A stretch of 37,451 bases of DNA, taken from positions 1 to 37,451 of IMG/VR virus record IMGVR_UViG_3300045988_125650; one strand, given 5' to 3'. Under the pieces are notes generated by a model. That model searched no databases. It was not told where the DNA came from and saw nothing but the letters and a program-made list of their open reading frames with translations. This document shows, piece after piece, positions 1-37,451 of this stretch. Numbering within the stretch: the first letter of the stretch is position 1; each line of letters starts with the position of its first letter. A program made the position numbers and the translations under genes. Source of the DNA: a virus.

Positions 1-55
1 CACTCACACTGTAAAAAAACATACTCATATGGTAAAATTGTTATAATAACGAATA
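1..55. repeat. Terminal duplication: identical to 37397-37451. Likely circular-closure overlap, or a short direct terminal repeat.
   Basis: Exact 55-nt match between the two window ends, read directly. Confidence 0.9.
39..47 (+). promoter_or_regulatory. TG-extended -10 element (TGTTATAAT) upstream of the major tail protein gene; candidate late promoter
   Basis: TGnTATAAT about 50 nt upstream of the RBS/ATG at 97. No good -35 box. Confidence 0.3.
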
Positions 56-96
56 AGACAAAAACTCTAAACTAACATAAGGAGAAACCAACCTTT

Positions 97-522
97 ATGG
101 CAGGAATTAAATCACAAGGAGCTAAACTAACTTACACCGACGGTGGCAAGAAGTTTATCGCTCACCTAACAAGCCTTGGAGCAGTTAAAATCTCAAACGA
201 AGAAGTAGATGTTACTGACCACGACAGTCCAAATGGAGCAAAAGAATTTATCGCCGGAGCTCAAAACTATGACAATATTTCATTCGCAGGCAACGTGGCA
301 GAGAACGATGACAGCTTTGAACGAACTTGGGCATTGGGACAAAACCGAAAAGCCCTACCATTCGAGGCACAATACGCAGACGGCTCAAAGATGGCCTTTA
401 ATGGCTATATTGCCTCAATCGGTATGACAGAACAAAGCACAGACGGACTTATGGGCTTTGAGGGTGAAATCAAAGTAAATGGAGCTATTACCTTTACTAA
501 AGCACCTACACGCTCAGTCTAG
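97..522 (+). CDS. Major tail (tube) protein
   Basis: 141 aa. Strong RBS (AAGGAGAAA). Position immediately before the chaperone/tape-measure genes. Sequence resembles siphovirus major tail proteins. Confidence 0.75.
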   Translation: MAGIKSQGAKLTYTDGGKKFIAHLTSLGAVKISNEEVDVTDHDSPNGAKEFIAGAQNYDNISFAGNVAENDDSFERTWALGQNRKALPFEAQYADGSKMAFNGYIASIGMTEQSTDGLMGFEGEIKVNGAITFTKAPTRSV

Positions 523-546
523 GCTACGCTCAGTCTAAATTAAATT

Positions 547-563
547 AACCCCTAACTGGGGTT
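547..563 (+). terminator. Stem-loop (AACCCC-TAACT-GGGGTT) after the major tail gene; partial terminator/attenuator
   Basis: 6-bp GC-rich inverted repeat. The following U-tract is weak. Typical position for differential expression of the tail tube versus downstream genes. Confidence 0.35.
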
Positions 564-596
564 GAAATAAATCTATCATTAAATAAGGAGAAACAA

Positions 597-869
597 ATGA
601 CTAAACAGACAAATGAAAATGAGCTAAAAATGGTATTCCTACCAAGCCGAATTAAAGAATTCGAAGAACGATATGGAATTAGCATTTTCTCAGTCTTCAC
701 AGGTTTAGAAGACCAACAAATTAAATTCACAGACCTTTTCAATTTAGTGGGCGTGCTTGCAAACACTAACGATGAAGACCTTATTAACGAATACTTTATG
801 AAGAAAACCTTTAGCAAAGTTATGAGTGAAGTTGCAGATGGGCTTACTAAAACTGGTTTTTTACGCTAG
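597..869 (+). CDS. Tail assembly chaperone (gpG-like)
   Basis: 90 aa, RBS AAGGAGAAA. Located between the tail tube and tape measure genes. Ends 6 nt after a slippery heptamer. Confidence 0.7.
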   Translation: MTKQTNENELKMVFLPSRIKEFEERYGISIFSVFTGLEDQQIKFTDLFNLVGVLANTNDEDLINEYFMKKTFSKVMSEVADGLTKTGFLR

Positions 870-1363
870 ACAATACCGAGCAAATAGAAACACCCTCTAA
901 AACGCCGTTTAAAGCCCCTCAGAGCGAAGATAACACAAAAAACGATAATGAACCCATTCAAGAGTTTTCAAGCCCACAGAACGCAAATAAAACGGTCGTG
1001 CCTTTCTTCAAGGATATGTGGGAAGACAGCGAAGAAACCGCCCTTACCGTGGGTATTCCAACCATAAAGGAATTCTGGAACACCACGCCTAAACAATTCA
1101 ATAAATATGTAAGGGCTTATCAACGAAGATTAACTGACATATTCAAGCTAACGGACATAAACAATCACCAACTCGGACTATATGTCAGAACTGCATACGC
1201 TGATGTATGGAGTGATAAAAACAAATACCCTAAAAAACCACAAATGATAGATTTGGACATCTTCCAGTTAGAAGAAAAAGAACCGTCTAAACGAAAACTC
1301 TCAGAACAAGAAGTTCAAGAGTTTCTCGAAAAACGAAGAAAAACAGACAGGAAAAATAAATAA
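597..1363 (+). CDS. Tail assembly chaperone gpGT fusion product made by a -1 frameshift at 857-863 (T-part 862-1363)
   Basis: The -1 frame is open from 851 (stop at 848-850) through 1363. This is the conserved G/GT arrangement upstream of tape measure genes in tailed phages. Confidence 0.55.
857..863 (+). promoter_or_regulatory. Slippery heptamer T_TTT_TTA for a -1 programmed ribosomal frameshift (G to GT)
   Basis: X_XXY_YYZ pattern in the zero frame of the 597 ORF, 2 codons before its stop. The -1 frame is open from 851 to 1363. Confidence 0.6.
897..998 (+). repeat. Dispersed composite repeat, copy 1 (inside the T-part of gpGT; translated ..KAPQSEDN..)
   Basis: A-motif GTTTAAAGCCCCTCAGAGCGAAGATAA plus B-motif AGCCCACAGAACGCAAATAAAACGGTC. 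Confidence 0.6.
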
Positions 1364-4119
1364 TGTCTAAAAATGTAAATATCACAATTAGTGCTGATAG
1401 CTCTGGTGTAGATAAAGCGGCTAAATCTGCCAACTCTTCCATTAGTGGAATTGGTAAATCTGCAGTATCTGCTGGTAATTCCTTTGGACTACTTCAAGGT
1501 GTCTTACTGGGAGCTGGTTTCGCTATCGCTAAAGCTGGCATAGATGCTATCGCACAATCCCTTGATGGAGCAGTTCGCCGTGTTGATACAATGAATAACT
1601 TCCCTAAGATGATGTCAAATCTCGGTATCTCTTCAGATGAAGCACGCAAGTCAATCTCGGTGTTAAGTGATAAACTCGTAGGACTTCCTACAACTCTGGA
1701 TGATGCAGTTTCAACTGTCCAACGCTTAACTGCAGTCAATAATGACCTTAAAGGCTCAACTGGAGCATTCCTTGCAATCAATAACGCAATCCTTGCTGGT
1801 AATGCACCTATGGAGCAACAAAAAACCGCTCTGGAACAATTATCGCAAGCCTACTCTAAAGGCAAGCCAGATATGATGGAATGGCGAGCTATGCTTTCCG
1901 CAATGCCGGCACAGTTGCAACAAGTCTCGAAGTCTATGGGTCTTTCTGGCATTAATGACCTTCAACAAGGACTAACAAGCGGTAAAATCTCAATGACAGA
2001 TTTTATCAATGAAATCATTAAATTGAACAATCAGGGCTTACCTGGATTTCAGTCATTCGCAGAACAAGCAAGAAACTCGACTGGCGGTATTCAGACATCA
2101 CTCGCAAACCTAAGAAACGCTTTTGTTCGCCTAACAGCTGGAATTATCGACGCTATTGGACAAGCAAATATCAGTGCCTTTCTTAATGGAATATCTAAAG
2201 CTATTACAACCGCTATACCTTATGTTCAAGCATTCATCAGAATACTATCAATGGCAATCTCAGCCGTAGTATCACTATTCGGTGGGGGTGCTAAAAAAGC
2301 ACAAGAAGTAAGTAACGCTATGAAAGCTTCGGCTATTTCAGCAGGTGGAGCAGGTGGTGGTTCTGGTGGTCTTGCAGGGGGTGCTAAACAGGCAGATAAA
2401 GCCTTAGGTGGTGCGGCGAAAAAAGCCAAAGAATTAAAAAAGCAACTCGCAAGTTTCGATGAAATGAAAACACTACAAGACCCCCTACCAGACAGTGGTA
2501 GTGGTGGTTCTGGTGGAAAAGGTGGCTCTGGAGGCTCTGGCGATGGCGGTGGAGCAAGTGGAGCTATTCAAGGTGTCGATGGACTATTCGATGGTCTTGA
2601 TAATATGGGCAACAAAGTCGATGAAATCGTCAATGGCATTCTTAGCTCTCTTGGCAAATTATGGGACGCTTTCAAGCAAACTGAAACCTTTAAAGCTATA
2701 GCTGGAGCAGTGGAAGAAATCTGGAATGTTTTATCTACTCGCCTTGGCTCAATCTTTGGCAACATTGGCAATACCTTTTCAGCATTAATGGAAGCATTCT
2801 CAAACACTACAAGCGAACGACTTCCAGAAATTGACTTGGCTTTTGCAGAGTTCTTTGGTGGTTTTGGACATCTCGTAGCGGAAACCTTTAACCTTGCTTT
2901 AATGCCGATTGATGGATTTTTCAAAGGATTTTCTGAAGTCATTACAGCTAACGCACCGCAAATATCAGAAAGCTTTTACAACAATTTACTTCCATTAGTC
3001 TCAACAGCAGGACAAATTGCAGGTGAAATTGGTAATAGCTTTCATTCAATCAGCGAGGCTTGGGAACCGGGCTTCCAGTCTCTCGGACAATTAGCTGGAC
3101 AATTCTTTACGGACTTATTGACCACTTCTGGAAACAATATGCCACAAATCACTGGACACTTTAAAGAATTAGCTACAAGTGCCATAGATAGTCTTACTCA
3201 AATTGGCACAACAGGTGGAAACATTTGGAGCACCTTTATGGGTTCAATGAAAAAACTCTGGGACGAAAATGGTAAAGGTGTTCTCGACGGTATCTTTAAA
3301 TTCGTGGATAATGTTATTCAGCAGTTTAACAGATTTATCAATGAAGTTCTTAATCCGATTATCAAGCCTTTCTTGCAGGAATTCGAAAAAGTCTGGAAAG
3401 ATAGTATTCAGCCTATGATTGATGAAGTGGTAAGGTTCGTAATGAAACTCATTAAAGCGGCAACGGACATCTACAATGGCTTTATCGCACCGATTAACAA
3501 TTTCATTTCTGGAATTCTCGCACCAGTCTTCGTGACTTTCGGCTCAATTATCGGTGGAGTGTTCAACACCATTATCAAAACCGTGGCAGACTTTGTTGGT
3601 GGGTTCTTCAAATTCTTAAATGGAATTCTCGACTTTATCTCTGGGGTCTTTACTGGAAACTGGGGAAAAGCTTGGGACGGCGTAAAAGGAATGTTCAAAG
3701 GAATTGTTCAAGGTTTCGGAGCAATCATTAAAGCACCGATTAACTTGATTATTAACATCATTAACGGCTTTATCGATGGGCTAAGAAATATCAAAATTCC
3801 AGACTGGGTGCCTGGTGTCGGTGGTAAAGGAATTAACATTCCACGAATACCCCTACTCGCACGTGGTGGTGTTGTCAATAAAGCTACAATGGCAGTTATC
3901 GGTGAAGCTGGACAAGAAGCTGTTATGCCTCTCGAGAATAACACTGGCTGGATTGATAAACTGGCAGGACAAATCGCAAATAAAGGTGGCGTTGGCACAA
4001 CCTCAGACCAACCGATTATGCTAAATGTTCAAATCGGAGATGAAACTATCTACTCTAAAGTTATTGAAGGTATAAACAACAAAACCTTTATGAGTGGTGA
4101 AAATCAAATCTTCGTATAA
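1363..4119 (+). CDS. Tail tape measure protein
   Basis: 918 aa, with Gly/Ala/Ser-rich low-complexity repeats (GGAGGGSGG, GSGGSGGKGGSGGSG) and helical segments. Largest gene of the tail module. The start overlaps the GT stop (ATAATG). Confidence 0.85.
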   Translation: MSKNVNITISADSSGVDKAAKSANSSISGIGKSAVSAGNSFGLLQGVLLGAGFAIAKAGIDAIAQSLDGAVRRVDTMNNFPKMMSNLGISSDEARKSISVLSDKLVGLPTTLDDAVSTVQRLTAVNNDLKGSTGAFLAINNAILAGNAPMEQQKTALEQLSQAYSKGKPDMMEWRAMLSAMPAQLQQVSKSMGLSGINDLQQGLTSGKISMTDFINEIIKLNNQGLPGFQSFAEQARNSTGGIQTSLANLRNAFVRLTAGIIDAIGQANISAFLNGISKAITTAIPYVQAFIRILSMAISAVVSLFGGGAKKAQEVSNAMKASAISAGGAGGGSGGLAGGAKQADKALGGAAKKAKELKKQLASFDEMKTLQDPLPDSGSGGSGGKGGSGGSGDGGGASGAIQGVDGLFDGLDNMGNKVDEIVNGILSSLGKLWDAFKQTETFKAIAGAVEEIWNVLSTRLGSIFGNIGNTFSALMEAFSNTTSERLPEIDLAFAEFFGGFGHLVAETFNLALMPIDGFFKGFSEVITANAPQISESFYNNLLPLVSTAGQIAGEIGNSFHSISEAWEPGFQSLGQLAGQFFTDLLTTSGNNMPQITGHFKELATSAIDSLTQIGTTGGNIWSTFMGSMKKLWDENGKGVLDGIFKFVDNVIQQFNRFINEVLNPIIKPFLQEFEKVWKDSIQPMIDEVVRFVMKLIKAATDIYNGFIAPINNFISGILAPVFVTFGSIIGGVFNTIIKTVADFVGGFFKFLNGILDFISGVFTGNWGKAWDGVKGMFKGIVQGFGAIIKAPINLIINIINGFIDGLRNIKIPDWVPGVGGKGINIPRIPLLARGGVVNKATMAVIGEAGQEAVMPLENNTGWIDKLAGQIANKGGVGTTSDQPIMLNVQIGDETIYSKVIEGINNKTFMSGENQIFV

Positions 4120-4125
4120 TAACAA

Positions 4126-4143
4126 GGGGCGAACCACCGCCCC
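4126..4143 (+). other. Strong GC stem-loop (GGGGCG-AACCAC-CGCCCC) directly after the tape measure stop
   Basis: Perfect 6-bp GC stem. Followed by an A-run rather than a U-run on the + strand, so it is not a canonical + strand terminator. Confidence 0.3.
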
Positions 4144-4167
4144 TAAAAAACTATAAAAGGAATTAAA

Positions 4168-4539
4168 ATGACAAGAGTTTCTCAACAATTACTCAAAATA
4201 AATGGAATAGCAGTCGCTAACCCTAAAGAATACTCGGTGGAATACAACAAACTTTGGTCAAATGCAGGAAGAAATCTTGCTGGTCGAATGAGTGCCACTC
4301 TCGTGGGACTTTACCCTAAAATCAAGGTCAAAACCGCAATACAAGAGAAAGACGTTTTCGCTAGAATGGCTCAACTCTTGCAACTACCGCAGTTTAACGT
4401 GGAATACTATGACTTTATGTCGCAAACCACTCGCACTGGTATTTTTTACGCAAGTGATTTTGATATTAAATTAAAAGAACGAGAGCGAGGCTTAATTGAA
4501 GAAGTATCTTTTAGTCTTGTTCCTTATGATAAATATTAA
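4168..4539 (+). CDS. Hypothetical tail protein (123 aa). Possibly the N-terminal part of the downstream distal tail protein, separated from it by a single in-frame TAA.
   Basis: RBS AAAGGAATTAAAATG. Same reading frame as ORF 4576-6558, with only TAA plus 12 sense codons between them. Confidence 0.5.
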   Translation: MTRVSQQLLKINGIAVANPKEYSVEYNKLWSNAGRNLAGRMSATLVGLYPKIKVKTAIQEKDVFARMAQLLQLPQFNVEYYDFMSQTTRTGIFYASDFDIKLKERERGLIEEVSFSLVPYDKY

Positions 4540-4653
4540 CCTTATAACGCCGATACAAGCCCTAGGAGCGACTTTATGCTAAAACATACATCAGAATACC
4601 TTTCGGCAGTTAAACAGCGTTCTAAACGCCAGAAAACAGCCTTAGAATTGAAG
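4533..4653 (+). repeat. Dispersed composite repeat, copy 2 (spans the TAA between ORFs 4168 and 4576 and encodes the first ~25 aa of the Dit-like protein)
   Basis: TATAACGCCGATACAAGCCCTAGGAGCGACTTTA ... CAGCGTTCTAAACGCC ... GCCTTAGAATTGAAG. Confidence 0.6.
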
Positions 4654-6558
4654 AACCCTAATAACACATTCTCATTGAACCAAAACATCACAGACAAACT
4701 CACACAAGTCAAAATCACAGCTAATGGCACATTCCTTGCAACGGCAATGAAGAAAGCTGAAATCTATCTTAGCGGAGTGGAATTTTCTAATCTTCAAGGA
4801 AAGACTTTTAAAATCACCACTGAATCAGAAAATGTAGCTCTTAATAAATATGTAAAAATATCACTCGGAGTTTTCACGGTTAAGGAAGTCAAAACTGACT
4901 ATGAAAAACTGGAAACAATCCTTACTGCTTATGATGTAATGGGTAAATTCGCAGAAGAAGACTTCAATGAAACTCACATCAACTTTCCTACAACCGTCAA
5001 GGACTTAATAAGAAACATCGCAACGAATAACGGATTAACAGTCGATGAAACAAACCTTAACACCCTTGCGAATATCAATCTAACGATTGACCAAAATCTT
5101 TGGCTCAAAATCAATAACACCACTACTCGCAATGTTCTTGATGAAATAGCGAAAACTACCGCCACCAACATTGTTATCAGAGATGAAGAAATTGTCTTTA
5201 AGAAACACACAGCTGAAAATAATAGTTATGTCTTAAATAAAGATAATCTCTTAAAATTCAAGCTGGGACAAAGTTATGGAAACATCAATAGTGTCGTTAT
5301 TGGCAGAGAACCCCAAAATGACAACATTGTCCATAAGCACAATTCAGCGACCACGCCAGAGAATACCTTTGATATTAAAATTGTTAATAATGAAATTCTC
5401 GACAAACGAAGAGTTGAAACTATTGTCCCTATCTATAATGTTTTAGTGGGCAATACACCTTACCTTAAAACTTATGAGATAGAATGCAAAACAGAAGGAC
5501 ACGGCTTTTATGAAGTCGGAGATTATATTCCTTTTAATCTCAATAATCAGACTGGTAATGGCTTTCTTAGTGAAATAGTTCTTATTGTCAAAGGTGGGCT
5601 TGATGAAACATTGAAATTCAAAAATCCTACAAACTCGAAGACCAACCATAAAACAGCTGGTTCAATCATTAAGACAATCTGGAATACTGAAATTGAAACA
5701 GACAAACAGAAACAGCAAATCTCAGCTATCGTGGAAAAAACGGAAACAATCGACCAGAAGACACGAACAGAATTAACTAAGCTGGAACAGAACATTAACA
5801 ATTTCAACTATCGCATTCAAAAAGCAGGTAGTCTGAACCTTATTAAAAACTCAGCATTCTGGAGCTGGGAAAAAGATAAACCGAGTTTCTGGCAAGCCGT
5901 AAAAAATCCACAAGTGCAAAGCTCGGCAGAAGCTAAGGCTAACGGCTCAATTTCAGCTAGAACAATATTCTTGAGTAATAACACAATCTCGCAGACAATC
6001 TCGACTGTTATCAATGAACCTTACTCATTCTCGTGTCTTGTGAAAAAACCTGTTATTGGAAACCTAACCTTTAAGATATACCAGAACAGCGAAGCTACTC
6101 ACACTGAAACAATCGCTCACGGTAAAGAAGAATTCTATAAGAAAATCCAAATCCAGAACATCATCGCTAAAACGAATGAAATTAAAATTGAAATAACTTC
6201 AGATAATGCAAATGGAGCAATCCTTGCAGATATGATGTTTGTGAATTCAAACACTTCACATAACTGGACAATGGCACAAGGAGAAATCGCTAACTCAAAT
6301 GTCGTTATTGATGAAAAAGGTATTCTTGTAAAATCAAGCTTGAATGAGGGAGATTATACAATCATTTCACCACTGGAATTTTCTGGTTATTCTAAAATCG
6401 GCACGGAGAGCGAAAAAGTGTTCTCTCTTAATAAGGACACCACAGAAGTTAAAAAACTCAAAGCGGAAGATGAACTGAGTATGACACCGATTAAAATCAT
6501 CGCAGTGAAACAAGGTGAAACTACAGGCTGGGCTTTCGTGAAGAATGGAGAAAGATAG
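4576..6558 (+). CDS. Distal tail protein (Dit)-like large tail-tip protein
   Basis: 660 aa immediately downstream of the tape measure gene. N- and C-terminal parts resemble the siphovirus Dit (Sipho_tail) family. The first ~25 codons are encoded by a dispersed repeat element. Confidence 0.45.
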   Translation: MLKHTSEYLSAVKQRSKRQKTALELKNPNNTFSLNQNITDKLTQVKITANGTFLATAMKKAEIYLSGVEFSNLQGKTFKITTESENVALNKYVKISLGVFTVKEVKTDYEKLETILTAYDVMGKFAEEDFNETHINFPTTVKDLIRNIATNNGLTVDETNLNTLANINLTIDQNLWLKINNTTTRNVLDEIAKTTATNIVIRDEEIVFKKHTAENNSYVLNKDNLLKFKLGQSYGNINSVVIGREPQNDNIVHKHNSATTPENTFDIKIVNNEILDKRRVETIVPIYNVLVGNTPYLKTYEIECKTEGHGFYEVGDYIPFNLNNQTGNGFLSEIVLIVKGGLDETLKFKNPTNSKTNHKTAGSIIKTIWNTEIETDKQKQQISAIVEKTETIDQKTRTELTKLEQNINNFNYRIQKAGSLNLIKNSAFWSWEKDKPSFWQAVKNPQVQSSAEAKANGSISARTIFLSNNTISQTISTVINEPYSFSCLVKKPVIGNLTFKIYQNSEATHTETIAHGKEEFYKKIQIQNIIAKTNEIKIEITSDNANGAILADMMFVNSNTSHNWTMAQGEIANSNVVIDEKGILVKSSLNEGDYTIISPLEFSGYSKIGTESEKVFSLNKDTTEVKKLKAEDELSMTPIKIIAVKQGETTGWAFVKNGER

Positions 6559-8355
6559 ATGAATGACAATCTTAGAGGCAACAGCGTAAGACTGGGTGGA
6601 AGCAATAATAACTACGCTTTCGTAAATTTTCAGCTTGCTGGACAAGATGTAGCAGGAAACTATTCTTTAATAAACTGGCAGTTTTACGCACACTTTGAAA
6701 GAGCGGATGCAGAACTTCGTGCCGGAGTTGTCAATACTAACGCTGGACAAGTCTATAATAACGGTGGAAGGATTAAAGGATTTCAAGGTTTAGCTACAAG
6801 AGATATACCGATTGCAAGTGGAACTGTTCGCATAGACCACCGACCAGATGGCACAGCTGAATTCCAAATCGGAGTATCGTTATTCTTCTACAATACTGGA
6901 ACAAGTGCTGGAACTTCTCGTGTTTATAATCTTCCGACTATTCCACGCCAGAGCCAACCTACCTTTTCGAAGAACCTTTATACAGTAGGTGAGCAAATCT
7001 GGCTCAATATGAACCGAAAAGCTAACTTCACACACATTGGCTCGCTACAAATTCCAGACCAAAATGAAATTGTTCGCTTTGAACACGCACAAGGTGAATT
7101 CGTATGGACACCTAACGAAGCACAGATTGATGAAATCTATAAACGAATGGCGAATACCACGAGAACCAGTCTTGGAGCAGACATCACGACTTGGAACGGT
7201 GGAACTAAAATCGGTGGATTGACCTACACAAACGTGGAAATCCAAATCAATCCAGAAACAGTTAAGCCGACCTTCAATGATTTTGTCTATAAAGATGTAA
7301 ATCCTAAAACAGTCGCAATCACTGGCAACAATCAGATTTTAATTAAGGGTTATTCACAATTTAAAGCCACGGTATTGGCTAAAGATAAAATGACCACTAA
7401 AAAATACGCAACGCCAGTAAAATATCGCTTGGAACTCGACGGACAGGCTTCAGAGCTAAACTACAGCGACACGCAGAACCTTGAGTTCCCTAGTCAAACG
7501 GTAAATTCTGATGGCACTAAAACTGCCACTATCACAGCGATAGACAGCCGTGGCATAACTACATCAGTCAATAAAAATATCGTTGTTCTTCCACACCTAC
7601 AGCCGTCTATAAACATTGAAGCGAAACGAAGAAACAACTTCGACAACATCACCAGTCTTAAAGTATCTGGTTCATTCTCACCCTTAAGAGTAAATGACCA
7701 AGATAAAAACTGTATTGAAACAGTAAAATATCGTTATAAAAATTCAAATGGAAGTTTTGGGGCGTGGAAATCCTTGGAACTCACGCAATCAAATGGTAGT
7801 TTTACGGCAAAGGAGGATTTTCTCGACTTGAACAGTGCAGACTATTATGACATTGAAATTCAAGTTGATGACAAATTATCTTCTAAAAATGAAATAGTTC
7901 GTGTTGAGGCAGGCAAGCCTTTAGTATTCTTCTCAAATAACAAGGAAAAGGTGGGCATTAACAAAGTGCCAGAACTCGGAGACCTTGATGTGCTGGGCGA
8001 CATTTATTCACGAGGCAGAAAGGTTCTCACTGATAATCAAGAAGATACCGACCACTGGGAAATGATAGATATGGGGTGGGGAGCAAGAGGCTTATTCTAT
8101 AAGAAGAATGGCTTTTGTGGCTTTCGTTTATCTTTCACTGGAAATTATGGTAATGGTAGAATGCTCGAAAAAATAAAAGAGAAATACTGGCCTAAGCACG
8201 AAACAGCTTTTGCTGGAATATGTATCAATAACAGTAGGCACTCGGGCGGTTTCATCATCAAGCTCGGCTTAAACGGTGAAATCGAAAAGCGTGGAACTGA
8301 TAGTTATGAAGAATACCACGTATCTGGAGTGTATTTAGCAAAAAATAATTTATAA
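6559..8355 (+). CDS. Tail-tip / receptor-binding protein (putative Tal/RBP)
   Basis: 598 aa. Start overlaps the upstream stop (ATAGATGAATG). Last large gene of the tail module, before lysis. Beta-rich C-terminal region. Confidence 0.4.
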   Translation: MNDNLRGNSVRLGGSNNNYAFVNFQLAGQDVAGNYSLINWQFYAHFERADAELRAGVVNTNAGQVYNNGGRIKGFQGLATRDIPIASGTVRIDHRPDGTAEFQIGVSLFFYNTGTSAGTSRVYNLPTIPRQSQPTFSKNLYTVGEQIWLNMNRKANFTHIGSLQIPDQNEIVRFEHAQGEFVWTPNEAQIDEIYKRMANTTRTSLGADITTWNGGTKIGGLTYTNVEIQINPETVKPTFNDFVYKDVNPKTVAITGNNQILIKGYSQFKATVLAKDKMTTKKYATPVKYRLELDGQASELNYSDTQNLEFPSQTVNSDGTKTATITAIDSRGITTSVNKNIVVLPHLQPSINIEAKRRNNFDNITSLKVSGSFSPLRVNDQDKNCIETVKYRYKNSNGSFGAWKSLELTQSNGSFTAKEDFLDLNSADYYDIEIQVDDKLSSKNEIVRVEAGKPLVFFSNNKEKVGINKVPELGDLDVLGDIYSRGRKVLTDNQEDTDHWEMIDMGWGARGLFYKKNGFCGFRLSFTGNYGNGRMLEKIKEKYWPKHETAFAGICINNSRHSGGFIIKLGLNGEIEKRGTDSYEEYHVSGVYLAKNNL

Positions 8356-8371
8356 AAAAGGAGAATAAAAA

Positions 8372-8701
8372 ATGGCTATTGTAAAAATTATTACAGATGA
8401 ACGAAATGCAATTATGACTTGGCACGAAATCGACCACTTCACAACAAGCTTTAATGGAACAGGCACAGTTGTAATTCGCAGTTTCGCAAATGGAGCAACA
8501 TACGCAGATGAAGTAAAAGCTCGACAAGCAGGCGACAGCACAAAGGACTTGAGCCTAAATACTTTCAGTGTTCAAATACCAGAAGGAACTGAAATTTCAA
8601 AGGAAGCAATTGAGAAAGAGCTTTTGAAGAAAGAATATTTCAGAGAAAAAAGTTCGAGACAAATCTGGGATTTTGAAGAAAATAAAGCAAAACAGGTGTA
8701 G
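8372..8701 (+). CDS. Hypothetical protein (109 aa) between the tail and lysis genes
   Basis: Good RBS (AAAAGGAGAATAAAAAATG). Confidence 0.5.
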   Translation: MAIVKIITDERNAIMTWHEIDHFTTSFNGTGTVVIRSFANGATYADEVKARQAGDSTKDLSLNTFSVQIPEGTEISKEAIEKELLKKEYFREKSSRQIWDFEENKAKQV

Positions 8702-8714
8702 AGAAAGGAGGAGT

Positions 8715-9020
8715 ATGGATGACAAATATATAAGTAAAGAAGTCTTCGAAGCGCGAATTGATGTTTTGGAAGAAAAAATCAACAGTTTGACGCAGATCGT
8801 TGAGCATACCAATGATCAGCTCGAGATTATCGCAGGGCTTTCAAAATCAGTCACTGAGCACCAAAAAGACATCGAGAGTGTGCGGCGCGAAGCTGAGCGC
8901 AATAAAGAGCGTCTTCGGCGACTCGAAGAGAATCAGAGTAAAATTGTTTGGGCTGTAGGCGTCGCAATTTTAGGAGCATTAGTGCAATTCGTTCTGAACG
9001 GTGGATTAATTAAAAAGTAA
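8715..9020 (+). CDS. XhlA-like lysis-associated membrane protein (N-terminal coiled coil, single C-terminal TM)
   Basis: RBS AAAGGAGGAG 6 nt before the ATG at 8715. About 70-aa heptad coiled coil followed by the hydrophobic segment IVWAVGVAILGALVQFVLNGGLI. Architecture matches the PBSX XhlA family. Directly upstream of the endolysin. Confidence 0.5.
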   Translation: MDDKYISKEVFEARIDVLEEKINSLTQIVEHTNDQLEIIAGLSKSVTEHQKDIESVRREAERNKERLRRLEENQSKIVWAVGVAILGALVQFVLNGGLIKK

Positions 9021-9030
9021 GGAGAAAATA

Positions 9031-10695
9031 ATGGCAAAATACATTCAAAAAACAAGTCCGAACCTTGATATTAGAGCAAGCCGAGGCTGGTGCTTACAAT
9101 ATGCAGACGATGTGGTTAATGCACCAGTTCGTAGAGAATCGGCAGGGCTAGAATACTTAGCTCAAAGGGCAGCAGGAAATATTCACGAAGAAGAACCTCC
9201 TGTCGGTCTTTGGGTTCCAGTCTTCTTCGATATCACAAGCGGAGAATATGATCCCTACGAACACGTAGGTTGGGCGTTTAAGCACGGAGATGGAAGGATC
9301 GAGATTCATGACAGTGAAGTTCATAGCGGAGCGAGAGGAATTTATAACTCGATTGCTGAAATCTGTCAGTGGTTCAGCATATACGGACTTCGATATCTTG
9401 GTTGGAGTGAACGAATTGGCGGTGTTCAGATTGTAGAGAAAAGCGACAATGTTCGTGTAGTAAATTCAGGTGTTGGAGTAAATGTTCGCTATGAACCTAC
9501 AACTCAATCTGGAGTGTTCGCAACTTATCCAGATGGTTCAGATATTGAAATGGCAGGCTGGGTGTTCGGCGAAAATGTCAATGGTGATGATCGTTGGTTT
9601 AAGTCTAAGCGTTCGGGTGTTTATCTTCACTTCTCGGCTTTCGATGAAAAAGAAGGTTCATTGCCAAATCTGGGAGATTTTCGAAAAGTTCCACAACCTG
9701 AAAGTAAAGCAGTAGTTCCAGAAAATAAAGCTCCTGAATTTATTGAGTTCGAAAAAGAGTTCGACTTTGTAGACGAAGTAGTTCCAGCTCATGTTTCTAA
9801 CCAGTTCTATGGGCGAAAAAATCTCAAAGATGACAATGGAAAATACTTTGGTAATATTCCACAAGATTATGAAATTCAGAAAAAGTTTGTTGATGAATTA
9901 CAGCGAGATTCGCAACCAATTCGTGAAATTACAGTTCATAACACAGCAAATGATTCAATCGAGGCGACAACAAATGAATTTAGGCGCAAGGAAAGCTTTA
10001 AGTCTGCTCATCTTGTAGTTTCGAATGATAAAATCGTTCAAGTTGTGCCAAAAGGAAATACGGCTTTTACAAACGGTAATCACGAAAGCAATATTGAAAG
10101 CTTTACAATTGAATTTCTTGACAATGTGACTGATGAACGTTATGCTGAAGTTCTAAAGAAAGTTTCGCAAGCACTTGGTGTTGATAAAATAGGAAAACAC
10201 CGCGATCATTCTTCAACGGCTTGTCCAGCGCAACTTTCGGACGAAAGATTTAGTAAAATTCTGGCAAAAGTTAAGGGCGAAGATGAAGCTAAACCCGAAG
10301 CGCCAAAACAGCCTGAAAACGAGCCAAAAACACCTGAAAACGAAGGTATTATAACTCAAAATGAAGCTAAAAATGATATGCCGCAAAATAATAAAAGCGT
10401 AATTGGCGATATAGTAGTGCGATTAAACGATAAGGATTTTAAAATGTTAGAAGATTTGCAAAAAGAAGCAGTTAAAAATATTGGCGATATGGATTATGAG
10501 CCACGAATTAGCGAGAAGGCTAAAACTACAGTATATTTCATTGCTGACCTTGGGATTTTGACAAATATGTTAATTGCTACAATTTGCGTAATTTTAATTC
10601 CAAACGCAACAAAAGAGATTTTGGCGATCAGCGGTGCGGTTGCTACGGCATTTGCAGGACTAAAACCAATTTTCAAACTTGGTGCAAAGAAATAA
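9031..10695 (+). CDS. Multidomain endolysin: N-terminal Cys/His peptidase-like region, SH3b-like domain, Amidase_2 (N-acetylmuramoyl-L-alanine amidase) domain, and a C-terminal region with two TM helices
   Basis: Amidase_2/PGRP motifs (ITVHNTAN, SAHLVV, HRDH...TACP). P/E/K-rich linker. C-terminus VYFIADLGILTNMLIATICVILI / ILAISGAVATAFAGLKPIF is strongly hydrophobic. RBS GTAAGGAGAAAATAATG. Confidence 0.8.
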   Translation: MAKYIQKTSPNLDIRASRGWCLQYADDVVNAPVRRESAGLEYLAQRAAGNIHEEEPPVGLWVPVFFDITSGEYDPYEHVGWAFKHGDGRIEIHDSEVHSGARGIYNSIAEICQWFSIYGLRYLGWSERIGGVQIVEKSDNVRVVNSGVGVNVRYEPTTQSGVFATYPDGSDIEMAGWVFGENVNGDDRWFKSKRSGVYLHFSAFDEKEGSLPNLGDFRKVPQPESKAVVPENKAPEFIEFEKEFDFVDEVVPAHVSNQFYGRKNLKDDNGKYFGNIPQDYEIQKKFVDELQRDSQPIREITVHNTANDSIEATTNEFRRKESFKSAHLVVSNDKIVQVVPKGNTAFTNGNHESNIESFTIEFLDNVTDERYAEVLKKVSQALGVDKIGKHRDHSSTACPAQLSDERFSKILAKVKGEDEAKPEAPKQPENEPKTPENEGIITQNEAKNDMPQNNKSVIGDIVVRLNDKDFKMLEDLQKEAVKNIGDMDYEPRISEKAKTTVYFIADLGILTNMLIATICVILIPNATKEILAISGAVATAFAGLKPIFKLGAKK

Positions 10696-10706
10696 AACGC
10701 TTAACC

Positions 10707-10735
10707 TTGCAAAAATTCTCATCTTTTGATATAAT
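10707..10735 (+). promoter_or_regulatory. Sigma70-type promoter: TTGCAA, 17-bp spacer, TG-A-TATAAT
   Basis: Near-consensus -35 box and extended -10 box. No protein-coding ORF follows before a terminator about 160 nt downstream. Confidence 0.5.
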
Positions 10736-10741
10736 GATAGC

Positions 10742-10895
10742 AGGTGTGGAAAAAGAGTTTCCTTTCCAAAGTATGTTCTCAAGTTCCACACCACTAGGCA
10801 GATAAAATGACAGGATGTCTATGTGATTGTTATCTGTTCCAGCAGAAATATTTCAAATCGCAGAAGAAGAGCACCCCTAAAAGGTGTTTTTCTTT
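10742..10895 (+). ncRNA. Candidate phage small non-coding RNA (about 150 nt) between the lysis and early regions
   Basis: Own promoter plus an intrinsic terminator. Long-range inverted repeats (CAGGTGTGGAA ... TTCCACACC; GGAAA..TTTCC). No RBS-led ORF longer than 25 codons. Confidence 0.3.
10872..10895 (+). terminator. Intrinsic terminator (CACCCCTAAAAGGTG + T-run), a near copy of the terminator at 21515
   Basis: Hairpin followed by TTTTTCTTTTT. Confidence 0.45.
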
Positions 10896-10929
10896 TTACT
10901 CAAAAATGGTAAAATGTATAAAAAACCTA

Positions 10930-10958
10930 TTGACATTTATTATGTAAAATGTTATAAT
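10930..10958 (+). promoter_or_regulatory. Early promoter copy 1: TTGACA, 17 bp, TG-T-TATAAT, plus conserved leader
   Basis: Consensus -35/-10 boxes. One of four near-identical roughly 80-bp cassettes (10930, 14270, 16479, 21587). Confidence 0.65.
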
Positions 10959-10983
10959 GGAAATATAATAAGGAAAGGAATAT

Positions 10984-11343
10984 ATGAAATTACCAAAAGA
11001 ACTACCTAAAGCAATTTATCTAACAAATAGCGATGATGAAATTCAGTTTTTCGCATTCAATCCAGACTGGGAGAAAGAAGACGGAGAACAAATGTATATG
11101 ACTAACAGTGGAAGTGTAGATAGCTATCAATACTCTTACTATTCTGACGCTGATTTTACCTACATTACTAAGAATGATGAGTATGAATACGAAGAAGATG
11201 TTAAGGATGAAACTTATCCATTTCACGAAAATCACAAAAAGATTGAAGACAGTCTAACTATTAACATTGACAAACTCAGCGACAAAGACTGGGAGAAATT
11301 AGTCGAACAAATCGAAGAAAACTATGAAATAACCGTGCTTTAA
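10984..11343 (+). CDS. Hypothetical acidic protein (119 aa)
   Basis: First gene after early promoter copy 1. RBS AAGGAAAGGAATATATG. Confidence 0.5.
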   Translation: MKLPKELPKAIYLTNSDDEIQFFAFNPDWEKEDGEQMYMTNSGSVDSYQYSYYSDADFTYITKNDEYEYEEDVKDETYPFHENHKKIEDSLTINIDKLSDKDWEKLVEQIEENYEITVL

Positions 11344-11361
11344 TCATTTTAAACGCAACCG

Positions 11362-11466
11362 AAATAAAAGCCCTACAACGGGCTTTTTATGTTGGAATGG
11401 GTATTTTACCATTTTTTAATCTAAACTCGCTCAGAACGCAAGGAAATGGCCTTAGAATTGAAATTC
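11362..11466 (+). repeat. Dispersed composite repeat, copy 3 (includes the bidirectional terminator; the 3' end encodes the C-terminus of the VRR-NUC protein on the other strand)
   Basis: AAAGCCCTACAACGGGC ... TTTACCATTTTTT ... CTCAGAACGCAAGGAAATGGCCTTAGAATTGAA. Confidence 0.6.
11366..11388. terminator. Bidirectional intrinsic terminator (AAAAGCCC-TACAAC-GGGCTTTTT) between convergent genes
   Basis: GC stem flanked by an A-run and a T-run. Lies between the + strand ORF ending at 11343 and the - strand VRR-NUC gene ending at 11452. Confidence 0.6.
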
Positions 11467-11847
11467 TTTGGGACTTGGTATTTCATTATCGACATAACCG
11501 CATTTTTTTATGAAATTCACGGCGTCTAAAAAGCCGAAAGCAACATAAACCTTGAAGCCTTGATTTTCTAAAACTTCCAACCATTCTTTTTGTTTTGCAG
11601 AAGCTTTATTCTTCCCACTCGGCTCTTTTAATTCAATGGCAATATTCACAAACTCACCGGATTTTGTCTGATTTTCATTCAAAAAAACAAAATAATCTGG
11701 AACACCAGCAGACACGCCGATACGCTTATTCATCACCCCACGTCCAACGTTGCCACCAGTTTCATTTGGACAGTGAAAATGCTTAATGTTCCGCCATTTT
11801 AACCAGTTATGAAGATGAGAGGCTTCTATATATTCTTTATGTATCAT
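11452..11847 (-). CDS. VRR-NUC domain nuclease (PD-(D/E)xK fold)
   Basis: 131 aa. Motifs GVPDYFVF ... IELK(E) typical of VRR-NUC. The only minus-strand gene in the window. Confidence 0.65.
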   Translation of the reverse strand: MIHKEYIEASHLHNWLKWRNIKHFHCPNETGGNVGRGVMNKRIGVSAGVPDYFVFLNENQTKSGEFVNIAIELKEPSGKNKASAKQKEWLEVLENQGFKVYVAFGFLDAVNFIKKCGYVDNEIPSPKEFQF

Positions 11848-11884
11848 AGAACAAAAATATCACGAAGAAAATGATAAATCAACA

Positions 11885-11913
11885 TTGACCTACTTAACAA
11901 AAAAAGCTATAAT
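11885..11913 (+). promoter_or_regulatory. Sigma70 promoter (TTGACC, 17 bp, TATAAT) upstream of the replication gene
   Basis: Consensus-like hexamers in the divergent region between the VRR-NUC and replisome organiser genes. Confidence 0.5.
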
Positions 11914-12048
11914 TGTAGTAGGTATATTTCATAATTACACGCACGAATTGACTTATACCTGGATACAAATATTAAATTTTTAAAAAGCAGGTAATGGGTT
12001 GATTTTTAATAATAAAAGTGATATTATTAAAGAGCATGTAATTATGGA

Positions 12049-12084
12049 ATGACCCCTTATCTGTTTCAGAAAGGGGTTTCTTTT
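12049..12084 (+). promoter_or_regulatory. 5' stem-loop (CCCCTT...AAGGGG + TTTCTTTT) that sequesters the RBS of the replication gene
   Basis: 7-bp GC-rich inverted repeat ending 8 nt before the ATG at 12085. The GGGG of the likely Shine-Dalgarno lies inside the stem. Followed by a U-run. Confidence 0.35.
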
Positions 12085-13179
12085 ATGGAACAAAAACAAT
12101 TAAAAATAGACAGCATAAAAAGTCGTAGTTATGATTTTAGAGTTGCTCACCTTTATGGTATTGTAGCAAGCTCTCTATTAAACAATATCGCTTATTTTAG
12201 TGATTATCATAACGGCGAAGAATATTGGCATAATCAAAGTGAAATCGCTTGGATTTTAGGTTGTTCGGAGTATCAAATCCGAAATGCTAAAAATAAACTC
12301 GAAGAAGCAGGAATAATTCAAGCTCGACAATCATATAAACCAAACTCAAATGTAAAAACCACATATTGGAAAATATGCGAAAACGCAGGAGCAATTATTG
12401 ATGAACAATGGGAGCAATTCTTACTTTCAGTAAATGAAAAAACTAAATCCTCTGAACCTAAAAAAACTAAATCCTCTGAACCTTTAGAAACTGCATCTTC
12501 AGAGACTTTAGAAACTTCATCTTCTTTATATAAATCTAATAATATAAATCTAATAAATAAATCTAATAATAAAAATAATTTTAATAGTATAAATACTATT
12601 AAAAGAGCAAAAAGCTCTAAGAACACGTGTATCACAGAAAAAAATTTAAATTCTCAAAACTCTGAAATCTCTCAATCTTCTATTAAACCGAAGAAAACAT
12701 CTAAACAAAATGAAACTCTCAATATCGAAACAAACTCTCAAACGGAAGAAAACCTTAATTCCATTAAACCGAAAGAATTAAACTCTAAAAAACACCGCGA
12801 GCCGAATGAGTGGGGCGGTTATGGCAAACCAGAAATAGACCACTTATTCTATGAATGGGAAAAATCAGTAAAAACACCCTTAACTGGAACTAAACAGCTA
12901 AACCGCAATACTGCACAAAGGCTATTAAAAAAATATTCTGAAGATGACCTTATAGGAGCAATTAAGATAGTTGCCCTTACTAAACAAACCGACGACAGAT
13001 ATATTCCAGTTATTAACAGCTTAATGGACTTGGAGAATAAATTCGGTAGTTTAGTTCATTGGTATCAAAAGAACAAACAAGCATACGAAGAACAACAACG
13101 GATTAAACAAGCAACAGAAGGCGACACCCTTTCAGAAGAAGACCTATTGGCATATATGGAAATGATGAAAGATGAATAA
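12085..13179 (+). CDS. Replisome organiser / replication initiation protein (N-terminal wHTH; low-complexity middle region encoded by the ori iterons)
   Basis: Probable start MEQKQLK at 12085 (the ORF track starts at 12049 inside the hairpin). N-terminal region resembles phage replisome-organiser/DnaD-like initiators. Internal iteron and AT-rich block as in lactococcal and streptococcal phage ori regions. Confidence 0.55.
   Translation: MEQKQLKIDSIKSRSYDFRVAHLYGIVASSLLNNIAYFSDYHNGEEYWHNQSEIAWILGCSEYQIRNAKNKLEEAGIIQARQSYKPNSNVKTTYWKICENAGAIIDEQWEQFLLSVNEKTKSSEPKKTKSSEPLETASSETLETSSSLYKSNNINLINKSNNKNNFNSINTIKRAKSSKNTCITEKNLNSQNSEISQSSIKPKKTSKQNETLNIETNSQTEENLNSIKPKELNSKKHREPNEWGGYGKPEIDHLFYEWEKSVKTPLTGTKQLNRNTAQRLLKKYSEDDLIGAIKIVALTKQTDDRYIPVINSLMDLENKFGSLVHWYQKNKQAYEEQQRIKQATEGDTLSEEDLLAYMEMMKDE
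12438..12800 (+). repeat. Putative origin of replication: direct iterons plus an AT-rich block inside the replication gene
   Basis: AAAAAACTAAATCCTCTGAACCT x2 (24-bp period), TTTAGAAACT(G/T)CATCTTC x2, AAATCTAATAA x3, repeated AAACTCTCA units. About 75% AT around 12530-12600. Confidence 0.5.
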
Positions 13180-13207
13180 AACAATCTCTGACTACTGTAA
13201 ATCAATT

Positions 13208-13326
13208 TTAAAGCCATTTACAAGCCCTACAAGCGACTTTAACACACGAAATGAATACTTTACCATTTTTAACGCTAAAAGCCCGTAGAACGCAAGGAAA
13301 TAGGCTTAAAACGCAAAATAACGCAA
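13208..13326 (+). repeat. Dispersed composite repeat, copy 4 (intergenic, after the replication gene)
   Basis: CATTTACAAGCCCTACAAGCGACTTTAA ... TTTACCATTTTTAACGCTAAAAGCCCGTAGAACGCAAGGAAATAGGCTTAAAACGCAA. Confidence 0.65.
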
Positions 13327-13362
13327 CATCACACATTCAAATAACGATAGATAGGAGCATAA

Positions 13363-13776
13363 ATGGAAAAACGAATTACCACGCAAGATAAAAAAATAGC
13401 ATTCTTTAACAAATTCAGAAACAACTTAAGGGGGGGGAAACTCTTAGCTAAAACATACGAGAAACCTTTATACAATAAGGACGGTTTTGAACTTATTCAA
13501 CTAAATGACAATGGAGCAGTATATCGCTATGGATTAGTTAAAATCTTTGGAGAACAATATCCAATCGCAATTACTGGGGAAGACTACAATTCACTAAAAG
13601 CGAAACTCATATCAAAAGAACCACCTAAATTTATTGAATTAAATGGACGGATTATCGCAAGCAGTGCAATTCAAAGCGTTATGCCAGAAGTTGAAATTGA
13701 TAAAAAAGCAGATTTGAAAGACATTCAAGCTGAATTTCAAGGTTATCAAGAAGTAAAAGATATTAAGGATTTATAA
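13363..13776 (+). CDS. Hypothetical protein (137 aa) containing a G8 homopolymer at 13432-13439
   Basis: RBS ATAGATAGGAGCATAAATG. Confidence 0.5.
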   Translation: MEKRITTQDKKIAFFNKFRNNLRGGKLLAKTYEKPLYNKDGFELIQLNDNGAVYRYGLVKIFGEQYPIAITGEDYNSLKAKLISKEPPKFIELNGRIIASSAIQSVMPEVEIDKKADLKDIQAEFQGYQEVKDIKDL

Positions 13777-13792
13777 GGAAAGGAAACAATAA

Positions 13793-14188
13793 ATGAAAAC
13801 ATTAAAAAAACTCAAAGTCATTGGCTACATAGTCTATACGAAGGACAAAAAGAAAATTGAGCTCTCACCAAAAAACTGGGAAGAATTAGCAGAAGAAATT
13901 CGCAACAATCCAGAACACTTAATGCGAAATAAAATTGAAACCGTGGAAGAAAAGGTGGCTACCGTGGATGACTATTACACCTTAGCTGGGGAACAAATCG
14001 CTAAACCTTTACCAGAGAATTGGCAGTATAAAAAAATACCAGTCTGTCGCTATACTAACGAGGGTGAATATGTAGTAAAAAACTACGAGAAAGAAGTTAT
14101 TGATAAAAAAGGAAGAGCAACAATTATCAGAAAGCCTTATCAATACGTTTTTAACGAAGAAACGCAGAAATTCGAGATAACAGCCTAA
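13793..14188 (+). CDS. Hypothetical protein (131 aa)
   Basis: RBS AAGGAAAGGAAACAATAAATG. Confidence 0.5.
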   Translation: MKTLKKLKVIGYIVYTKDKKKIELSPKNWEELAEEIRNNPEHLMRNKIETVEEKVATVDDYYTLAGEQIAKPLPENWQYKKIPVCRYTNEGEYVVKNYEKEVIDKKGRATIIRKPYQYVFNEETQKFEITA

Positions 14189-14269
14189 ACCATTTTGCCC
14201 ACATAGGCAAATAGGTTTTCCACAGAATTGTGGATAACTCAAAAAGTCTAAAAATGTCTAAAAAATCTA

Positions 14270-14298
14270 TTGACATTTATTAAGTAAATTGCTATAAT
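14270..14298 (+). promoter_or_regulatory. Early promoter copy 2: TTGACA, 17 bp, TGCTATAAT, plus conserved leader
   Basis: Near-identical to the promoters at 10930, 16479 and 21587. Preceded by GTCTAAAAA A-tract repeats. Confidence 0.65.
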
Positions 14299-14339
14299 TA
14301 AACTATAATCAATTAAACACATAAGGAAAGGAAACGATT

Positions 14340-14636
14340 ATGGAAAATATAGAAAACCTACAGAACCAACTTAAAGAAATCCAAGAAAAAGGTTCATTAG
14401 AAATTGGTTTTAGTAGTTCAATCTTCAAAGACCCATATTTTGACAATGTCTTTGTATTCGACCAAATTATGCCAGAAATTGTTGAAGAAGGATTTTTCCA
14501 AAACGAAGAAGATAAAAAAGGTGGTGGAGTTCTTCTTCAAGCAAGAATTTTAGACAAATATTTTGAAGATATTGAAATGTATCAATTTGGACATCTTGCT
14601 GATTATTTCTTCAACTATAAAGGAAATCTAAAATAG
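14340..14636 (+). CDS. Hypothetical protein (98 aa)
   Basis: Conserved leader RBS AAGGAAAGGAAACGATTATG. Confidence 0.5.
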   Translation: MENIENLQNQLKEIQEKGSLEIGFSSSIFKDPYFDNVFVFDQIMPEIVEEGFFQNEEDKKGGGVLLQARILDKYFEDIEMYQFGHLADYFFNYKGNLK

Positions 14637-14637
14637 T

Positions 14638-14898
14638 ATGACAGCTACAGATAACTATTTCGAAGTTTTAAAGAAAATAATCAATATCAATAAAGAGCTG
14701 AAGGTGGAGTTAAAAAATACTCCACGCTCAGAACTCGAAAATATGCTCTTTCAAGATTTAGAAGTAATGAAAACAGCACTTAGTAGGAGTGGAGATATAG
14801 AAGCAATCAAAGCAGATATGCTTTATAAAGAAACTTTAAGAAATATCAATCTGAAAGAATTAGCAGATAAAATAGAAGAATTCGTAAAGGAGAACTAA
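14638..14898 (+). CDS. Hypothetical protein (86 aa)
   Basis: Translationally coupled to the upstream gene (TAGTATG). Confidence 0.45.
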   Translation: MTATDNYFEVLKKIININKELKVELKNTPRSELENMLFQDLEVMKTALSRSGDIEAIKADMLYKETLRNINLKELADKIEEFVKEN

Positions 14899-14899
14899 G

Positions 14900-15157
14900 A
14901 TGAGAACAACTAAAAAAACAAACATCGAAGACAAAATTGAATTTATCGGATTTATCAAAATTTTCATTGGAATAGTCCTTATGACTGGAGAAATTGAGAA
15001 TGTTTCACTTGTGGAATTTATCAAAATTAAAGCAGTTTGTTTGGGAGTATTCATCGCTGGAATTTTATTAGTTCGCATAGCACACATAATCAGAAAGGAA
15101 AAGAATGAGCAAAATAGGGGCTTATATTATCAACGCCGAAGATATGGACGCTATTGA
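14900..15157 (+). CDS. Small membrane protein (2 predicted TM helices)
   Basis: RBS AAGGAGAACTAAGATG. Hydrophobic segments FIGFIKIFIGIVLM and VCLGVFIAGILLV. Confidence 0.45.
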   Translation: MRTTKKTNIEDKIEFIGFIKIFIGIVLMTGEIENVSLVEFIKIKAVCLGVFIAGILLVRIAHIIRKEKNEQNRGLYYQRRRYGRY

Positions 15158-15189
15158 TTACTCGGAAGAAAAGGAGGCATACGAAGAAA

Positions 15190-15477
15190 ATGGCACTGGT
15201 TAGCAAAAGAGAAGCATATCGAAGAATTAGAGCAGTTTTAGCGAAACCGAAGAAATTACGCTCGGTGGATGTAATCTGTGATTTGGAACAATTATTCGCA
15301 TTGCTCGAGACAAAGGACATTACAAATGGAATTCGCAGAATTACGAAGACCGTGAATATTGATAGCGTTCCAGATAGACAACTCTTATGTTTGCTCGCAG
15401 AATATTGTATCGAGAAAAAACTCGACAATGAGCAAGCTATTATGGAATACGCAGAATTTATTAAATTGAGAAAATAA
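15190..15477 (+). CDS. Hypothetical protein (start uncertain; the ORF track begins at TTG 15154)
   Basis: ATG at 15190 is preceded by AAGGAGG about 12 nt upstream. Confidence 0.4.
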   Translation: MALVSKREAYRRIRAVLAKPKKLRSVDVICDLEQLFALLETKDITNGIRRITKTVNIDSVPDRQLLCLLAEYCIEKKLDNEQAIMEYAEFIKLRK

Positions 15478-15488
15478 GGAGAATAACA

Positions 15489-16019
15489 ATGGTAGTAAAA
15501 ACTGAAACAACTAAAAAAACCGTCTTAAAGAAGAAAGTAAAAGGTTATAATTACAAATACACAGACCTTGCTGGAATTCACGAGTATCTCGAAGAAAAAG
15601 GTTATACATATTGGCAAGAAGTGGAAGAACTCAACGGTGAAGAAAGAATTATCACTCATATTCTAAATAAAGATGACAAAGAAATTCGTAGAGCCGTAGG
15701 CTGTAAGATTATTTCGACTGCTCTTCAAGGAAAGCAAAATGCAACGCAAGAATACGGTTCAGGTATCACTTACGCTCGTAGATATTCACTCTTAATGGCA
15801 TTGGGGCTTGCAACTGAAGATGATGATGCAGAAATTATGACCAAAGGAACTACAACGAAATCATCACCACGCATTGATTTTTCAGAAGTTCGCCAACAAA
15901 TTAAAAACGCCCAAAGTATAGAAGAATTGATGAAGATTTATAGCACAATCCCAGAAAGTCTAACTCAATATTTCACAACGGATTTTACTAACGCAAAGAA
16001 TAGAATTAAAGGAGAATAA
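15489..16019 (+). CDS. ERF-family single-strand annealing protein
   Basis: The stretch GYNYKYTDLAGIHEYL ... GSGITYARRYSLLMALGLATEDDDAE matches the conserved core of the phage P22 Erf family (KYKY...SYARKY...GLFGIDD), recalled from memory. Canonical RBS AAGGAGAATAACAATG. Confidence 0.6.
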   Translation: MVVKTETTKKTVLKKKVKGYNYKYTDLAGIHEYLEEKGYTYWQEVEELNGEERIITHILNKDDKEIRRAVGCKIISTALQGKQNATQEYGSGITYARRYSLLMALGLATEDDDAEIMTKGTTTKSSPRIDFSEVRQQIKNAQSIEELMKIYSTIPESLTQYFTTDFTNAKNRIKGE

Positions 16020-16021
16020 CA

Positions 16022-16441
16022 ATGGGAGTAATAACTTTAAACTCGGAAGAAATCATTAAACTTGGAACATCAGCATTAAACGCTATTCACGATGAACAAG
16101 CTGAAAGTGATTTAGCTAAACTCATTGAAATCAAAGATAGCATTGATAACTTTCTTGATACCGTAAAAAAGCAAATCCTTAAAGAAGTTATGGAGAAAAA
16201 TCCAAATGTTACGGCGTATCAAGGAAAACTCTTAAAAATGGAATTCAGAAAATACGGTTCAAAATACGCTATTAAAAAGGGACTTGATACTCTCGCAGTA
16301 GATAACGGTTTTGCAAAAGCTAAAACGACAATATCTTTAGACACAAAAGCTATAGATGATTATGTAGAAAACTCTGGTGTTTTGCCAGAATATATCGAAG
16401 AAAAAAATCGCCCTACAACCTTAACAATCAAGAAGATTTAA
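16022..16441 (+). CDS. Hypothetical protein (139 aa)
   Basis: RBS AAAGGAGAATAACAATG. Coupled to the ERF gene. Confidence 0.5.
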   Translation: MGVITLNSEEIIKLGTSALNAIHDEQAESDLAKLIEIKDSIDNFLDTVKKQILKEVMEKNPNVTAYQGKLLKMEFRKYGSKYAIKKGLDTLAVDNGFAKAKTTISLDTKAIDDYVENSGVLPEYIEEKNRPTTLTIKKI

Positions 16442-16478
16442 AAAATCTAAAAAATGTCTATAAAATGATAAAAATCTA

Positions 16479-16507
16479 TTGACTTTTCTTGTGTAAAATA
16501 TTATAAT
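16479..16507 (+). promoter_or_regulatory. Early promoter copy 3: TTGACT, 17 bp, TATAAT, plus conserved leader
   Basis: Near-identical cassette. Upstream ATCTAAAAAATGTCTATAAAA A-tract repeats. Confidence 0.6.
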
Positions 16508-16548
16508 GTAAATATAATCAATTAAACATACAAGGAAAGGAAAATAGT

Positions 16549-16884
16549 ATGGATTATGAAGCAATAATTAGAAGCACTTGGACATACGAGGAATACACGG
16601 ACGAAACTTTAAGTTTCAACCCACAGTATGCGTATATCTTCTTCAGCCACGACAACGGCTACAGTATTGAAGCTATGGACTTTGAAAAACTTCACAAAAG
16701 AGCTGAAGAAATCGGAGAAGAACGAATTATCGCAGTTGATAAGAATATGAGCAAGCTTTGCAAATTCGCATATAAATATCTTCAAGAACTTGTGGATGAT
16801 GAGGGAGTTGATATTGATGAAGCTTATCTTCAACTACCGAGCGGTGTATGGATGGAATTCAAAAATGAGAGTAGTAGGAAATAA
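16549..16884 (+). CDS. Hypothetical acidic protein (111 aa)
   Basis: Conserved leader RBS AAGGAAAGGAAAATAGTATG. Confidence 0.5.
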   Translation: MDYEAIIRSTWTYEEYTDETLSFNPQYAYIFFSHDNGYSIEAMDFEKLHKRAEEIGEERIIAVDKNMSKLCKFAYKYLQELVDDEGVDIDEAYLQLPSGVWMEFKNESSRK

Positions 16885-17158
16885 ATCGCAGGAACTCACC
16901 GACTATGTTTTCAGCCTTGTCTATCAAGGCTGGACACTAGGTTGGAATATAGCGAAAATAAATAGATTTCTCGAGAAACCTCGTGGAGAAAAAGAAATTC
17001 TTATTTTCGAAGAATGGGAAGATTATCTCTTCTGTCAATCTGATGAAATTAAAGGTTTTCTGGACATAATCCAAGGTGGCATAGATTTTGATGAAATCTT
17101 AACTCGCATTGAAGATGAGGCAATTAGAGAAAAAGAAGAATTGGAACTTGAAATATAA
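16865..17158 (+). CDS. Hypothetical protein (start uncertain; ATG at 16865 inside the track ORF 16790-17158)
   Basis: The longer track ORF overlaps the upstream gene by 95 nt. The internal ATG at 16865 gives a 20-nt overlap. Confidence 0.35.
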   Translation: MRVVGNKSQELTDYVFSLVYQGWTLGWNIAKINRFLEKPRGEKEILIFEEWEDYLFCQSDEIKGFLDIIQGGIDFDEILTRIEDEAIREKEELELEI

Positions 17159-17169
17159 GGAGAATAACA

Positions 17170-17547
17170 ATGGGACAAACTAAAGCAGGAGCAATTAAAG
17201 CACGACAAAAAATTATTGAACTTTACGGCGAAGACTTTTACGCTAAAGTCGGCAGAAAAGGTGGTAAAAATGGGACTACTGGAGGGTTCGCAAAAGACCG
17301 TGAATTAGCCAGTAAAGCTGGAAGAATTGGTGGATTAAAATCAAGACGCACTGATGTAGCAAGTAAATTCGAAATGAACGGTGAAATTCTAACAGCGAAA
17401 GAATGGCAGAAGAAATTAAATGTCAACCTTGCAACCGTTTATTCTTACGCAAAAAAAGGTAAACTGAAAAAAGTCGAAGAAGGACGCAAGAAAATCAACG
17501 TAGTCGCAAGTGAAACAATCCACGCTATCAAGTTAAGGAGTGCTTAA
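17170..17547 (+). CDS. KGG-repeat (stress-induced/Con-10-like) protein with a C-terminal HTH-like segment
   Basis: Repeated GRKGG / KAGRIGG motifs typical of the KGG stress-protein repeat. C-terminus LTAKEWQKKLNVNLATVYSYAKKG is HTH-like. RBS AAGGAGAATAACAATG. Confidence 0.45.
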   Translation: MGQTKAGAIKARQKIIELYGEDFYAKVGRKGGKNGTTGGFAKDRELASKAGRIGGLKSRRTDVASKFEMNGEILTAKEWQKKLNVNLATVYSYAKKGKLKKVEEGRKKINVVASETIHAIKLRSA

Positions 17548-17768
17548 TGGGAAAATCTAAAAGACTGTATCAAATTCCAGTAGGAAGAGAAATCGAGGAC
17601 AATCAAAATACACGTTGGAAAATAGTTAAACATATATCGCCCTTTACCAAACTGAAAAACGGTGAAATGGTCGCATATATTGACATTATGGAGGAACTCT
17701 TACTTACTGACGACAATCTTTATAGAATAGAAGCAGATTTATCAAAATTTCAAACCAGTATTAAATAA
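17547..17768 (+). CDS. Hypothetical protein (73 aa)
   Basis: Translationally coupled (TAATGG). Confidence 0.4.
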   Translation: MGKSKRLYQIPVGREIEDNQNTRWKIVKHISPFTKLKNGEMVAYIDIMEELLLTDDNLYRIEADLSKFQTSIK

Positions 17769-17779
17769 GGAGAATAACA

Positions 17780-18445
17780 ATGTTTAAAAACAATTCAAAT
17801 AGTATGAAAAAAGAAGTTAAAGAAGTTTATAGGATTTCAGATGTTTCTAACAGTGAAAGCGAAGCTAAAAAGGAAATCATTCAAAAACTCGACAAGGAAG
17901 CACAAAAAATCTCAGAAAAAATTCACGATGATATGATTGAATTCCACGAAAAAATGATTAAAAAATACGGAGAAAACTATCGTGGAACAAATATTATGTG
18001 CTCAGTCGTAATCAACAGTGGCAAAGGAATTAGAACCCTTGCGAACGCTAACTTTGCCGACTATACTCTAAAATCTCAAAAGGAAGTTAAAAAAGTTATT
18101 GAATCGCTCGCATTCATTGCTGAAAAGGTGGGCGAAAAAATCCAAGCTCAAGCTGATATAGACTTTAAACAATCTGAAGAAGACATCAATATGGAGAAAG
18201 CTCATAAAATCGCAGATGGCGTGATTGGTATCGTAAACTTTTCAAAGGAATTTTTCGGAGAAAAAGTCTATATTAAAATGAGTAAAAAAGGTTATCTTGA
18301 CCCTTACGGAATGATAGATTTTAACAATAAAAAAGCTTTTGATTTCGTGAAGAAACTTCTTGATAAGAAAAGTGCTTATGAACGAGAGGAATTCTGGGAC
18401 ACTCTTAAGAGTAAATTCAAGGAAGTTATGAGTATAGATGTTTAA
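17780..18445 (+). CDS. Hypothetical protein (221 aa)
   Basis: RBS AAGGAGAATAACAATG. Confidence 0.5.
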   Translation: MFKNNSNSMKKEVKEVYRISDVSNSESEAKKEIIQKLDKEAQKISEKIHDDMIEFHEKMIKKYGENYRGTNIMCSVVINSGKGIRTLANANFADYTLKSQKEVKKVIESLAFIAEKVGEKIQAQADIDFKQSEEDINMEKAHKIADGVIGIVNFSKEFFGEKVYIKMSKKGYLDPYGMIDFNNKKAFDFVKKLLDKKSAYEREEFWDTLKSKFKEVMSIDV

Positions 18446-19019
18446 ACTAAAACTCAGTCAATCTCTCATAAATATGTGGCTTGCTGGGAGAAAAAGCGAA
18501 GTTATCGAGAGCCTTTTCGGTAAATGGCAACCACCAAATCAATATCAAAAATTCGGTATTGAACAACACGAAAAATGGGAGCAAGAAGTTAATGAAACTC
18601 ATTGTCTCCCAGCCGTGTTCGGTGGAGAAAAACTTCATAACCCCCAAACCGAAGTCTATCGAAAAATTAAACTCGCAGACTGGCTCTGGTATTCTGGAAT
18701 TACAGACTTAATCGACAATGAAATTCTTTACGATTACAAGACTGGAAAAACTCGAGCTAACGCATATGTAAAAAATATTCAAGTTGGAAGTTATGGATTA
18801 TTATTCCCAGAAGCAAAAGCCTTTAAATACTTATGTTGGAACCAGTATAATGACACAATCACAGAGGCAACAATTCTCATAACCGAAGAACTAAAAACTG
18901 AAACCATTGATAAAATTCTAACTGTCGCTTGTGATATTCGTGCTGAAATGGAGAGATTAGGATATACTAACTTTAATAACGTTGATAAACCCTTAAAAGA
19001 AAGTGAGATTAAAAAATGA
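18438..19019 (+). CDS. PD-(D/E)xK family nuclease (RecB/Cas4-like exonuclease), probable partner of ERF
   Basis: Motifs GITDLID ... EILYDYKTGK ... QVGSYGLL (D, ExK, QxxxY), recalled from memory. Confidence 0.45.
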   Translation: MFKLKLSQSLINMWLAGRKSEVIESLFGKWQPPNQYQKFGIEQHEKWEQEVNETHCLPAVFGGEKLHNPQTEVYRKIKLADWLWYSGITDLIDNEILYDYKTGKTRANAYVKNIQVGSYGLLFPEAKAFKYLCWNQYNDTITEATILITEELKTETIDKILTVACDIRAEMERLGYTNFNNVDKPLKESEIKK

Positions 19020-19213
19020 CATTCGCAGGACTATTAGGTAAAACCTTGGCAATCGCAGTCATCATAACGATTATTGGAATTGTTCTATCAATCCTTATTG
19101 ATGTGATAACTTTAAGCTTTGCTAACGCAGTTATTAAACTTTTAATTCTCTTTACTATTGGATTGTTTATCACTATTTTTGCAGGTGCATATAATCTAAC
19201 AAAAGGACATTAA
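19016..19213 (+). CDS. Small membrane protein (65 aa, 2 TM)
   Basis: Almost entirely hydrophobic. Coupled start (AAATGA). Confidence 0.4.
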   Translation: MTFAGLLGKTLAIAVIITIIGIVLSILIDVITLSFANAVIKLLILFTIGLFITIFAGAYNLTKGH

Positions 19214-19215
19214 AG

Positions 19216-19791
19216 ATGAAAACATATAGATTGCTCTGGGACTTACCTTTCGCAGAAGCAGGTGAAATCTTCACTCGAGGAACAGACCTAAGAAATGGGA
19301 TTGACTATATCGAGATATATAAAAAGGCAAATCCAGAAGATTACGAAGAAACTTGTTTTGGTTTTAAAATGAACTTCTTCCTTGATAATTTTGATGAATG
19401 GTTCGAGGAACTACCAGACCTTAATGAATACTTTTATATAACTGATGATGGTAAAGTAGATTTCGTGGTGGAAGAAAATCACAATCTCAGCAAACGCAGA
19501 AAGGAAATCGGAAATATCTTCAGAAGTCAAGAAGAAACTGAAAAACATATAGCCTACCTAAAAGCGGAAACAATCCTTAAAGAAGACACAAAAGGTTATA
19601 AGCCTGATTGGGGAAATGAAGATGAGCCTAAATATTCTGCTTATTTTAATACTCGCCGTGGCGAACCAGATTTTGACAGTGTTTATGTGGAGAAACAACC
19701 AACAATATATTTTAGAAATATAAAACAAATTGAAGAAAGCTTTAAAAAACACCCAGAAGAATGGAAGACATATCTGACTTATGGACAATAA
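19216..19791 (+). CDS. Hypothetical protein (191 aa)
   Basis: Start 3 nt after the upstream stop. Confidence 0.45.
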   Translation: MKTYRLLWDLPFAEAGEIFTRGTDLRNGIDYIEIYKKANPEDYEETCFGFKMNFFLDNFDEWFEELPDLNEYFYITDDGKVDFVVEENHNLSKRRKEIGNIFRSQEETEKHIAYLKAETILKEDTKGYKPDWGNEDEPKYSAYFNTRRGEPDFDSVYVEKQPTIYFRNIKQIEESFKKHPEEWKTYLTYGQ

Positions 19792-20095
19792 GCAACTCGA
19801 AAGAAAGTTAATTAGATTATTAAGGCAGGAAAGGAAGCAAAAAATGAAACAACCTACTAACAAGGAACTTTTAGAAATAGTGGCAATTCTTGCAGAGCTA
19901 ACTTCAGAAATAGTTAAAGAAAATCGCACATATTTGAACTATCTTAAAAATCCTCCAGAAACGAGGGCGGAAAAGTGGGAACAAGAAGATAAACTTATGG
20001 AGATAAGTAAAAGAGTGAATTTCCTTTGTGGGAAATCGCAAGGCCTCGTATTGAGACATAAGGATTTATTGAACTTAGAAATACTCGGAGAATAA
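19781..20095 (+). CDS. Hypothetical protein (104 aa)
   Basis: Overlapping start. Confidence 0.4.
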   Translation: MDNKQLERKLIRLLRQERKQKMKQPTNKELLEIVAILAELTSEIVKENRTYLNYLKNPPETRAEKWEQEDKLMEISKRVNFLCGKSQGLVLRHKDLLNLEILGE

Positions 20096-20187
20096 GAATG
20101 TTAAACACAGCACAAAAGTGGGATTTTAAAAAGCAAGAATACGAAGATTATGAATTGCCAGAAGATTGTCCTTTAATTCCTTAAAAT

Positions 20188-20346
20188 ATGGCACAAATCA
20201 TAAACTGTGCGAATTGTAGGAAAAAAGTTGAATTTGGAGATTGCTATTGTAGTAAAACAATTCATAATAATTGGGGTTTTGGCTTTCCAGTATGTGAAGA
20301 ATGTTATAACAAGGAGCTAGAAGATGAAAGAGTTTATCAAAAATAA
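20188..20346 (+). CDS. Small zinc-ribbon protein (52 aa; CxxC...CxC...CxxC), not in the ORF track (<60 aa)
   Basis: Read manually: MAQIINCANCRKKVEFGDCYCSKTIHNNWGFGFPVCEECYNKELEDERVYQK. Four Cys pairs. Confidence 0.35.
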   Translation: MAQIINCANCRKKVEFGDCYCSKTIHNNWGFGFPVCEECYNKELEDERVYQK

Positions 20347-20530
20347 AAGACAAACTGTAATTAGAACTTTAATATTCATATTGTTTGTTTTACCGTCTAT
20401 TGTTTTTTCATACTTGGCACTATTCGGAATTAACGTGAACAATAATCAAGGTTCTGCTTCATTCGTCTTAATGTTTATTGGCTTAATATCTATGGTAATT
20501 TCTAAACTCTCAGAATTGGAGACAAGATGA
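20324..20530 (+). CDS. Small membrane protein (68 aa, 2 TM)
   Basis: RBS AAGGAGCTAGAAGATG. Hydrophobic helices. Confidence 0.4.
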   Translation: MKEFIKNKRQTVIRTLIFILFVLPSIVFSYLALFGINVNNNQGSASFVLMFIGLISMVISKLSELETR

Positions 20531-20880
20531 ATTTCGATGAATACCAAAAAATAGCAATTCAATTTGATACTGCAAAATTAGCAATCACTGAAAAAGAACG
20601 TTATGACGGCTATATGGAGAAAGTTCTCGGCTTAGCTGGAGAAACTGGCGAAGTTATCGAGAAAATCAAAAAGCTATTACGAGATAAAAATGATGTTTTT
20701 AGTCTAACTCACGAAGAGCAAGTAGCACTCAAAAAAGAGCTTGGAGACGTGTTATGGTATCTTTCTGCAATCGCTTATTATAATGATTTTAGCTTGGAAA
20801 AAATCGCAACAGCTAACATCGATAAATTGATATGCCGAAGCGCACGTGGCAAAATTCACGGCAGTGGAGACAATCGCTAA
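20527..20880 (+). CDS. mazG: MazG-like nucleoside triphosphate pyrophosphohydrolase
   Basis: 117 aa. Motifs LGLAGETGEVIEKIKK and ELGDVLWYL typical of the MazG/NTP-PPase all-alpha fold. Confidence 0.7.
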   Translation: MNFDEYQKIAIQFDTAKLAITEKERYDGYMEKVLGLAGETGEVIEKIKKLLRDKNDVFSLTHEEQVALKKELGDVLWYLSAIAYYNDFSLEKIATANIDKLICRSARGKIHGSGDNR

Positions 20881-21038
20881 AATTCGCCCTACCATATGGC
20901 GTAAAACTGGGTGAAGTATTAAAAAACTTCTGTAATAAATTTTATACAATCTTGAGTATAACTAAAATACTAACTAAGAATAGTTTAGCTCTTGCCTAAA
21001 GGTTATGCTCAAGGTTTCACGAATAAAAGGAGAATAAA

Positions 21039-21290
21039 ATGGAATACGAGAAACCTAAAAAATATGGAAAAATTTTAGTAAAAAATGGAACTTATACTGA
21101 CAAAAATGGAAACACTAAAAATCGCTATCACGAGATTGGAATTGTTTTTGCAACTGAAGATATGGAGCGAATTAGCGTGAAATTCCACAATACACAAAAC
21201 GGCGAAGGACAATGGGCATATATCTTTAAAGATGAAGAAAAAGATTTCGGTGAAAAAGTAAATCTTGATGAAATTAAAGGAGTGTTTTAA
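21039..21290 (+). CDS. Hypothetical protein (83 aa)
   Basis: RBS AAAAGGAGAATAAAATG. Confidence 0.5.
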   Translation: MEYEKPKKYGKILVKNGTYTDKNGNTKNRYHEIGIVFATEDMERISVKFHNTQNGEGQWAYIFKDEEKDFGEKVNLDEIKGVF

Positions 21291-21296
21291 TTATTG

Positions 21297-21509
21297 ATGA
21301 AAGGTGAAACTAAAGCACAAGGGTGGGCATTAAAATCTGGAGCAAAAGGACGCCCTAGTCCAGAAACGTTAAGGGAGCTGGGACTAAAAGTCGCTCAATA
21401 TTCAAAGGAGCACGGCATAGGCTTTAACAATCCAGAAACAGCAGAAAAAGCTCGACTAAAAGGACTTGAAACTCGCCGAAGGAACGCTAAGCTGAAAAAA
21501 TCAAAATAA
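21297..21509 (+). CDS. Small basic protein (70 aa), possible nucleic-acid binding
   Basis: Lys/Arg-rich. ATG at 21297 (track start is TTG 21294). Confidence 0.4.
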   Translation: MKGETKAQGWALKSGAKGRPSPETLRELGLKVAQYSKEHGIGFNNPETAEKARLKGLETRRRNAKLKKSK

Positions 21510-21514
21510 GAGAA

Positions 21515-21535
21515 CACCCCTAAAAGGGTGTTTTT
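21515..21535 (+). terminator. Intrinsic terminator (CACCCC-TAAAA-GGGTG + TTTTT)
   Basis: Hairpin followed by a U-run, directly after the stop at 21509. Confidence 0.6.
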
Positions 21536-21586
21536 CTTTATAAATGAAAAAAGTCTAAAAAAGTATAAAAAAGTCTAAAAAAACTA

Positions 21587-21615
21587 TTGACTTTTATCGT
21601 GTAAAAATATATAAT
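21587..21615 (+). promoter_or_regulatory. Early promoter copy 4: TTGACT, 17 bp, TATAAT, plus conserved leader
   Basis: Near-identical cassette. Preceded by three AGTCTAAAAAA/AGTATAAAAAA repeats. Confidence 0.6.
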
Positions 21616-21657
21616 AGTAATATAAATAAATAATACATACGAAGGAAAGGAAATAGT

Positions 21658-21909
21658 ATGGAAGAAGCAAAATATTACGCACAAATTATCGACAGCATTA
21701 TCACTGGAGTAAAAGAAACTTACTCAAATAAATTGACTATTGATAATTCATCATTGAAAGCTTTAGTTATTGAATGGGGTGGAGATGAAGATTACTTTTA
21801 CGACATCGAAGCTCGAGTAAATTGGAACGAAGATGAAACAGTATCAATCAATCATCTACTAAAAGAATTGGAATATCACAAAGAACTTTATGAAATGGAG
21901 CTAAAATAA
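21658..21909 (+). CDS. Hypothetical protein (83 aa)
   Basis: Conserved leader RBS AAGGAAAGGAAATAGTATG. Confidence 0.5.
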   Translation: MEEAKYYAQIIDSIITGVKETYSNKLTIDNSSLKALVIEWGGDEDYFYDIEARVNWNEDETVSINHLLKELEYHKELYEMELK

Positions 21910-22226
21910 TGGACTTTGAATTTAAAACTAAAGTAAATGATTATTTTCTATTCGTAGAAAAAGAATACGGAGATACACCTAAAGTTGCAGAAATCTCTAT
22001 AACGGCACTTTACCAAGGACACCTAAAATCTTTTGGAAATAATCCTTATGGTCAAGCCGAACTAAATATCGCTCTAAACTATGGAATATGGAGAAACTGT
22101 AAAACTAACGAAGAATTAGCTAAAATCTATGACAAATTATGGAAAGAACACAATGACTATATCTTCAATGAATTGTTTAAAGAAGATAAAGAAAAATTGG
22201 AAACTTTCATTAAAATTACAGACTAA
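21909..22226 (+). CDS. Hypothetical protein (105 aa)
   Basis: Coupled start (TAATGG). Confidence 0.45.
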   Translation: MDFEFKTKVNDYFLFVEKEYGDTPKVAEISITALYQGHLKSFGNNPYGQAELNIALNYGIWRNCKTNEELAKIYDKLWKEHNDYIFNELFKEDKEKLETFIKITD

Positions 22227-22248
22227 CAAATAACAAGGAGAAATAACA

Positions 22249-23229
22249 ATGACTAAACAACAGAAATCACAAGGTTTTGGAATTTTATTAGATGAAATCA
22301 ATAACGCTATCGAAGGACAAATCACAGAAAAACTATTAGAAGCAAAAAAGGAAATTCAAGCTGAATTAGATAAGCTACACTCACAGCAACCAACCGTAGT
22401 TATTCAAGGTCGCAAAAAAACTCAAATCAAGGGACTAAAGCATAAACAGCTGGACACCTTACTAAAAGTAGTTGGAATTGACCAGAACGCTTTACTCGTA
22501 GGTTCAGCGGGTAGTGGAAAAACTAAAGCTGGACAACAAGTAGCAGAAGCCCTAAAATTGGACTTTTACGCTATCAGTGTCGGCTCACAAACTTCAAAGT
22601 CGGACATTCTGGGCTATATGGATGCAAAGGGAGAATATGTTCAAACTGAATTTCGCAAGGCATATGAAAAAGGTGGGGTCTTCCTTATGGATGAAATTGA
22701 TGCAGGAAACTCAAATGTTTTGATTGTCTTAAACTCAGCCTTAGCGAACGGACTTTGTGCATTCCCAGACAAAATGGTAGAAAAACACAAGGACTTTCGT
22801 TTTATTGGAACCGCTAACACCTACGGAAATGGAGCAAATCGCCAGTATGTTGGTCGCAATCAGCTGGACAGTGCAACTCTCGACCGCTTTACTATCATTG
22901 ACTGGGAGATTGATGAAACTCTTGAGAAAAATCTCATTAGCTCATATGAAAGTGGAGAATATTGGCACGCAGTCATTAAGAAAATTCGAGACTATATTAA
23001 AAGGAATGAAATCAGAGCTATTGTTTCGCCACGTGCTACAATGAAAGGTGTTCAACTCTTAGGGCTTGGCTTTACTTTAGAAGAAACCTTGGAAATGTGT
23101 GTTTTTGGACAAGTTCCAGAAGATAAAATTCACAATGTTCGAAAAGAAGCTCAATCCGTGCCTAAACCTAAACACAAGGAAAAGCAAGAAGAAAAGAAAG
23201 AAGTTGAAGATTACCAGCTACCTTTCTAA
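22249..23229 (+). CDS. MoxR-like AAA+ ATPase (AAA_5/CbbQ-type)
   Basis: Walker A LLVGSAGSGKT, Walker B VFLMDEID, sensor TANTYGN and arginine finger. Single AAA+ module with an N-terminal extension. Confidence 0.75.
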   Translation: MTKQQKSQGFGILLDEINNAIEGQITEKLLEAKKEIQAELDKLHSQQPTVVIQGRKKTQIKGLKHKQLDTLLKVVGIDQNALLVGSAGSGKTKAGQQVAEALKLDFYAISVGSQTSKSDILGYMDAKGEYVQTEFRKAYEKGGVFLMDEIDAGNSNVLIVLNSALANGLCAFPDKMVEKHKDFRFIGTANTYGNGANRQYVGRNQLDSATLDRFTIIDWEIDETLEKNLISSYESGEYWHAVIKKIRDYIKRNEIRAIVSPRATMKGVQLLGLGFTLEETLEMCVFGQVPEDKIHNVRKEAQSVPKPKHKEKQEEKKEVEDYQLPF

Positions 23230-23244
23230 ATAAGGAGAAAAACA

Positions 23245-24195
23245 ATGATAGACTTATTAGCAAAAGCTACAGATGACACTCATCATCACCCAGAATATAA
23301 GTTATCGTGGGGCTATCTCGAAGAAGATAAAGAAGATGAAAACTTCGATAGAGAGGATACTGGCTTTTACACGAGAGAAGAAGAAATATTCGTTAAGGCC
23401 AAAGGATTAAATAATTTTATTCGTGCAATCCTTGATGATGACAAAAATCATTTCATAGGACAGAAAAATGAGCATAACTCAAGCCATAAACAAAAAGAAG
23501 CAGGCTTTAATTATTTCGACGATTGGGACAAATGCATTGATTGCTTTCTAAACAATCCCCTCTCATTGAAAGAATTCACGGAGAACGAAGAACAACTCAC
23601 AGAACACAATTCTTCTGGAAATAGTGTTGAATATGACAAAACTGGGGACTTCCTTGATGTATCAAAATTCTTAGGCGGAGATATGGATTGTTTCGGTAGT
23701 ATGACAGACGGAAATCTTCAAAATAGATATATGAATTTAATTATCACCATTGGAGGAAACGCAGGAATTACTAACGGAGAATTGCGAGCATACGCAGGAA
23801 TAATTCAAGAGATTGTGGACTTTCTGGAGAATAATAAAATTAGGTGTAAAGTGGAAGCATTCACCACGAACCAATGTTCCACACTTCAACTAACAGTCAA
23901 AGATTATGATGAACCTTTATCACTTTCAGACATTTTCGTTATCATGAACCCAGACTTTTTCCGCAGACTTCATTTTAGAGTTGCAGAGAGAAGCCCTACC
24001 ATTAACTGGAGTTATGGAGATGGAACTGTTGCACCATACATAGAAGCCCTTGCTGAAGAAAATACACCGACATTGTATTTTAAGAAAAGAAAATATTTCG
24101 GAGATATGGAAAAACTAAAAGAAGAAACCTACAAAGAAATCCAAAATGCTATTGATAACTGGGACAAAAACCCAACACCACTCATAACTTTATAG
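23245..24195 (+). CDS. Hypothetical protein (316 aa), probable functional partner of the MoxR-like ATPase
   Basis: Coupled to the ATPase gene (RBS AAGGAGAAAAACAATG 13 nt after its stop). No clear VWA MIDAS motif. Confidence 0.45.
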   Translation: MIDLLAKATDDTHHHPEYKLSWGYLEEDKEDENFDREDTGFYTREEEIFVKAKGLNNFIRAILDDDKNHFIGQKNEHNSSHKQKEAGFNYFDDWDKCIDCFLNNPLSLKEFTENEEQLTEHNSSGNSVEYDKTGDFLDVSKFLGGDMDCFGSMTDGNLQNRYMNLIITIGGNAGITNGELRAYAGIIQEIVDFLENNKIRCKVEAFTTNQCSTLQLTVKDYDEPLSLSDIFVIMNPDFFRRLHFRVAERSPTINWSYGDGTVAPYIEALAEENTPTLYFKKRKYFGDMEKLKEETYKEIQNAIDNWDKNPTPLITL

Positions 24196-24198
24196 AGT

Positions 24199-24227
24199 GG
24201 TGTAATTTTTTATTTGTGTGATATACT
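24199..24227 (+). promoter_or_regulatory. Candidate promoter: GTGTAA ... TG-A-TATACT (shared motif TGTGATATACTTAAA), copy 1
   Basis: Extended -10-like box; the same 15-mer recurs at 31040-31054 upstream of the portal gene. Confidence 0.35.
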
Positions 24228-24264
24228 TAAAACATAATATTAAATTAAAAAGGAAAAATCTAAA

Positions 24265-24561
24265 ATGGACAACAAACAGCGGAAAAATCCGGATTTTCCT
24301 ACGAACTGCAAAATATGCGGTGGAATTTTAGACCCCCTACCATATTTTAATGACGTGAATGCTTATGAAGATGAGCAAGGAAGATTTTGCAAAGTATTAG
24401 CACGCTTTCCTAACGGAGAGCCACGAACCTTTGAATACACTTTAGCTTGCAGGAACAATCCTAACGAACACCCACAACTAAAAGTTGTTGAAACACCTTG
24501 CGTGGGTTTCAGAAGTGTCATTCGAGCAGATAAATATGATGTCAATAAATTAAAAATATAG
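24265..24561 (+). CDS. Zinc-finger protein (98 aa; CKICGG ... C..C)
   Basis: Cys pairs at the N-terminus plus internal Cys residues. Confidence 0.45.
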   Translation: MDNKQRKNPDFPTNCKICGGILDPLPYFNDVNAYEDEQGRFCKVLARFPNGEPRTFEYTLACRNNPNEHPQLKVVETPCVGFRSVIRADKYDVNKLKI

Positions 24562-24656
24562 CTATAACGCTGATAATCGCGTTCTAAGCGAAGATAAGTC
24601 AAAAGATATATTCGCTATCATCTTTTAAGTTAAAACGCCGTAGAACGCAAGGAAAC
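24557..24656 (+). repeat. Dispersed composite repeat, copy 5 (intergenic, upstream of the modification-like operon)
   Basis: TATAGCTATAACGCTGATAATCGCGTTCTAAGCGAAGATAAG ... AAAACGCCGTAGAACGCAAGGAAACGAGG. Confidence 0.6.
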
Positions 24657-24667
24657 GAGGAATAACA

Positions 24668-24952
24668 ATGAATAAAGAACAAGCAGAGAAATTTATTTCT
24701 AAACAAAAGTGGATTTTCGCTAAGACTTACGCTAAAACTGCACCACACGAGTATATAATGGTATTCCCTAACTCACCACACCGAAAGGAAGCCGAAGAGT
24801 TCTATCAGTTAATTCAAAAAGACGGCTATGTAAAAAAATTCTTCACCAAGGAATACAAATACATAGACATCGCTGGCTATAAATACTGGACAATGATCAG
24901 CAAAGATGGCTTTAATAAGGATTGGTCAATCAATAGGGAACCGTTAAAATGA
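24668..24952 (+). CDS. Hypothetical protein (94 aa), first gene of the modification-like operon
   Basis: RBS (G)AGGAATAACAATG. Stop overlaps the next start (AAATGAAAATC). Confidence 0.5.
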   Translation: MNKEQAEKFISKQKWIFAKTYAKTAPHEYIMVFPNSPHRKEAEEFYQLIQKDGYVKKFFTKEYKYIDIAGYKYWTMISKDGFNKDWSINREPLK

Positions 24953-25506
24953 AAATCATAGTCAAAGCAGTCAAAGAACGAGAACCATATGTAAATATCA
25001 TCAAGCAGGAAATTCCAGAAGTCATAGTTGTCTGGGACAAAAAAAAGGATGCAATGGACACTTATCTTCGAGCATTAAAAACAGCAGGAGATGAAGCAAC
25101 TATTCAGCTGGAAGATGATATTGAGCTAACCACAAATTTTACTCAAAAGGCAACTTCAATCATTTCAGAAGTCAAAGAAAAACACGGCGACATCGCTATT
25201 CAATTTTTCTCAATGAGAAAAGCGGACATTGAAATTGGAAGCAGACTAGAAAATGGAAGCTCATACTTAATGGCACAAGCCACCTACCTACCACCAGGAA
25301 TGGCAAAAGACTTCCTACAATGGACTAACAATATCAATTTGGAGGAATATGGCAATGGAGTAGATGAATTATTCGGAGATTATCTCAAATCAAACAAATT
25401 GAAATATTGGATTGCAGTTCCTTCATTAGTTCAACACCGAAAAATAAAATCAGCAATCGACCCAAGGCGTTCATCAGCCAGACAATCGAAAACCTTTCAG
25501 AAATAA
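24949..25506 (+). CDS. Putative GT-A-fold (family 25-like) glycosyltransferase-like protein (185 aa)
   Basis: N-terminus MKIIV...REPYVNIIKQ and a DxD-like LEDDIEL resemble the GT25/Lic2A family. Weak, from memory. Confidence 0.3.
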   Translation: MKIIVKAVKEREPYVNIIKQEIPEVIVVWDKKKDAMDTYLRALKTAGDEATIQLEDDIELTTNFTQKATSIISEVKEKHGDIAIQFFSMRKADIEIGSRLENGSSYLMAQATYLPPGMAKDFLQWTNNINLEEYGNGVDELFGDYLKSNKLKYWIAVPSLVQHRKIKSAIDPRRSSARQSKTFQK

Positions 25507-25527
25507 TAAGAAATAAGGAGAAATAAA

Positions 25528-26028
25528 ATGGAAAATGAAAAAATTATTCGTGTAGTAAAATCAACTGGAATTGGCAACAATTCACTCGGAGCTTTCGACA
25601 ATGCACTCTTTAATGCAGGTGTTCATAATTACAACCTTATCAGACTTTCGAGCGTTGTTCCAGAAGGATACACAGTTGTAAAATCAGACGGAAAAGCTCT
25701 CACAGACGGAAAATGGGGCGACAAACTCTATGTCGTTATGGCCATTCAACACGCAGATAAACCAGGGGAAGAGGCTCACGCTGGAATTGGCTGGGCGTAT
25801 GATAAAAACAATCCAGAACACGGACTATTCGTGGAACACGAAGGCACAAGCCTTGAATACGTGGAAACAGCTATTCGCACAAGCCTTAAAGACCTTTTTG
25901 AAAGCCGAGGCTTAGAGATGGGAGAAATTGATATGATTACTTCTTCAATCAAATGCGAAGATAAACCAGTAGTAGCATTTTGTGTATCAGCATTCGAGGC
26001 ACAAGGCTGGAATAACTTGCGAGGTTAA
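25528..26028 (+). CDS. Pyruvoyl-dependent arginine decarboxylase (PvlArgDC/PdaD/AaxB)-like protein
   Basis: 166 aa, the typical size. The stretch LGAFDNALFNAGVHNYNLIRLSSVVP closely matches the PvlArgDC core (archaeal PdaD [23 protein letters not shown], recalled from memory), including the Ser-Ser self-cleavage site. Confidence 0.65.
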   Translation: MENEKIIRVVKSTGIGNNSLGAFDNALFNAGVHNYNLIRLSSVVPEGYTVVKSDGKALTDGKWGDKLYVVMAIQHADKPGEEAHAGIGWAYDKNNPEHGLFVEHEGTSLEYVETAIRTSLKDLFESRGLEMGEIDMITSSIKCEDKPVVAFCVSAFEAQGWNNLRG

Positions 26029-26029
26029 A

Positions 26030-27163
26030 ATGGCTACTCGACTATACAAAACAACCGACGTATTCGAAGAAGGGCTCAACCGAATGCGGTGGCTCTTCGA
26101 AGAGTTCAATAACAATGTATGCGTGAATTTTTCTGGTGGAAAAGATAGCACCGTTGTTCTTAATTTAGCACTTATGGTGGCAAGAGAAAGAAACGCCCTA
26201 CCTTTAAAGGTATTCTTCCTTGACCAAGAAGCAGAATGGCAAGCTACAATCGACGAAATCAAAGCGGTTATGTATGACCCAGAAGTCGAGCCGTATTGGT
26301 TTCAAGTTCCTTTCAAAATGGAAAATTCAGCCTCAACCGAAGGAAAATGGCAGAAAATCTGGGGCAAAGGTGAAGAGTGGATTAGACCACAAGACCCTAT
26401 CTCAATTAAAGACATTGGTTATGATACTTCCGACTTAGAGTTTTACGACTTATTCTCACATTTTCTGGACTGGAAATTCCCAAAAACTAAAGCGTGTTTA
26501 GTGGGAGGGGTTCGAGCTGAAGAAAACCCTAACCGTGCGTTGGGGCTAACTCGTATGGCTACCTACAAATGGATTACGTGGGGCAAAAAAACTGAAATGG
26601 CTAAAAACGCTAAAATTCACTTCACCTTTTACCCAATTTATGACTGGACTTACGCTGATGTATGGAAAGCTATCGCAGACAATAACTGGCGATATTGCAA
26701 GATTTACGACAAACAGTATCAATATGGCTATAACATTCAAAATATGCGAGTATCATCATTGCACCATTCGACGAGCCTATCTTCACTTTACTCATTACAA
26801 GAACTAGAACCAGAAACTTACGAGGCAATCGTTCATCGAATGAGTGGAGTAGATACCGTAGGAAAACTCGGAAAAGAAGACCACTATGTCAAAGACTTAC
26901 CTTTTATGTTCACAGACTGGGTGGAATACCGAGATTATCTTTTGGAAAACTTAATTAAAAGGGAAGATGAAAAAGAAATCTTCAGACACGCTTTTGAAAA
27001 ATTTGATAACAAATATTCGAAGTATATTGATATGGAGAGAATTGCTCAACTCGAGATAACTTGCATTATATCGAATGACTTATATATGGTTAAATTAAAA
27101 AACGCTGAGAGACACCACGACTTCATCGCAGCGGATAAAAGGAGAATTGCAGAAAATGGTTAA
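26030..27163 (+). CDS. IbrA/DndC-like PP-loop ATP pyrophosphatase (PAPS-reductase fold with DUF3440-like C-terminal domain)
   Basis: PP-loop motif VNFSGGKDSTVVL. A ~200-aa extension after the PAPS-reductase core. ATG at 26030 with RBS GAGGT (the track start at 25982 overlaps the upstream gene). Confidence 0.75.
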   Translation: MATRLYKTTDVFEEGLNRMRWLFEEFNNNVCVNFSGGKDSTVVLNLALMVARERNALPLKVFFLDQEAEWQATIDEIKAVMYDPEVEPYWFQVPFKMENSASTEGKWQKIWGKGEEWIRPQDPISIKDIGYDTSDLEFYDLFSHFLDWKFPKTKACLVGGVRAEENPNRALGLTRMATYKWITWGKKTEMAKNAKIHFTFYPIYDWTYADVWKAIADNNWRYCKIYDKQYQYGYNIQNMRVSSLHHSTSLSSLYSLQELEPETYEAIVHRMSGVDTVGKLGKEDHYVKDLPFMFTDWVEYRDYLLENLIKREDEKEIFRHAFEKFDNKYSKYIDMERIAQLEITCIISNDLYMVKLKNAERHHDFIAADKRRIAENG

Positions 27164-27815
27164 AATAGAAGACTTCACACAAAAACACACAATCGAAGAA
27201 GACCGCCCTATATACAAGGTGGACAATTCCACGCTACCGGAACAAGTGAGGCACAACGCTTGTGCAAATATCTGTTTCATTCCTATTGAAAAGGTTCAAG
27301 CTAACGACTACAACCCTAACGCAGTGGCAACTCACGAAATGAAACTTCTTTATGTTTCTGTTAAAGCGGACACCTACACAATGCCCGTAGTTACCATTTA
27401 CGACCCAGAAATTAAGAAGTATGTCATCATTGATGGTTTCCACCGATACTCAACAATGCGAAGAAACAAAGACATTTATGAAATGAATGACGGTTATCTT
27501 CCTTGCGTAGTCCTAGACAAAAACATTAATGAGCGAATGGCTTCCACAGTTCGCCACAATCGAGCAAGAGGCAAACACTCAGTAAATGGAATGTCTACAA
27601 TCGTTTTCGAGATGTTAAAAAATGGCAAAACAGATGAACAAATCTGTAATGAACTTGGACTTGAAGTCGAAGAACTTGTTCGCCTAAAACATATCACTGG
27701 CTACTCTAAACTCTACCAGAATGTCCAATACTCTAAAGCGTGGGAAACGGACAATCAAATTGAAATAAAACGCAAATACAAGCAGGAGCACCCAGATGAG
27801 CAAATCACAATCTAA
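27147..27815 (+). CDS. ParB/Srx-fold (ParB N-terminal domain) protein, IbrB/DndB-like
   Basis: DGxHR-type motif IIDGFHRY, HNRARG. Overlaps the IbrA-like stop. Confidence 0.7.
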   Translation: MQKMVKIEDFTQKHTIEEDRPIYKVDNSTLPEQVRHNACANICFIPIEKVQANDYNPNAVATHEMKLLYVSVKADTYTMPVVTIYDPEIKKYVIIDGFHRYSTMRRNKDIYEMNDGYLPCVVLDKNINERMASTVRHNRARGKHSVNGMSTIVFEMLKNGKTDEQICNELGLEVEELVRLKHITGYSKLYQNVQYSKAWETDNQIEIKRKYKQEHPDEQITI

Positions 27816-28428
27816 GGACACGAAGTCAAAAGACACAAAGTTAAAGAAGATTAAACTTTCTAAAATTAAGCCGTATAATCTCAATGCACGAGATAATAAC
27901 AAATACGCAGTTCAAGCCGTAGTAGAAAGTATTAAACGCTACGGCTACACAAACCCAATCATCGTTGATGAAAAGAATGTTATCATTGCTGGACATACAC
28001 GCTACCTTGCACTTAAGGAATTAAATTTTGATGAAGTGGAAGTTATCGTATCAAAGATGAGTGAAGATGAAGCTAAAGAATACCGTATCATCGACAACAA
28101 AACTAACGAGCTATCGCAGTGGGATGAGAAAAATCTTCAGTTTGAATTACGAGAATTTGAACAAAGGGACTACGCTCAAGAACTATTCCCAGAAATCAAG
28201 GACAATATCAAAATTCAAGACACCACGGAGTATGATATTGATGAGAAAGATTTTGAAAGAATTGAGAAAAAACTCGGAGAAGATTTTGAAGAAAAGATGA
28301 ACAAAAAAACTTCATCTGATGACTTTCTGGAAATCAAGTGTCCGCACTGTGGCAGAACATTCTTAATGCCAATTCCAGACCTACTGCACAAATTCAAAAT
28401 TGAAAAATTAAACAGGGAGCAAGAATAA
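27796..28428 (+). CDS. ParB N-terminal-domain protein with C-terminal zinc ribbon (paralog A)
   Basis: Motif IIAGHTRYLA; KEYRIIDNKTNE; C-terminal CPHCG. Overlaps neighbouring genes. Confidence 0.65.
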   Translation: MSKSQSKDTKSKDTKLKKIKLSKIKPYNLNARDNNKYAVQAVVESIKRYGYTNPIIVDEKNVIIAGHTRYLALKELNFDEVEVIVSKMSEDEAKEYRIIDNKTNELSQWDEKNLQFELREFEQRDYAQELFPEIKDNIKIQDTTEYDIDEKDFERIEKKLGEDFEEKMNKKTSSDDFLEIKCPHCGRTFLMPIPDLLHKFKIEKLNREQE

Positions 28429-28976
28429 TGATTTCAAAGAAAACAGTCCATATTGATGAAATTGTTCCATACTGGAGAAACCCACGAGATAACAACGAGA
28501 ACGCTATCATAGCAGTCGCTAAGTCTATTGAAAAGTTTGGTTATCAAGCTCCAATCCTCGTGGATAGTAAAATGACAATTATTGCTGGACACACACGCTA
28601 CAAAGCATTACGCAGATTACGCACTGAATACGTAGAAGTTGTAGTATCAGATATGTCGCAAAAACAAGCCAAGGAATACCGCATTGTAGATAACCGAACA
28701 AACGAGTATTCTAACTGGATTATTGATAATGTTCTTGCTGAATATGAGGAAATCAAAGCCCCAGACCTTCTGGATGATTTATTCCCAACTATTCGTGGCA
28801 AAGAAGAAATCGAAGAACAAGAAGAAGAATATATTTCACCACGAGAGCAAGCTAAAACACTCACAATCGAAGACAATGATTATATTGAAATAATCTGCCC
28901 TAACTGTTTTAATGGATTTGAAATGACCTACAAGGAGTTTAAAAAACTCTGTAAAGAGCAGAATAAAAAATTCTAA
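28428..28976 (+). CDS. ParB N-terminal-domain protein with C-terminal zinc ribbon (paralog B; tandem duplicate of 27796-28428)
   Basis: Motif IIAGHTRYKA; KEYRIVDNRTNE; C-terminal CPNC. The start overlaps the upstream stop (TAATGA). Confidence 0.65.
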   Translation: MISKKTVHIDEIVPYWRNPRDNNENAIIAVAKSIEKFGYQAPILVDSKMTIIAGHTRYKALRRLRTEYVEVVVSDMSQKQAKEYRIVDNRTNEYSNWIIDNVLAEYEEIKAPDLLDDLFPTIRGKEEIEEQEEEYISPREQAKTLTIEDNDYIEIICPNCFNGFEMTYKEFKKLCKEQNKKF

Positions 28977-28997
28977 ACAAAAAGAAAGGAAAAACAA

Positions 28998-29489
28998 ATG
29001 GCAACTAAAATACCACTTTCAAGAATACCGTCTGCACCAAAAGTGAAACCAAAAAAGAACAGTGGGCGTGGCTATCACCCAGACGGCACACCCTACAATC
29101 CAACTGGAAAAGGTGGCTTCGGAGACAATCCACAGAACCGAGCTAACGGACACTGGGACAGTAAAATGACCCCAAGCTTTCAATACAAACGCTTTTTGAA
29201 TATGGACAGTGCCTCACTTATTGAATACGCTAAACAATGGAGAATTATTCAATTAAACAAAACCGAAATCAAAAGCGGAAAATATGATGGAGAATTCCCC
29301 CACACCGTGGTGGAAGAAATGGCACTTCGCCGAGTTCTTGCTGGTATGAAAAGCCTTGCAGATGTGAAAGAAATAACAGACCGTGTTGAGGGGCGAGCTA
29401 CCTACAAAGTCGAACAGAAAATTGAACACGACTTCGCCAACTACTCAAGCGAAGACCTTGAAAAACTTGCGAGAAGCTTAAATGAATAA
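28998..29489 (+). CDS. terS: Terminase small subunit (putative)
   Basis: 163 aa, immediately upstream of and overlapping the large terminase gene. Basic N-terminus. Confidence 0.55.
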   Translation: MATKIPLSRIPSAPKVKPKKNSGRGYHPDGTPYNPTGKGGFGDNPQNRANGHWDSKMTPSFQYKRFLNMDSASLIEYAKQWRIIQLNKTEIKSGKYDGEFPHTVVEEMALRRVLAGMKSLADVKEITDRVEGRATYKVEQKIEHDFANYSSEDLEKLARSLNE

Positions 29490-30891
29490 CGAACAACTTG
29501 CACTCATAAGCATTGAACTGGCGATTAGGAAAAGTCGCCAGTCTTTTCTATGGTTTGTCAAAAATGTTTTTTCGGCATCTTTTGGATTGAATGAATTCGT
29601 GTATGGAAAATACATTGAAGAAGTCATTACGGGAATGGAAGAACACAAATGGACTATGGACGTTTCAGCTCGAGACCACTTCAAAAGCACACGCTTATAC
29701 GCAGAAGTTATGTATGATTTATTCACCACTCAAACCGACCTAGAATGTAGATACTTTTCTTACCAAGCTGGAATGAGTGGCTACCACCTAGGAAAAATCA
29801 AGCGTATGATTGAACAAAATCCATTCTTCCACCCTAAAATGTTCATAGACCAAAGCCCTACATCTTTATCTGTATTACGCTACACAACACCTAACGGAGC
29901 TATTTATGAAGCAAGACCAGAAGGACTACTCTCATTTAAACGTGGTATTCACGCTGAACGCATTTACGTGGACGACCCACTTAAAGACCCAGAGAACAAA
30001 CTCGCACCGACAGTCATTCATAAAATCAATAATGTTATCAAGCTGGAAATCTTCCCAATGGTGAAAAAAGGTGGCTACTATCGTGTTGTTGGAACACCAC
30101 AGACAAATCACGACTTTTTCTTTGATAAAGGACTTCAGAGAAGACTTCACACAAACATTCGCCCAGCTATTAAAAGTGAAAAGAAAAAAGAAGTTATCTT
30201 TCCAGAATGGAAATCATACGAGGAATTAAATGATATTCGCAAAACCATTGGGGAGAAAGCTTTCAATCAGGAATATATGACTAAACCTGCATATAGTGAA
30301 AATTCTTATATTGAGAGAAAAGACCTTAACAAATGCGTAGATATTGAACTTGAAGACTTCGACAATAAGCCTTACTCACGCCCAGAGGGTGTAGATATTG
30401 TGGCAGGATTTGATATTGGTAAAAAAGCACACCCTAGTCATTTTGCTATTTTCGAGAGAACAATCAATCCAGAAACAAATCAATATCAATATAAACAAAT
30501 TCACCAGAAGTTTTTAGACCACGTGGAATACAAAGACCAAGTGGAATATATCAACCTCGCAGTGGAAAAGTATGAAATAGACATTCTACGCTATGACAAC
30601 ACCAGAGCGGAATTTGAAGCATTCGCAGAACAACAACTCTTACCTAACTGTATGATACCTGTTCAATTCAATATACGAACTAACAACCTTATGGCAGTTA
30701 GTCTTAATAAAGTCATTCAAGAAGAACGAGTTAAATTCATAGATGAAGAAAGACAAATAGACCAAATTCTTCAAGTCAATAATGAATTAAAAGCAATCGA
30801 AAGCCCACTGGGACACGGAGATAGTTTTTGGAGCAACGCCTTAGCTTTATACGAAGAAAAACCAAAAGAATATAGTATCAGGTTCTTATAA
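29482..30891 (+). CDS. terL: Terminase large subunit
   Basis: 469 aa. N-terminal ATPase and C-terminal nuclease region (VVGTPQTNHDFFFDKG, DIVAGFDIG). Position before the portal gene. Confidence 0.8.
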   Translation: MNNEQLALISIELAIRKSRQSFLWFVKNVFSASFGLNEFVYGKYIEEVITGMEEHKWTMDVSARDHFKSTRLYAEVMYDLFTTQTDLECRYFSYQAGMSGYHLGKIKRMIEQNPFFHPKMFIDQSPTSLSVLRYTTPNGAIYEARPEGLLSFKRGIHAERIYVDDPLKDPENKLAPTVIHKINNVIKLEIFPMVKKGGYYRVVGTPQTNHDFFFDKGLQRRLHTNIRPAIKSEKKKEVIFPEWKSYEELNDIRKTIGEKAFNQEYMTKPAYSENSYIERKDLNKCVDIELEDFDNKPYSRPEGVDIVAGFDIGKKAHPSHFAIFERTINPETNQYQYKQIHQKFLDHVEYKDQVEYINLAVEKYEIDILRYDNTRAEFEAFAEQQLLPNCMIPVQFNIRTNNLMAVSLNKVIQEERVKFIDEERQIDQILQVNNELKAIESPLGHGDSFWSNALALYEEKPKEYSIRFL

Positions 30892-30907
30892 TTCACTACA
30901 CAACGTG

Positions 30908-31017
30908 TATATAGCCGTATAACGCCGATACAAGCCCCACAAGCGACTTTAAACTCAAAAAGGCATACAAACTCATCTTTTGAATAAAAACGCCATACAA
31001 CGCAAATATAACGGTCA
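30908..31017 (+). repeat. Dispersed composite repeat, copy 6 (intergenic, between terL and the portal gene)
   Basis: TATAGCCGTATAACGCCGATACAAGCCCCACAAGCGACTTTAAAC ... AAAACGCCATACAACGCAAATATAACGGTC. Confidence 0.65.
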
Positions 31018-31025
31018 AACAAGCA

Positions 31026-31054
31026 GTGTAAAACATTCTCAAATGTGATATACT
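31026..31054 (+). promoter_or_regulatory. Candidate promoter: GTGTAA ... TG-A-TATACT, copy 2, upstream of the portal gene
   Basis: Same TGTGATATACTTAAA 15-mer as at 24216-24230. Confidence 0.35.
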
Positions 31055-31106
31055 TAAAGATAATTAAAAACCGAATAACTTTAAAAGAAAAAAGGAAAAG
31101 CAATAA

Positions 31107-33332
31107 ATGAATTTTGGACAAAGGCTTAAGAGTTTTTTCTCAGCACCAACCACAACTCAACCATTGACGAACCTTGATTATTCACCGAACCGAGCCAAGA
31201 AGTTCAAAACTAAAGATGAACAAATCAGAGCTAACATTGGGTGGGTATTCGCTGCATCGCAACTCATCTCAGATGATTGTTCCACGCAAGAGATAGAATT
31301 ATGGAAGAAACTTCCAGATGGAACAGAAGAACAAGTTTTCCAGCACGAGATTTTGGAACTCTTAAATGACCCTACAAGTCTTATGACACCAAGGCAACTT
31401 TGGAGTTTATACTATCAATACCTAAACCTTACGGGTGAAACCTACCTACTCAAACTGGACAAACAAGGCAAACCTATCACTAACAATGCACAACTTCCAG
31501 CGGCACTGTTCCCACTACCAAGTCATATGTGTGAACTCAAGCTCAATAATGATGATTACAATAAATCAGTGATTGTCTTTAATGGACAAGAATTCACTCT
31601 AGACCAAGTTATTAGAGATATTAACCCAGACCCAGAGAATATCTTTAAGGGACTTTCAGTTATTTCAAAAGTATCATTAGCAGTAGATACAGATGAAAGA
31701 ATGAAAAACTGGAATAATAAACTCTTCATCAATGGAGCAAGACCAAGCTTAGCACTCGAAGTGCCAGGGGAATTATCAGAGAAGAATTTCGAAAGATTAA
31801 ATCAACAGATTAAGGAAAGATTTGTAGGGGACGAAAATACCTTTAAACATATCATTTTAGAGAATGGAATGAAGGTCAATCCTTATATGATGAACCAGCA
31901 AGACTTGGACTTTCTATCATCAAGAGAATTTACACGTGATGAAATCCTTTCATTCTTTAAACTCTCAAAAGCGAATCTTGGAATTGTAGATGATGTCAAT
32001 CGAGCTAACAATGAAGCTCAAGAATACCGCTATGCAAAACAAGTGATTAAACCACGCATTGAACAATTCGCAGACATTATCAACCGAAGACTTATCAAAC
32101 CAGTATATGGAACAGAATTCTTTATTCGTTTTAAAAATCCTATACCAGAAGATAAAGATAGAATTCTTCAAGAAGCACAAGCAGGTATTAACAAATGGCT
32201 TACAATCGATGAAGTCCGTGAAGTATATGGCTATGAAGCACTTCCAGATGGAGCAGGTCAAGAGATTTACACACAATTAAACCAAATTAAACTCTCAGAC
32301 CTAAATGATATATCTCAAAACACCCCACAGGACGTCGATACAAGCCCTCAGAGCGAAGATAAACCAGAAGATGATAAAGATACCCCAAATGAAGATAACT
32401 CGCAAGGAAACACGCCAAACGCTGAGCAAAGCGAAGAAGAAGATAAAGAAGACAAGAACCTTGAAGCTGAAATTCAAGATGAAACTCTCATCAAAAAGCG
32501 AGCTATTGGAAATAATAAAATTCAACGTAGGACAATCCAAGCCAAACGTTATGAAAAGAAACTTCTTAAAACCAGCAGAAAGATGTTCGATAGACAAAAA
32601 TCACAAGTCTTAAACTGGCTAGAACATAATAAACCTACAAATGAAAAACAATATCAAAAAGCCTTAATCCAGAAAATCAAAACCAAGGACTGGGCAGATG
32701 AAATGATAGACTGGGACAAAGAACAAGAATTATTCCAGCAAGATATAGCAACTATTCAAAGAACCATTATTGAAACAGTGGGACTTGAAGAATATAACGC
32801 TTTAATCTCAAATGATGATAAAAACTTCAATTCTAACGCACCGTCAATAGATAAATTCATTTTAGACACTTCTGAATTAGCAAGCCTAACAATCACAGAT
32901 GAAACAAAGGAACAAATCAAAGCAACACTATCAGAAGCAATCCATAATGGAGAAACTCTAAATGAAATGACAGCAAGGGTCGAAGAAACCTTTGGAACAA
33001 TGGCCACTAAAAGAGCTCAAATGATAGCTCAAACCGAAGTAGCCACAGCCCTTAATCAAGCAGACATAGAAGCGTGGACACAAACCGAACTTGTAGAAGC
33101 AAAGGAGTGGTTCACTGGCGAAGATGAAAAAACTTGCGGTTATTGTCAATCAATGGATGGAAAAATAATCTCTCTTGAAGGTAAGTTCTTTCATAAAGGA
33201 GATAAAATAGAGTTCGAAGATACACACGAACACTCACATCATATGAACCTTGACTATAAGGACATCACAGCTCCACCTATTCACCCACACTGTAGATGTG
33301 CATTGCTACCGGTATTAAAAACTCTTGAATAA
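31107..33332 (+). CDS. Portal protein fused to a C-terminal MuF-like (SPP1 gp7-type) head-morphogenesis domain
   Basis: 741 aa. The N-terminal ~400 aa are portal-like. The acidic low-complexity linker (aa ~408-450) is encoded by a dispersed-repeat copy. The C-terminus (MIAQTEVATALNQADIEAW ... CGYCQSMDG) is MuF-like. Confidence 0.75.
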   Translation: MNFGQRLKSFFSAPTTTQPLTNLDYSPNRAKKFKTKDEQIRANIGWVFAASQLISDDCSTQEIELWKKLPDGTEEQVFQHEILELLNDPTSLMTPRQLWSLYYQYLNLTGETYLLKLDKQGKPITNNAQLPAALFPLPSHMCELKLNNDDYNKSVIVFNGQEFTLDQVIRDINPDPENIFKGLSVISKVSLAVDTDERMKNWNNKLFINGARPSLALEVPGELSEKNFERLNQQIKERFVGDENTFKHIILENGMKVNPYMMNQQDLDFLSSREFTRDEILSFFKLSKANLGIVDDVNRANNEAQEYRYAKQVIKPRIEQFADIINRRLIKPVYGTEFFIRFKNPIPEDKDRILQEAQAGINKWLTIDEVREVYGYEALPDGAGQEIYTQLNQIKLSDLNDISQNTPQDVDTSPQSEDKPEDDKDTPNEDNSQGNTPNAEQSEEEDKEDKNLEAEIQDETLIKKRAIGNNKIQRRTIQAKRYEKKLLKTSRKMFDRQKSQVLNWLEHNKPTNEKQYQKALIQKIKTKDWADEMIDWDKEQELFQQDIATIQRTIIETVGLEEYNALISNDDKNFNSNAPSIDKFILDTSELASLTITDETKEQIKATLSEAIHNGETLNEMTARVEETFGTMATKRAQMIAQTEVATALNQADIEAWTQTELVEAKEWFTGEDEKTCGYCQSMDGKIISLEGKFFHKGDKIEFEDTHEHSHHMNLDYKDITAPPIHPHCRCALLPVLKTLE
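32334..32416 (+). repeat. Dispersed composite repeat, copy 7 (inside the portal gene; translated ..DTSPQSEDKPEDD...NSQGNTP..)
   Basis: GTCGATACAAGCCCTCAGAGCGAAGATAAACC ... ACTCGCAAGGAAACACGCC. Confidence 0.6.
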
Positions 33333-33344
33333 TAAAGGACAAAT

Positions 33345-34211
33345 ATGAATAAAATCACTAAACTTTTCAATAATCAAAGAATGCGAAGTTTCGATGAAAA
33401 AACAAGAACAGTGGAATTCATCATTAGCGACAACACCACAGATAGATATGGTGATATAGTCAATCAAGACTGGGACTTGAAGAATTACTGGAATAACCCA
33501 GTATTACTCTGGGGACACGACCCAAGCCAAATAGACAATGTTTTGGGTAAATGCTTGGAAATCAATACGCAAGAAGAAGATGATAGAATGCTCACTACCG
33601 CTAAATTCCAACTTGCAGAAGCAGGAACATCAAAGGGCGTAGATACGGTCTTCAAGCTTATTCAACAAGGTATTCTCAGAACAGTATCAGTGGGCTTTAT
33701 CTCACACGAAATAGCTCAAGCGGAAAATCAAAAAGGTGAAACTCAAAACATCTTAAAAGGAAATGAACTACTTGAAGTATCTGTTGTTCCTATTCCAGCT
33801 AACCCTAACGCTATAGCACTATCATATGAAGACGGCTCACTTAATGACAAAGACATTAAATTTATGGAAAAGTCTTTAGAAAATGCCTTAACTCTTGTTA
33901 AAAAATCAGTTTATGATAAAATTGAAATAAGTAAAAACTCTAAAACTCAAAGTCAAAAAAAGGAATTCCAAATGACAGATGAAGATGCTAAAAAGATTGT
34001 AGAAGCCCTTATGGCTGAACTCTCACCTATTCTATCTGAACTAAAACCAAAGGAAGATGATAAACCTGAGGAAGACAAAAAGCCGAAAGCTAAATCAAAG
34101 CAAAATGACGATGATGGTGCTTTCGACGAAAACGAAGAGCTAAACGAAGAGCAAGAAAAAGCCTTTCGTGAAGAGCTTGAAAAAGAATATCAAAAACAAC
34201 TCACAAAATAA
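33345..34211 (+). CDS. Prohead protease (HK97/S78 family) with C-terminal scaffold-like acidic coiled coil
   Basis: VLLWGHD motif. KE-rich C-terminal ~100 aa. Confidence 0.7.
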   Translation: MNKITKLFNNQRMRSFDEKTRTVEFIISDNTTDRYGDIVNQDWDLKNYWNNPVLLWGHDPSQIDNVLGKCLEINTQEEDDRMLTTAKFQLAEAGTSKGVDTVFKLIQQGILRTVSVGFISHEIAQAENQKGETQNILKGNELLEVSVVPIPANPNAIALSYEDGSLNDKDIKFMEKSLENALTLVKKSVYDKIEISKNSKTQSQKKEFQMTDEDAKKIVEALMAELSPILSELKPKEDDKPEEDKKPKAKSKQNDDDGAFDENEELNEEQEKAFREELEKEYQKQLTK

Positions 34212-34223
34212 TAAAGGACAAAT

Positions 34224-35297
34224 ATGAAGAAAACAAAAGCAGAAATTGTTAAAGAGTTCCTAAACGAAAAAGCAAAAGCAACTATTCCTGTAGAAATGAA
34301 CTCAACAGCAAAGCAAGAGAACAAAGAGCTTAACCAAAAATTCTTTAAAGCGTTGGCAACTGGCTCAAAAACTGAATTACGAGCATTGCAAGATGAAATC
34401 GCAAGTGGCTATTCTAAAGACACAGGCGACAAACAGCAAGTAGCAGTTAATGCAGATGGTGGAATGCTTGTTCCTGTAGATATCTCATTAGCTATTATCG
34501 ACAAGTTGAAATACCTTTCACCTATTCGACAATACGCACGAGTTATCAAAGTTGGTGCTAAAAGTAAATTCACAATCGCTGACAAGAAACCTACAGCAAA
34601 CTGGGTAAATGAAGCAGAAGCCCTAACAGCAAGCAAGGCTACATTCTCACAAAAAGATTTTGTATTAAACAAAGTCGGTGGACTTGGTAAATTCACATAC
34701 GAGGCATTGAATGATACAGCTTCAACTCCAGACCTACAGAATTATGTAGTATCACAATTCGCAGAAGCTATCGCAGAAGTTCAAAACAACGCCTTTGTAA
34801 ATGGTGATGGCTCAAAGAAACCTTACGGCTTCCGTTCAAGTGATATTACACCAAAAGAAGTAACCCAAACTGGAGCAAGCCTAAAATATCAAGATTTAGT
34901 AGGATTGAAATATGCCTTAGCTAAACCATACCGAGATACTGGAGTATTTATGGCTAACGGTGCAACTATCGCTAAATTAGTTGGAATGACAGACACAACA
35001 GGTCGCCCACTATTCGTGCCAGCAATGACAGAGAATGAACCAGATACTCTTCTTGGTCGCCCACTTATCGAAGTAAATGAAATCCCAGCTAACCTTGGAA
35101 CAGCCAAGAACGAGAGCGAGATTTGGTATGCCAACCTTAATGACTACATCATTGGGGACAACGAGGCAATCCGAATTGAATTCGGCACAACTGGTGATGA
35201 CTTTGAAACAGATAAAATCTCACTACGAGTTATCGCACGAACAGCAGGACGCCCAGTATCTAACGACGGCTTCGCAGTTCTAAAAAATGTAAAATAA
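34224..35297 (+). CDS. Major capsid protein (HK97 fold)
   Basis: 357 aa. Follows the protease/scaffold gene. Strong terminator downstream. Confidence 0.8.
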   Translation: MKKTKAEIVKEFLNEKAKATIPVEMNSTAKQENKELNQKFFKALATGSKTELRALQDEIASGYSKDTGDKQQVAVNADGGMLVPVDISLAIIDKLKYLSPIRQYARVIKVGAKSKFTIADKKPTANWVNEAEALTASKATFSQKDFVLNKVGGLGKFTYEALNDTASTPDLQNYVVSQFAEAIAEVQNNAFVNGDGSKKPYGFRSSDITPKEVTQTGASLKYQDLVGLKYALAKPYRDTGVFMANGATIAKLVGMTDTTGRPLFVPAMTENEPDTLLGRPLIEVNEIPANLGTAKNESEIWYANLNDYIIGDNEAIRIEFGTTGDDFETDKISLRVIARTAGRPVSNDGFAVLKNVK

Positions 35298-35321
35298 TCC
35301 ACTAACAGATTATTCAAATTA

Positions 35322-35346
35322 AGCCCTATTGACGGGGCTTTTTTTG
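35322..35346 (+). terminator. Intrinsic terminator after the capsid gene (AGCCC-TATTGAC-GGGGCT + T7)
   Basis: GC stem followed by TTTTTTT. Confidence 0.7.
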
Positions 35347-35544
35347 TGGCTTATAATTAGCACGGTGGGCAAAATGTTTTTGCAGTTCATTAAAAATTGT
35401 AGCACCTACACATCGTAAATTTTTCATAATCCCAATTATTAATGTTTCTTGAACCAACCTGTTTTTTATTTTATTATTAGTAAATCTTTTGATTATTTGA
35501 TATATAATATTACCAAAACAAAAATTCTTATAAAGCTCACCACC

Positions 35545-35569
35545 AGCCCCTGCATTAAAGGGGCTTTTA
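35545..35569 (+). terminator. Second intrinsic terminator (AGCCCC-TGCATTAAA-GGGGCT + TTTT)
   Basis: GC stem plus U-run, 47 nt before the connector gene start. Confidence 0.55.
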
Positions 35570-35616
35570 TGATACAATGAAATCAGAGAATAACTAAAAA
35601 ACTAAAAGGAAAATAA

Positions 35617-36150
35617 ATGAGTAAAATTATTACTATTGAAGAACTTGCACAAATTGAAAGCAACCCTAACTTGAAGAACGACCCTAAAGCTAACGCCTTT
35701 ATTGATATGGCTAACGACTGGGTAGAACACTACACAAACCAAATATTCGGTGAAATCAAAACTAAAACCAAGAAACTGGACTATTCACCGGCTATCTTCC
35801 TTGAACCAAACATTAAGGAAATCATCACTCTCACCATAGACAGACAAGAAGCCCCTTATCAACTAAACAATGACACCGGCAGGATTCGCCTACCTTTAAG
35901 ACAATCAGAATATAGTGAAGTTGAAATTCAATATCGTGTTGGAACTGAAACAATCCCAGCTGACCTAAAAATGGCAACCCTAAACCTTGCAAGAGAAATG
36001 ATGAACAAACCAGATAGCTTTATCGCAAGTGAAAACATTGGGGGTTATAGTATCTCATATAAAGACCCAGCCCAAAGCCAAATCGCGACTATCGCCACCC
36101 TTTCAAGTGATATGGCAATCTTTAACCATTACCGAACAAGGAAAATATAA
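35617..36150 (+). CDS. Head-tail connector (gp6-like adaptor)
   Basis: 177 aa. First gene after the capsid gene. Sequence style matches phage gp6-like head-tail connectors. Confidence 0.6.
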   Translation: MSKIITIEELAQIESNPNLKNDPKANAFIDMANDWVEHYTNQIFGEIKTKTKKLDYSPAIFLEPNIKEIITLTIDRQEAPYQLNNDTGRIRLPLRQSEYSEVEIQYRVGTETIPADLKMATLNLAREMMNKPDSFIASENIGGYSISYKDPAQSQIATIATLSSDMAIFNHYRTRKI

Positions 36151-36467
36151 TGAGAACTAACAGACTTATTCACAGAGCCACCATATACAGAAAGCAACAA
36201 ATCGAAGGTAAAGGAAAAACTTCAAGGTTCCAAACTATCTACGACGAAGTCCCTTGCTTAGTTGTTCCTACTAGTCCAAGAGATGCCCTTAATCGAAACC
36301 TTTCGGTGGGCAAGGAATACAGCGTTTTCTTTAATGATAATCAAGACCTTAAAAAAGGTGATAGAATTGAAGCACTCAACCTTAACCTTTCAGTGGCAGG
36401 CATAGCTGAATATAAACATATTCCCCGCATTGGCCATTTACAAGCCGTCTGTGAGACAATAGAATAA
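36150..36467 (+). CDS. Head closure / head-tail joining protein
   Basis: 105 aa. Coupled start (ATAATG). Conserved position. Confidence 0.55.
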   Translation: MRTNRLIHRATIYRKQQIEGKGKTSRFQTIYDEVPCLVVPTSPRDALNRNLSVGKEYSVFFNDNQDLKKGDRIEALNLNLSVAGIAEYKHIPRIGHLQAVCETIE

Positions 36468-36487
36468 GAAAGGTATAAATACTCAAA

Positions 36488-36934
36488 ATGAGAGTTAAAA
36501 TCGATGACACAGCCGTTAAACAGGCTCTGAGCGTAGCTCCCAAGGAAATGACTAAATCCCTTGAAACTATCATTCAGAGAACCGCCCTAAAAATCCAAAG
36601 AGAATTTACTAAAAACATCAATAAGGGACAGACTGGCTTCGCAAGGAACAACATCGCTATTGAAAAACCGAATAGGTTAGCTACTACAATTTACCCAAGG
36701 GCAAGATATGCGGACTTTCTGGAAACTGGAACTCGCCCTCACTGGACAAGTATTCAAAACATCGAGGGTTATGCAAGGTTTAGAGGCATAAACCCTTACG
36801 CCCTACAGCGCAGTATCGCACGCAAAGGAACAAAGGCTCATCCATTCCTTAATAAAACCTACCGCAAAGCTCGCACAGACTTTATCAACGACGTAAATAC
36901 TCAAGCCCAAAAAACTATAGATAGGAGCATTTAA
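36488..36934 (+). CDS. HK97 gp10-family tail component
   Basis: 148 aa. The ...KAHPFLNKTYRK region is typical of the gp10 family. Confidence 0.55.
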   Translation: MRVKIDDTAVKQALSVAPKEMTKSLETIIQRTALKIQREFTKNINKGQTGFARNNIAIEKPNRLATTIYPRARYADFLETGTRPHWTSIQNIEGYARFRGINPYALQRSIARKGTKAHPFLNKTYRKARTDFINDVNTQAQKTIDRSI

Positions 36935-37410
36935 TGGACAGAAATAGAACAATCACCAAACAAACTAAAAACTTAATCATAAACGCCCTTAAACAAATCC
37001 CACCATTGGAAGATGGCACTGAATTTAACTTTATCGCAGAAGACGGCGAAGACTTCTTTGAACAATACCCAGCAATTCGTGTTATTCCTAGTGGCATTAC
37101 AAGGGAGATAGACAGTGAACAAGGTCGCATAGACTATAAAATGGACTTCACCATTTCGGTGTATCTGGAATTAAACTCAAACACTCCAACAAAGGAACTC
37201 ATCGACACAATCACTGATATGACAGATAGCATTCTTTATCAACTGGACTATACAAATTGGCTACCAGAAACGCAAGGCAACAGATACGGCTTTGTCTTAG
37301 TGGAAAATTCAACCAGCTCAACTATTGATATAATCCAAACTAAAAGTGGAAGCGTGTTATACAATGATATGACTTATACAGTGTCATATCGAGAGCCACT
37401 CACACTGTAA
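36934..37410 (+). CDS. Tail terminator / tail completion protein (putative)
   Basis: 158 aa. Last gene before the major tail gene on the circular map. Its stop lies inside the terminal duplication. Confidence 0.45.
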   Translation: MDRNRTITKQTKNLIINALKQIPPLEDGTEFNFIAEDGEDFFEQYPAIRVIPSGITREIDSEQGRIDYKMDFTISVYLELNSNTPTKELIDTITDMTDSILYQLDYTNWLPETQGNRYGFVLVENSTSSTIDIIQTKSGSVLYNDMTYTVSYREPLTL

Positions 37411-37451
37411 AAAAACATACTCATATGGTAAAATTGTTATAATAACGAATA
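37397..37451. repeat. Second copy of the 55-bp terminal duplication (identical to 1-55)
   Basis: Exact match to the window start; it overlaps the stop codon of the last head-tail gene (stop at 37408-37410). Confidence 0.9.

Follow-up and report, generated by a model that had tools for sequence, protein, structure and literature searches.

A phage lysin gene with a conserved C-terminal membrane hairpin and a nested, putatively holin-like reading frame

Architecture of the lysis locus

The window, that is, the whole 37,451-nt stretch of DNA that was analyzed, is a complete phage genome, and its host probably belongs to the oral Saccharibacteria. These ultra-small bacteria live as episymbionts, and the biology of their phages has hardly been studied; the literature that we found catalogs their phages and does not describe their lysis genes. 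Megablast detected no near relatives among cultured phages. The tblastn searches of cultured phages yielded domain-level matches only, none of them to the C-terminus of the lysin, and tblastn against the phage collection retrieved no relatives among endolysins with a C-terminal transmembrane domain (TMD). Known RNA families were not found in the window.

The XhlA-like gene (8715–9020, plus strand) starts with ATG and lies directly 5′ of the lysin gene (9031–10695), an adjacency that recurs in many related loci. Its Shine–Dalgarno (SD) sequence, AAAGGAGGAG (8704–8713, plus strand), was read directly from the window and has a duplex energy of −11.9 kcal/mol with the anti-SD. The 101-aa product shows the traits of XhlA, i.e., the size class of approximately 90–100 aa, an N-terminal coiled coil, a single C-terminal transmembrane (TM) segment (residues ~77–95), and a lysin just downstream. 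The family assignment by profile was weaker. PF10779 gave 19.2 bits, below the Pfam gathering score of 34.7, and two PHROG families labeled 'hemolysin' matched at 1.4e-7 (phrog_1193) and 9e-5 (phrog_937). Homologues are 55–99% identical to this protein; PF10779 was matched at E ≤ 0.01 by seven out of 18 XhlA-like homologues (best value 6.6e-5), and the generic coiled-coil family SlyX scored at least as high as PF10779 on XhlA-like proteins. The initial annotation had placed a coiled-coil protein with one C-terminal TM segment ahead of a 554-aa lysin, and the two open reading frames (8715–9020 and 9031–10695) bore this out.

The lysin gene (9031–10695, plus strand) is preceded by AAGGAG, and its full-length product has 554 residues. 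Residues 1–137 (9031–9441, plus strand) form a putative CHAP-like cysteine peptidase domain, which matched phrog_12298 at 1.9e-19. Its residues C21, H78, and D94 were invariant across 38 aligned lysin sequences. There was no Pfam CHAP match in the lysin, and the homologue profile of the N-terminal domain gave a weak match to the CHAP domains of LysK and LysGH15 (E ~1.5e-3). The following SH3b-like domain (residues ~140–216; 9448–9678, plus strand) was modeled by AF2 as a beta-domain with pLDDT values of ~80–87, and Foldseek and hmmsearch matched the region to the SH3b structures 8b2f and 8b2g. The Amidase_2 domain (residues ~290–415; 9898–10275, plus strand) scored 36.5 bits against PF01510 at residues 294–382, where the cut-off is 26 bits. 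Several PHROG endolysin/amidase families matched this region at 1e-10 to 1e-14, and the fold, of the T7-lysozyme/PGRP type, resembled those of XlyA (3rdr), PlyL, and PlyG (Foldseek, E 1e-4 to 1e-5). The amidase motifs VHNT (H303), HRDH (H390, H393), and TACP (C398) were present, and inspection suggests H303, H390 or H393, and C398 as candidate zinc ligands.

The enzymatic part is followed by a linker (residues 418–466; 10282–10428, plus strand) that is rich in Pro, Glu, and Lys and is predicted to be disordered (pLDDT < 50). Glu/Lys-rich linkers naturally give purine-rich, SD-like strings. The N-terminus of the lysin (MAKYIQKTSPNLDIRASRG...) is hydrophilic, with neither a SAR nor a cleavable signal sequence, and the hydrophobic segments are confined to residues 499–549. 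The order of domains proposed in the initial annotation (peptidase-like, SH3b-like, Amidase_2, linker, hydrophobic C-terminus) agreed with the profile searches, Foldseek, and the AF2 model.

The TM segments at the C-terminus were judged from hydropathy scales (Kyte–Doolittle, KD; Hessa) and the AF2 model only. A juxtamembrane motif, [DE][YF]xPxIS, is conserved in the alignment and reads DYEPRIS in the window (residues 488–494; 10492–10512, plus strand). The predicted TM1 (residues ~499–523; 10525–10599, plus strand) reached a KD maximum of 2.2 and a Hessa sum of +1.8, which equals that of the TM segment in the XhlA-like protein. The predicted TM2 (residues 530–549; 10618–10677, plus strand) is Ala/Gly-rich, reached a KD maximum of 1.7, failed the Hessa scan at a cut-off of 4.0 (the 19-mer sum by hand was ~+4.5), and is followed by the basic tail KLGAKK. 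AF2 placed helices at residues 495–522 and 524–542 and packed them as a hairpin with pLDDT values of ~73–75; the loop of the hairpin reads PNATKE. The two helices had been called strongly hydrophobic, which holds for TM1. For TM2 the term is overstated because the segment is short, only 15 apolar residues separating E529 from K545, and its KD and Hessa values are low; TM2 is more hydrophobic in the relatives than in the window lysin. The basic tail and the missing signal peptide suggest an N-in/C-in topology for the hairpin.

No canonical holin gene was found beside the lysin gene, and none of the proteins tested across the complete genome matched a holin family, as the initial annotation had anticipated for the flanks of the lysin. 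Likewise, the hairpin gave no significant match to a described holin family in Pfam, PHROGs, NCBIfam, PADLOC, or the PDB; its best holin-family score was that of phrog_2879 ('holin', E 0.11). A kinship with SLATT proteins was rejected: NF033634 scored a weak 12–16 bits against a cut-off of 41 bits, there was no PADLOC match, and the signal is probably noise from the TM composition. An out-of-frame embedded holin in the style of phage 187 (ORF 9482–9715) was also rejected, since stop codons interrupt the frame in six out of 12 relatives.

Conservation and exchange of the lysin–hairpin fusion

The hydrophobic C-terminal tail was retained in 120 of 120 homologues among the matches listed, which span 92% to 28% identity. 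The fusion was in frame in all 44 intact loci of the first two locus scans and in those of the third, so that the membrane tail was found in frame in every intact related locus examined (~100, from many independent samples). This degree of conservation, far beyond chance, indicates that the lysin–hairpin fusion is real and under selection. It also bears on the concern that a sequencing frameshift or an assembly error had merged the gene of a lysin with that of a holin lying downstream. Public assemblies do contain versions with frameshifts and gaps. Locus L118, where lysin and hairpin appeared to be naturally split, contained a run of N marking a scaffold gap, and the similar case of L119 was due to a frameshift in an A-run; both were rejected as natural splits. 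The in-frame fusion in all intact loci, in independent samples and at 28–92% identity, contradicts such an artefact, which we regard as practically negligible.

Because the fusion itself is conserved, the full-length lysin probably does exist in a membrane-tethered form. The initial annotation had raised a holin–endolysin fusion that would be either membrane-anchored or self-exporting. The tethered form is the one that the data favor; self-export found no support, the likely topology being N-in/C-in and a signal peptide missing.

The hairpin is not bound to one type of enzyme. Hairpins of the window type (77–80% identical) were also found on NlpC/P60+Amidase_5 lysins, and related hairpin tails on CHAP+Amidase_2 and GH25 lysins. 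Several of the related loci, located on viral contigs and on Saccharibacteria MAG contigs, have the window segment 7933–9034 in common and then the segment from 10422–10441 to 10694, whereas the catalytic part between them is not shared. The recombination breakpoints at 10422–10441 coincide with the internal start described below. This distribution identifies the hairpin as a portable module, as far as the compared loci can tell. A search of viral contigs with the P0059-type tail as the query returned nothing.

Free-standing homologues of the hairpin, 70–88 aa in length, were also detected. P0134 (70 aa) is located in a prophage and overlaps the end of a lysin gene for a 208-aa CHAP-like+SH3_5 protein; judged from gene order, this is the position expected for a holin gene. 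P0130 (70 aa) is likewise free-standing, and both proteins begin at the [DE][YF]xPxIS motif. P0122 (88 aa) was found on three independent contigs and begins five residues before the equivalent of M472. P0127 was rejected as a stand-alone module, its frame being open to the contig end.

The internal start and the nested reading frame

The lysin gene contains a nested in-frame reading frame from M472 to the stop codon (10444–10695, plus strand), which is predicted to encode an 83-aa protein with two TM segments. Its start codon, ATG or GTG, and an SD sequence are conserved across families. In the window, a weak internal SD, AAGGA (within AAGGAT; 10432–10436, plus strand), lies 7 nt 5′ of ATG 10444 and has an energy of −4.9 kcal/mol. 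It is the weakest in its family and is not the strongest internal site of the gene; approximately 86% of the gene starts in this genome have an SD as strong as or stronger than that of ATG 10444. The RNA around the internal initiation region is unstructured. A further in-frame ATG upstream (M450; 10378–10380, plus strand) would give 105 aa and has no SD in the window. A strong SD (−9 to −12 kcal/mol) at the equivalent of this ATG was seen only in relatives with lysins of ~455 aa. The initial annotation had suggested an internal start near 10370; an internal start is supported by the comparison, at ATG 10444 rather than at the proposed place.

In the window family, the internal ATG stands 16 codons before the [DE][YF]xPxIS motif, and 21 of the 23 distinct sequences have AAGGAG, GAGGAG, or GGAGAG ahead of this ATG (≤ −7 kcal/mol). 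A comparable energy was reached at 11% of the other in-frame ATGs of this family. The SD energies at the internal start in the relatives ranged from −7 to −9.6 kcal/mol. Codon choice pointed in the same direction: the Glu codon three codons upstream of the internal ATG is GAG in 21/23 sequences, while GAG makes up 28% of the Glu codons in these genes. In a distant family (28–30% identity), AAAGGAGGAAAAA followed by ATG occurs immediately 3′ of the linker, and in several sequence groups of this family GTG replaces ATG (Met to Val) with the SD retained. The CHAP+Amidase_2 relatives also have the internal start, one of them with a hairpin that is apparently dissimilar in sequence. Taken over three groups, the internal start with a ribosome-binding site was present in 21/23, ~50/50, and 4/4 distinct sequences, many of the compared sequences being close relatives rather than independent cases. 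The internal in-frame ATG or GTG with the strongest SD fell 80–125 codons from the stop codon in 80 out of 93 distinct genes, against an expectation of ~8%. The internal start is therefore conserved, and the comparison lends strong support to its use in translation. The nested product would have the size (below ~150 aa), TM segments, and charged tail of a class II holin, a type that is small and two-TM with an N-in/C-in topology, only if this start is used (83 aa, two hydrophobic helices, KLGAKK). A candidate internal promoter at 10118–10146 matched the consensus at 10 of 12 positions and was rejected, as it is not conserved among the relatives.

The same features can be read in terms of one product. 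The hairpin would then anchor the full-length endolysin or act as its autonomous lysis determinant, similarly to M4Lys, the SD-like string would be a by-product of the linker, and the XhlA-like protein would act as the holin. Endolysins with C-terminal TMDs do exist, and M4Lys lyses E. coli alone, for which its TMD is needed (PMC7143992). The weak internal SD of the window and the single-TM protein gene directly 5′ of the lysin in most loci also fit this explanation. A neutral linker composition, however, leaves unexplained why a start codon stands at a fixed distance from the GGAG core, why ATG is exchanged for GTG with the SD retained, why the rare GAG codon occurs in 21/23 sequences, and why the best internal site falls in this region in 80/93 genes. 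The free-standing 70–88-aa homologues are a further difficulty. The XhlA-like protein could still be the sole holin, a part that in relatives could fall to a protein of 130 aa with a TM segment at its N-terminus; against a single product, loci L111 and L113 have no adjacent single-TM gene, and no other TM protein gene was found beside the lysin there. We consider a single product rather unlikely.

The true holin might also be encoded elsewhere in the genome. Holins are diverse and are often without a family match. Three small proteins, encoded at 14900–15157, 19016–19213, and 20324–20530 and named as alternative holin candidates in the initial annotation, each have two clearly hydrophobic segments, and with any one of them as the holin the hairpin would only tether the enzyme and spare neighboring host cells from released lysin. 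Such tethering could take the place of tight binding to the wall, since a single SH3b domain is the only wall-binding candidate of the lysin. These three reading frames, however, are located in the early region with the replication genes, at a great distance from the late operon, and gave no holin-family match. A distant holin also leaves unexplained the conserved internal start and the free-standing homologue directly after a lysin gene, and we find it improbable. Both the membrane-tethered lysin and the separate small protein are likely to be true, and they need not be regarded as alternatives.

A two-gene, three-product model and related lysis systems

Holins and endolysins are usually encoded by separate genes, and their products meet only at holin triggering. 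A close parallel is the lysis module xhlA-xhlB-xlyA of PBSX in Bacillus subtilis, which Krogh et al. reportedly described in 1998 (cited in PMC6116005). As in PBSX, an XhlA-type coiled-coil protein with a single TM segment, a two-TM protein, and an Amidase_2 lysin are all present, and the fold matches of the amidase include XlyA. In PBSX, a separate two-TM gene precedes the lysin gene, whereas here the lysin gene itself ends in the two-TM unit, in frame, and the XhlA match is below the Pfam cut-off. The hairpin is not known to resemble XhlB in sequence.

Nested lysis genes have precedents of other kinds. Staphylococcus phage 187 is reported to carry a holin gene embedded in its endolysin gene (Loessner et al., 1999); that gene is out of frame and has no sequence in common with the enzyme, whereas the nested frame of the window is in frame and the C-terminus would be common to both products. 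Dual-start genes produce a holin and an antiholin, such as S107/S105 in lambda and S68/S71 in phage 21. The lysin gene would resemble these in having two in-frame starts and long and short forms with the same TM segments, and its long form could retard the short one; the long forms of lambda and phage 21 are extended by 2–3 residues only, while here the extension would be a 471-residue enzyme.

An in-frame internal start that leads to a two-polypeptide endolysin has been described for Lys170, CTP1L, CD27L, phi2638A, and Ms6 LysA (PMC9430671, PMC4777826, PMC12203907, PMC3111421). In common with these enzymes, the internal SD and start are in frame, the short product would be the C-terminal part, and its association with the long form is expected. 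The short polypeptide of those systems is either a soluble domain that binds the cell wall or a shorter enzyme. According to hydropathy and AF2, the one predicted from the window would be a two-TM hairpin of holin size and not a wall-binding domain. Transmembrane or holin-type short products are not mentioned in the 2022 survey of two-polypeptide endolysins (PMC9430671).

Endolysins with a C-terminal TMD include M4Lys of phage BSPM4 and those of Enc34, AP1 (LysAP), and Siskin (PMC7143992, PMC8943055, PMC8879335, PMC6498227). They resemble the window lysin in their N-terminal catalysis, the membrane segment at the extreme C-terminus, and the lack of a signal peptide. They differ in belonging to phages of Gram-negative hosts, in having a single TMD and catalytic domains unrelated to this lysin, and in that an internal start is unreported for them. 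A natural holin–endolysin fusion from Clostridium sporogenes, with a holin of the TpeE family (PMC9527704), similarly combines a holin-type membrane segment with an endolysin in one polypeptide. Its order is the reverse, the holin forming the N-terminus and the enzyme the C-terminus; that holin has one TM segment and an amphipathic helix, and no nested product was proposed.

Our preferred reading, which we hold to be fairly probable, is that the lysin gene yields two products: an endolysin tethered to the membrane, and a nested holin-like protein acting jointly with the XhlA-like protein. The lysis module would then comprise two genes and three products. Translation from the gene's own start at 9031 would give the 554-aa endolysin of ~62 kDa, which the hairpin would anchor on the cytoplasmic face of the membrane through the flexible linker. 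Translation of the same mRNA from ATG 10444 would give an 83-aa protein of ~9 kDa, identical to the C-terminus of the lysin, in which a short cytoplasmic helix is followed by the DYEPRIS motif and then by the two-TM hairpin. By analogy with XhlA and XhlB of PBSX, this small protein, probably together with the XhlA-like protein, may form the hole as the holin-type component. The full-length lysin could co-assemble with it through the common hairpin, which would hold the enzyme at the site of the lesion, so that the wall could be reached upon membrane breach. Until then, the catalytic domains would remain cytoplasmic, given the N-in/C-in topology and the missing signal peptide. The long form might also modulate the timing of lysis in an antiholin-like manner.

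A broader proposal, which is tentative and which we lean slightly against, extends this arrangement to a whole clade, which would take in phages that infect oral Saccharibacteria (Candidate Phyla Radiation) as well as oral phages related to them. In this clade, endolysin and holin would share one frame, with an antiholin-like long form and a short form representing a new family of two-TM holins, and the pair might be the sole lysis system in some members (L111, L113).

If true, our preferred reading would mean that the enzyme is physically coupled to the membrane lesion and that two ribosome-binding sites set the stoichiometry of holin and endolysin. The 471-residue extension of the long form would offer a new route to lysis timing. 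Internal starts of endolysin genes would be extended from wall-binding subunits to membrane proteins, and the hairpin would define a holin-like family that is as yet unclassified. The nested reading frame would also explain the apparent absence of a holin from these genomes, where gene callers annotate it inconsistently: public gene calls of 82–86 aa and 105–106 aa begin exactly at internal starts, and elsewhere gene callers report reading frames of 105–119 aa from the equivalent of ATG 10378.

Organization of the lysis genes

The first and last 55 bases of the window (1–55 and 37397–37451) are identical, so it represents a complete circular assembly of 37,396 bp. Nearly all genes lie on the + strand, and the ORFs checked included no integrase. 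In the late operon, tape-measure, tail-fibre and DUF859 tail genes lead to three terminal + strand ORFs: a 109-aa ORF (8372–8701), a 101-aa ORF (8715–9020) with a good ribosome-binding site (AAAGGAGGAG), and the closing 554-aa lysin ORF (9031–10695), also with a good site (AAGGAG). The structured spacer that follows (10696–10983) contains a promoter-like site (TTGCAA-17-TATAAT, 10707–10735), a strongly structured 164-nt RNA (10742–10905; MFE −45.1 kcal/mol, z −3.8) and a perfect consensus promoter (TTGACA-17-TATAAT, 10930–10958) ahead of the early genes. The RNA, which found no match in Rfam, has a hairpin of 9 bp at its 5' end and a U-tract-bearing terminator stem of 13 bp; the region may encode a small RNA or may consist simply of the late-operon terminator and the promoter for the early genes. 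The sole sizeable minus-strand gene (11452–11847) separates the lysis cassette from the replication genes; its product is nuclease-like by PHROG (phrog_824 at 4e-24; also Holliday-junction-resolvase and endonuclease PHROGs). Midway through the early/middle genes, 22249–24195 encodes an AAA-type ATPase (phrog_249, annotated ‘porphyrin biosynthesis’, 2.6e-59) and, after it, a 316-aa partner.

The lysin is built largely as the initial annotation described, with four recognisable parts ahead of its tail. The peptidase-like N-terminal domain has invariant Cys21, His78 and Asp94 and, in a profile search, weakly matches the CHAP domains in LysK and LysGH15. It is followed by a recognisable SH3b domain and an Amidase_2 domain that exceeds the Pfam cut-off, with XlyA, PlyL and PlyG among its best fold matches. 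Residues 418–466, the linker, are predicted to be disordered, and the AF2 model ends in a short helix and a helix-turn-helix (495–542). No signal sequence was found at the N-terminus. The C-terminal transmembrane (TM) helices had been called strongly hydrophobic; this holds for TM1 (~499–523) but is too strong for the Ala/Gly-rich TM2 (530–549), since just 15 apolar residues separate E529 from K545. The second helix is more hydrophobic in relatives.

The 101-aa protein consists of a coiled coil and a single C-terminal TM. Its architecture and position agree with the ‘XhlA-like’ label, but family membership was not borne out: Pfam XhlA scored 19.2 bits (threshold 34.7), with sub-threshold matches in 7 of 18 homologues. 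PHROG ‘hemolysin’ families matched at 1.4e-7 and 9e-5. As previously noted, no two- or three-TM holin ORF lies beside the lysin in the window. Small two-TM ORFs occur at 14900, 19016 and 20324; they are sited in the early region and family searches gave no match for them, and we consider it improbable that one of them is the holin. Across most loci compared, one single-TM gene lies directly 5' of the lysin, coding for an XhlA-like protein or for a 130-aa one whose TM is N-terminal, and additional multi-TM ORFs are limited to a few lineages. At two loci (L111 and L113), no adjacent TM protein gene was found. Three loci of ~70% identity (L028–L030, contigs of ~17–66 kb) have three more small membrane-protein ORFs directly 5' of the TM-tailed lysin (77 aa, one TM; 104 aa, three TM; 60 aa, two TM), and some lineages therefore have both the nested module and holin candidates of the conventional kind.

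A proposed internal start

In the family of the window lysin, an in-frame ATG lies 16 codons upstream of a conserved motif, [DE][YF]xPxIS. In 21 of 23 distinct sequences it is preceded, at 6–8 nt, by AAGGAG, GAGGAG or GGAGAG with an anti-Shine-Dalgarno duplex energy of ≤ −7 kcal/mol; among the remaining in-frame ATGs of these genes, only 11% reach that value. The Shine-Dalgarno (SD) segment is translated into varying residues (TEKE, TEEE, TEGE, TKEE, TDKE) while the GGAG core is kept, and the Glu codon three codons 5' of the ATG is GAG in 21/23 (28% GAG overall). A distant family of lysins, 28–30% identical to that of the window (50 distinct sequences, 55 loci), shows AAAGGAGGAAAAA and then ATG directly after the linker; in several of its sequence groups GTG replaces ATG, a Met-to-Val change in the long frame, and the SD is kept. 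Four CHAP+Amidase_2 relatives show such a putative internal start as well; the hairpin sequence of one of them appears unrelated. When internal in-frame ATG and GTG codons were ranked by SD strength, the top one fell 80–125 codons before the stop in 80 of 93 distinct genes, many of them mutually related, against ~8% expected at random.

The window is among the exceptions, and its internal-start signal is the weakest of its family. ATG 10444 (M472, which would yield 83 aa) has AAGGAT 7 nt upstream (−4.9 kcal/mol), weaker than ~86% of gene starts in this genome. The RNA around it is unstructured, and in the closest relative (L003) AAGGAG occupies the corresponding position. An internal start had been suggested near 10370. 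Comparison upheld a conserved internal start, but the nearest ATG (M450, 10378–10380), 22 codons 5' of M472, which would give a 105-aa product, has no SD here. The M450 SD is strong (−9 to −12 kcal/mol) in relatives with ~455-aa lysins (L004 type), which, from their sequences, may use two internal starts in a manner recalling holin/antiholin pairs.

Conservation and portability of the hairpin

Searching 5.8 billion proteins gave 806 lysin homologues, and all 120 of those listed had a hydrophobic C-terminal tail, at identities from 92% down to 28%. The hairpin is 77–80% identical on ~410-aa NlpC/P60 + Amidase_5 lysins, and related hairpins are borne by CHAP+Amidase_2 and GH25 lysins. At all 44 intact loci, on viral contigs and genomes, the module forms the in-frame 3' end of a 410–755-aa ORF, which excludes the frameshift fusion considered earlier; two further loci hold decayed remnants. 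We regard an artefact as scarcely credible. The hairpin belongs to none of the catalogued families, and the two-TM module had no PADLOC match. SLATT_1 (NCBIfam NF033634) was weakly matched by 10444–10692 and by P0122, P0127, P0130 and P0134, homologous proteins, at 12–16 bits (cut-off 41 bits); these matches, confined to the two-TM part of the model, are probably composition-driven.

The hairpin also occurs as a separate unit. Public gene calls of 83, 82, 86 and 105–106 aa start exactly at predicted internal starts; two inspected small-ORF calls were discounted as assembly defects. Free-standing P0122 (88 aa; three contigs from three samples) starts 5 residues before the M472 equivalent, and P0130 (70 aa) is likewise free-standing. 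P0134 (70 aa) overlaps the end of a 208-aa CHAP-like+SH3_5 lysin, between a DUF859 tail gene upstream and an integrase downstream, and occupies the position expected for a holin gene. Several related loci match the window as far as the lysin start, and then once more between 10422–10441 and the stop, with a different catalytic part; the module boundary thus coincides with the internal start. In degraded prophages (L115–L117), the stretch from mid-portal through the lysin catalytic part is lost and a 119-aa module ORF (3501–3860 of these loci) is retained, adjoining an integrase-bearing region; this arrangement was seen on 7 contigs.

Proposed mechanism and host

Going beyond the sequence-level facts, we infer that a single gene gives two proteins with a common hairpin. 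The long form would be an endolysin tethered on the inner membrane face, with an N-in/C-in topology suggested by its basic tail and absent signal peptide. The short form would be a holin-sized two-TM protein, which could form a membrane lesion together with the XhlA-like protein, by analogy with XhlA and XhlB of PBSX. The long form would join the short form via the common hairpin, and its long flexible linker would let it extend through the lesion to the wall. Like dual-start antiholins, the long form might in addition delay triggering, and the tether would retain the enzyme on lysed-cell debris. A less probable reading, though one to be taken seriously, is that the hairpin is a mere anchor or an autonomous lysis determinant like that of M4Lys, the XhlA-like protein being the holin; the single-TM gene beside most lysins and the weak SD in the window are compatible with it, and the conserved internal starts and free-standing hairpins fit the two-product scheme.

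The individual parts of this arrangement are all known. Dual-start holins are known, and phage 187 reportedly has a holin out of frame within its lysin gene. Internal starts have been described in endolysin genes (Lys170, CTP1L, phi2638A and Ms6 LysA; PMC9430671, PMC4777826, PMC12203907, PMC3111421), and a C. sporogenes holin–endolysin fusion (PMC9527704) is oriented opposite to the window lysin. The literature searched yielded no report of an endolysin gene with a holin-like protein encoded within its 3' end in the same frame.

Published surveys catalogue hundreds of predicted Saccharibacteria phages and prophages; one of them (PMC10746230) nowhere mentions lysins or holins. The lysis region (7933–10694) recurs at 86–90% nucleotide identity on 88–371-kb contigs (loci L031–L046) labelled Candidatus Saccharibacteria or Candidatus Saccharimonas MAGs. 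Their size far exceeds that of a 37-kb phage, so they presumably represent pieces of bacterial chromosome carrying a prophage. Sample identifiers suggest that the related viral contigs originate from human oral and Human Microbiome Project samples. An oral Saccharibacterium (Candidate Phyla Radiation) is therefore very likely the host, subject to the usual caveat of metagenomic binning.

Follow-up and report, generated by a model that had tools for sequence, protein, structure and literature searches.

A pyruvoyl-dependent arginine decarboxylase homologue in the variable slot of a terminase-adjacent phage IbrAB cassette

Gene organization of the locus

The window, the whole analysed stretch of 37,451 nucleotides from a 37-kb uncultured phage, contains seven ORFs forming one tightly packed + strand block that leads into terS and terL (Table 1), and the ORF map and junctions agree with the overlapping or near-abutting arrangement described in the sequence-only reading. 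Neighbouring genes overlap at four junctions (4, 17, 20, and 1 nt) and are separated at three (21, 1, and 21 nt). Most starts in the block have a Shine-Dalgarno-like sequence 5' of them, and no convincing + strand terminator was found inside the block, where candidate-site counts did not exceed those in shuffled sequence. The ATG at 26030 gives the 377-aa IbrA, while its longest ORF begins at GTG 25982; the 222-aa IbrB ORF starts at TTG 27147, but ATG 27156 is the more likely start.

Table 1. Features of the block and its neighbours (positions in the window)
Feature	Position	Strand	Basis or motif
c1-domain protein, 94 aa	24668-24952	+	ORF; motif W-x-F-A-K-T...P-H-x-Y
GT-A fold glycosyltransferase (GT25-like), 185 aa	24949-25506	+	predicted structure; E-D-D metal/nucleotide-sugar motif
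Pyruvoyl-dependent arginine decarboxylase homologue (PvlArgDC), 166 aa	25528-26028	+	PF01862
IbrA-like PP-loop ATP pyrophosphatase/adenylyltransferase, 377 aa	26030-27163	+	PAPS_reduct (SGGKDS) and helical C-terminal DUF3440
IbrB-like ParB/Srx-fold protein, 222 aa	27147-27815	+	motif DGFHRY; PHROG 2159
ParB_N protein, 210 aa	27796-28428	+	PF02195; motif GHTRY; C-terminal CPHC
ParB_N protein, 182 aa, paralogue of the 210-aa protein	28428-28976	+	PF02195; C-terminal CPNC
Probable small terminase subunit (terS)	28998-29489	+	position only
Large terminase subunit (terL)	29482-30891	+	PHROG 5909, PHROG 38
AAA_5 (CobS/MoxR-like) ATPase, DUF7192 protein, 98-aa Cys-containing ORF	22249-24561	+	upstream neighbours

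The PHROG families of terL are annotated "terminase large subunit" and its NCBI TPA name is "terminase". The terS product had no confident match in Pfam or PHROG; its gene lies directly 5' of terL, which it overlaps, and shows 44% identity to the same-position gene in lineage L264. Upstream, the AAA_5 and DUF7192 pair recurs before the cassette in L003 and L264 and, as judged from size and BLAST matches, in L031, a VWA/CobT_C protein replaces it in L008, and a homologue of the 98-aa ORF was seen only in L264; membership of these three genes in the cassette is uncertain.

The arginine decarboxylase homologue

The 166-aa protein matches PF01862 with E=1.6e-27 (96.8 bits, cut-off 22.7), and residues D35, N47, S52/S53, and E109 of the Methanocaldococcus jannaschii PvlArgDC (1n2m) align with D24, N36, S41/S42, and E103 of the phage protein, which bears out the Ser-Ser processing site recognized earlier. 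All catalytic residues are kept, and self-cleavage is predicted between Ser41 and Ser42. The protein is 45–52% identical to cellular (bacterial) PvlArgDC and scores under the TIGR00286 equivalog cut-off. With a dN/dS of ~0.05 against a 98%-identical variant, it is under strong purifying selection; from its sequence it looks catalytically competent, and its product is probably agmatine.

IbrA and the other cassette proteins

Profile searches and AF2/Foldseek agree with the families first proposed for PvlArgDC, IbrA with DUF3440, IbrB, the two ParB_N proteins, and the GT-A enzyme. IbrA matches PAPS_reduct (Pfam, E=3.8e-16) and PHROG 2302 (E=7.7e-77); DUF3440 scores 24.0 bits, slightly below the cut-off of 25, and is precomputed for a 98%-identical cluster representative. 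A structure search with the AF2 model (pLDDT 81.5) returned FAD synthase/FMNAT, CysH/APS reductase, and CysD as the nearest folds, with TilS/MesJ at rank 38 (E about 2e-3), so the modelled fold appears closest to phosphate/sulfate adenylyltransferases (FMNAT, CysD, CysH) and not to TilS. These nearest-fold enzymes handle AMP-phosphate or AMP-sulfate linkages, not nucleobases, which counts against the proposed agmatine-based DNA modification and leaves the TilS-like adenylation of a base carbonyl, suggested earlier, a weak proposal.

The 94-aa c1 protein had no match in Pfam, PHROG, or NCBIfam. Of the 96 loci that have an IbrA match (non-independent contigs counted), 66 carry a c1 homologue upstream of IbrA, and 17 of 47 homologues have the domain as a fusion with a class-I SAM methyltransferase of the small-molecule/N-methyltransferase type; c1 belongs to the core of the cassette, which it opens. 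The GT-A model (AF2 pLDDT 96.2) matches GT25-like enzymes in the PDB (Foldseek: Mimivirus R655, beta-1,4-GalT, GLT25D1) as well as TarP, and its top BFVD match is the glycosyltransferase of Microbacterium phage Hendrix (TM 0.93). Across its homologues D57 is invariant and E55 nearly so, and PHROG 854 ("glucosyltransferase") matches weakly.

IbrB is recognized by PHROG 2159 only (E=8.5e-70), with a blastn match to "IbrB" of Streptococcus phages and a weak SerK match; its homologue follows at +1 of IbrA in 83 loci with DGFHRY kept. The 210-aa and 182-aa ParB_N proteins pass the Pfam cut-off for PF02195 (E=5.7e-9 and E=4.1e-7, respectively). The former matches PHROG 620 and 498 as well as the ParB domain at the N-terminus of MTase_II in PADLOC (E=4.9e-20), and the latter has PHROG and MTase_II matches likewise. 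Each has one C-terminal CPxC, which 50 of 52 homologues keep and none has twice, and Pfam zinc-finger matches fall below cut-off, so that the zinc ribbons once assigned to these two proteins are not upheld. A third ParB is also found in L264 and L068.

Distribution of the cassette and its variable slot

IbrA-like genes form 3,434 protein clusters at E<1e-10 and are carried by 218 sequenced phage isolates. From 482 IMG/VR matches to IbrA, the loci of the best 80 were fetched and examined, in which the order c1, GT-A, a variable slot, IbrA, IbrB, ParB, terS, and terL recurs; the seven-gene block very probably belongs to this widespread terminase-adjacent cassette. The core consists of c1, IbrA, the NTP-binding ParB/Srx-fold protein IbrB, and one or two additional ParB_N proteins, and the slot just 5' of IbrA holds interchangeable tailoring enzymes. 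Besides PvlArgDC, its occupants are a DNA-MTase-like protein, GNAT, GT2, HNH, and one unassigned family, and minimal cassettes lack any tailoring enzyme.

PvlArgDC is a rare occupant of this slot with a fixed position 5' of IbrA. It immediately precedes IbrA in each of five diverged lineages of phage (the window, L260, L003/L005, L008, and L264), between which its identity is 45–67%, and the GT and IbrA genes on either side belong to different sub-lineages. The phage copies form one monophyletic clade of their own, which points to a single capture, so that the five lineages did not acquire the gene independently. P0003 (L259), a member of this clade, is flanked by NAD-epimerase genes, and its 2.2-kb contig carries no IbrA. 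Elsewhere in phages, PF01862 genes were found in 0 of 50,697 isolates and on one IMG/VR contig, in the same cassette.

None of the best 80 IMG/VR loci carries PvlArgDC. Since the cassette is thus almost always without it, agmatine is not an intrinsic substrate, and, given the minimal cassettes, the core reaction needs no agmatine, which can be at most one lineage-specific building block. Of the agmatine-utilising operon in the sequence-only reading, the PvlArgDC–IbrA linkage stands, whereas agmatine as a general substrate does not. As HNH, a packaging-associated gene, also occupies the slot, the slot may merely be a permissive insertion site, and this alone could explain the repeated position of PvlArgDC. 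No characterization of a PvlArgDC-bearing IbrAB cassette was found in the literature searched, in line with the novelty first claimed; what is new is the presence of PvlArgDC in the slot of a widespread phage cassette already seen without it.

Proposed function and alternatives

The best overall explanation, held tentatively, is a PvlArgDC-bearing variant of a DNA-modifying cassette with agmatine as a building block. The PvlArgDC–IbrA linkage across diverged lineages and the low dN/dS speak for it; against it count the lack of PvlArgDC in the best 80 loci, the minimal cassettes, the possibly permissive slot, the single capture, and P0003. The chances that the cassette modifies DNA appear a little below even; this function is suggested by the ParB domains, the SNF2 and DNA-MTase-like neighbours, and published analogues. 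Counted towards a DNA target are the three ParB/Srx proteins, two of them of the DNA-methyltransferase-fusion type, and the DNA-MTase-like and HNH genes of the slot. Among the analogues, phage DNA T-dioxygenases require ParB proteins as activators and have neighbourhoods rich in GTs, ParBs, and terminases (PMC13229309), TarP-like phage GT-A enzymes glycosylate DNA (10.1101/2023.12.21.572611), and a phage PAPS-domain/Dam fusion leads to escape from Dnd (10.1101/2021.05.05.442762). In addition, gp109 of PhiW-14 transfers putrescine to DNA, and decarboxylases and acetyltransferases are documented as combinatorial tailoring enzymes (PMC8989533). An agmatine-derived DNA modification is plausible by analogy with the ParB-dependent phage clusters and putrescinyl-thymine; that agmatine does end up in such a modification is doubtful.

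In the proposed mechanism, the cassette would be expressed late and modify DNA after replication as an anti-defence measure. ParB proteins may load on or prime phage DNA, and IbrA could use ATP to adenylylate an oxyanion, a phosphate or similar, on DNA or a precursor. The GT-A and slot enzymes would then assemble a lineage-specific adduct, for which PvlArgDC may turn host arginine into agmatine as an amine building block or nucleophile, much as free putrescine is placed on activated 5-hmdU in PhiW-14. Hydroxymethyl "handle" enzymes (5mYOX, dUMP/dCMP hydroxymethylase, 5-HMUDK, and aGPT-Pplase) were not found among the window ORFs scanned, which counts against this mechanism. If the cassette decorates phage DNA, the PvlArgDC variant would hint at the chemistry performed.

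Alternatively, PvlArgDC could be an auxiliary metabolic gene that acts on its own and merely lies in a recombination-permissive slot of an IbrAB cassette to which it is unrelated. It would flood the cell late in infection with agmatine, serving as a divalent counter-ion in DNA condensation and packaging, as feed for host agmatine/putrescine pathways, or for pH control. This is rather unlikely, though several points favour it: the enzyme is ordinary in its identity to cellular PvlArgDC and its kept catalytic residues, so that there is no sign of a new substrate, HNH and other unrelated genes occupy the same slot, nearly all phages run the cassette without it, and P0003 is not beside IbrA. Gene order and the lack of a terminator further suggest co-transcription with the packaging genes, and phage and virus polyamine enzymes, including pyruvoyl ADCs of another fold, are documented (PMC9992855). 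However, the abutting or overlapping arrangement with IbrA is kept despite divergence to 45% identity and swapped GT and IbrA lineages, PF01862 is nearly absent from phages outside this cassette, and no other polyamine-pathway gene was detected in this genome by the window ORF scans.

It is unlikely that, instead of modifying DNA covalently, IbrAB targets nucleotides or small molecules or has a regulatory role, with IbrB as a ParB-type DNA/NTP switch and IbrA making or destroying an adenylylated metabolite, agmatine being a possible acceptor and counter-defence or late-gene activation the outcome. Annotation does name IbrAB "co-activators of prophage gene expression" (eib), the original experiments reportedly having been done in E. 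coli. Enzymes with the folds nearest to IbrA also produce AMP conjugates of small molecules, for example FAD and APS, the methyltransferases in c1 fusions are of the small-molecule type, and ParB-fold proteins are versatile NTP-binding switches (PMC12704722). On the other hand, the cassette is tightly linked to MTase-fusion-type ParB, SNF2, a DNA-MTase-like gene, and terminase, and tailoring by combinations of GT, GNAT, and MTase is seen more typically where a polymer is decorated than with a signalling molecule.

Decoration of an envelope polymer or virion protein, for example in superinfection exclusion with PvlArgDC supplying a cationic substituent, is improbable. GT25, GT2, and GNAT are classic LPS and teichoic-acid tailoring families, the GT25-like and GT2 folds and TarP similarity fit them, and JGI names one GT homologue [quoted passage not shown]; however, membrane/export components are absent, the genes lie in a late packaging operon of phages in which no lysogeny module was detected, the ParB, SNF2, and MTase partners suggest DNA, and the TarP-like phage GT-A enzymes are proven DNA glycosyltransferases (10.1101/2023.12.21.572611). 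Finally, that IbrA is a true PAPS reductase or DndC-type sulfurtransferase, serving sulfur assimilation or phosphorothioation as its "PAPS reductase" name in Pfam/PHROG and weak DndC/BrxP matches (PADLOC) might suggest, is extremely improbable, and sulfur chemistry appears unlikely because the canonical SGGKDS PP-loop is present, homologue comparison found no invariant cysteine and no ECGLH-type C-terminal motif in the family, DndA/D/E partners are absent, and NCBIfam scores are low (CysH, 21–32 bits against cut-offs of 154–165; DndC, 27 against 290), so that of the earlier "IbrA/DndC-like" label the IbrA part holds and the DndC part does not extend beyond the superfamily.

Comparison with known systems

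The same core, PAPS_reduct with DUF3440 beside a DGFHRY ParB/Srx protein, occurs in the IbrA/IbrB pairs of the E. coli ECOR-9 island and of phages (Streptococcus thermophilus CHPC877, Flavobacterium FCL-2/FCV-1, Lactobacillus AQ113, and Microbacterium Hendrix) annotated as "IbrA/IbrB" or "PAPS reductase / ParB-like"; no biochemical function for these pairs was found in the literature searched. Hendrix shares the GT-A and has GT2, MTase, and GNAT genes before IbrA. Unlike the window, none of the known pairs has PvlArgDC, and in the Streptococcus, Lactobacillus, and Flavobacterium phages an SNF2 helicase lies upstream of IbrAB instead of c1/GT. The Streptococcus and Lactobacillus pairs lie away from the terminase genes, and that of FCV-1 lies between terL and the portal gene.

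ParB-dependent 5mYOX clusters with GT-A (PMC13229309; Pyle et al., 10.1101/2023.12.21.572611) share with window-type cassettes ParB, TarP-like GT-A, methyltransferases, endonucleases, frequent terminase adjacency, and combinatorial tailoring. In contrast, the window cassette lacks 5mYOX/TET-JBP and C5-MTase, and the ATP-dependent IbrA stands where those clusters would have the handle-making enzyme. In thymidine hypermodification (PhiW-14 with alpha-putrescinylthymine, SP10, ViI, and M6; PMC8989533), a free amine or amino acid is put on an ATP-activated DNA residue, and the adduct is tailored by decarboxylases and acetyltransferases; the outcome proposed for the window is likewise a cationic DNA adduct of the polyamine type. 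These pathways rely on dUMP hydroxymethylase, a P-loop 5-hmdU DNA kinase, aGPT-Pplase transferases, and PLP decarboxylases, none of which was found among the window ORFs scanned; the decarboxylase of the window depends instead on a pyruvoyl group, and its most likely substrate is free arginine.

DndC/DndB, BREX type 4 BrxP, and the PAPS-domain/Dam fusion (10.1101/2021.05.05.442762) likewise combine a PAPS-reductase-fold PP-loop ATPase with a ParB-fold protein in a setting of DNA modification or anti-defence, whereas the window IbrA lacks the DndC cysteines and Fe-S features, has no DndA/D/E, and falls far short of the family cut-offs. TilS (lysidine) and TiaS (agmatidine) join lysine or agmatine to an ATP-activated nucleobase; TilS has a PP-loop, and archaeal agmatine is made by PvlArgDC. 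TiaS is not a PP-loop enzyme. The window IbrA belongs to the PAPS-reductase branch with TilS/MesJ only a distant structural match, and the cassette lacks tRNA-binding domains.

Cellular PvlArgDC (M. jannaschii MJ0316, PDB 1MT1/1N13/1N2M; bacterial homologues in Saccharibacteria and Actinomycetota) shares the fold family, the Ser-Ser site, and the D/N/E catalytic/substrate residues with the window protein, which differs in being phage-encoded in its own clade, below the TIGR00286 cut-off, and in an IbrAB cassette instead of a cellular context. The phage AdoMetDC-derived pyruvoyl ADC/ODC (Li et al., PNAS 2023, PMC9992855) are phage-encoded pyruvoyl agmatine-makers, as the window PvlArgDC is predicted to be, but they have the AdoMetDC/speD fold instead of that of PF01862 and are read as marine-phage polyamine AMGs unlinked to IbrAB.

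Organization and Distribution of the IbrAB Cassette

All seven open reading frames that the sequence-only reading had placed ahead of terS and terL were recovered on the plus strand, packed as tightly as described: at four junctions the genes overlap (by 4, 17, 20, and 1 nt), and at three they are separated by 21, 1, and 21 nt. Most of the starts have a Shine-Dalgarno-like sequence ahead of them, and a promoter/terminator scan, the counts of which equaled those of shuffled sequences and which serves only to show that the block is uninterrupted, found no convincing internal terminator within it. The profile matches of the block, to PvlArgDC (E=1.6e-27), PAPS_reduct (E=3.8e-16), and, for its two final genes, ParB_N, are much too strong to be due to chance. 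The gene anatomy of that reading is right and a functional module was correctly sensed, but the proposed “agmatine-utilising operon” should rather be seen as a widespread, terminase-adjacent IbrAB cassette in a PvlArgDC-bearing form.

At E<1e-10, IbrA-like proteins fall into no fewer than 3,434 clusters, of which many are approximately 50% identical and lie on phage-sized contigs; 482 matches were obtained in IMG/VR, and 218 phage isolates carry an IbrA-like gene. Neighboring genes were clustered over IbrA-matching loci, namely 80 from IMG/VR, five in isolate phages, those to which PvlArgDC had led, and that of the window. The order that recurs is c1, a GT25-like GT-A gene, a variable slot, IbrA, IbrB, a second ParB gene, terS, and terL (c1 at 66 loci, GT25-like GT-A at 49, IbrB at 83, second ParB at 60), and the smallest cassettes hold no more than c1, IbrA, and one or two ParB genes. 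Microbacterium phage Hendrix carries, in order at the right genome end, a GT25-like gene, a “glucosyltransferase”, a “methyltransferase”, GNAT, and IbrA, where both quoted names come from the annotation of the record and have no Pfam support here. A second architecture, distinct from this one, occurs in phages of Streptococcus, Lactobacillus, and Flavobacterium, where a more distant IbrAB pair follows an approximately 400-aa SNF2-family helicase instead of c1 and the glycosyltransferase.

The slot just upstream of IbrA is occupied, in varying combinations, by a small N6/N4 DNA-methyltransferase-like gene, GNAT, GT2, HNH, a 167-aa family (c16), or PvlArgDC, the last only at loci reached through PvlArgDC itself and at none of the 80 IMG/VR IbrA loci (80 of the 482 matches). 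Family c16, which shares the position of PvlArgDC between the GT25-like gene and IbrA, has the invariant residues H72-x-D74 and H114/H117, which are reminiscent of a small metal-dependent (cupin/2OG-like) enzyme; neither c16 nor c1 gave a Pfam, PHROG, or PDB sequence match. Of 47 c1 homologues, 17 are fusions with a class-I SAM methyltransferase (small-molecule/N-methyltransferase type); the fused domains are Methyltransf_25/11/12/23, and the best PDB matches of the fusions are small-molecule and N-methyltransferases, e.g., ToxA, a sugar N,N-dimethyltransferase, and BamL. The 185-aa product, read from sequence as GT-A-like, was indeed modeled with a GT-A fold (pLDDT 96) that matches GT25-like enzymes and TarP and is nearly perfectly superposable on the Hendrix glycosyltransferase (TM 0.93).

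Directly upstream of the cassette, several lineages carry an AAA_5 (CobS/MoxR-like, PHROG 249 “porphyrin biosynthesis”) ATPase and a DUF7192 protein, followed in the window and in L264, another PvlArgDC-bearing phage contig, by a small Cys-containing ORF; in L008, a further such lineage, the corresponding site holds a VWA/CobT_C protein. These genes may form a conserved ATPase/VWA pair with a link to the IbrAB cassette.

Coordinates of features in the window and in the fetched loci (L numbers)
Feature	Locus	Position (nt)
Tape-measure gene	Window	1363-4119
Amidase endolysin	Window	9031-10695
ERF-family recombinase (early/middle region)	Window	15489-16019
MazG-type nucleotide pyrophosphohydrolase (early/middle region)	Window	20527-20880
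AAA_5 + DUF7192 region	Window	22249-24195
AAA_5 + DUF7192 region	L003	5436-7376
AAA_5 + DUF7192 region	L264	2601-4910
AAA_5 + DUF7192 region	L031	3041-4987
Small Cys-containing ORF	Window	24265-24561
c1, stand-alone	Window	24668-24952
c1 homologues, among them methyltransferase fusions	L019, L022-L024, L030, L039, L049, L073-L075, L086, L087, L093-L098	
IbrA	Window	26030-27163
IbrA	L264	6495-7688
IbrB	L264	7685-8344
CPxC C-termini of ParB_N proteins	Window	28330-28428 and 28890-28976
Packaging and head genes	Window	28998 onward
c16	L048	7498-7998
c16	L065, L075, L076, L085, L087	
SNF2 helicase upstream of IbrA/IbrB	L001	3485-4720
SNF2 helicase upstream of IbrA/IbrB	L002	3533-4702
SNF2 helicase upstream of IbrA/IbrB	L011	3168-4379
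SNF2 helicase upstream of IbrA/IbrB	L012	3842-5011
PvlArgDC protein P0003	L259	427-927

Family and Predicted Chemistry of IbrA

The assignment of the 377-aa protein as a PP-loop ATP pyrophosphatase was borne out by a PF01507 (PAPS_reduct) score of 60.1 bits against a cut-off of 22.5 and by the canonical SGGKDS motif. The protein also matches PHROG 2302 (E=7.7e-77), and its PP-loop, S35-G-G-K-D-S-T41, is invariant across 17 homologues. The DUF3440 score of the window protein is 24.0 bits vs a cut-off of 25, and both the cluster representative, 98% identical to it, and most homologues have a precomputed PF11922 match. None of the cysteines is invariant among the 17 homologues, and a single column reaches 55% Cys across 80 homologues. 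Because the family possesses no conserved Cys, sulfur chemistry of the CysH or DndC type is excluded: a DndC (phosphorothioation) identity was rejected on the absence of Cys/Fe-S features and Dnd partners and on a score of 27 bits vs 290, and a CysH, true PAPS reductase, or sulfur AMG identity on the missing catalytic Cys and scores of 21-32 bits vs 154-165.

The nearest folds of the IbrA model (pLDDT 81.5) are human and yeast FAD synthase/FMN adenylyltransferase, CysH, APS reductase, and CysD, with TilS/MesJ, NcsA, and LarE much lower in the list; searches of PDB sequences with the family returned only marginal, partial matches (FAD synthase, CysD). Activation of a base carbonyl in the manner of TilS, which had been proposed from the sequence, was not sustained, since MesJ/TilS appears only at rank 38 (E=1.9e-3), behind 34 PAPS-reductase-branch chains, two NAD synthetases, and one NcsA, and IbrA gave no TilS Pfam or NCBIfam match. 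The nearest folds, the invariant PP-loop, and the lack of a conserved Cys suggest that IbrA may act as an ATP pyrophosphatase that transfers an adenylyl group onto an oxyanion rather than as a TilS-like activator of base carbonyls.

Two irregularities were observed among IbrA sequences. In some near-identical 37-39 kb assemblies, IbrA is called at only 202 aa (P0297 and P0302, in the cluster of the window protein), corresponding to the C-terminal half from approximately residue 176, which reflects either an assembly or frameshift error or a natural disruption of the PP-loop half. In L264, IbrB is 70% identical to that of the window and IbrA only approximately 43% identical to any other IbrA; either the two proteins evolved at strikingly different rates or IbrA was replaced.

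IbrB and the ParB_N Proteins

The call of three ParB/Srx-fold proteins was likewise supported, in two cases by PF02195 scores above the cut-off (the 210- and 182-aa proteins, both with the motif GHTR) and in the third, IbrB (222 aa, motif GFHR), only via PHROG 2159 (E=8.5e-70) and a weak SerK match; IbrB had no match among PDB sequences. The IbrB gene overlaps that of IbrA and shows DNA similarity to Streptococcus-phage genes annotated as IbrB, where IbrA also lies directly upstream. A gene of the same ParB cluster (c0) occupies position +1 of IbrA in 83 loci, and its commonest motif variants are all DGFHRY. A canonical partition function (ParB/ParABS) was rejected: TIGR00180 scored 38.8 and 33.9 bits vs 58.45, the proteins are only 182-222 aa long, and no ParA was found among the window ORFs scanned. 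The C-terminal zinc ribbons ascribed to two of these proteins are not complete, since each protein has a single CPxC, never paired within one chain. Of 52 homologues, 50 keep this CPxC, which is never duplicated and could form half of an intermolecular zinc bridge (zinc-hook-like dimerization) instead of a zinc ribbon.

The Predicted Arginine Decarboxylase and Its Linkage to IbrA

The pyruvoyl-dependent arginine decarboxylase assignment of the 166-aa protein and its predicted Ser41-Ser42 self-processing site are supported by PF01862, with 96.8 bits (cut-off 22.7; E=1.6e-27) over positions 4-156 of the 161 in the profile, and by the 1n2m alignment, in which LIRLS41-S42VVP corresponds to LIRIS52-S53 of the Methanocaldococcus jannaschii (M. 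jannaschii) enzyme. The Ser-Ser site is invariant in 9/9 aligned relatives, including phage-clade members, and is also kept in L264. In addition, D24, N36, and E103, invariant in the nine-relative alignment, align with Asp35, Asn47, and Glu109 of MJ0316, which we take to be its catalytic and substrate residues (structures 1MT1/1N13). The NCBIfam equivalog level was missed (TIGR00286, 74.5 bits vs 106.95; NF009064, 51.5 vs 207), so that PvlArgDC is a divergent member whose exact substrate is not guaranteed by the profile. The aligned catalytic residues, the cellular homology, and a dN/dS of approximately 0.05 (window vs a 98%-identical variant) nevertheless make conversion of arginine to agmatine the likely reaction.

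The closest cellular homologues, 45-52% identical, belong to Saccharibacteria/Patescibacteria and Actinomycetota and lie in ordinary cellular neighborhoods. Alignment-based scans of JGI metagenomes and GTDB genomes returned cellular homologues from these groups (42-52% identity), except for L104, a 1.2-kb partial contig at 60% identity; these scans gave no prophage and no host clue, and the metagenome loci all lacked IbrA. Phage collections hold virtually no PF01862 genes: tblastn against 50,697 phage genomes gave no match, a single-protein pattern scan of IMG/VR returned nothing, and an alignment-based scan of IMG/VR retrieved one contig, L264, with the same cassette. The pyruvoyl arginine decarboxylases in a survey of phage polyamine genes are only of the AdoMetDC fold, unrelated to the PF01862 fold of the window enzyme (Li et al., PMC9992855).

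In five lineages, the gene directly 5' of IbrA, which it abuts or overlaps, is PvlArgDC: the window and, with the identity of their copies to that of the window in brackets, L260 (67%), L003/L005 (57-59%), L008 (54%), and L264 (45%). The phage copies form one clade in neighbor-joining trees, which implies a single capture. Their flanks are mosaic: the L260 glycosyltransferase is essentially unrelated to that of the window, the N-terminus of the L260 IbrA is closer to PvlArgDC-less cassettes, and the L008 IbrA branches deep in the IbrA tree. PvlArgDC was therefore kept beside IbrA through extensive recombination or repeatedly placed there. P0003, a 54%-identical protein nested inside the phage clade, is encoded between NAD-dependent epimerase/dehydratase genes on a 2.2-kb AT-rich contig without IbrA. 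The linkage pattern favors functional coupling of PvlArgDC with IbrA; a recombination hot spot at the slot would explain the position too, because the slot also holds HNH.

The Phage and Its Possible Host

The window is a siphovirus-like genome of approximately 37 kb with tape-measure, tail, endolysin, and replication/recombination genes followed by packaging and head genes. Near-identical 36.5-37.5 kb genomes have been assembled many times, and proteins of the window are identical to NCBI TPA entries of “Caudoviricetes sp.” (DAV59300.1, DAV59314.1, and others). Its terL has no match in 50,697 phage genomes, and there are no cultured relatives. Tail and lysin proteins match those of Bacillota phages at only 23-44%, pointing loosely to a possible Bacillota-type host. 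The endolysin has an unusual architecture, in which Amidase_2 is fused to approximately 135 N-terminal aa that share 38-44% identity with “membrane associated proteins” from phages of Lactococcus garvieae/petauri. MazG could bear on nucleotide-pool manipulation.

Proposed Function and Comparison with Known Systems

IbrA/IbrB (“PAPS reductase + ParB-like”) is among the commonest unexplained gene pairs in tailed phages, and its genes are routinely mis-scored as sulfur-metabolism AMGs. The location of the pair in a conserved terminase-adjacent cassette with swappable glycosyl-, acetyl-, and methyltransferases, together with the missing sulfur-chemistry cysteines, casts it as a candidate system for DNA decoration. 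Of the general points, the most valuable is that the cassettes seem to make up a large and unexplored family of such candidates, and cultured phages carry a version without PvlArgDC (Microbacterium phage Hendrix, Flavobacterium phages FCL-2 and FCV-1, and S. thermophilus phage CHPC877). DNA is the favored target on account of the three ParB/Srx proteins, two of which belong to the type that forms the N-terminal domain of ParB-methyltransferase fusions, the DNA-methyltransferase-like, HNH, SNF2, and terminase neighbors, and published analogues.

A possible route can be outlined, in which IbrA would adenylylate an oxyanion of DNA (an activated base position or a phosphate of the backbone or a terminus), after which AMP would be displaced by an amine or sugar. 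In the window lineage, PvlArgDC would supply this amine as locally made agmatine; the resulting adduct, possibly a backbone modification of phosphoramidate type, would be added during packaging. Incorporation of agmatine into DNA, argued by analogy, is a tentative hypothesis, albeit a testable chemical one that the rare PvlArgDC variant provides with agmatine as the building block; its main rival, about equally likely, is that PvlArgDC is a stand-alone agmatine-producing AMG in a permissive slot. The full proposal, that the cassette is an unrecognized, very widespread ATP-dependent DNA-modification machine with an agmatine-derived adduct in the window lineage, is improbable as a whole; if true, the adduct would be the first guanidinium-bearing (agmatinyl) one in DNA. 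If agmatine is not incorporated, PvlArgDC would be, as far as found, the first phage PF01862-type arginine decarboxylase described and a third enzyme type among virus-encoded arginine decarboxylases.

The TilS/TiaS analogy should be replaced by FMNAT/CysD-type adenylyl transfer and by ParB-dependent and putrescinyl-thymine precedents. In phage PhiW-14, free putrescine is installed on activated 5-hmdU, and decarboxylases and acetyltransferases tailor the modification combinatorially (PMC8989533), and a vibriophage evades Dnd by means of a PAPS-domain/Dam fusion (10.1101/2021.05.05.442762). Genes for thymidine hypermodification (P-loop 5-hmdU DNA kinase, aGPT-Pplase/AADT) were not detected among the window ORFs scanned, and hypermodification based on hmU or hmC was rejected, as no handle-making enzyme was found among them. 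Phage thymine dioxygenases depend on ParB proteins for activation, and the neighborhoods of these dioxygenases are rich in glycosyltransferases (31%), ParBs (27%), and terminases (19%) (PMC13229309), and TarP-like GT-A enzymes glycosylate phage DNA (10.1101/2023.12.21.572611). Unlike 5mYOX clusters, the window ORFs scanned, small ORFs being covered only in part, include no TET/JBP-type dioxygenase or ThyS-type hydroxymethylase to provide the 5hm handle; like the 5mYOX/ParB/GT clusters, the window possesses a ParB partner and a TarP-like GT-A adjoining the terminase genes.

Follow-up and report, generated by a model that had tools for sequence, protein, structure and literature searches.

IbrA-IbrB and two small ParB-fold proteins encoded ahead of phage terminase genes as a likely pre-packaging DNA-modification module

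Gene block ahead of the terminases

What do three tandem ParB-like genes do for a phage when they lie directly ahead of its terminase genes? The window analyzed here is a 37,451-nt viral sequence with a circular assembly, and the genes in question belong to a gap-free block of nine genes (24668-30891) in which the largest intergenic gap is 21 nt. On the + strand, the block includes a gene for a pyruvoyl-dependent arginine decarboxylase, ArgDC (25528..26028; Pfam PvlArgDC, 1.6e-27), directly followed by an IbrA-like PP-loop ATP pyrophosphatase gene (26030..27163), which falls outside the interval covered by the preliminary description, and by the three ParB-like ORFs (27147-27815, 27796-28428 and 28428-28976), with terS and terL (28998..30891) as the last two genes and the downstream end of the same block. 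The putative small terminase gene (28998-29489, +) is assigned by position and encodes a basic protein (pI 9.4), and the large terminase gene (29482-30891, +) matches phrog_5909 (6e-15) and phrog_38 (3e-11). Overlaps of 20 nt between the first and second ParB-like genes and of 1 nt between the second and third, where stop and start share TAATG, together with one of 8 nt between the IbrA-like gene and ORF1, mean that these four genes are translationally coupled.

The IbrA-like gene probably starts at the ATG at 26030, and the mechanical ORF opens earlier, at GTG 25982; its homologues are 377-382 aa long, and in the near-identical contig L164 the gene call begins directly after the ArgDC gene. 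For ORF1, the ATG at 27156 is the probable start rather than the TTG at 27147 of the mechanical ORF, because a near-identical homologue (P0121) is 219 aa long and this ATG is preceded by a ribosome-binding site, AAAGGAG; use of the TTG would lengthen the overlap with the IbrA-like gene to 17 nt.

The IbrA-like gene supplies the enzyme at the heart of the proposed module. Its product matches Pfam PAPS_reduct (4e-16) and DUF3440 (4e-5) as well as phrog_2302 (8.5e-77), with weak matches to DndC and BrxP. The SGGKDS motif stays invariant across 86 family members, none of whose cysteines is conserved.

Two old families of ParB-fold proteins

The preliminary description had presented the three ORFs as paralogs of the ParB/Srx fold, two of them recent duplicates carrying zinc ribbons. 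The ORFs are real and the fold holds for all three; they are, however, two old families rather than three recent paralogs. ORF1 (27156..27815, +) is an IbrB-family protein with a ParB N-domain and a helical HTH-like domain. It matches phrog_2159 (8.5e-70), a family that PHROGs labels ParB-like partition protein, and IbrB is the name given to close Streptococcus phage homologues; a Pfam search with ORF1 gave nothing at E<=0.01. The ParB fold is indicated by alignment of the IbrB profile with that of the ORF2/ORF3 family (hhalign E 1.9e-5) and by an AF2 model (pLDDT 70) that Foldseek matches to Noc, ParB and KorB over 137-163 columns. Among at least 7,982 homologues, the 30 that were aligned share 55-78% identity and the motifs ANDYNPN, DGFHRY and RMASTVRHNRARGKHS, and 141 cultured phage records hold an IbrB homologue. 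ORF1 comes from a family that is distinct from that of ORF2 and ORF3 and far more conserved.

ORF2 (Pc1, 27796..28428, +) and ORF3 (Pc2, 28428..28976, +) belong to a family named Pc here, in which a ParB N-domain is followed by an acidic linker and a single CPxC knuckle at the C-terminus. The two proteins score above the Pfam ParB_N gathering threshold of 26.3 bits (Pc1, 36.3 bits, 5.7e-9; Pc2, 30.4 bits, 4.1e-7) and match phrog_620 (1.9e-45 and 1.6e-35, respectively). Pc1 also matches phrog_498 (1.6e-34), which represents the N-terminus of DNA methyltransferases, and the N-terminus of PADLOC MTase_II (4.9e-20); phage DNA methyltransferases carry this same Pc N-domain at their N-terminus. The two proteins align, including the motifs quoted previously, over 175 residues with 41% identity (BLASTP E 1e-41), and a repeat search detected no DNA similarity between their genes. 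At this level of identity the duplication is not recent, and it predates the split from a relative (L006), because each copy there pairs with its own ortholog, the Pc2 ortholog having an identical CPNCFNGF tail. Tandem Pc pairs recur across several lineages.

The C-termini likewise do not carry the zinc ribbons described earlier. Pc1 has two cysteines in total, in a single C-terminal CPHC knuckle (C182, C185), and a Lys-rich N-terminal tail; Pc2 has three, including those of a CPNC knuckle (C157, C160), and no such tail. Only C182 and C185 are invariant across 40 family members, many of which terminate 6-9 residues past the CPxC, and in all tandem pairs that were examined each copy retains the knuckle. 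Since only these two cysteines are conserved, the Pc knuckle reads as half a metal site.

The AF2 model of Pc1 (pLDDT 87) contains one beta-hairpin knuckle (177-192) followed by a helix, and it superposes on B. subtilis ParB-CDP with an rmsd of 2.2 A over 97 columns. Four nucleotide-pocket positions are conserved or nearly so in Pc, namely R32, G66, R69 and N101, which correspond to the Arg of box I and to the GxxR and ENxxR motifs in ParB/Noc. The canonical GERRxRA box is replaced by GHTRYxA in ORF2 and ORF3 and by DGFHRY in ORF1, and DN replaces EN in Pc, which leaves the earlier assignment as CTP-dependent clamps or nucleases a family-level analogy only. Both Pc proteins are acidic (pI 5.1-5.5, linker charges of -11 and -14) and neither has an HTH domain, so the sequence-specific DNA recognition proposed for them appears unlikely. 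Their suggested targets had been pac-like sites or a dispersed repeat; a tie to either is unsupported, and all six copies of the repeat lie outside the ParB-gene block (nearest at 24557-24655 and 30912-31010).

The PHROG and NCBIfam names, the latter from weak matches to parB_part and Noc, and the circular assembly could be taken to mean that the proteins bind a centromere and segregate an extrachromosomal prophage. This plasmid-prophage partition is largely refuted and extremely improbable, as the NCBIfam scores are far under their cut-offs (45 vs 315 bits), Pc has neither an HTH nor a C-terminal dimerisation domain, a repeat search found no parS-like inverted repeat cluster near the ParB-like genes, no ParA, integrase or repressor occurs among the scanned ORFs, and the Pc family keeps company with modification enzymes.

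Genomic company of IbrA, IbrB and Pc

In 67 of 68 evaluable viral loci the gene immediately ahead of IbrB encodes IbrA, and 55 of 80 IbrB-seeded viral loci include a Pc-CxxC gene in the cluster (downstream in 38, upstream in 17), a strong co-conservation that bears out the previously proposed link to the PP-loop gene. No Pc gene was seen in the other 25 of these 80 loci, and Pc is therefore facultative. Pc-seeded viral loci, dereplicated at 80% identity, gave 47 lineages; Pc is linked to IbrA-IbrB in 19 of them, and another 11 have the Pc-type domain inside a protein of more than 300 aa, a methyltransferase fusion where annotated. Among non-IbrAB loci, the next gene after Pc encodes a DpdA-like TGT (phrog_887) in 13/19 and a DNA methyltransferase in 4/19. 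Pc family members almost always adjoin or are fused to a DNA-modifying enzyme, whether IbrA-IbrB, a DNA transglycosylase of the DpdA type or a DNA methyltransferase.

A C. difficile prophage has the order Pc, DpdA, Vut_1/YhhQ, terS, terL, Moraxella phage Mcat8 has Pc, two methyltransferases, terS and terL, and Fusobacterium phage phiFN37 carries IbrA-IbrB and also Pc followed by a TGT and a queuosine-precursor transporter. In Microbacterium phage Rasputia, glycosyltransferases, an acetyltransferase and a methyltransferase precede IbrA, IbrB, two Pc genes, terS and terL. In Streptococcus phages, IbrAB has no accompanying Pc and lies apart from the terminase genes. The small ParB proteins beside DpdA and methyltransferases and the layout in cultured Microbacterium phages had both been missed in the preliminary description.

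A large ORF follows the Pc-CxxC gene within 3.5 kb in 57 of 64 loci (63 fetched loci and this window); in loci with IbrA the distance is usually 340-550 nt. When 36 non-redundant large ORFs and the window's own terL were scanned, 26 of the 37 matched phrog_2 (terL), and many other terL families were matched as well. HNH endonucleases are encoded beside terminase genes, and by analogy the position of Pc just upstream of terS/terL across many different terL families could reflect packaging-linked nickases or nucleases, whose non-specific nicking or cutting aids the terminase in concatemer processing or pac/cos maturation or degrades host DNA. Actinophage annotations of Pc proteins read 'ParB-like nuclease domain protein', and a B. 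cereus prophage ParB-methyltransferase fusion with the same domain type, whose gene adjoins terS, nicks DNA non-specifically (PMC3592412; PMC5512222). Such a role is nonetheless rather unlikely. The neighbors whose stops and starts overlap with Pc are modification enzymes and not terminases, the Pc domain is fused to methyltransferases and not to terminase or HNH domains, and in several loci intervening genes separate Pc from a terL that is 2-3.5 kb distant. Moreover, the many unrelated terL families disfavor a specific terminase partnership, and a clear metal-dependent nuclease motif is absent from both families.

Late activators often sit at the head of the packaging/late region, where these genes are found, and IbrB, besides its HTH-like domain, shows matches to KorB and Noc. 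The IbrAB annotation itself goes back to E. coli and the activation there of eib genes of a prophage; the sole experimental report on IbrAB, as cited in PMC4541368 and in a RAST-style annotation, deals with this activation and not with DNA modification. That the ParB-like proteins regulate transcription of the late operon is distinctly improbable, as it would leave unexplained both the obligatory PP-loop enzyme partner and Pc replacing or fusing with methyltransferases and DpdA. The genes also lie within the gap-free terS/terL block rather than upstream of a promoter, and in the C. difficile prophage a distinct late regulator (phrog_36) is encoded shortly ahead of Pc.

ArgDC, directly upstream of IbrA in this window, was found in none of the 87 other loci examined. 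Its slot in other IbrAB loci is held by AdoMet decarboxylases (5-6 loci), GNAT acetyltransferases (6-7), SAM methyltransferases (about 12) or DNA methylases (8), and group-transfer enzymes are enriched among IbrA neighbors, in favor of the DNA-modification module proposed below. Membership of ArgDC in the module is uncertain, and it might possibly supply an amine substrate. Sulfiredoxin, SerK and SbnI, which are structural neighbors of both the Pc1 and the IbrB models, are ATP-dependent phosphotransferases; if the ParB/Srx proteins acted likewise, IbrA could ligate an ArgDC- or AdoMetDC-derived amine to a small-molecule or protein acceptor, yielding for example counter-ions for packaged DNA. 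The lack of a conserved cysteine in IbrA fits such an amidoligase-type reaction, and AdoMetDC, GNAT and a saccharopine/carboxyspermidine-dehydrogenase-like gene adjoin IbrA elsewhere. A role in polyamine or small-molecule metabolism is very improbable all the same, given that the other Pc partners, DpdA and DNA methyltransferases, act on DNA, that IbrB has a ParB-type HTH-like domain, that ArgDC is not conserved with IbrA, and that DNA methylases are as frequent upstream of IbrA as decarboxylases.

A candidate DNA-modification module

The block is most likely a pre-packaging module for DNA modification, of a type that cultured phages also have, since the Pc helpers elsewhere nearly always adjoin or are fused to DNA-modifying enzymes. 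Chances are about even that the block forms the accessory half of such a module, co-expressed with the packaging genes, and acts in the following way. IbrA-IbrB would modify replicated phage DNA, with IbrB providing DNA binding, and an adenylylation-type reaction would be favored over sulfur transfer because IbrA has no conserved cysteine. Pc1 and Pc2 would be the counterparts of DpdB, a dimeric ParB-like ATPase that is needed with DpdA and whose ATPase is stimulated by DpdA-DNA (PMC10164549). Nucleotide-gated dimerisation of the Pc N-domains may help the enzyme to engage or move along duplex DNA. The single knuckles may combine into a shared four-cysteine metal site and so keep two Pc proteins constitutively joined at their C-termini; in this phage the result would be a Pc1-Pc2 heterodimer that is possibly zinc-bridged and would stand in for the canonical ParB C-terminal dimerisation domain. 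Small ParBc proteins of unknown function are also encoded beside phage CmoX DNA-modification genes (PMC12783734), and a ParB-like ORF adjoining a phage DpdA has been proposed to be a DpdB homologue (PMC6392294).

Several observations weigh against the module. Acidic Pc proteins without an HTH suit a DNA clamp poorly, and the CTP-binding residues are only partly retained (GHTR for GERR, DN for EN). IbrAB is also found without Pc and away from the terminase, and in L164 IbrA is split into two ORFs with all three ParB genes intact. The early/late boundary position alone could co-locate Pc and modification genes, although mere co-location is disfavored by the stop/start overlaps and the gene fusions. 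The literature searched holds no report of a modified base, NTPase activity or zinc binding for any member of either family, and the one experimental report on IbrAB concerns eib activation.

Comparison with known systems

The pairing of a PAPS_reduct and DUF3440 protein with a ParB-like protein is shared with IbrA/IbrB of the E. coli ECOR-9 island and with YbdN/YbdM of K-12, where ybdN and ybdM encode the same two domain types (PMC9068703); a comparison at the DNA level gave no similarity to E. coli genomes. Phage copies of IbrAB also occur in Streptococcus, Flavobacterium, Lactobacillus and Microbacterium phages. IbrA and IbrB of Streptococcus phage CHPC877 have overlapping reading frames as in this window, but the Streptococcus pairs, unlike the present one, are not followed by two Pc genes and terminases. 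The DndB/DndC system of DNA phosphorothioation likewise joins a PAPS-reductase-like PP-loop enzyme to a ParB-like (DGxHR-type) protein acting on DNA; it differs in that IbrA has no conserved cysteine and scores 27 against the DndC cut-off of 290 bits, IbrB has no match to PADLOC DndB, and DndA, DndD and DndE are absent here.

The Pc N-domain fits the ParB-CDP/CTPgS structures of canonical CTP-dependent ParB/Noc/KorB clamps to about 2 A, and it shares with these clamps the Arg of box I, the Gly and second Arg of box II and the Asn of box III. In place of GERR, Pc has GHTR and IbrB has DGFHRY, and neither protein has the C-terminal dimerisation domain. DpdB, from the Dpd 7-deazaguanine system, has the ParB N-domain fold and is encoded beside a DNA-modifying enzyme, as Pc is, and it forms a homodimer with nucleotide-regulated N-domains (monomer about 40-48 kDa, dimer 80-95 kDa; PMC10164549). 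Its motif is DGQQR and its C-terminal domain is alpha-helical and SspE-like, whereas Pc proteins, at 150-260 aa, carry GHTR and continue through an acidic linker into a tail with the CPxC. With motif, size and C-terminal domain all different, Pc is not a member of the DpdB family and the analogy is functional; DpdA is absent from this window.

The N-domains of ParB-methyltransferase fusions (B. cereus ATCC 10987 ParB-MTase; phrog_498) belong to the same subfamily as that of Pc, with 50-59% identity to some members, and these fusions occupy the same position near terS; ORF2 and ORF3 differ in having no methyltransferase domain and a tail of about 35 residues with the CPxC after the linker. Microbacterium phage Rasputia (also Hendrix, Leaf and Dewdrop) has a high-GC actinobacterial host and a 97 kb genome, with glycosyltransferases, an acetyltransferase and a methyltransferase upstream instead of ArgDC, yet its gp156 and gp1 to gp5 follow the same order as here, from the PAPS-reductase-like and IbrB-like proteins through two Pc proteins with CPTC and CPSC tails to HTH/terS and the terminase.

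Genome organization and repeats

The first and last 55 nt of the window (1-55 and 37397-37451) are identical, a sign that the assembly, of ~37,396 bp, is circular or terminally redundant and that the window is probably a complete phage genome. The phage is siphovirus-like, roughly 37.4 kb in size, and encodes terS and terL followed by portal/MuF, protease and major capsid protein genes, a tape measure protein (1363-4119), tail proteins, an endolysin (9031-10695) and early genes that include an Erf-like annealing protein. Relatives of the major capsid protein show at most 37% identity and come from many genera.

The plus strand from 24668 to 30891 carries an unbroken block of nine genes that ends in terL. 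The first two genes, orf94 and orf185, are followed by a pyruvoyl arginine decarboxylase (ArgDC; 25528-26028; PF01862, 1.6e-27), an IbrA-like PP-loop enzyme with PAPS_reduct and DUF3440 domains (probable start 26030, end 27163), the three genes ORF1, ORF2 and ORF3, a basic 163-aa protein placed in the terS slot by its position, and terL. Neighbouring genes either overlap (by 4, 8, 20, 1 and 8 nt) or stand no more than 21 nt apart, which is the pattern of translationally coupled genes. A terminator-like hairpin with a 10-bp stem and a T-rich tract lies on the plus strand within terL, close to its 5′ end (29517-29542). A MoxR/CobS-like AAA ATPase (phrog_249, 2.6e-59) followed by a DUF7192 protein is encoded at 22249-24195, and this pair is conserved in L164, a ~98% identical relative (Logan SRR7448286). 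An ORF at 12049-13179, encoding 376 aa with weak similarity to replication initiators or DnaD, contains a perfect or near-perfect 24-nt tandem duplication (12437-12484; two copies of AAAAAACTAAATCCTCTGAACCTA).

Two repeat families are dispersed through the genome. The first is an intergenic repeat of ~100 nt found at ~905-991, 4525-4600, 11355-11446, 13202-13300, 24557-24655 and 30912-31010, with conserved blocks TATAACGCCGATACAAGCCC, AAGCGACTTTAA, CCATTTTT and GCCnTAGAACGCAAGGAAA. Most copies closely precede a plus-strand gene start, two of them bracket the segment from ArgDC to terL, and the family could represent phage-specific promoters or leaders. The preliminary description suggested that the ParB-fold proteins may recognise these repeats; the six copies all fall between genes and beyond the limits of the block, and no evidence connects them with ParB binding. 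The window gave no matches in Rfam or tRNA scans. The second family is in the early region (10921-10976, 14261-14316, 16470-16525, 21578-21633) and holds near-consensus sigma-70 promoters (TTGACA, 17 nt, TATAAT), which together with strong AAGGAG ribosome-binding sites suggest a host with canonical sigma-70 recognition.

Three ParB/Srx-fold proteins from two families

The three reading frames that had been described as tandem ParB/Srx-fold paralogs are all present: ORF1 (mechanically 27147-27815 from a TTG, with a probable start at ATG 27156), ORF2 (27796-28428) and ORF3 (28428-28976). Taken together, Pfam, phrog_2159, profile alignment and AF2 models show the ParB/Srx fold for all three. ORF2 and ORF3 match Pfam ParB_N (PF02195) at 36.3 and 30.4 bits, respectively, against a gathering score of 26.3. 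ORF1 has no Pfam match at E<=0.01, and a PF02195 match is precomputed for many of its close homologues. The AF2 models of ORF2 (pLDDT 87) and ORF1 (pLDDT 70) retrieve ParB, Noc, pNOB8 ParB-N, PadC, KorB, Srx and SerK in Foldseek with probability 1.00, with the ORF1 model matching Noc, ParB and KorB over both the N-domain and an HTH-like domain; ORF3 is assigned to the fold through its identity to ORF2.

Sequence and models place the three proteins in two ancient families, so that the earlier claim of three paralogs holds for ORF2 and ORF3 only. These two align over 175 residues at 41% identity (BLASTP, E 1e-41). ORF1 is not significantly similar to either by BLASTP (E 0.01-0.03), and its family profile aligns with the ORF2/ORF3 profile across the ParB core (hhalign E 1.9e-5). 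ORF2 and ORF3 had further been regarded as recent duplicates, which is contradicted by their 41% protein identity, by the absence of a DNA repeat between the genes, and by the related contig L006, where each copy has its own ortholog and the ORF3 counterpart keeps the distinctive CPNCFNGF tail.

ORF1 is assigned by its sequence to the IbrB family (phrog_2159, 8.5e-70), directly after and overlapping the IbrA gene (26030-27163). The family, with at least 7,982 homologues, shows unusual conservation (55-78% identity across 30 aligned members), an HTH-like C-terminal half and the motifs ANDYNPN, DGFHRY and RMASTVRHNRARGKHS, all three of which are present in ORF1. ORF2 and ORF3 belong to a family of small proteins here called Pc (phrog_620, 1.9e-45 and 1.6e-35, respectively), and are referred to as Pc1 and Pc2.

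The Pc family and its CPxC knuckle

Pc proteins have 150-260 aa and consist of a methyltransferase-type ParB N-domain, a variable acidic linker with a net charge of -11 and -14 in the two proteins of the window, and a C-terminal CPxC knuckle. The N-domain is of the subtype with which phage DNA methyltransferases begin (phrog_498, 1.6e-34; PADLOC MTase_II), and both ORF2 and ORF3 carry 16 of the 16 invariant family positions, including the knuckle cysteines C182 and C185 (ORF2 numbering). The N-domain of the ORF2 model fits onto B. subtilis ParB-CDP at 2.2 A, and beyond it the chain forms only three short acidic helices and a single long one before the knuckle. The positions kept in the nucleotide pocket are the box I Arg and the Gly and Arg of GHTR, while Asp-Asn replaces the Glu-Asn of box III; GHTRYxA is invariant, accompanied by (Y)RIxDNxxxE, and the canonical GERR is absent. 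The Lys-rich N-terminal tail of Pc1 contains a 5-residue tandem duplication, SKDTK-SKDTK (27805-27834, ORF2 residues 4-13), of which the close relatives P0003 to P0005 (205 aa) have a single unit.

The C-terminal tails had been read as zinc ribbons. A four-ligand ribbon, which would place two knuckles and two beta-hairpins in one chain, is ruled out by the family alignment and the model: the whole of ORF2 contains two cysteines and ORF3 contains three, C182 and C185 are the sole invariant tail cysteines among 40 aligned members, many homologues terminate 6-9 residues past the knuckle, and in the ORF2 model one beta-hairpin knuckle (177-192) leads into a helix. CPxCG is a classic rubredoxin-type metal knuckle; a single one provides half a metal site only. 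Completion of this site by IbrA is unlikely, as IbrA has no conserved cysteine and phages without IbrA keep the tail in their Pc proteins. As both members of each tandem pair examined keep the invariant half-site, the data suggest an intermolecular metal site holding a dimer, which in this phage would plausibly be formed between Pc1 and Pc2.

Genomic partners of Pc

A search with the Pc profile gave 80 viral loci, which represent 47 lineages at 80% identity. Pc lies directly beside IbrA-IbrB in 19 of these lineages, four of them with two tandem Pc genes, and 13 lineages have a single or double Pc without IbrAB. In 11 lineages the Pc-type domain is part of a protein of more than 300 aa; where annotated, such large proteins are DNA methyltransferase fusions, which those of the 11 lineages may be too. 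The remaining four lineages have small proteins without the CxxC tail. At 13 of 19 Pc loci without IbrAB the next gene encodes a DpdA-like transglycosylase (phrog_887), and at four of 19 a DNA methyltransferase, usually with a stop/start overlap. Examples include a C. difficile prophage (Pc, DpdA, YhhQ/Vut_1, terS, terL), Moraxella phage Mcat8 (Pc, two methyltransferases, terS, terL) and Fusobacterium phage phiFN37, where IbrA-IbrB is present and a Pc gene precedes TGT and a queuosine-precursor transporter. In the prophage region of C. difficile CP103804.1 (locus L165, 248-2851), an NA37 nucleoid-associated protein and a short PAPS-reductase (phrog_424) are encoded ~3 kb upstream of Pc-DpdA; this pair resembles the NAP and PAPS-reductase pairing among PANGU-related defence clusters (bioRxiv 10.64898/2026.04.06.716658).

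Loci seeded with IbrB lead to the same picture and bear out co-conservation with the PP-loop gene: IbrA is upstream of IbrB in 67 of 68 evaluable viral loci, and of 80 loci, 38 have a Pc-CxxC gene downstream and a further 17 have one a few genes upstream. The exact arrangement of the window is also present in cultured Microbacterium phages, such as Rasputia, in which gp156 (PAPS-reductase-like) is followed by gp1 (IbrB-like), gp2 and gp3 (Pc, with CPTC and CPSC tails), gp4 (HTH/terS) and gp5 (terminase), and is preceded by three glycosyltransferases, an acetyltransferase and a methyltransferase.

The simplest reading covering the data is that Pc would serve phage DNA-modification enzymes as a generic accessory subunit, adjoining IbrAB, DpdA or a methyltransferase, and in the window it lies beside IbrA-IbrB. 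Against this model, Pc is acidic and lacks an HTH, its nucleotide-binding motif is non-canonical, and IbrAB is frequent without Pc. A packaging-linked nickase is a rival reading that bears on the position of these genes. A large ORF lies within 3.5 kb downstream in 57 of 64 Pc-CxxC loci (63 fetched and the window), and of 37 such ORFs scanned (36 non-redundant and the window's own terL), 26 match the terL family phrog_2, with hits to numerous further terL families as well; on the other side stand the modifying enzymes directly beside Pc.

Proposed IbrA chemistry and modification system

Across 86 IbrA family members the PP-loop motif SGGKDS is invariant and no cysteine is conserved, which argues for a plain adenylylating ATP pyrophosphatase rather than sulfur chemistry of the DndC or CysH type. 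In L164, IbrA is called as two ORFs of 172 and 222 aa (2236-3368) beside intact IbrB, Pc1 and Pc2, which would be a frameshift or pseudogene, unless the assembly is in error. As IbrA-IbrB is exchangeable in the same slot as known modifiers, it would by analogy be a DNA-modifying system.

The genes around IbrA bear on a further rival, a role in small-molecule or polyamine metabolism. The Pc-IbrA interval or the region just upstream of IbrA is enriched in SAM methyltransferases, DNA methylases, GNAT acetyltransferases and AdoMet decarboxylase. AdoMet decarboxylase is a pyruvoyl-dependent enzyme, and is in this respect of the same type as the ArgDC of the window. ArgDC ends one base upstream of the IbrA start; the same slot elsewhere holds AdoMet decarboxylase, GNAT acetyltransferases, methyltransferases and once a saccharopine/carboxyspermidine-dehydrogenase-like gene, which hints at an amine or polyamine link. 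ArgDC itself was rejected as a conserved partner, as it was not found in the 87 other loci examined and only the broader tailoring/decarboxylase class recurs.

To our knowledge, IbrA-IbrB has been uncharacterised for about two decades. The literature searched holds only annotations and regulatory data for IbrAB/YbdNM and phrog_620, and no established biochemistry for IbrAB/YbdNM. At the DNA level, IbrA-IbrB has no match in E. coli genomes, and the matches in Streptococcus phages fall in genes annotated as IbrB or ParB-like, each after an overlapping IbrA or PAPS-reductase gene. E. coli K-12 has copies of the pair in ybdNM, which encode these two domain types (PMC9068703). The sole IbrAB phenotype reported, as cited in PMC4541368 and for the E. 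coli genes only, is activation of prophage (eib) genes, which counts against the accessory-subunit model of Pc and bears on the rival of a late-gene regulator.

A bolder reading joins new IbrAB chemistry to a zinc-hooked minimal ParB, and we consider it rather improbable as a whole. IbrA-IbrB would be a new ATP-dependent enzyme that adenylates DNA and attaches to it a group derived from an amine or polyamine, with the pyruvoyl decarboxylases that often lie nearby as the source. Pc would be a universal minimal ParB, with a nucleotide-gated N-domain dimer closed at its other end by an intermolecular CPxC-Zn-CPxC "hook" and present in the window as a Pc1-Pc2 heterodimer. Phages would pair this unit with unrelated modifiers (IbrAB, DpdA, methyltransferases), making genome-wide modification efficient ahead of packaging.

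Comparison with known systems

Annotated phage genomes already contain the protein families, the pairing of IbrA with IbrB and the layout of three ParB genes ahead of terminase, and the window is one more case of an arrangement in databases. Small ParB-domain proteins beside phage DNA-modification genes, including CmoX genes, have also been noticed and flagged as of unknown function (PMC12783734). New here are the systematic linkage of Pc to three unrelated classes of DNA-modifying enzymes, the finding that IbrA conserves no cysteine, and the recognition of the "zinc ribbon" as a half-site. One small ParB family partners interchangeably with IbrAB, DpdA and DNA methyltransferases, which predicts for Rasputia, Flavobacterium phage FCL-2 and C. 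difficile prophages that IbrAB modifies DNA and that the small ParB proteins generally enhance DNA modification. If both predictions are true, they would reveal a new type of DNA-modification chemistry in phages and show the ParB nucleotide switch in a new use.

Canonical ParB, Noc and KorB proteins carry GERRxRA and ENxxR boxes. Pc has GHTRYxA and DN instead, and IbrB has DGFHRY and RHNRARGKHS; nothing but the Gly, the second Arg and the Asn of the canonical boxes is kept. Canonical ParB also has an HTH and a C-terminal dimerisation domain; Pc has neither, and IbrB has the HTH-like helical domain without the dimerisation domain. A partition system, a further rival, would have a ParA partner and parS sites. 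It is rejected, as no ParA was found among the ORFs scanned (the small ones in part) and no clustered inverted repeats near the genes. DndBCDE differs in the conserved cysteines of DndC and in its DndA/D/E partners; IbrA scores 27 bits against DndC (cut-off 290) and IbrB has no PADLOC DndB match, and Dnd-like phosphorothioation is likewise rejected, since the conserved cysteines and the Dnd partners are absent.

The closest functional precedent for Pc is DpdB, a dimeric ParB-like ATPase needed for preQ0 insertion into DNA by the DNA transglycosylase DpdA and stimulated in its ATPase activity by DpdA-DNA (PMC10164549). DpdB has a DGQQR motif and an SspE-like alpha-helical C-terminal domain (PMC10164549), whereas Pc has GHTR and the CPxC tail. 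DpdB is encoded with DpdA, whereas no DpdA-like gene adjoins Pc in the window; Pc relatives in other phages do adjoin DpdA, and a ParB-like ORF beside phage DpdA has been proposed as a DpdB homologue (PMC6392294).

What the first reader, a model, noticed from the sequence alone, without database searches (positions are those of the whole stretch)
30908..31017. Seven copies of a ~100-bp composite dispersed repeat placed at gene and domain junctions
Seen in sequence: copies sit at 897-998, 4533-4653, 11362-11466, 13208-13326, 24557-24656, 30908-31017 and 32334-32416. Each has an A-part (consensus roughly TATAACGCCGATACAAGCCCYACAAGCGACTTTAA, with variant CAGAGCGAAGATAA) and, 40-60 bp downstream, a B-part (AAAACGCCGTAGAACGCAAGGAAAT(G/A)GCCTTAGAATTGAA or ACGCAAATAWAACGGTC). 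Both parts share the core TAGAACGC/GCGTTCTA, which occurs in either orientation. Placement is non-random. Copies lie in the T-extension of gpGT; at the stop and restart between the 123-aa and 660-aa tail ORFs; over the convergent terminator at the VRR-NUC gene end; after the replication gene; before the modification operon; between terL and the portal gene; and exactly at the portal/MuF fusion linker. Three copies are translated in frame, and two of these give the same SPQSED peptide. This looks like a mobile or recombinogenic module-boundary element (MITE-like, or recognition sites for a phage DNA-binding protein such as the ParB paralogs) rather than ordinary promoters. No comparable element in siphoviruses comes to mind.
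Basis: seen in the sequence. Interest (0 to 1): 0.85.

Follow-up and report, generated by a model that had tools for sequence, protein, structure and literature searches.

The report
Dispersed two-box phage DNA cassette
A roughly 110-bp stretch of DNA, related to a conserved non-coding element of Bacillus phages, has been copied to seven gene and domain junctions of this uncultured phage, and at the two copies that could be tested it changes more slowly than silent sites, so it most likely serves as a protein-binding platform rather than being junk or an ordinary promoter.

Summary
The repeat is real. All seven loci lie on the + strand, and each is recovered by a model built from the other six (E 1e-5 to 1e-17). 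It is less uniform than described. The A box is significant in five copies and the B box in three to five. The "B half" at 4578-4653 is the ancestral N-terminal coding sequence of a tail protein. The core is a 16-17-nt bipartite site, AAsSCC-N4/5-AAsGCr, present twice in direct orientation and held 58 nt apart. Relatives at ≤66% TerL identity lack the cassette and have tight junctions or shorter linkers at the same places. Closer relatives keep it at orthologous sites. In the two copies with an 83%-portal-identity orthologue it evolves more slowly than 4-fold sites, and copies exchange patches by gene conversion. It has no terminal inverted repeats, no conserved RNA fold and no Rfam match. The copy beside the replication-initiator gene is homologous over its full length to a single-copy non-coding element in the terminal repeats of about 100 Bacillus myoviruses. 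My best reading, at 0.4 confidence, is a DNA-level protein-binding platform that was multiplied in this lineage. The binding protein is unknown. The portal-MuF fusion and the split tail gene were not caused by the repeat.

The parts
13196..13326 (+). Archetype copy (c13208), 17 nt after the stop of the replication-initiator gene. Sites: A1 13210-13221, A2 13222-13230, A3 13231-13242, T/A-tract centre 13259-13279, B1 13279-13288, B2 13289-13308, and two extra AACGCA hexamers at 13310-13326.
   Evidence: It has the best leave-one-out score (1.3e-17) and both boxes are significant. It is homologous over its full length to the Bacillus Bastillevirinae terminal-repeat element: z = 14.4, and a model built from Bacillus phages only gives E = 4e-4.
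11351..11466 (+). Copy c11362. The A part has been replaced or reshaped into a bidirectional terminator hairpin (11366-11387). Centre 11405-11426; B1/B2 11427-11462. The 3' end overlaps the last 5 codons and the stop of the minus-strand VRR-NUC gene (11452-11847).
   Evidence: Middle plus B box E = 4.4e-9; A box not significant. Terminator found by the scan. VRR_NUC Pfam hit.
24554..24657 (+). Copy c24557, filling the 106-bp gap between the 98-aa gene (its stop TAG lies in the element's 5' end) and the 94-aa gene (ATG at 24668). A1 24565-24576; A2 variant GCGTTCTA 24577-24586; A3 24587-24597; centre 24615-24634; B1/B2 24634-24656.
   Evidence: B box E = 1.6e-6. Orthologous 98-aa genes in L018 and L259 are followed by the next gene after 22-23 bp.
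30912..31018 (+). Copy c30908, between the terL stop (30891) and an extended -10 promoter (TGTGATATACT, 31044-31054) upstream of portal. A1 30920-30931; A2 30932-30940; A3 30941-30952; centre 30971-30989; B1/B2 30989-31016.
   Evidence: A box E = 1.8e-6. The orthologue in L017 is 72% identical against 49% at 4-fold sites, with no indel inside the element and four in the flanks. The terL-portal gap is 53-173 bp in element-free relatives.
32320..32416 (+). Copy c32334, translated in frame in the acidic portal-MuF linker (about residues 405-437 of the 741-aa protein). A1 32330-32341; A2 32342-32351; A3 32352-32362; B2 32398-32411. The centre is missing, and there is a 9-nt deletion relative to L015 and L017.
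   Evidence: A box E = 1.7e-3. The linker is longer than in relatives. Against L017 it is about 91% identical at the nucleotide level, with synonymous differences in 2 of 23 codons against 41% gene-wide, while the rest of the linker is 38-58% identical.
887..998 (+). Copy c897, translated in frame in the -1 frameshift (T) extension of the tail chaperone, between the slippery site (GGTTTTTTA, 850-858) and the conserved FK(D/E)xW motif. A1 900-910; A2 911-922; A3 923-933; centre 953-969; B1/B2 970-997.
   Evidence: A box E = 2.4e-3; B box E = 0.066. The extension is 165 codons against 117-122 in L018, L259 and L260. The B1 segment was replaced by a c30908-type sequence in relative L015, which is gene conversion.
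4538..4578 (+). Copy c4533, A box only. It is a roughly 40-nt insert between the stop of the 123-aa gene (4537-4539) and the ATG (4576) of the 660-aa tail gene. Its A3 segment supplies the ribosome-binding site and start codon (AGGAGCGACTTTATG).
   Evidence: A box E = 4e-8. L018 has the two genes abutting. The RBS-ATG part is kept in the 70%-identity relative L262 while the 5' half is degenerate.
4579..4653 (+). Not part of the repeat.
   Evidence: Not significant as a B box (E = 2.7). The N-terminal motif M[IL]xx[ST]xx[FY]xxA[MV]KxxxK is shared with distant homologues at the same offsets.

Best explanation
The seven loci are paralogous copies of a roughly 110-bp cis-acting DNA cassette that I think works at the DNA level as a platform for a sequence-specific protein complex.

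Architecture (shown). There is one half-site (AACGCC), followed by two direct copies of a 16-17-nt bipartite site (AAsSCC-N4/5-AAsGCr). The two copies are held 58 bp apart around a T-tract/A-tract centre.

History (shown). The archetype is the copy just downstream of the replication-initiator gene. It is homologous to a single-copy non-coding element in the iteron-rich terminal repeat of Bacillus Bastillevirinae phages. After this siphovirus lineage split from relatives with ≤66% TerL identity, the cassette spread to six further permissive places. These are very short intergenic junctions and two disordered inter-domain linkers, where it is translated in frame. Since then the copies have stayed at orthologous sites. 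They exchange patches by gene conversion, and two were co-opted locally: one as the RBS and start codon of the tail gene, and one as a terminator for convergent genes.

Function (inferred). The phased hexamers and the fixed spacing mark contacts for a multimeric DNA-binding protein. I favour a host factor shared among Bacilli, because the two phage groups share no candidate protein among those compared. The alternative is a phage protein such as the initiator. Under this reading the dispersed copies give the genome several loading or occupancy sites, comparable to dispersed operators, stoperators, centromere sites or accessory origin sites. The way the cassette spread (illegitimate or annealing-mediated copy-paste, possibly through the phage Erf-like recombinase) is also inferred.
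For: Reality of the repeat and its architecture.
- All 11 adjacent hexamer pairs spaced 9-11 nt lie inside the copies and none lies elsewhere.
- The AGCGA-to-ACGCAA distance is exactly 58 nt in five window copies and in the L015 and L017 orthologues, 59 in c4533, and 57 in the L015 and L017 portal-linker copies.

Gain in this lineage:
- Element-free relatives L018, L259, L260 and L001 give no HMM hit.
- They have tight junctions or shorter linkers at every comparable site.

Constraint, window against L017:
- 4-fold sites are 49% identical (99/202).
- The intergenic copy is 72% identical (79/110, p about 1e-6), with no internal indel but four in the flanks.
- The portal-linker copy is about 91% identical, with synonymous changes in 2 of 23 codons against 244 of 598 gene-wide, while amino-acid identity there is not higher than average.

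Gene conversion: the B1 segment of L015's c897 copy equals the window's c30908 B1 over 22 nt, through 7 clustered changes.

Evidence for DNA rather than RNA:
- There is no consensus fold. Folding z-scores range from -1.9 to +2.3.
- There are no Rfam hits even at E ≤ 5.
- In Bacillus phages the homologous element points away from the nearest gene, so it is not part of a sense mRNA there.

Deep homology:
- The c13208 copy against Nigalana gives z = 14.4.
- A model built only from Bacillus phages gives E = 4e-4.
- The 58-nt spacing is the same.
- The element is present in 101 Bacillus phage records, amid at least 10 AATTGTCAGAATATT iterons.
Against: - No binding protein has been identified. The initiator and two other window proteins tested (13363-13776 and 17170-17547) have no homologue in the Bacillus phages.
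- A purely DNA-level site does not require the 7 of 7 sense orientation seen here.
- Between the window and its 94%-identical relative the copies are slightly more diverged (8.1%) than the rest of the genome (5.5%), partly because of conversion tracts.
- The constraint estimate rests on only two orthologous copies against one relative. Recombination patches of low divergence exist elsewhere in the portal gene, so the linker signal could be such a patch.
- The two coding copies lack a good centre, and c4533 has only the A box. The "platform" is therefore incomplete in 3 of 7 copies.
- The 5' half of the A box is degenerate in L262.
Confidence: 0.4

Rival explanations
1. It is a selfish, MITE-like, non-autonomous mobile element that invaded this phage lineage. 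It survived only at tolerated sites (junctions and disordered linkers) and is now immobile and decaying, with no function for the phage.
For: Insertion-like extra DNA at each comparable site relative to four element-free relatives. Uniform orientation and uniform length. In-frame tolerance in linkers, as seen for Rickettsia palindromic elements. MITEs shared between phages and hosts are documented (PMC11602168).
Against: No terminal inverted repeats, no conserved subterminal hairpins and no recognisable target duplications. Paralogues are only 60-80% identical. Every orthologous site examined in L015, L017 and L262 is occupied. Orthologous copies evolve more slowly than 4-fold sites and keep their spacing. 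There are no matches on 72,556 plasmids. The Bacillus homologue is single-copy and conserved. No transposase is encoded among the proteins scanned.
Confidence: 0.2
2. It is an RNA-level cis element carried on the phage transcripts, for example a linear protein- or sRNA-binding site. It would affect processive antitermination, mRNA processing or stability, or translation at cistron and domain junctions.
For: 7 of 7 copies are in the sense orientation. Four copies are less structured than shuffled controls, which suits single-stranded recognition. The B box ends in the phage's own Shine-Dalgarno-like AAGGAAA, and the A box supplies the RBS at 4566-4578. Constraint at synonymous sites inside a coding linker fits an mRNA signal equally well. 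The A3 segment GCGACTTTAACA weakly resembles boxA. That resemblance is from my own knowledge and was not tested.
Against: No conserved secondary structure or covariation. No Rfam family. The homologous Bacillus-phage element is oriented away from annotated genes. The C>G skew is too modest for a Rho-utilisation site. Position relative to start codons is inconsistent: 0, 12, 37 and 90 nt, or internal to a gene.
Confidence: 0.15
3. These are recombinogenic module-boundary linkers. They would be conserved sequences that serve as homology patches for exchanging gene modules between related phages.
For: Copies sit at functional boundaries. Two direct copies flank the VRR-NUC plus replication module. 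One sits at the left edge of the modification-gene cassette, which differs between relatives. Copies demonstrably recombine with one another. The phage encodes an Erf-like annealing protein.
Against: No identity breakpoints coincide with the copies in a 22-kb comparison with L015. Element-free relatives show that the family shuffles modules without the cassette. This idea does not explain the fixed internal spacing or the homology to a single-copy Bacillus-phage element.
Confidence: 0.1
4. These are promoter cassettes for an alternative sigma factor or a phage activator, for example a sigma-28/SigD-like TAAA-N15-GCCGATAA motif at the 5' end of the A box.
For: The only two full matches to the motif in the genome are in c4533 (TAAA-15-GCCGATAC) and c24557 (TAAA-14-GCTGATAA). 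The c30908 copy has the -10 part. Four copies precede gene starts.
Against: The GATA part of the motif is not conserved in orthologues (GCCGTTCC in L017, GCGATTTAA in L262) or in the other copies. Standard sigma70 and extended -10 promoters already serve these operons. The host is unknown and may lack this sigma factor.
Confidence: 0.07

Closest known systems
Conserved non-coding element in the long terminal repeat of Bacillus Bastillevirinae phages (e.g. Nigalana KU737344 1153-1303, BPS13, B4, BigBertha). As far as I could find, it is uncharacterised.
   Same: Sequence homology over about 110 nt to copy c13208: the upstream TGT(C)AAATC(A/T)ATTTTAAAGCC, the AAGCCC(G)TAC-AGCGA box, a second AGCCCGTAsA...GGAAATAG box, and identical 58-nt spacing of the two boxes. 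Both are non-coding and sit in a region likely to handle replication or early control.
   Different: It is single-copy per terminal repeat, not dispersed. It is never in coding sequence and points away from the nearest gene. The centre differs (CCTAGTATTTGTATTAGG). The phages belong to a different family (Herelleviridae myoviruses of about 160 kb), and no candidate protein among those compared is shared.
Stoperators of Cluster A mycobacteriophages (L5, Bxb1)
   Same: Many asymmetric sites dispersed through early and late operons of a siphovirus, mostly in short intergenic spaces and predominantly in one orientation relative to transcription (PMC6550527, PMC9283540).
   Different: Stoperators are single 13-bp sites bound by a known immunity repressor of a temperate phage. 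Here the unit is a 110-bp two-box array. No repressor or integrase was found among the proteins scanned. Two copies are inside genes.
Start-associated sequences with extended SAS (SAS/ESAS) of Cluster K mycobacteriophages
   Same: A two-part dispersed repeat in a siphovirus, almost all copies in one orientation, associated with unrelated genes, conserved between subclusters, function unknown. The SAS includes the ribosome-binding site (PMC3203893), as the A box does at 4566-4578.
   Different: The SAS lies immediately upstream of start codons, and the ESAS is a 17-bp inverted repeat. Here only two copies abut a start codon, the boxes are direct repeats 58 nt apart, and two copies are translated.
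MITEs and Rickettsia palindromic elements
   Same: Roughly 100-bp non-coding repeats that appear as extra DNA at many sites. RPEs also insert in frame into protein-coding genes (e.g. PMC1166351, PMC1458961). Phage-host shared MITEs are known (PMC11602168).
   Different: There are no terminal inverted repeats or palindromic structure, no presence/absence polymorphism among close relatives, and there is sequence constraint.
Higher-order nucleoprotein sites built from phased short repeats around a bendable centre: the P1 pac site, iteron origins, and the dispersed centromere sites of N15 (from my own knowledge, not tested here)
   Same: Helically phased hexamers on both sides of an A/T-tract centre with fixed spacing. 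One copy lies next to the initiator gene. The N15 sites are also scattered over the phage genome.
   Different: The resemblance is in architecture only. There is no sequence similarity, no demonstrated binding, and seven copies are more than a pac site or origin needs.

Membership tests
MITE (DDE-transposase-mobilised) | Terminal inverted repeats | tested here: not met
   Best end-to-end inverted matches are 4-14 nt, differ between copies, and have shuffle p values of 0.03-0.97.
MITE (DDE-transposase-mobilised) | Presence/absence polymorphism among close relatives, and near-identical copies | tested here: not met
   All comparable sites are occupied in L015/L016 (97%), L017 (83%) and L262 (70%). 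Paralogues are only 60-80% identical.
MITE (DDE-transposase-mobilised) | Cognate transposase or parent IS, and copies in the host genome | tested here: inconclusive
There are no plasmid matches. The host is unknown.
IS200/IS605-derived PATE or REP-like element | Conserved subterminal hairpins | tested here: not met
   No consensus structure. Fold z-scores are not significant. Only c11362 has strong hairpins, and these are terminators.
Known RNA families (Rfam 15) | Match to a covariance model | tested here: not met
   No hits at gathering thresholds and none at E ≤ 5 over the whole window.
Stoperator / dispersed operator sites | Dispersed asymmetric sites in one orientation relative to transcription | tested here: met
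   7 of 7 on the + strand with the genes; 5 of 7 in intergenic spaces.
Stoperator / dispersed operator sites | Cognate repressor encoded by the phage and binding the sites | not testable with these tools
   No repressor or integrase was found among the proteins scanned. Binding cannot be tested in silico.
SAS/ESAS (Cluster K) | Site a few bases upstream of start codons, with an inverted-repeat extension | tested here: not met
   Distance from the element's end to the next ATG is 0, 12, 37 or 90 nt, or the copy is internal to a gene. The boxes are direct, not inverted.
Sigma70 promoter | -35/-10 hexamers with 16-18-nt spacing at a conserved place in the element | tested here: not met
   The consensus scan finds no shared promoter inside the copies. 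Good promoters lie elsewhere: 10930, 14270, 16479, 21587, 35329, and an extended -10 at 31044.
Intrinsic terminator | GC-rich hairpin followed by a T run | tested here: not met
   Present only in c11362 (11366-11387). The other A boxes have lost the 3' arm (AAGCCCTACAAGCGAC against AAGCCCTACAACGGGC).
Bastillevirinae terminal-repeat non-coding element | Full-length sequence homology with conserved box spacing | tested here: met
   For c13208: z = 14.4, Bacillus-only HMM E = 4e-4, spacing 57-58 against 58. The other six copies relate to it only through c13208 (c897 E = 0.36).
Replication origin (iterons plus A/T-rich region next to the initiator gene) | Initiator binding and unwinding | not testable with these tools
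   The architecture and the position of c13208 are compatible. A separate 24-nt tandem repeat inside the rep gene (12437-12484) is an alternative origin candidate.

The most novel reading that the evidence does not exclude
An ancient cis-acting DNA element of Firmicute phages, recognised by a still unknown (probably host) factor, has been multiplied in one siphovirus lineage into a genome-wide set of binding platforms. Copies are embedded in frame inside structural-protein linkers and held there by selection on the DNA rather than on the protein. That would be a new kind of dispersed control or organising site in phage genomes, and a case of coding sequence constrained by a non-coding function.
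Probability: 0.25. Interest if true: 0.75.

Novelty: new variant of a known kind. Interest (0 to 1): 0.6.

Why it matters
Dispersed, orientation-locked repeats in phage genomes (stoperators, SAS/ESAS) are few, and most remain unexplained. This one adds three unusual features:
- a fixed two-box geometry shared with a conserved element of unrelated Bacillus myoviruses;
- spread into tight gene junctions and, in frame, into protein linkers;
- suppressed synonymous change inside a coding linker.

If a host or phage factor binds it, that factor would link a large, almost unannotated family of human-associated phages to the well-studied Bacillus phages. It would also give a handle on how both groups organise replication or expression. 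The work also corrects the idea that the repeat created the portal-MuF fusion or split a tail gene.

Tried and rejected
- **RNA structure.** Single-sequence folds, RNAalifold and Rfam at two thresholds gave nothing.
- **Terminal inverted repeats.** None found.
- **Rho-utilisation site.** The C>G skew is modest and the copies are not outliers.
- **Sigma-28-like promoter.** There are two good matches, but the motif is not conserved in orthologues.
- **Antisense or CII-like promoter reading of the minus strand.** Considered on sight and found inconsistent between copies. The minus-strand promoter-like site at 31032-31005 is not conserved in L017.
- **ParB link.** ParB_N genes are also present in element-free relatives.
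- **Module-exchange breakpoints.** None seen against L015.
- **Public collection scans.** The A-box pattern scan of viral contigs gave only chance hits plus the Bacillus phages. My composite pattern was too loose for the genome and metagenome scans.
- **Finding intermediate relatives.** The search with the 123-aa protein returned only two proteins.
- **Looking for a shared binder.** tblastn of the initiator, the gene downstream of c13208 and the HTH_17 protein found no homologue in Bacillus phages.
- **Host MITE check on plasmids.** Negative.
Full report
**Context.** The window is a circularly assembled phage genome of 37,396 bp; its first 55 bases repeat at the end. Almost all genes are on the + strand. 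It encodes:
- HK97-type head genes;
- a portal-MuF fusion;
- a tail module with a G/GT frameshift;
- an Erf-like recombinase;
- a DnaD-like replication initiator;
- a DNA-modification-like module: pyruvoyl arginine decarboxylase, a glucosyltransferase-like protein, PAPS reductase with DUF3440, and three ParB_N proteins.

Identical or near-identical contigs come from human-associated and sewage metagenomes. No close relative exists among 50,697 deposited phage genomes. The large terminase has no tblastn hit there at all. Lysis and tail proteins point to a Firmicute host.

- Diagnostic patterns are far above shuffle expectation: 4 matches against 0.09, and 5 against 0.97.
- In leave-one-out tests each of the seven copies is found by a profile of the other six, with E between 1e-5 and 1e-17, and nothing else in the window scores comparably.
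- All seven copies are on the + strand.

Tested part by part, however, the "composite" falls into two boxes.
- The A box is significant in c4533, c30908, c13208, c32334 and c897.
- The middle plus B box is significant in c13208, c11362 and c24557. It is marginal in c897 and not significant in the rest.
- The supposed B half of the copy at 4533 is the first 26 codons of the 660-aa tail protein. Its N-terminal motif is shared, at the same offsets, with many distant homologues found in an exhaustive search. It is ancestral coding sequence, not repeat.
- The shared peptide of the two fully translated copies is PQSED.

**Anatomy.**
- The conserved core is a hexamer of the type AA(C/G)GCC.
- All 11 neighbouring hexamer pairs spaced 9-11 nt lie inside the copies, and none lies in the other 36.6 kb.
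- The hexamers form a 16-17-nt bipartite site (AAsSCC-N4/5-AAsGCr) that occurs twice per element in direct orientation.
- The distance from AGCGA to ACGCAA is exactly 58 nt in five window copies and in the L015 and L017 orthologues. It is 59 nt at 4533.
- In the portal-linker copy it is 57 nt in both L015 and L017. The window's own copy has lost 9 nt.
- Between the two sites lies a T-tract/A-tract centre (CATCTTTT-N6/7-AAAAC), whose sequence is otherwise poorly conserved among paralogues.
- There are no terminal inverted repeats, no consensus RNA fold or covariation, and no Rfam match even at E ≤ 5.
- Only the copy at 11362 contains real terminator hairpins.

**Comparative evidence: gain.** The portal-MuF fusion is shared by more than a hundred protein clusters from 33-40-kb phage contigs, so the repeat did not create it. 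Four relatives at 47-66% identity (L018, L259, L260, L001) give no hit to the repeat profile. At every comparable place they are tighter than the window:

| Site | Element-free relatives | Window |
|---|---|---|
| terL-portal gap | 53-173 bp (L001 has an extra small ORF here) | 215 bp |
| Gap after the orthologous ~100-aa gene | 0-23 bp | 106 bp |
| G-T extension | 117-122 codons | 165 codons |
| Portal length | 700-735 aa | 741 aa |
| 123-aa gene to the large tail gene | genes abut (L018) | ~40-nt insert carrying the RBS |

In the G-T extension the extra residues fall exactly between the slippery site and the conserved FKxxW motif. In the portal the extra length lies in the linker. The split into a 123-aa gene and a large tail gene is therefore ancestral. 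Closer relatives keep the copies at the same sites: L015/L016 at 97% portal identity, L017 at 83%, and L262 at 70% identity in the 123-aa protein. The cassette was thus gained after the split from the 66%-TerL relatives and has been retained since.

**Comparative evidence: constraint and conversion.** Between the window and L017:
- 4-fold degenerate sites of the portal gene are only 49% identical (99/202).
- The intergenic copy upstream of portal is 72% identical (79/110, p about 1e-6). It has no internal indel, while its flanks have four.
- The copy in the portal linker is about 91% identical. Only 2 of 23 same-amino-acid codons differ, against 244 of 598 gene-wide. Its amino-acid identity is not above average, and the rest of the linker is 38-58% identical.

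This pattern is what selection on the nucleotide sequence produces. The caveat is that other low-divergence patches exist in the gene, so a recombination patch is not excluded.

Between the window and the 94%-identical L015, the copies are slightly more diverged than the rest (8.1% against 5.5%). Part of this is a clear gene-conversion tract: seven clustered changes make the B1 segment of L015's G-T copy identical over 22 nt to the terL-portal copy. All four combinations of the two A3 variants and the two B2 variants occur among the copies. This again indicates exchange between them. No identity breakpoints coincide with the copies.

**An unexpected relative.** A sensitive blastn of the copy at 13208 hit Bacillus myoviruses, which the earlier pattern scan had also picked up.
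- The full alignment covers the upstream flank, the A box and the B box. Its score is 14 standard deviations above shuffles.
- A profile built only from four Bacillus phage sequences finds 13196-13306 as the best hit in the window (E = 4e-4), and the G-T copy second.
- The two boxes are 58 nt apart in Nigalana and B4.
- In the Bacillus phages the element is single-copy per long terminal repeat and is present in 101 records, 77 of them covering at least 80% of the query at 74-100% identity.
- It lies in a 1.3-1.6-kb non-coding stretch packed with at least 10 AATTGTCAGAATATT iterons, and it points away from the nearest gene.
- It is not found on plasmids.
- The two phage groups share neither the initiator nor the other two window proteins tested.

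The window copy with this homology is the one placed 17 nt after the replication-initiator gene, and it is also the most complete. I take it as the archetype.

**Interpretation.** Shown:
- This is a real paralogous family with a fixed two-box geometry.
- It was gained in this lineage at tight junctions and in two disordered linkers.
- It is retained at orthologous sites.
- Its rate of change is reduced relative to 4-fold sites in two orthologous comparisons.
- Copies undergo gene conversion.
- One copy was co-opted as an RBS and start codon, and one as a terminator.
- It is deeply homologous to a Bacillus-phage non-coding element.

Inferred: it acts as DNA, as a platform for a multimeric sequence-specific protein. 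The arguments are these:
- the hexamers are phased;
- the spacing is constant across paralogues whose centres have diverged;
- there are no RNA features;
- the Bacillus homologue is not in a sense transcript.

The binder is most simply a host factor common to Bacilli, because no candidate phage protein among those compared is shared. The initiator, the ParB_N proteins, TerS and an HTH_17 protein remain candidates. I put this at 0.4. The main rivals are:
- an immobilised selfish element (0.2), argued against by the missing MITE hallmarks and by the constraint;
- an RNA-level signal (0.15), favoured by the 7 of 7 sense orientation and the Shine-Dalgarno-like tail;
- recombination linkers (0.1);
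- alternative-sigma promoters (0.07).

**Comparison with known systems.** By behaviour the nearest are the stoperators of Cluster A mycobacteriophages and the SAS/ESAS repeats of Cluster K. Both are dispersed, orientation-locked repeats in siphoviruses (PMC6550527, PMC9283540, PMC3203893), so comparable elements do exist. The cassette is a member of neither. It is not a 13-bp single site with a known repressor, and it is not tied to start codons. It fails the defining tests for a MITE. The only family to which one copy can be assigned by homology is the uncharacterised Bastillevirinae terminal-repeat element.

**Verdict.** I classify it as a new variant of a known kind, namely dispersed cis-acting repeats of phage genomes. 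It is of moderate to high interest because of the cross-family homology, the fixed geometry, and the in-frame copies that appear constrained at the DNA level.

Noticed in passing
L264:1490-1640 (Bacillus phage Nigalana KU737344 1153-1303); also L265, L266, L268: A conserved 150-nt non-coding element in the long terminal repeats of about 100 Bastillevirinae phages. It is embedded among at least 10 AATTGTCAGAATATT iterons and has no annotation in the five records inspected. It is homologous to window copy c13208.
   Followed up: partly
window 10891-10976, 14231-14316, 16440-16525, 21548-21633: Four copies of an 86-nt early-promoter cassette with near-consensus TTGACA-17-TATAAT, preceded by AAAAAGTCTAAAAAA-type repeats. 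This is a second repeat family, distinct from the one studied.
   Followed up: no
window 12437-12484: Two tandem 24-nt units (AAAAAACTAAATCCTCTGAACCTA) inside the replication-initiator gene, encoding a repeated KKTKSSEP peptide. They are candidate origin iterons.
   Followed up: no
window 24668-28976: A gene cassette encoding a 94-aa protein, a glucosyltransferase-like protein, pyruvoyl-dependent arginine decarboxylase, an IbrA-like PAPS reductase with DUF3440, and three ParB_N proteins (two with C-terminal CxxC motifs). It suggests DNA hypermodification. Relatives replace the first genes with SAM-synthetase-like and methyltransferase genes.
   Followed up: partly
window 29482-30891: The large terminase has no Pfam domain and no tblastn match in 50,697 deposited phage genomes, yet it has hundreds of metagenomic homologues. 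This marks a large, uncharacterised phage family.
   Followed up: partly
window 31107-33332: The portal and MuF (head-morphogenesis) domains are fused in one 741-aa protein. The fusion is conserved across more than 100 protein clusters, with a hypervariable acidic linker.
   Followed up: yes
window 36420-36530: A weak possible eighth, eroded copy of the repeat at the junction of two head-tail connector genes (E 5e-4 to 0.7, depending on the model).
   Followed up: partly
L001 8528-8552, 11263-11287, 16397-16421: A 65%-TerL relative carries its own three-copy 25-nt cassette with an extended -10 promoter (GTGATACAATAAAACCAACAAyGAA), one copy just upstream of portal. This suggests that repeated late-promoter cassettes recur in this phage family.
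   Followed up: no
window 35321-35357: A terminator (AAGCCCTATTGACGGGGCTTTTTTT) after the capsid gene has a TTGACG-17-TATAAT promoter overlapping its stem. The stem shares the AAGCCCTA start of the A box.
   Followed up: no
window 17170-17547 and 21294-21509: Two small basic proteins with KGG-type stress-protein-like repeats, one fused to an HTH_17 (excisionase/AlpA-type) domain. They are possible DNA-binding regulators.
   Followed up: no

Follow-up and report, generated by a model that had tools for sequence, protein, structure and literature searches.

Why does a single gene of this phage encode both a portal protein and a MuF-like head protein, and did the dispersed repeat found between the two domains create or mark the gene fusion, as a preliminary description had proposed? 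That description had also stated that portal and gp7/MuF proteins are usually encoded by adjacent but separate genes, which the literature bears out: muf genes lie directly downstream of portal genes (PMC5576092), and in phages with separate genes gp6 binds gp7 and thereby brings a few copies of it into the procapsid (PMC6316719). Of SPP1 virions without gp7, only ~25% are infectious (PMC6316719). Fusions of portal and MuF have been described in the Microbacterium phage subclusters EA3, EA5, and EA8 and in cluster EB (PMC7302621). Here, we analysed a stretch of 37,451 nucleotides of viral DNA (IMG/VR record IMGVR_UViG_3300045988_125650), hereafter termed the window. All features described below lie on its plus strand. 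A Megablast search with 23 kb of the window found no counterpart among GenBank phages, and the phage is thus an uncultured one.

Portal and MuF modules in one reading frame

The gene in question (31107–33332) starts with ATG and, as previously claimed, encodes 741 amino acids, followed by the stop codon. No stop codon interrupts positions 31107 to 33329, the linker included, and both domains are part of a single open reading frame (ORF). The gene occupies the position expected for a portal gene, between the large terminase subunit TerL upstream (29482–30891; phrog_5909 and phrog_38) and a prohead serine protease of the S78 family (33345–34211; PF04586, E 2.3e-10) and an HK97-fold major capsid protein (34224–35297; PF05065, E 8.1e-58) downstream. 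A promoter and terminator scan of 30700–33500 gave no signal above that of shuffled sequences and found no internal promoter or terminator in the fusion gene.

The reading of the protein as an N-terminal portal followed by a C-terminal MuF/gp7 domain held up in Pfam, PHROG, and NCBIfam searches. The portal module (residues ~33–398; 31203–32300) matches Phage_portal PF04860 over residues 47–373 (E 8.6e-55, 186.6 bits against a cutoff of 39.1) and TIGR01537 portal_HK97 (117.9 bits against a cutoff of 112.05). Its AlphaFold model has pLDDT values of 80–93 over residues 40–390, and the best Foldseek matches of this model are the portals of GBSV1, HK97, the gene transfer agent GTA, and T5 (E 1e-15 to 1e-12), confirming a portal fold for the predicted structure. 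Sequence matches in the PDB are likewise HK97-family portals. The portal-like character of the N-terminal part was thus correctly recognised in the SPP1-like framing of the preliminary description, but PF04860 assigns it to the HK97 type rather than to the SPP1 gp6 type.

Directly after the portal module, separated from it by the linker only, the same ORF continues into a complete MuF/SPP1-gp7-like module (residues 456–741; 32472–33329). The Pfam core of this module, Phage_Mu_F PF04233, covers residues 603–733 (32913–33305; E 1.3e-16, 61.8 bits against a cutoff of 29.6), and TIGR01641 phageSPP1_gp7 matches with 51.3 bits against a cutoff of 39.65. The MuF-type families phrog_2468 and phrog_595 align from residues ~470–480 onward, so that ~270 C-terminal residues are MuF-like. 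The AlphaFold model of the module has pLDDT values of 80–95, and C680, H726, C729, and C731 are invariant across 57 homologues. In the Foldseek search against the PDB, the best 50 matches were all portals, with none for the MuF half. The correct name of the gene product would be portal-MuF fusion protein rather than just "portal protein".

The two modules are connected by residues 399–455 (32301–32471), a stretch of 57 residues with 20 Asp/Glu, only 4 Lys/Arg, and 26 Pro/Ser/Thr/Asn/Gln. The low-complexity peptide quoted earlier from this region is present in the sequence. AlphaFold gives it pLDDT values of 28–45 and no secondary structure. Neither length nor sequence is conserved among homologues, and the linkers cannot be aligned. 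The linker is accordingly predicted to be intrinsically disordered and permissive, under little sequence constraint.

Distribution of the fusion

Of the 120 clusters listed as homologues, more than 100 share the single-ORF architecture, at 33–97% identity, and it is present as one uninterrupted ORF in 71 of the 85 sampled loci (designated with L numbers below). The phrog_2662 profile matches residues 23–737 of the protein (E 1.1e-97) over positions 43–709 of its 717, and the cultured phages GBK2 and Flasso carry the fusion in alignments spanning 87–93% of the query. The fusion itself is thus old, widespread, and already described. A protein with 97% identity (P0001) represents a cluster of 34 sequences and occurs on 5 contigs, which argues against an assembly error, and the ORF was reproduced in independent assemblies.

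A MuF domain probably tethered to the portal

We consider it quite probable that the gene produces a constitutive in-frame fusion, in which the disordered acidic tether of ~57 residues joins an HK97-family portal to a complete MuF domain and carries the latter into the capsid interior. The C-terminus of the portal, at the crown, would face the capsid interior, and the tether would bring the MuF domain inside the head, with 12 portal subunits bearing one copy each. The covalent link would hard-wire the targeting of MuF to the portal, thereby replacing MuF-portal binding, and the internal MuF domain might act at DNA packaging or ejection, like gp7. In this lineage, the 5' part of the tether seems to have been replaced by, or to have taken up, a copy of the lineage-specific repeat that is read in frame. 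The interior location and the 12-copy stoichiometry are what we infer, as is the function of MuF, the latter by analogy with SPP1 gp7; to our knowledge, the function of MuF proteins is known solely from the genetics of SPP1 and Mu.

There are considerations that weigh against this tethered arrangement. Twelve MuF domains per head would differ from the low copy number reported for gp7 in SPP1. The slippery heptamer at the domain boundary of most close relatives (see below) may imply two products as the ancestral state rather than a constitutive fusion. Instead of a constitutive single product, there could be an 85-kDa protein whose linker is cut by the S78 protease encoded next to it, or one that is made beside a shorter form.

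Cleavage would turn the fusion into a polyprotein precursor, whose linker is cut at maturation by the S78 prohead protease or by autoproteolysis, freeing MuF inside the head. The protease gene, directly downstream, makes S78 a candidate for the cleaving enzyme, and the linker offers a long, exposed stretch that is predicted to be disordered. HK97-like proteases operate inside the prohead, where the linker is presumed to be located. However, the linkers, which cannot be aligned, show no conserved cleavage motif, and the Microbacterium EA phages with the fusion have no maturation protease (PMC7302621). Such cleavage seems to us possible rather than likely, and it would be compatible with a tethered MuF domain rather than exclusive of it.

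Slippery heptamers at the portal-MuF boundary

Relatives of the window raise the possibility that the amount of MuF-bearing portal is set during translation. A canonical slippery heptamer, either A_AAA_AAA/G or C_CCA_AAA, occurs at the linker/MuF boundary in 29 of 33 loci of the window's clade. In 12 sampled loci and in a finished Rhodococcus chromosome, MuF is found in the -1 frame; in L003, L005, and L089, MuF is the next reading frame after the portal. A member of the family is also found in a Rhodococcus aetherivorans prophage at ~3.543–3.555 Mb of CP101842.1. The relatives have a Shine-Dalgarno (SD)-like GAGGGT or GGAGGG ~12–13 nt upstream of the heptamer and a nearby stop codon in the alternative frame. 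Examples of the cassettes are those of L089 (GAGGGTAAGAAGAGCTTCCCAAAACC), L031 (GGGGTAAAAAAAAAGACC), and L010 (GAGGAGGGTGAGAAGAGCCAAAAAAAGATGA). Hairpins downstream of these slippery sites were not significant (z-scores between -2.7 and +0.45). Separately, some relatives with the slippery cassette harbor an Acb1-like 2H-phosphoesterase domain within the same linker.

We rejected separate initiation of MuF in the -1 loci because the conserved N-terminal helix is not preceded there by any start codon with an SD motif; L031, with MuF in the -1 frame, has no start codon within 50 codons. Sequencing error was also rejected as the origin of the -1 junctions, since contigs from different samples encode one and the same protein; the conservation of the junction across a deep clade and its presence in the finished Rhodococcus chromosome counter it as well. 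We treated a frame break inside the MuF domain of L019 as a probable error and L058, where a stop codon and a gap separate the two parts in the same frame, as a true split. The arrangement suggests programmed -1 frameshifting in the relatives, giving both portal and portal-MuF, and at the level of the family we believe this frameshifting is likely to be real. We found no description of a portal/MuF frameshift in the literature.

The window itself is devoid of the relatives' cassette, and its boundary holds only C_AAA_AAG (32492–32498; …LIKKR…), just before the N-terminal helix of MuF, which is a degenerate counterpart of the relatives' slippery site; the -1 frame would stop there after 5 codons. 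The only canonical in-frame heptamer of the linker lies in its middle, where C_CCA_AAT is followed by TGA in the -1 frame (32384–32392), a candidate for a weak frameshift-and-stop site. Its counterpart is CCCAAAC in L001, with a -1 stop after 2 codons, and CCCAAAT followed by TGA in the 83% identical relative L090. The heptamer is located within a 23-nt stretch that is invariant in the window, L001, and L090, in contrast to the diverged 3' part of the linker. Neither GGAG nor GAGG was found within 30 nt upstream of either site in the window.

By analogy with dnaX, normal decoding of the window gene would give portal-MuF, and a -1 slip at C_CCA_AAT (32384–32390) followed by TGA would give a portal-only protein of ~428 residues with …DKDTPK at its C-terminus, so that only some subunits carry MuF. 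The immediate -1 stop and the retention of the heptamer in the invariant stretch would be in line with such a slip, as would the boundary heptamers of the clade, among which C_CCA_AAA is one of two types. However, AAT or AAC in the A site shifts weakly in bacteria, the SD-like stimulator is absent upstream, and the place of the heptamer in the gene does not correspond to that of the relatives' cassette. Moreover, a -1-frame TGA is often expected in acidic coding sequence of the type GAT-GAx, the conservation concerns three close genomes only, and the conserved nucleotides could reflect a constraint of the repeat itself. A dnaX-like slip in the window is therefore doubtful in our view.

A broader proposal would treat the portal/MuF boundary as an ancient and conserved recoding site: in addition to the -1 frameshift of G/GT in the tail chaperone, tailed phages would have another among their morphogenesis genes, and this one would determine the proportion of plain to MuF-bearing portal. 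It might come in two polarities: where MuF is in the -1 frame, the shift would make the fusion, and where MuF is in frame, the shift would make a truncated portal, as in dnaX. The lineage of the window would then have swapped the cassette for a mobile repeat and yet might keep two products via C_CCA_AAT and TGA. Taken as a whole, with its part on the window, this proposal is improbable in our view. Should the relatives' cassette be confirmed, it would represent a new conserved recoding event setting the stoichiometry of an internal head protein, and many "separate" or truncated MuF genes would be re-annotated.

A lineage-specific repeat in the linker

The window contains seven copies of a repeat of ~100 nt (family D3), all in a single orientation and some directly after stop codons. 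The copy in the spacer between TerL and the portal gene (30911–31024) is recovered by nhmmer with E 8.7e-24. Two copies are translated, in the same codon phase: one in the -1 frameshift extension of G/GT (896–996; nhmmer E 1e-5 with a profile of the five intergenic copies alone, encoding …APQSEDN…), and a diverged one in the portal-MuF linker (32322–32420), with a strong 5' box and a weak 3' box, CGCAAGGAAA. The core of the repeat, GATACAAGCCCTNNGAGCGA, has 4 matches in the window against 0.00 expected, and the linker matches it at 18 of 18 positions (32337–32356). The linker had been described as encoded by a repeat copy. This applies to its 5' ~60% (~32322–32420), while its EQSEEEDKEDKN part is acidic low-complexity sequence of an ordinary kind.

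Chance similarity of low-complexity sequences, together with an assembly artefact behind the long ORF, is a very improbable explanation for these observations. A profile of the five intergenic copies alone recovers the linker copy of the window only partially (32332–32374; profile positions 13–55, E 5.7e-4), and the linker composition is biased. Nevertheless, the 18/18 core match compares with 0.00 expected, the linker copy shares a 17-mer with the copy at 917 in the same codon phase, the match is nearly full-length in L001 (profile positions 13–102) and L090 (15–103), and the ORF recurs in independent assemblies.

The repeat family was found in four genomes only, that of the window and those of L001, L002, and L090, its closest relatives. 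It was absent from the other 84 loci and from IMG/VR, where a scan for the exact core returned 0 matches. No close relative free of the repeat was found, and the portal linkers cannot be aligned. The TerL-portal spacer is 215 nt in the window and 72 nt in the repeat-free L006, a difference of 143 nt, and the GT extension is longer than that in L006 by ~26 residues, exactly at the position of the 896–996 copy. Rfam and tRNA scans of the window found nothing, indicating that the repeat does not belong to any RNA family already known. A hairpin-forming miniature transposable element (MITE) or structured RNA was rejected, as the folding of all seven copies was not significant (z-scores from -1.9 to +0.75); the sole stable hairpin is a terminator within the copy at 11377.

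The restriction of the repeat to these four genomes, set against the wide distribution of the fusion, indicates that the fusion predates the repeat, which was probably a later passenger in a permissive linker. We can give almost no credence to the earlier proposal that the repeat inserted between two separate genes and thereby created the fusion: one copy does lie within the linker, another in the G/GT linker, and others just after stop codons, but the fusion occurs without such a repeat in relatives at 25–49% identity, and the repeat is limited to one species-level lineage.

Comparison with known systems

The repeat of the window resembles the Rickettsia palindromic elements (RPE), reportedly described by Ogata and colleagues in 2000 as inserted in frame in protein genes. 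Both are ~100 nt long, dispersed, and located in intergenic regions as well as in frame at permissive linkers, leaving the ORF unbroken. Unlike RPE, the repeat has no significant palindrome or hairpin and only 7 copies in one orientation, and its insertion into the portal linker, as opposed to local divergence, is unproven. A lineage-specific repeat of ~100 nt that is tolerated in frame in two linkers of structural proteins, both presumably disordered, may provide a phage example of repeat DNA turned into coding sequence.

The relatives' boundary sites share with E. coli dnaX tau/gamma and phage G/GT an X_XXY_YYZ heptamer at a domain boundary and a layout that would give a short and a long product. 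In the relatives, however, the frameshift is a candidate from sequence, with downstream hairpins that are not significant, and the window has only C_CCA_AAT with TGA and C_AAA_AAG in place of the cassette.

As a single ORF with the portal followed by MuF, the gene is like those of the Microbacterium EA3/EA5/EA8 and EB phages, gp3 of Geobacillus phage GBK2, the portal of Bacillus phage Flasso, and phrog_2662. The cultured examples share the gene placement of the window, between terminase and capsid genes, although their identity to the window protein is only 24–25%. The window linker, unlike those of the cultured fusions, includes a copy of a dispersed repeat specific to its genome, and the window phage encodes an S78 protease, whereas the Microbacterium EA phages are without a maturation protease.

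TIGR01641 and PF04233 place the MuF module in the gp7 family, and, as in SPP1, the module directly follows the portal. By analogy, it might share the presumed role of SPP1 gp7 as a portal-associated internal head protein supporting infection (PMC6316719). SPP1 encodes gp6 and gp7 in separate genes and has a few copies of gp7, whereas the covalent link in the window would imply 12; the portals also differ in family, being of the gp6 type in SPP1 and of the HK97 type (PF04860) in the window. The fusion might indicate that MuF works physically attached to the inner face of the portal, which would support the SPP1 model of portal-mediated targeting.

Architecture of the fusion protein and its genomic context

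The 741-aa protein encoded at 31107..33332 (+ strand) splits into a portal part (Pfam Phage_portal PF04860, aa 47-373, E 8.6e-55) and a MuF part (Phage_Mu_F PF04233, aa 603-733, E 1.3e-16), both above gathering cutoffs, and NCBIfam assigned portal_HK97 (TIGR01537) and phageSPP1_gp7 (TIGR01641), each above cutoff. In profile searches, the alignment of MuF-type PHROGs begins at aa ~470-480, indicating that the C-terminal ~270 aa are an entire, complete MuF protein. The AlphaFold model, computed with 57 homologues, is confident for aa ~33-390 and for aa ~455-740 (pLDDT 80-95), two modules joined by a linker (residues 399-455, pLDDT 28-45) without secondary structure, whose 57 residues include 20 D/E, 4 K/R, and 26 P/S/T/N/Q. 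Pfam, NCBIfam, PHROG, and AlphaFold thus bear out the preliminary description of one ORF with a portal-like N-terminal and a MuF-like C-terminal part. The portal identity stands, but not the SPP1-gp6 type: the N-terminal half matches the HK97, RcGTA, T5, and GBSV1 portals (Foldseek and PDB sequence search), and the portal is HK97-type.

Bases 1-55 of the window are identical to bases 37397-37451, implying a circularly closed, complete phage genome with a unit length of 37,396 bp; searching GenBank phages with 23 kb of the window returned no close match. The fusion ORF lies between the large terminase gene (29482-30891) and the S78 prohead protease gene (33345-34211), which is followed by the HK97-fold capsid gene (34224-35297). 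The block at 25528-28976, upstream of the terminase and possibly a DNA-modification module, holds genes for a pyruvoyl-dependent arginine decarboxylase (PvlArgDC), for a PAPS-reductase/DUF3440 protein, and for two ParB_N-domain proteins; L006, a relative lacking the repeat described below, has SAM-synthetase-like and methyltransferase genes in place of the decarboxylase. A near-consensus sigma-70 promoter (TTGACA, 17 nt, TATAAT) occurs four times (10891-10976, 14231-14316, 16440-16525, and 21548-21633); its copies, preceded by short repeats of the AAAAAGTCTA type, are probably early or middle phage promoters. A conserved translation-initiation box, AAATAAGGAGAATAACAATG, stands ahead of several small genes (15470-15520, 16005-16052, 17151-17200, 17761-17810, and 23228-23275). 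ORF 12049-13179, a putative DNA-binding or replication gene with a weak HTH_36 match, contains about three tandem 24-nt repeats followed by AT-rich short tandem repeats (12437-12602), an arrangement that looks like an internal origin with iterons.

The dispersed repeat

A direct repeat of ~100-120 nt is dispersed through the window in seven copies, every one on the + strand. Five copies are intergenic (4536-4654, 11354-11464, 13202-13319, 24556-24659, and, in the TerL-portal spacer, 30911-31024) and their alignment shows a 5' and a 3' box (the latter …GAACGCAAGGAAA) on either side of a variable middle. They begin 0-35 nt past a stop codon, and the predicted start of ORF 4576-6558 falls within the copy at 4536, in phase with it. 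A profile built from these five alone recovered a full-length copy (896-996, E 1e-5) in the frameshift extension of the tail-assembly chaperone gene G/GT (597-1363; -1 frameshift at the slippery T_TTT_TTA, 857-863), which precedes the tape measure gene (1363-4119, 918 aa), and a copy in the portal-MuF linker (about 32322-32420, 5' box only, E 5.7e-4). Both are read in the same codon phase (…APQSEDN… and …SPQSEDK…, respectively). The linker copies of the 97% and 83% relatives align to almost all of the profile (positions 13-102 and 15-103, respectively). Four occurrences of the repeat core GATACAAGCCCTNNGAGCGA are present where chance predicts 0.00, and the one in the linker (32337-32356) matches at 18/18 positions. 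Compared with L006, the GT extension is ~26 aa longer, precisely at the repeat position, and the TerL-portal spacer measures 215 rather than 72 nt. The repeat copies gave no significant signal of RNA structure and matched no Rfam family. The linker had been called repeat-encoded, which applies to its repeat copy but not to its 3' acidic part, which is not repeat-derived.

The fusion appears older than the repeat

Residues 23-737 of the fusion protein align with the PHROG family phrog_2662 ("portal protein", 717 positions; E 1.1e-97), so that fused proteins already make up a family. PF04860 and PF04233 occur together in >100 of the best 120 homologue clusters (33-97% identity), mostly from 33-38-kb phage contigs. 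Among 85 sampled loci having both domains, 71 carry one uninterrupted ORF, and Geobacillus phage GBK2 (gp3, 685 aa) and Bacillus phage Flasso (751 aa), both cultured, have the same fusion, annotated merely as "portal protein". The literature also reports portal-MuF fusions in Microbacterium phages of subclusters EA3/EA5/EA8 and of cluster EB (PMC7302621). The linker occupies the same place in all fused homologues but is variable in length and unalignable. The repeat family was detected only in the window, its 97% relatives (L001/L002), and its 83% relative (L090), and neither in the other 84 loci nor in IMG/VR; by these comparisons it is limited to the window's phage species. Because the repeat is far narrower in distribution, the fusion must be much older, and the suggestion that the repeat created it is unsupported. 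Judging from the sequences, the fusion is widespread as well as old, and its linker, a permissive site, took up a repeat copy.

The portal/MuF junction in relatives

The homologues P0115 and P0112, "portal-only" proteins, are each followed by a MuF ORF, and in both the MuF-homologous frame (-1) extends back to an A7 or A9 run within the portal's linker. Portal and MuF frames are discordant in 13/85 loci, MuF being in the -1 frame in all 13. In 12 of them, the frames overlap by 22-226 nt, and each overlap includes a canonical heptamer in the zero frame, a few codons ahead of the portal stop: A_AAA_AAA (L003, L004, L005, L036), an A9 run (L031, L035, L067), or C_CCA_AAA (L025, L026, L027, L037, L041). 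L089 belongs with these loci, in which the heptamer (A_AAA_AAA/G or C_CCA_AAA) often has GAGGGT ~12 nt upstream. The genes of such relatives are currently annotated as separate or truncated.

Several features favour a functional site over sequencing error or separate genes. The cassette also occurs, as …GAGGGTAAGAAGAGCTT C_CCA_AAA CCAAGGCGCTGA and again with MuF at -1, in a finished chromosome of Rhodococcus aetherivorans (CP101842.1). Where the loci are GC-rich (52-61% GC), no A≥7 run other than the one at the junction is present in 5-10 kb. None of the -1 loci examined has a start codon with an SD motif before the conserved MuF N-terminal helix, and L031 has no start codon within 50 codons of it. 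An SD-like GAGGGT or GGAGGG lies ~12-13 nt upstream of the heptamer in 7/11 -1 loci examined. The -1 state predominates in one deep clade and recurs within the in-frame clade. A programmed -1 frameshift probably produces portal-MuF in these loci, and transcriptional slippage could act at A9 runs.

Mapping in-frame heptamers on an alignment of 82 conceptual fusion proteins gave one sharp peak, at the linker/MuF boundary, where a 12-column bin holds 32 loci against 12 in the best other bin, many loci being closely related. In columns 725-760, 29/33 loci of the window's clade have a heptamer, including 17 in-frame fusions, 12 of which meet a -1-frame stop after no more than 1-2 codons, although Lys-Lys plus GAT-GAx coding raises the odds of A-runs and -1 TGAs in acidic linkers. 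The in-frame arrangement A_AAA_AAA GAT GA, read -1 as AAA AAA AGA TGA, resembles dnaX. In a distant clade (25-30% identity), the boundary heptamer is missing in 40/49 loci. With these caveats, the most economical reading is that the boundary would be a conserved recoding site giving portal and portal-MuF. We found no description of recoding at this boundary in the literature searched.

Some relatives (L035, L036, L041, L089, and proteins P0093 and P0119) contain an extra ~250-aa 2H-phosphoesterase domain (Pfam 2_5_RNA_ligase2, with a weak Acb1 match) between portal core and slippery site, which might serve as an anti-CBASS-like enzyme on a tether within the capsid.

Implications for the window and comparison with SPP1

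Four loci of the clade lack a canonical boundary heptamer, namely the window, L001, L002, and L020, and we read the window's gene mainly as a constitutive fusion. The neighbouring S78 protease might possibly cleave the exposed linker. A residual dnaX-like mechanism seems unlikely. Only two candidate sites occur in the window, C_AAA_AAG (32492-32498) and the mid-linker C_CCA_AAT (32384-32390). The latter, within the repeat copy and directly followed by a -1-frame TGA, is conserved in L001 and L090, inside an invariant 23-nt stretch, but has no SD-like element upstream.

In known portal structures the C-terminus (the crown) faces the capsid interior, so that in the constitutive fusion a C-terminally fused MuF would sit inside the head, each portal subunit carrying one copy by a flexible ~57-residue tether. 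The muf genes generally lie directly downstream of portal genes (PMC5576092). The SPP1 portal, gp6, is a strong binder of gp7 and takes a few copies of it to the inside of the procapsid; assembly does not require gp7, yet the infectious share of gp7-less virions is only ~25% (PMC6316719).
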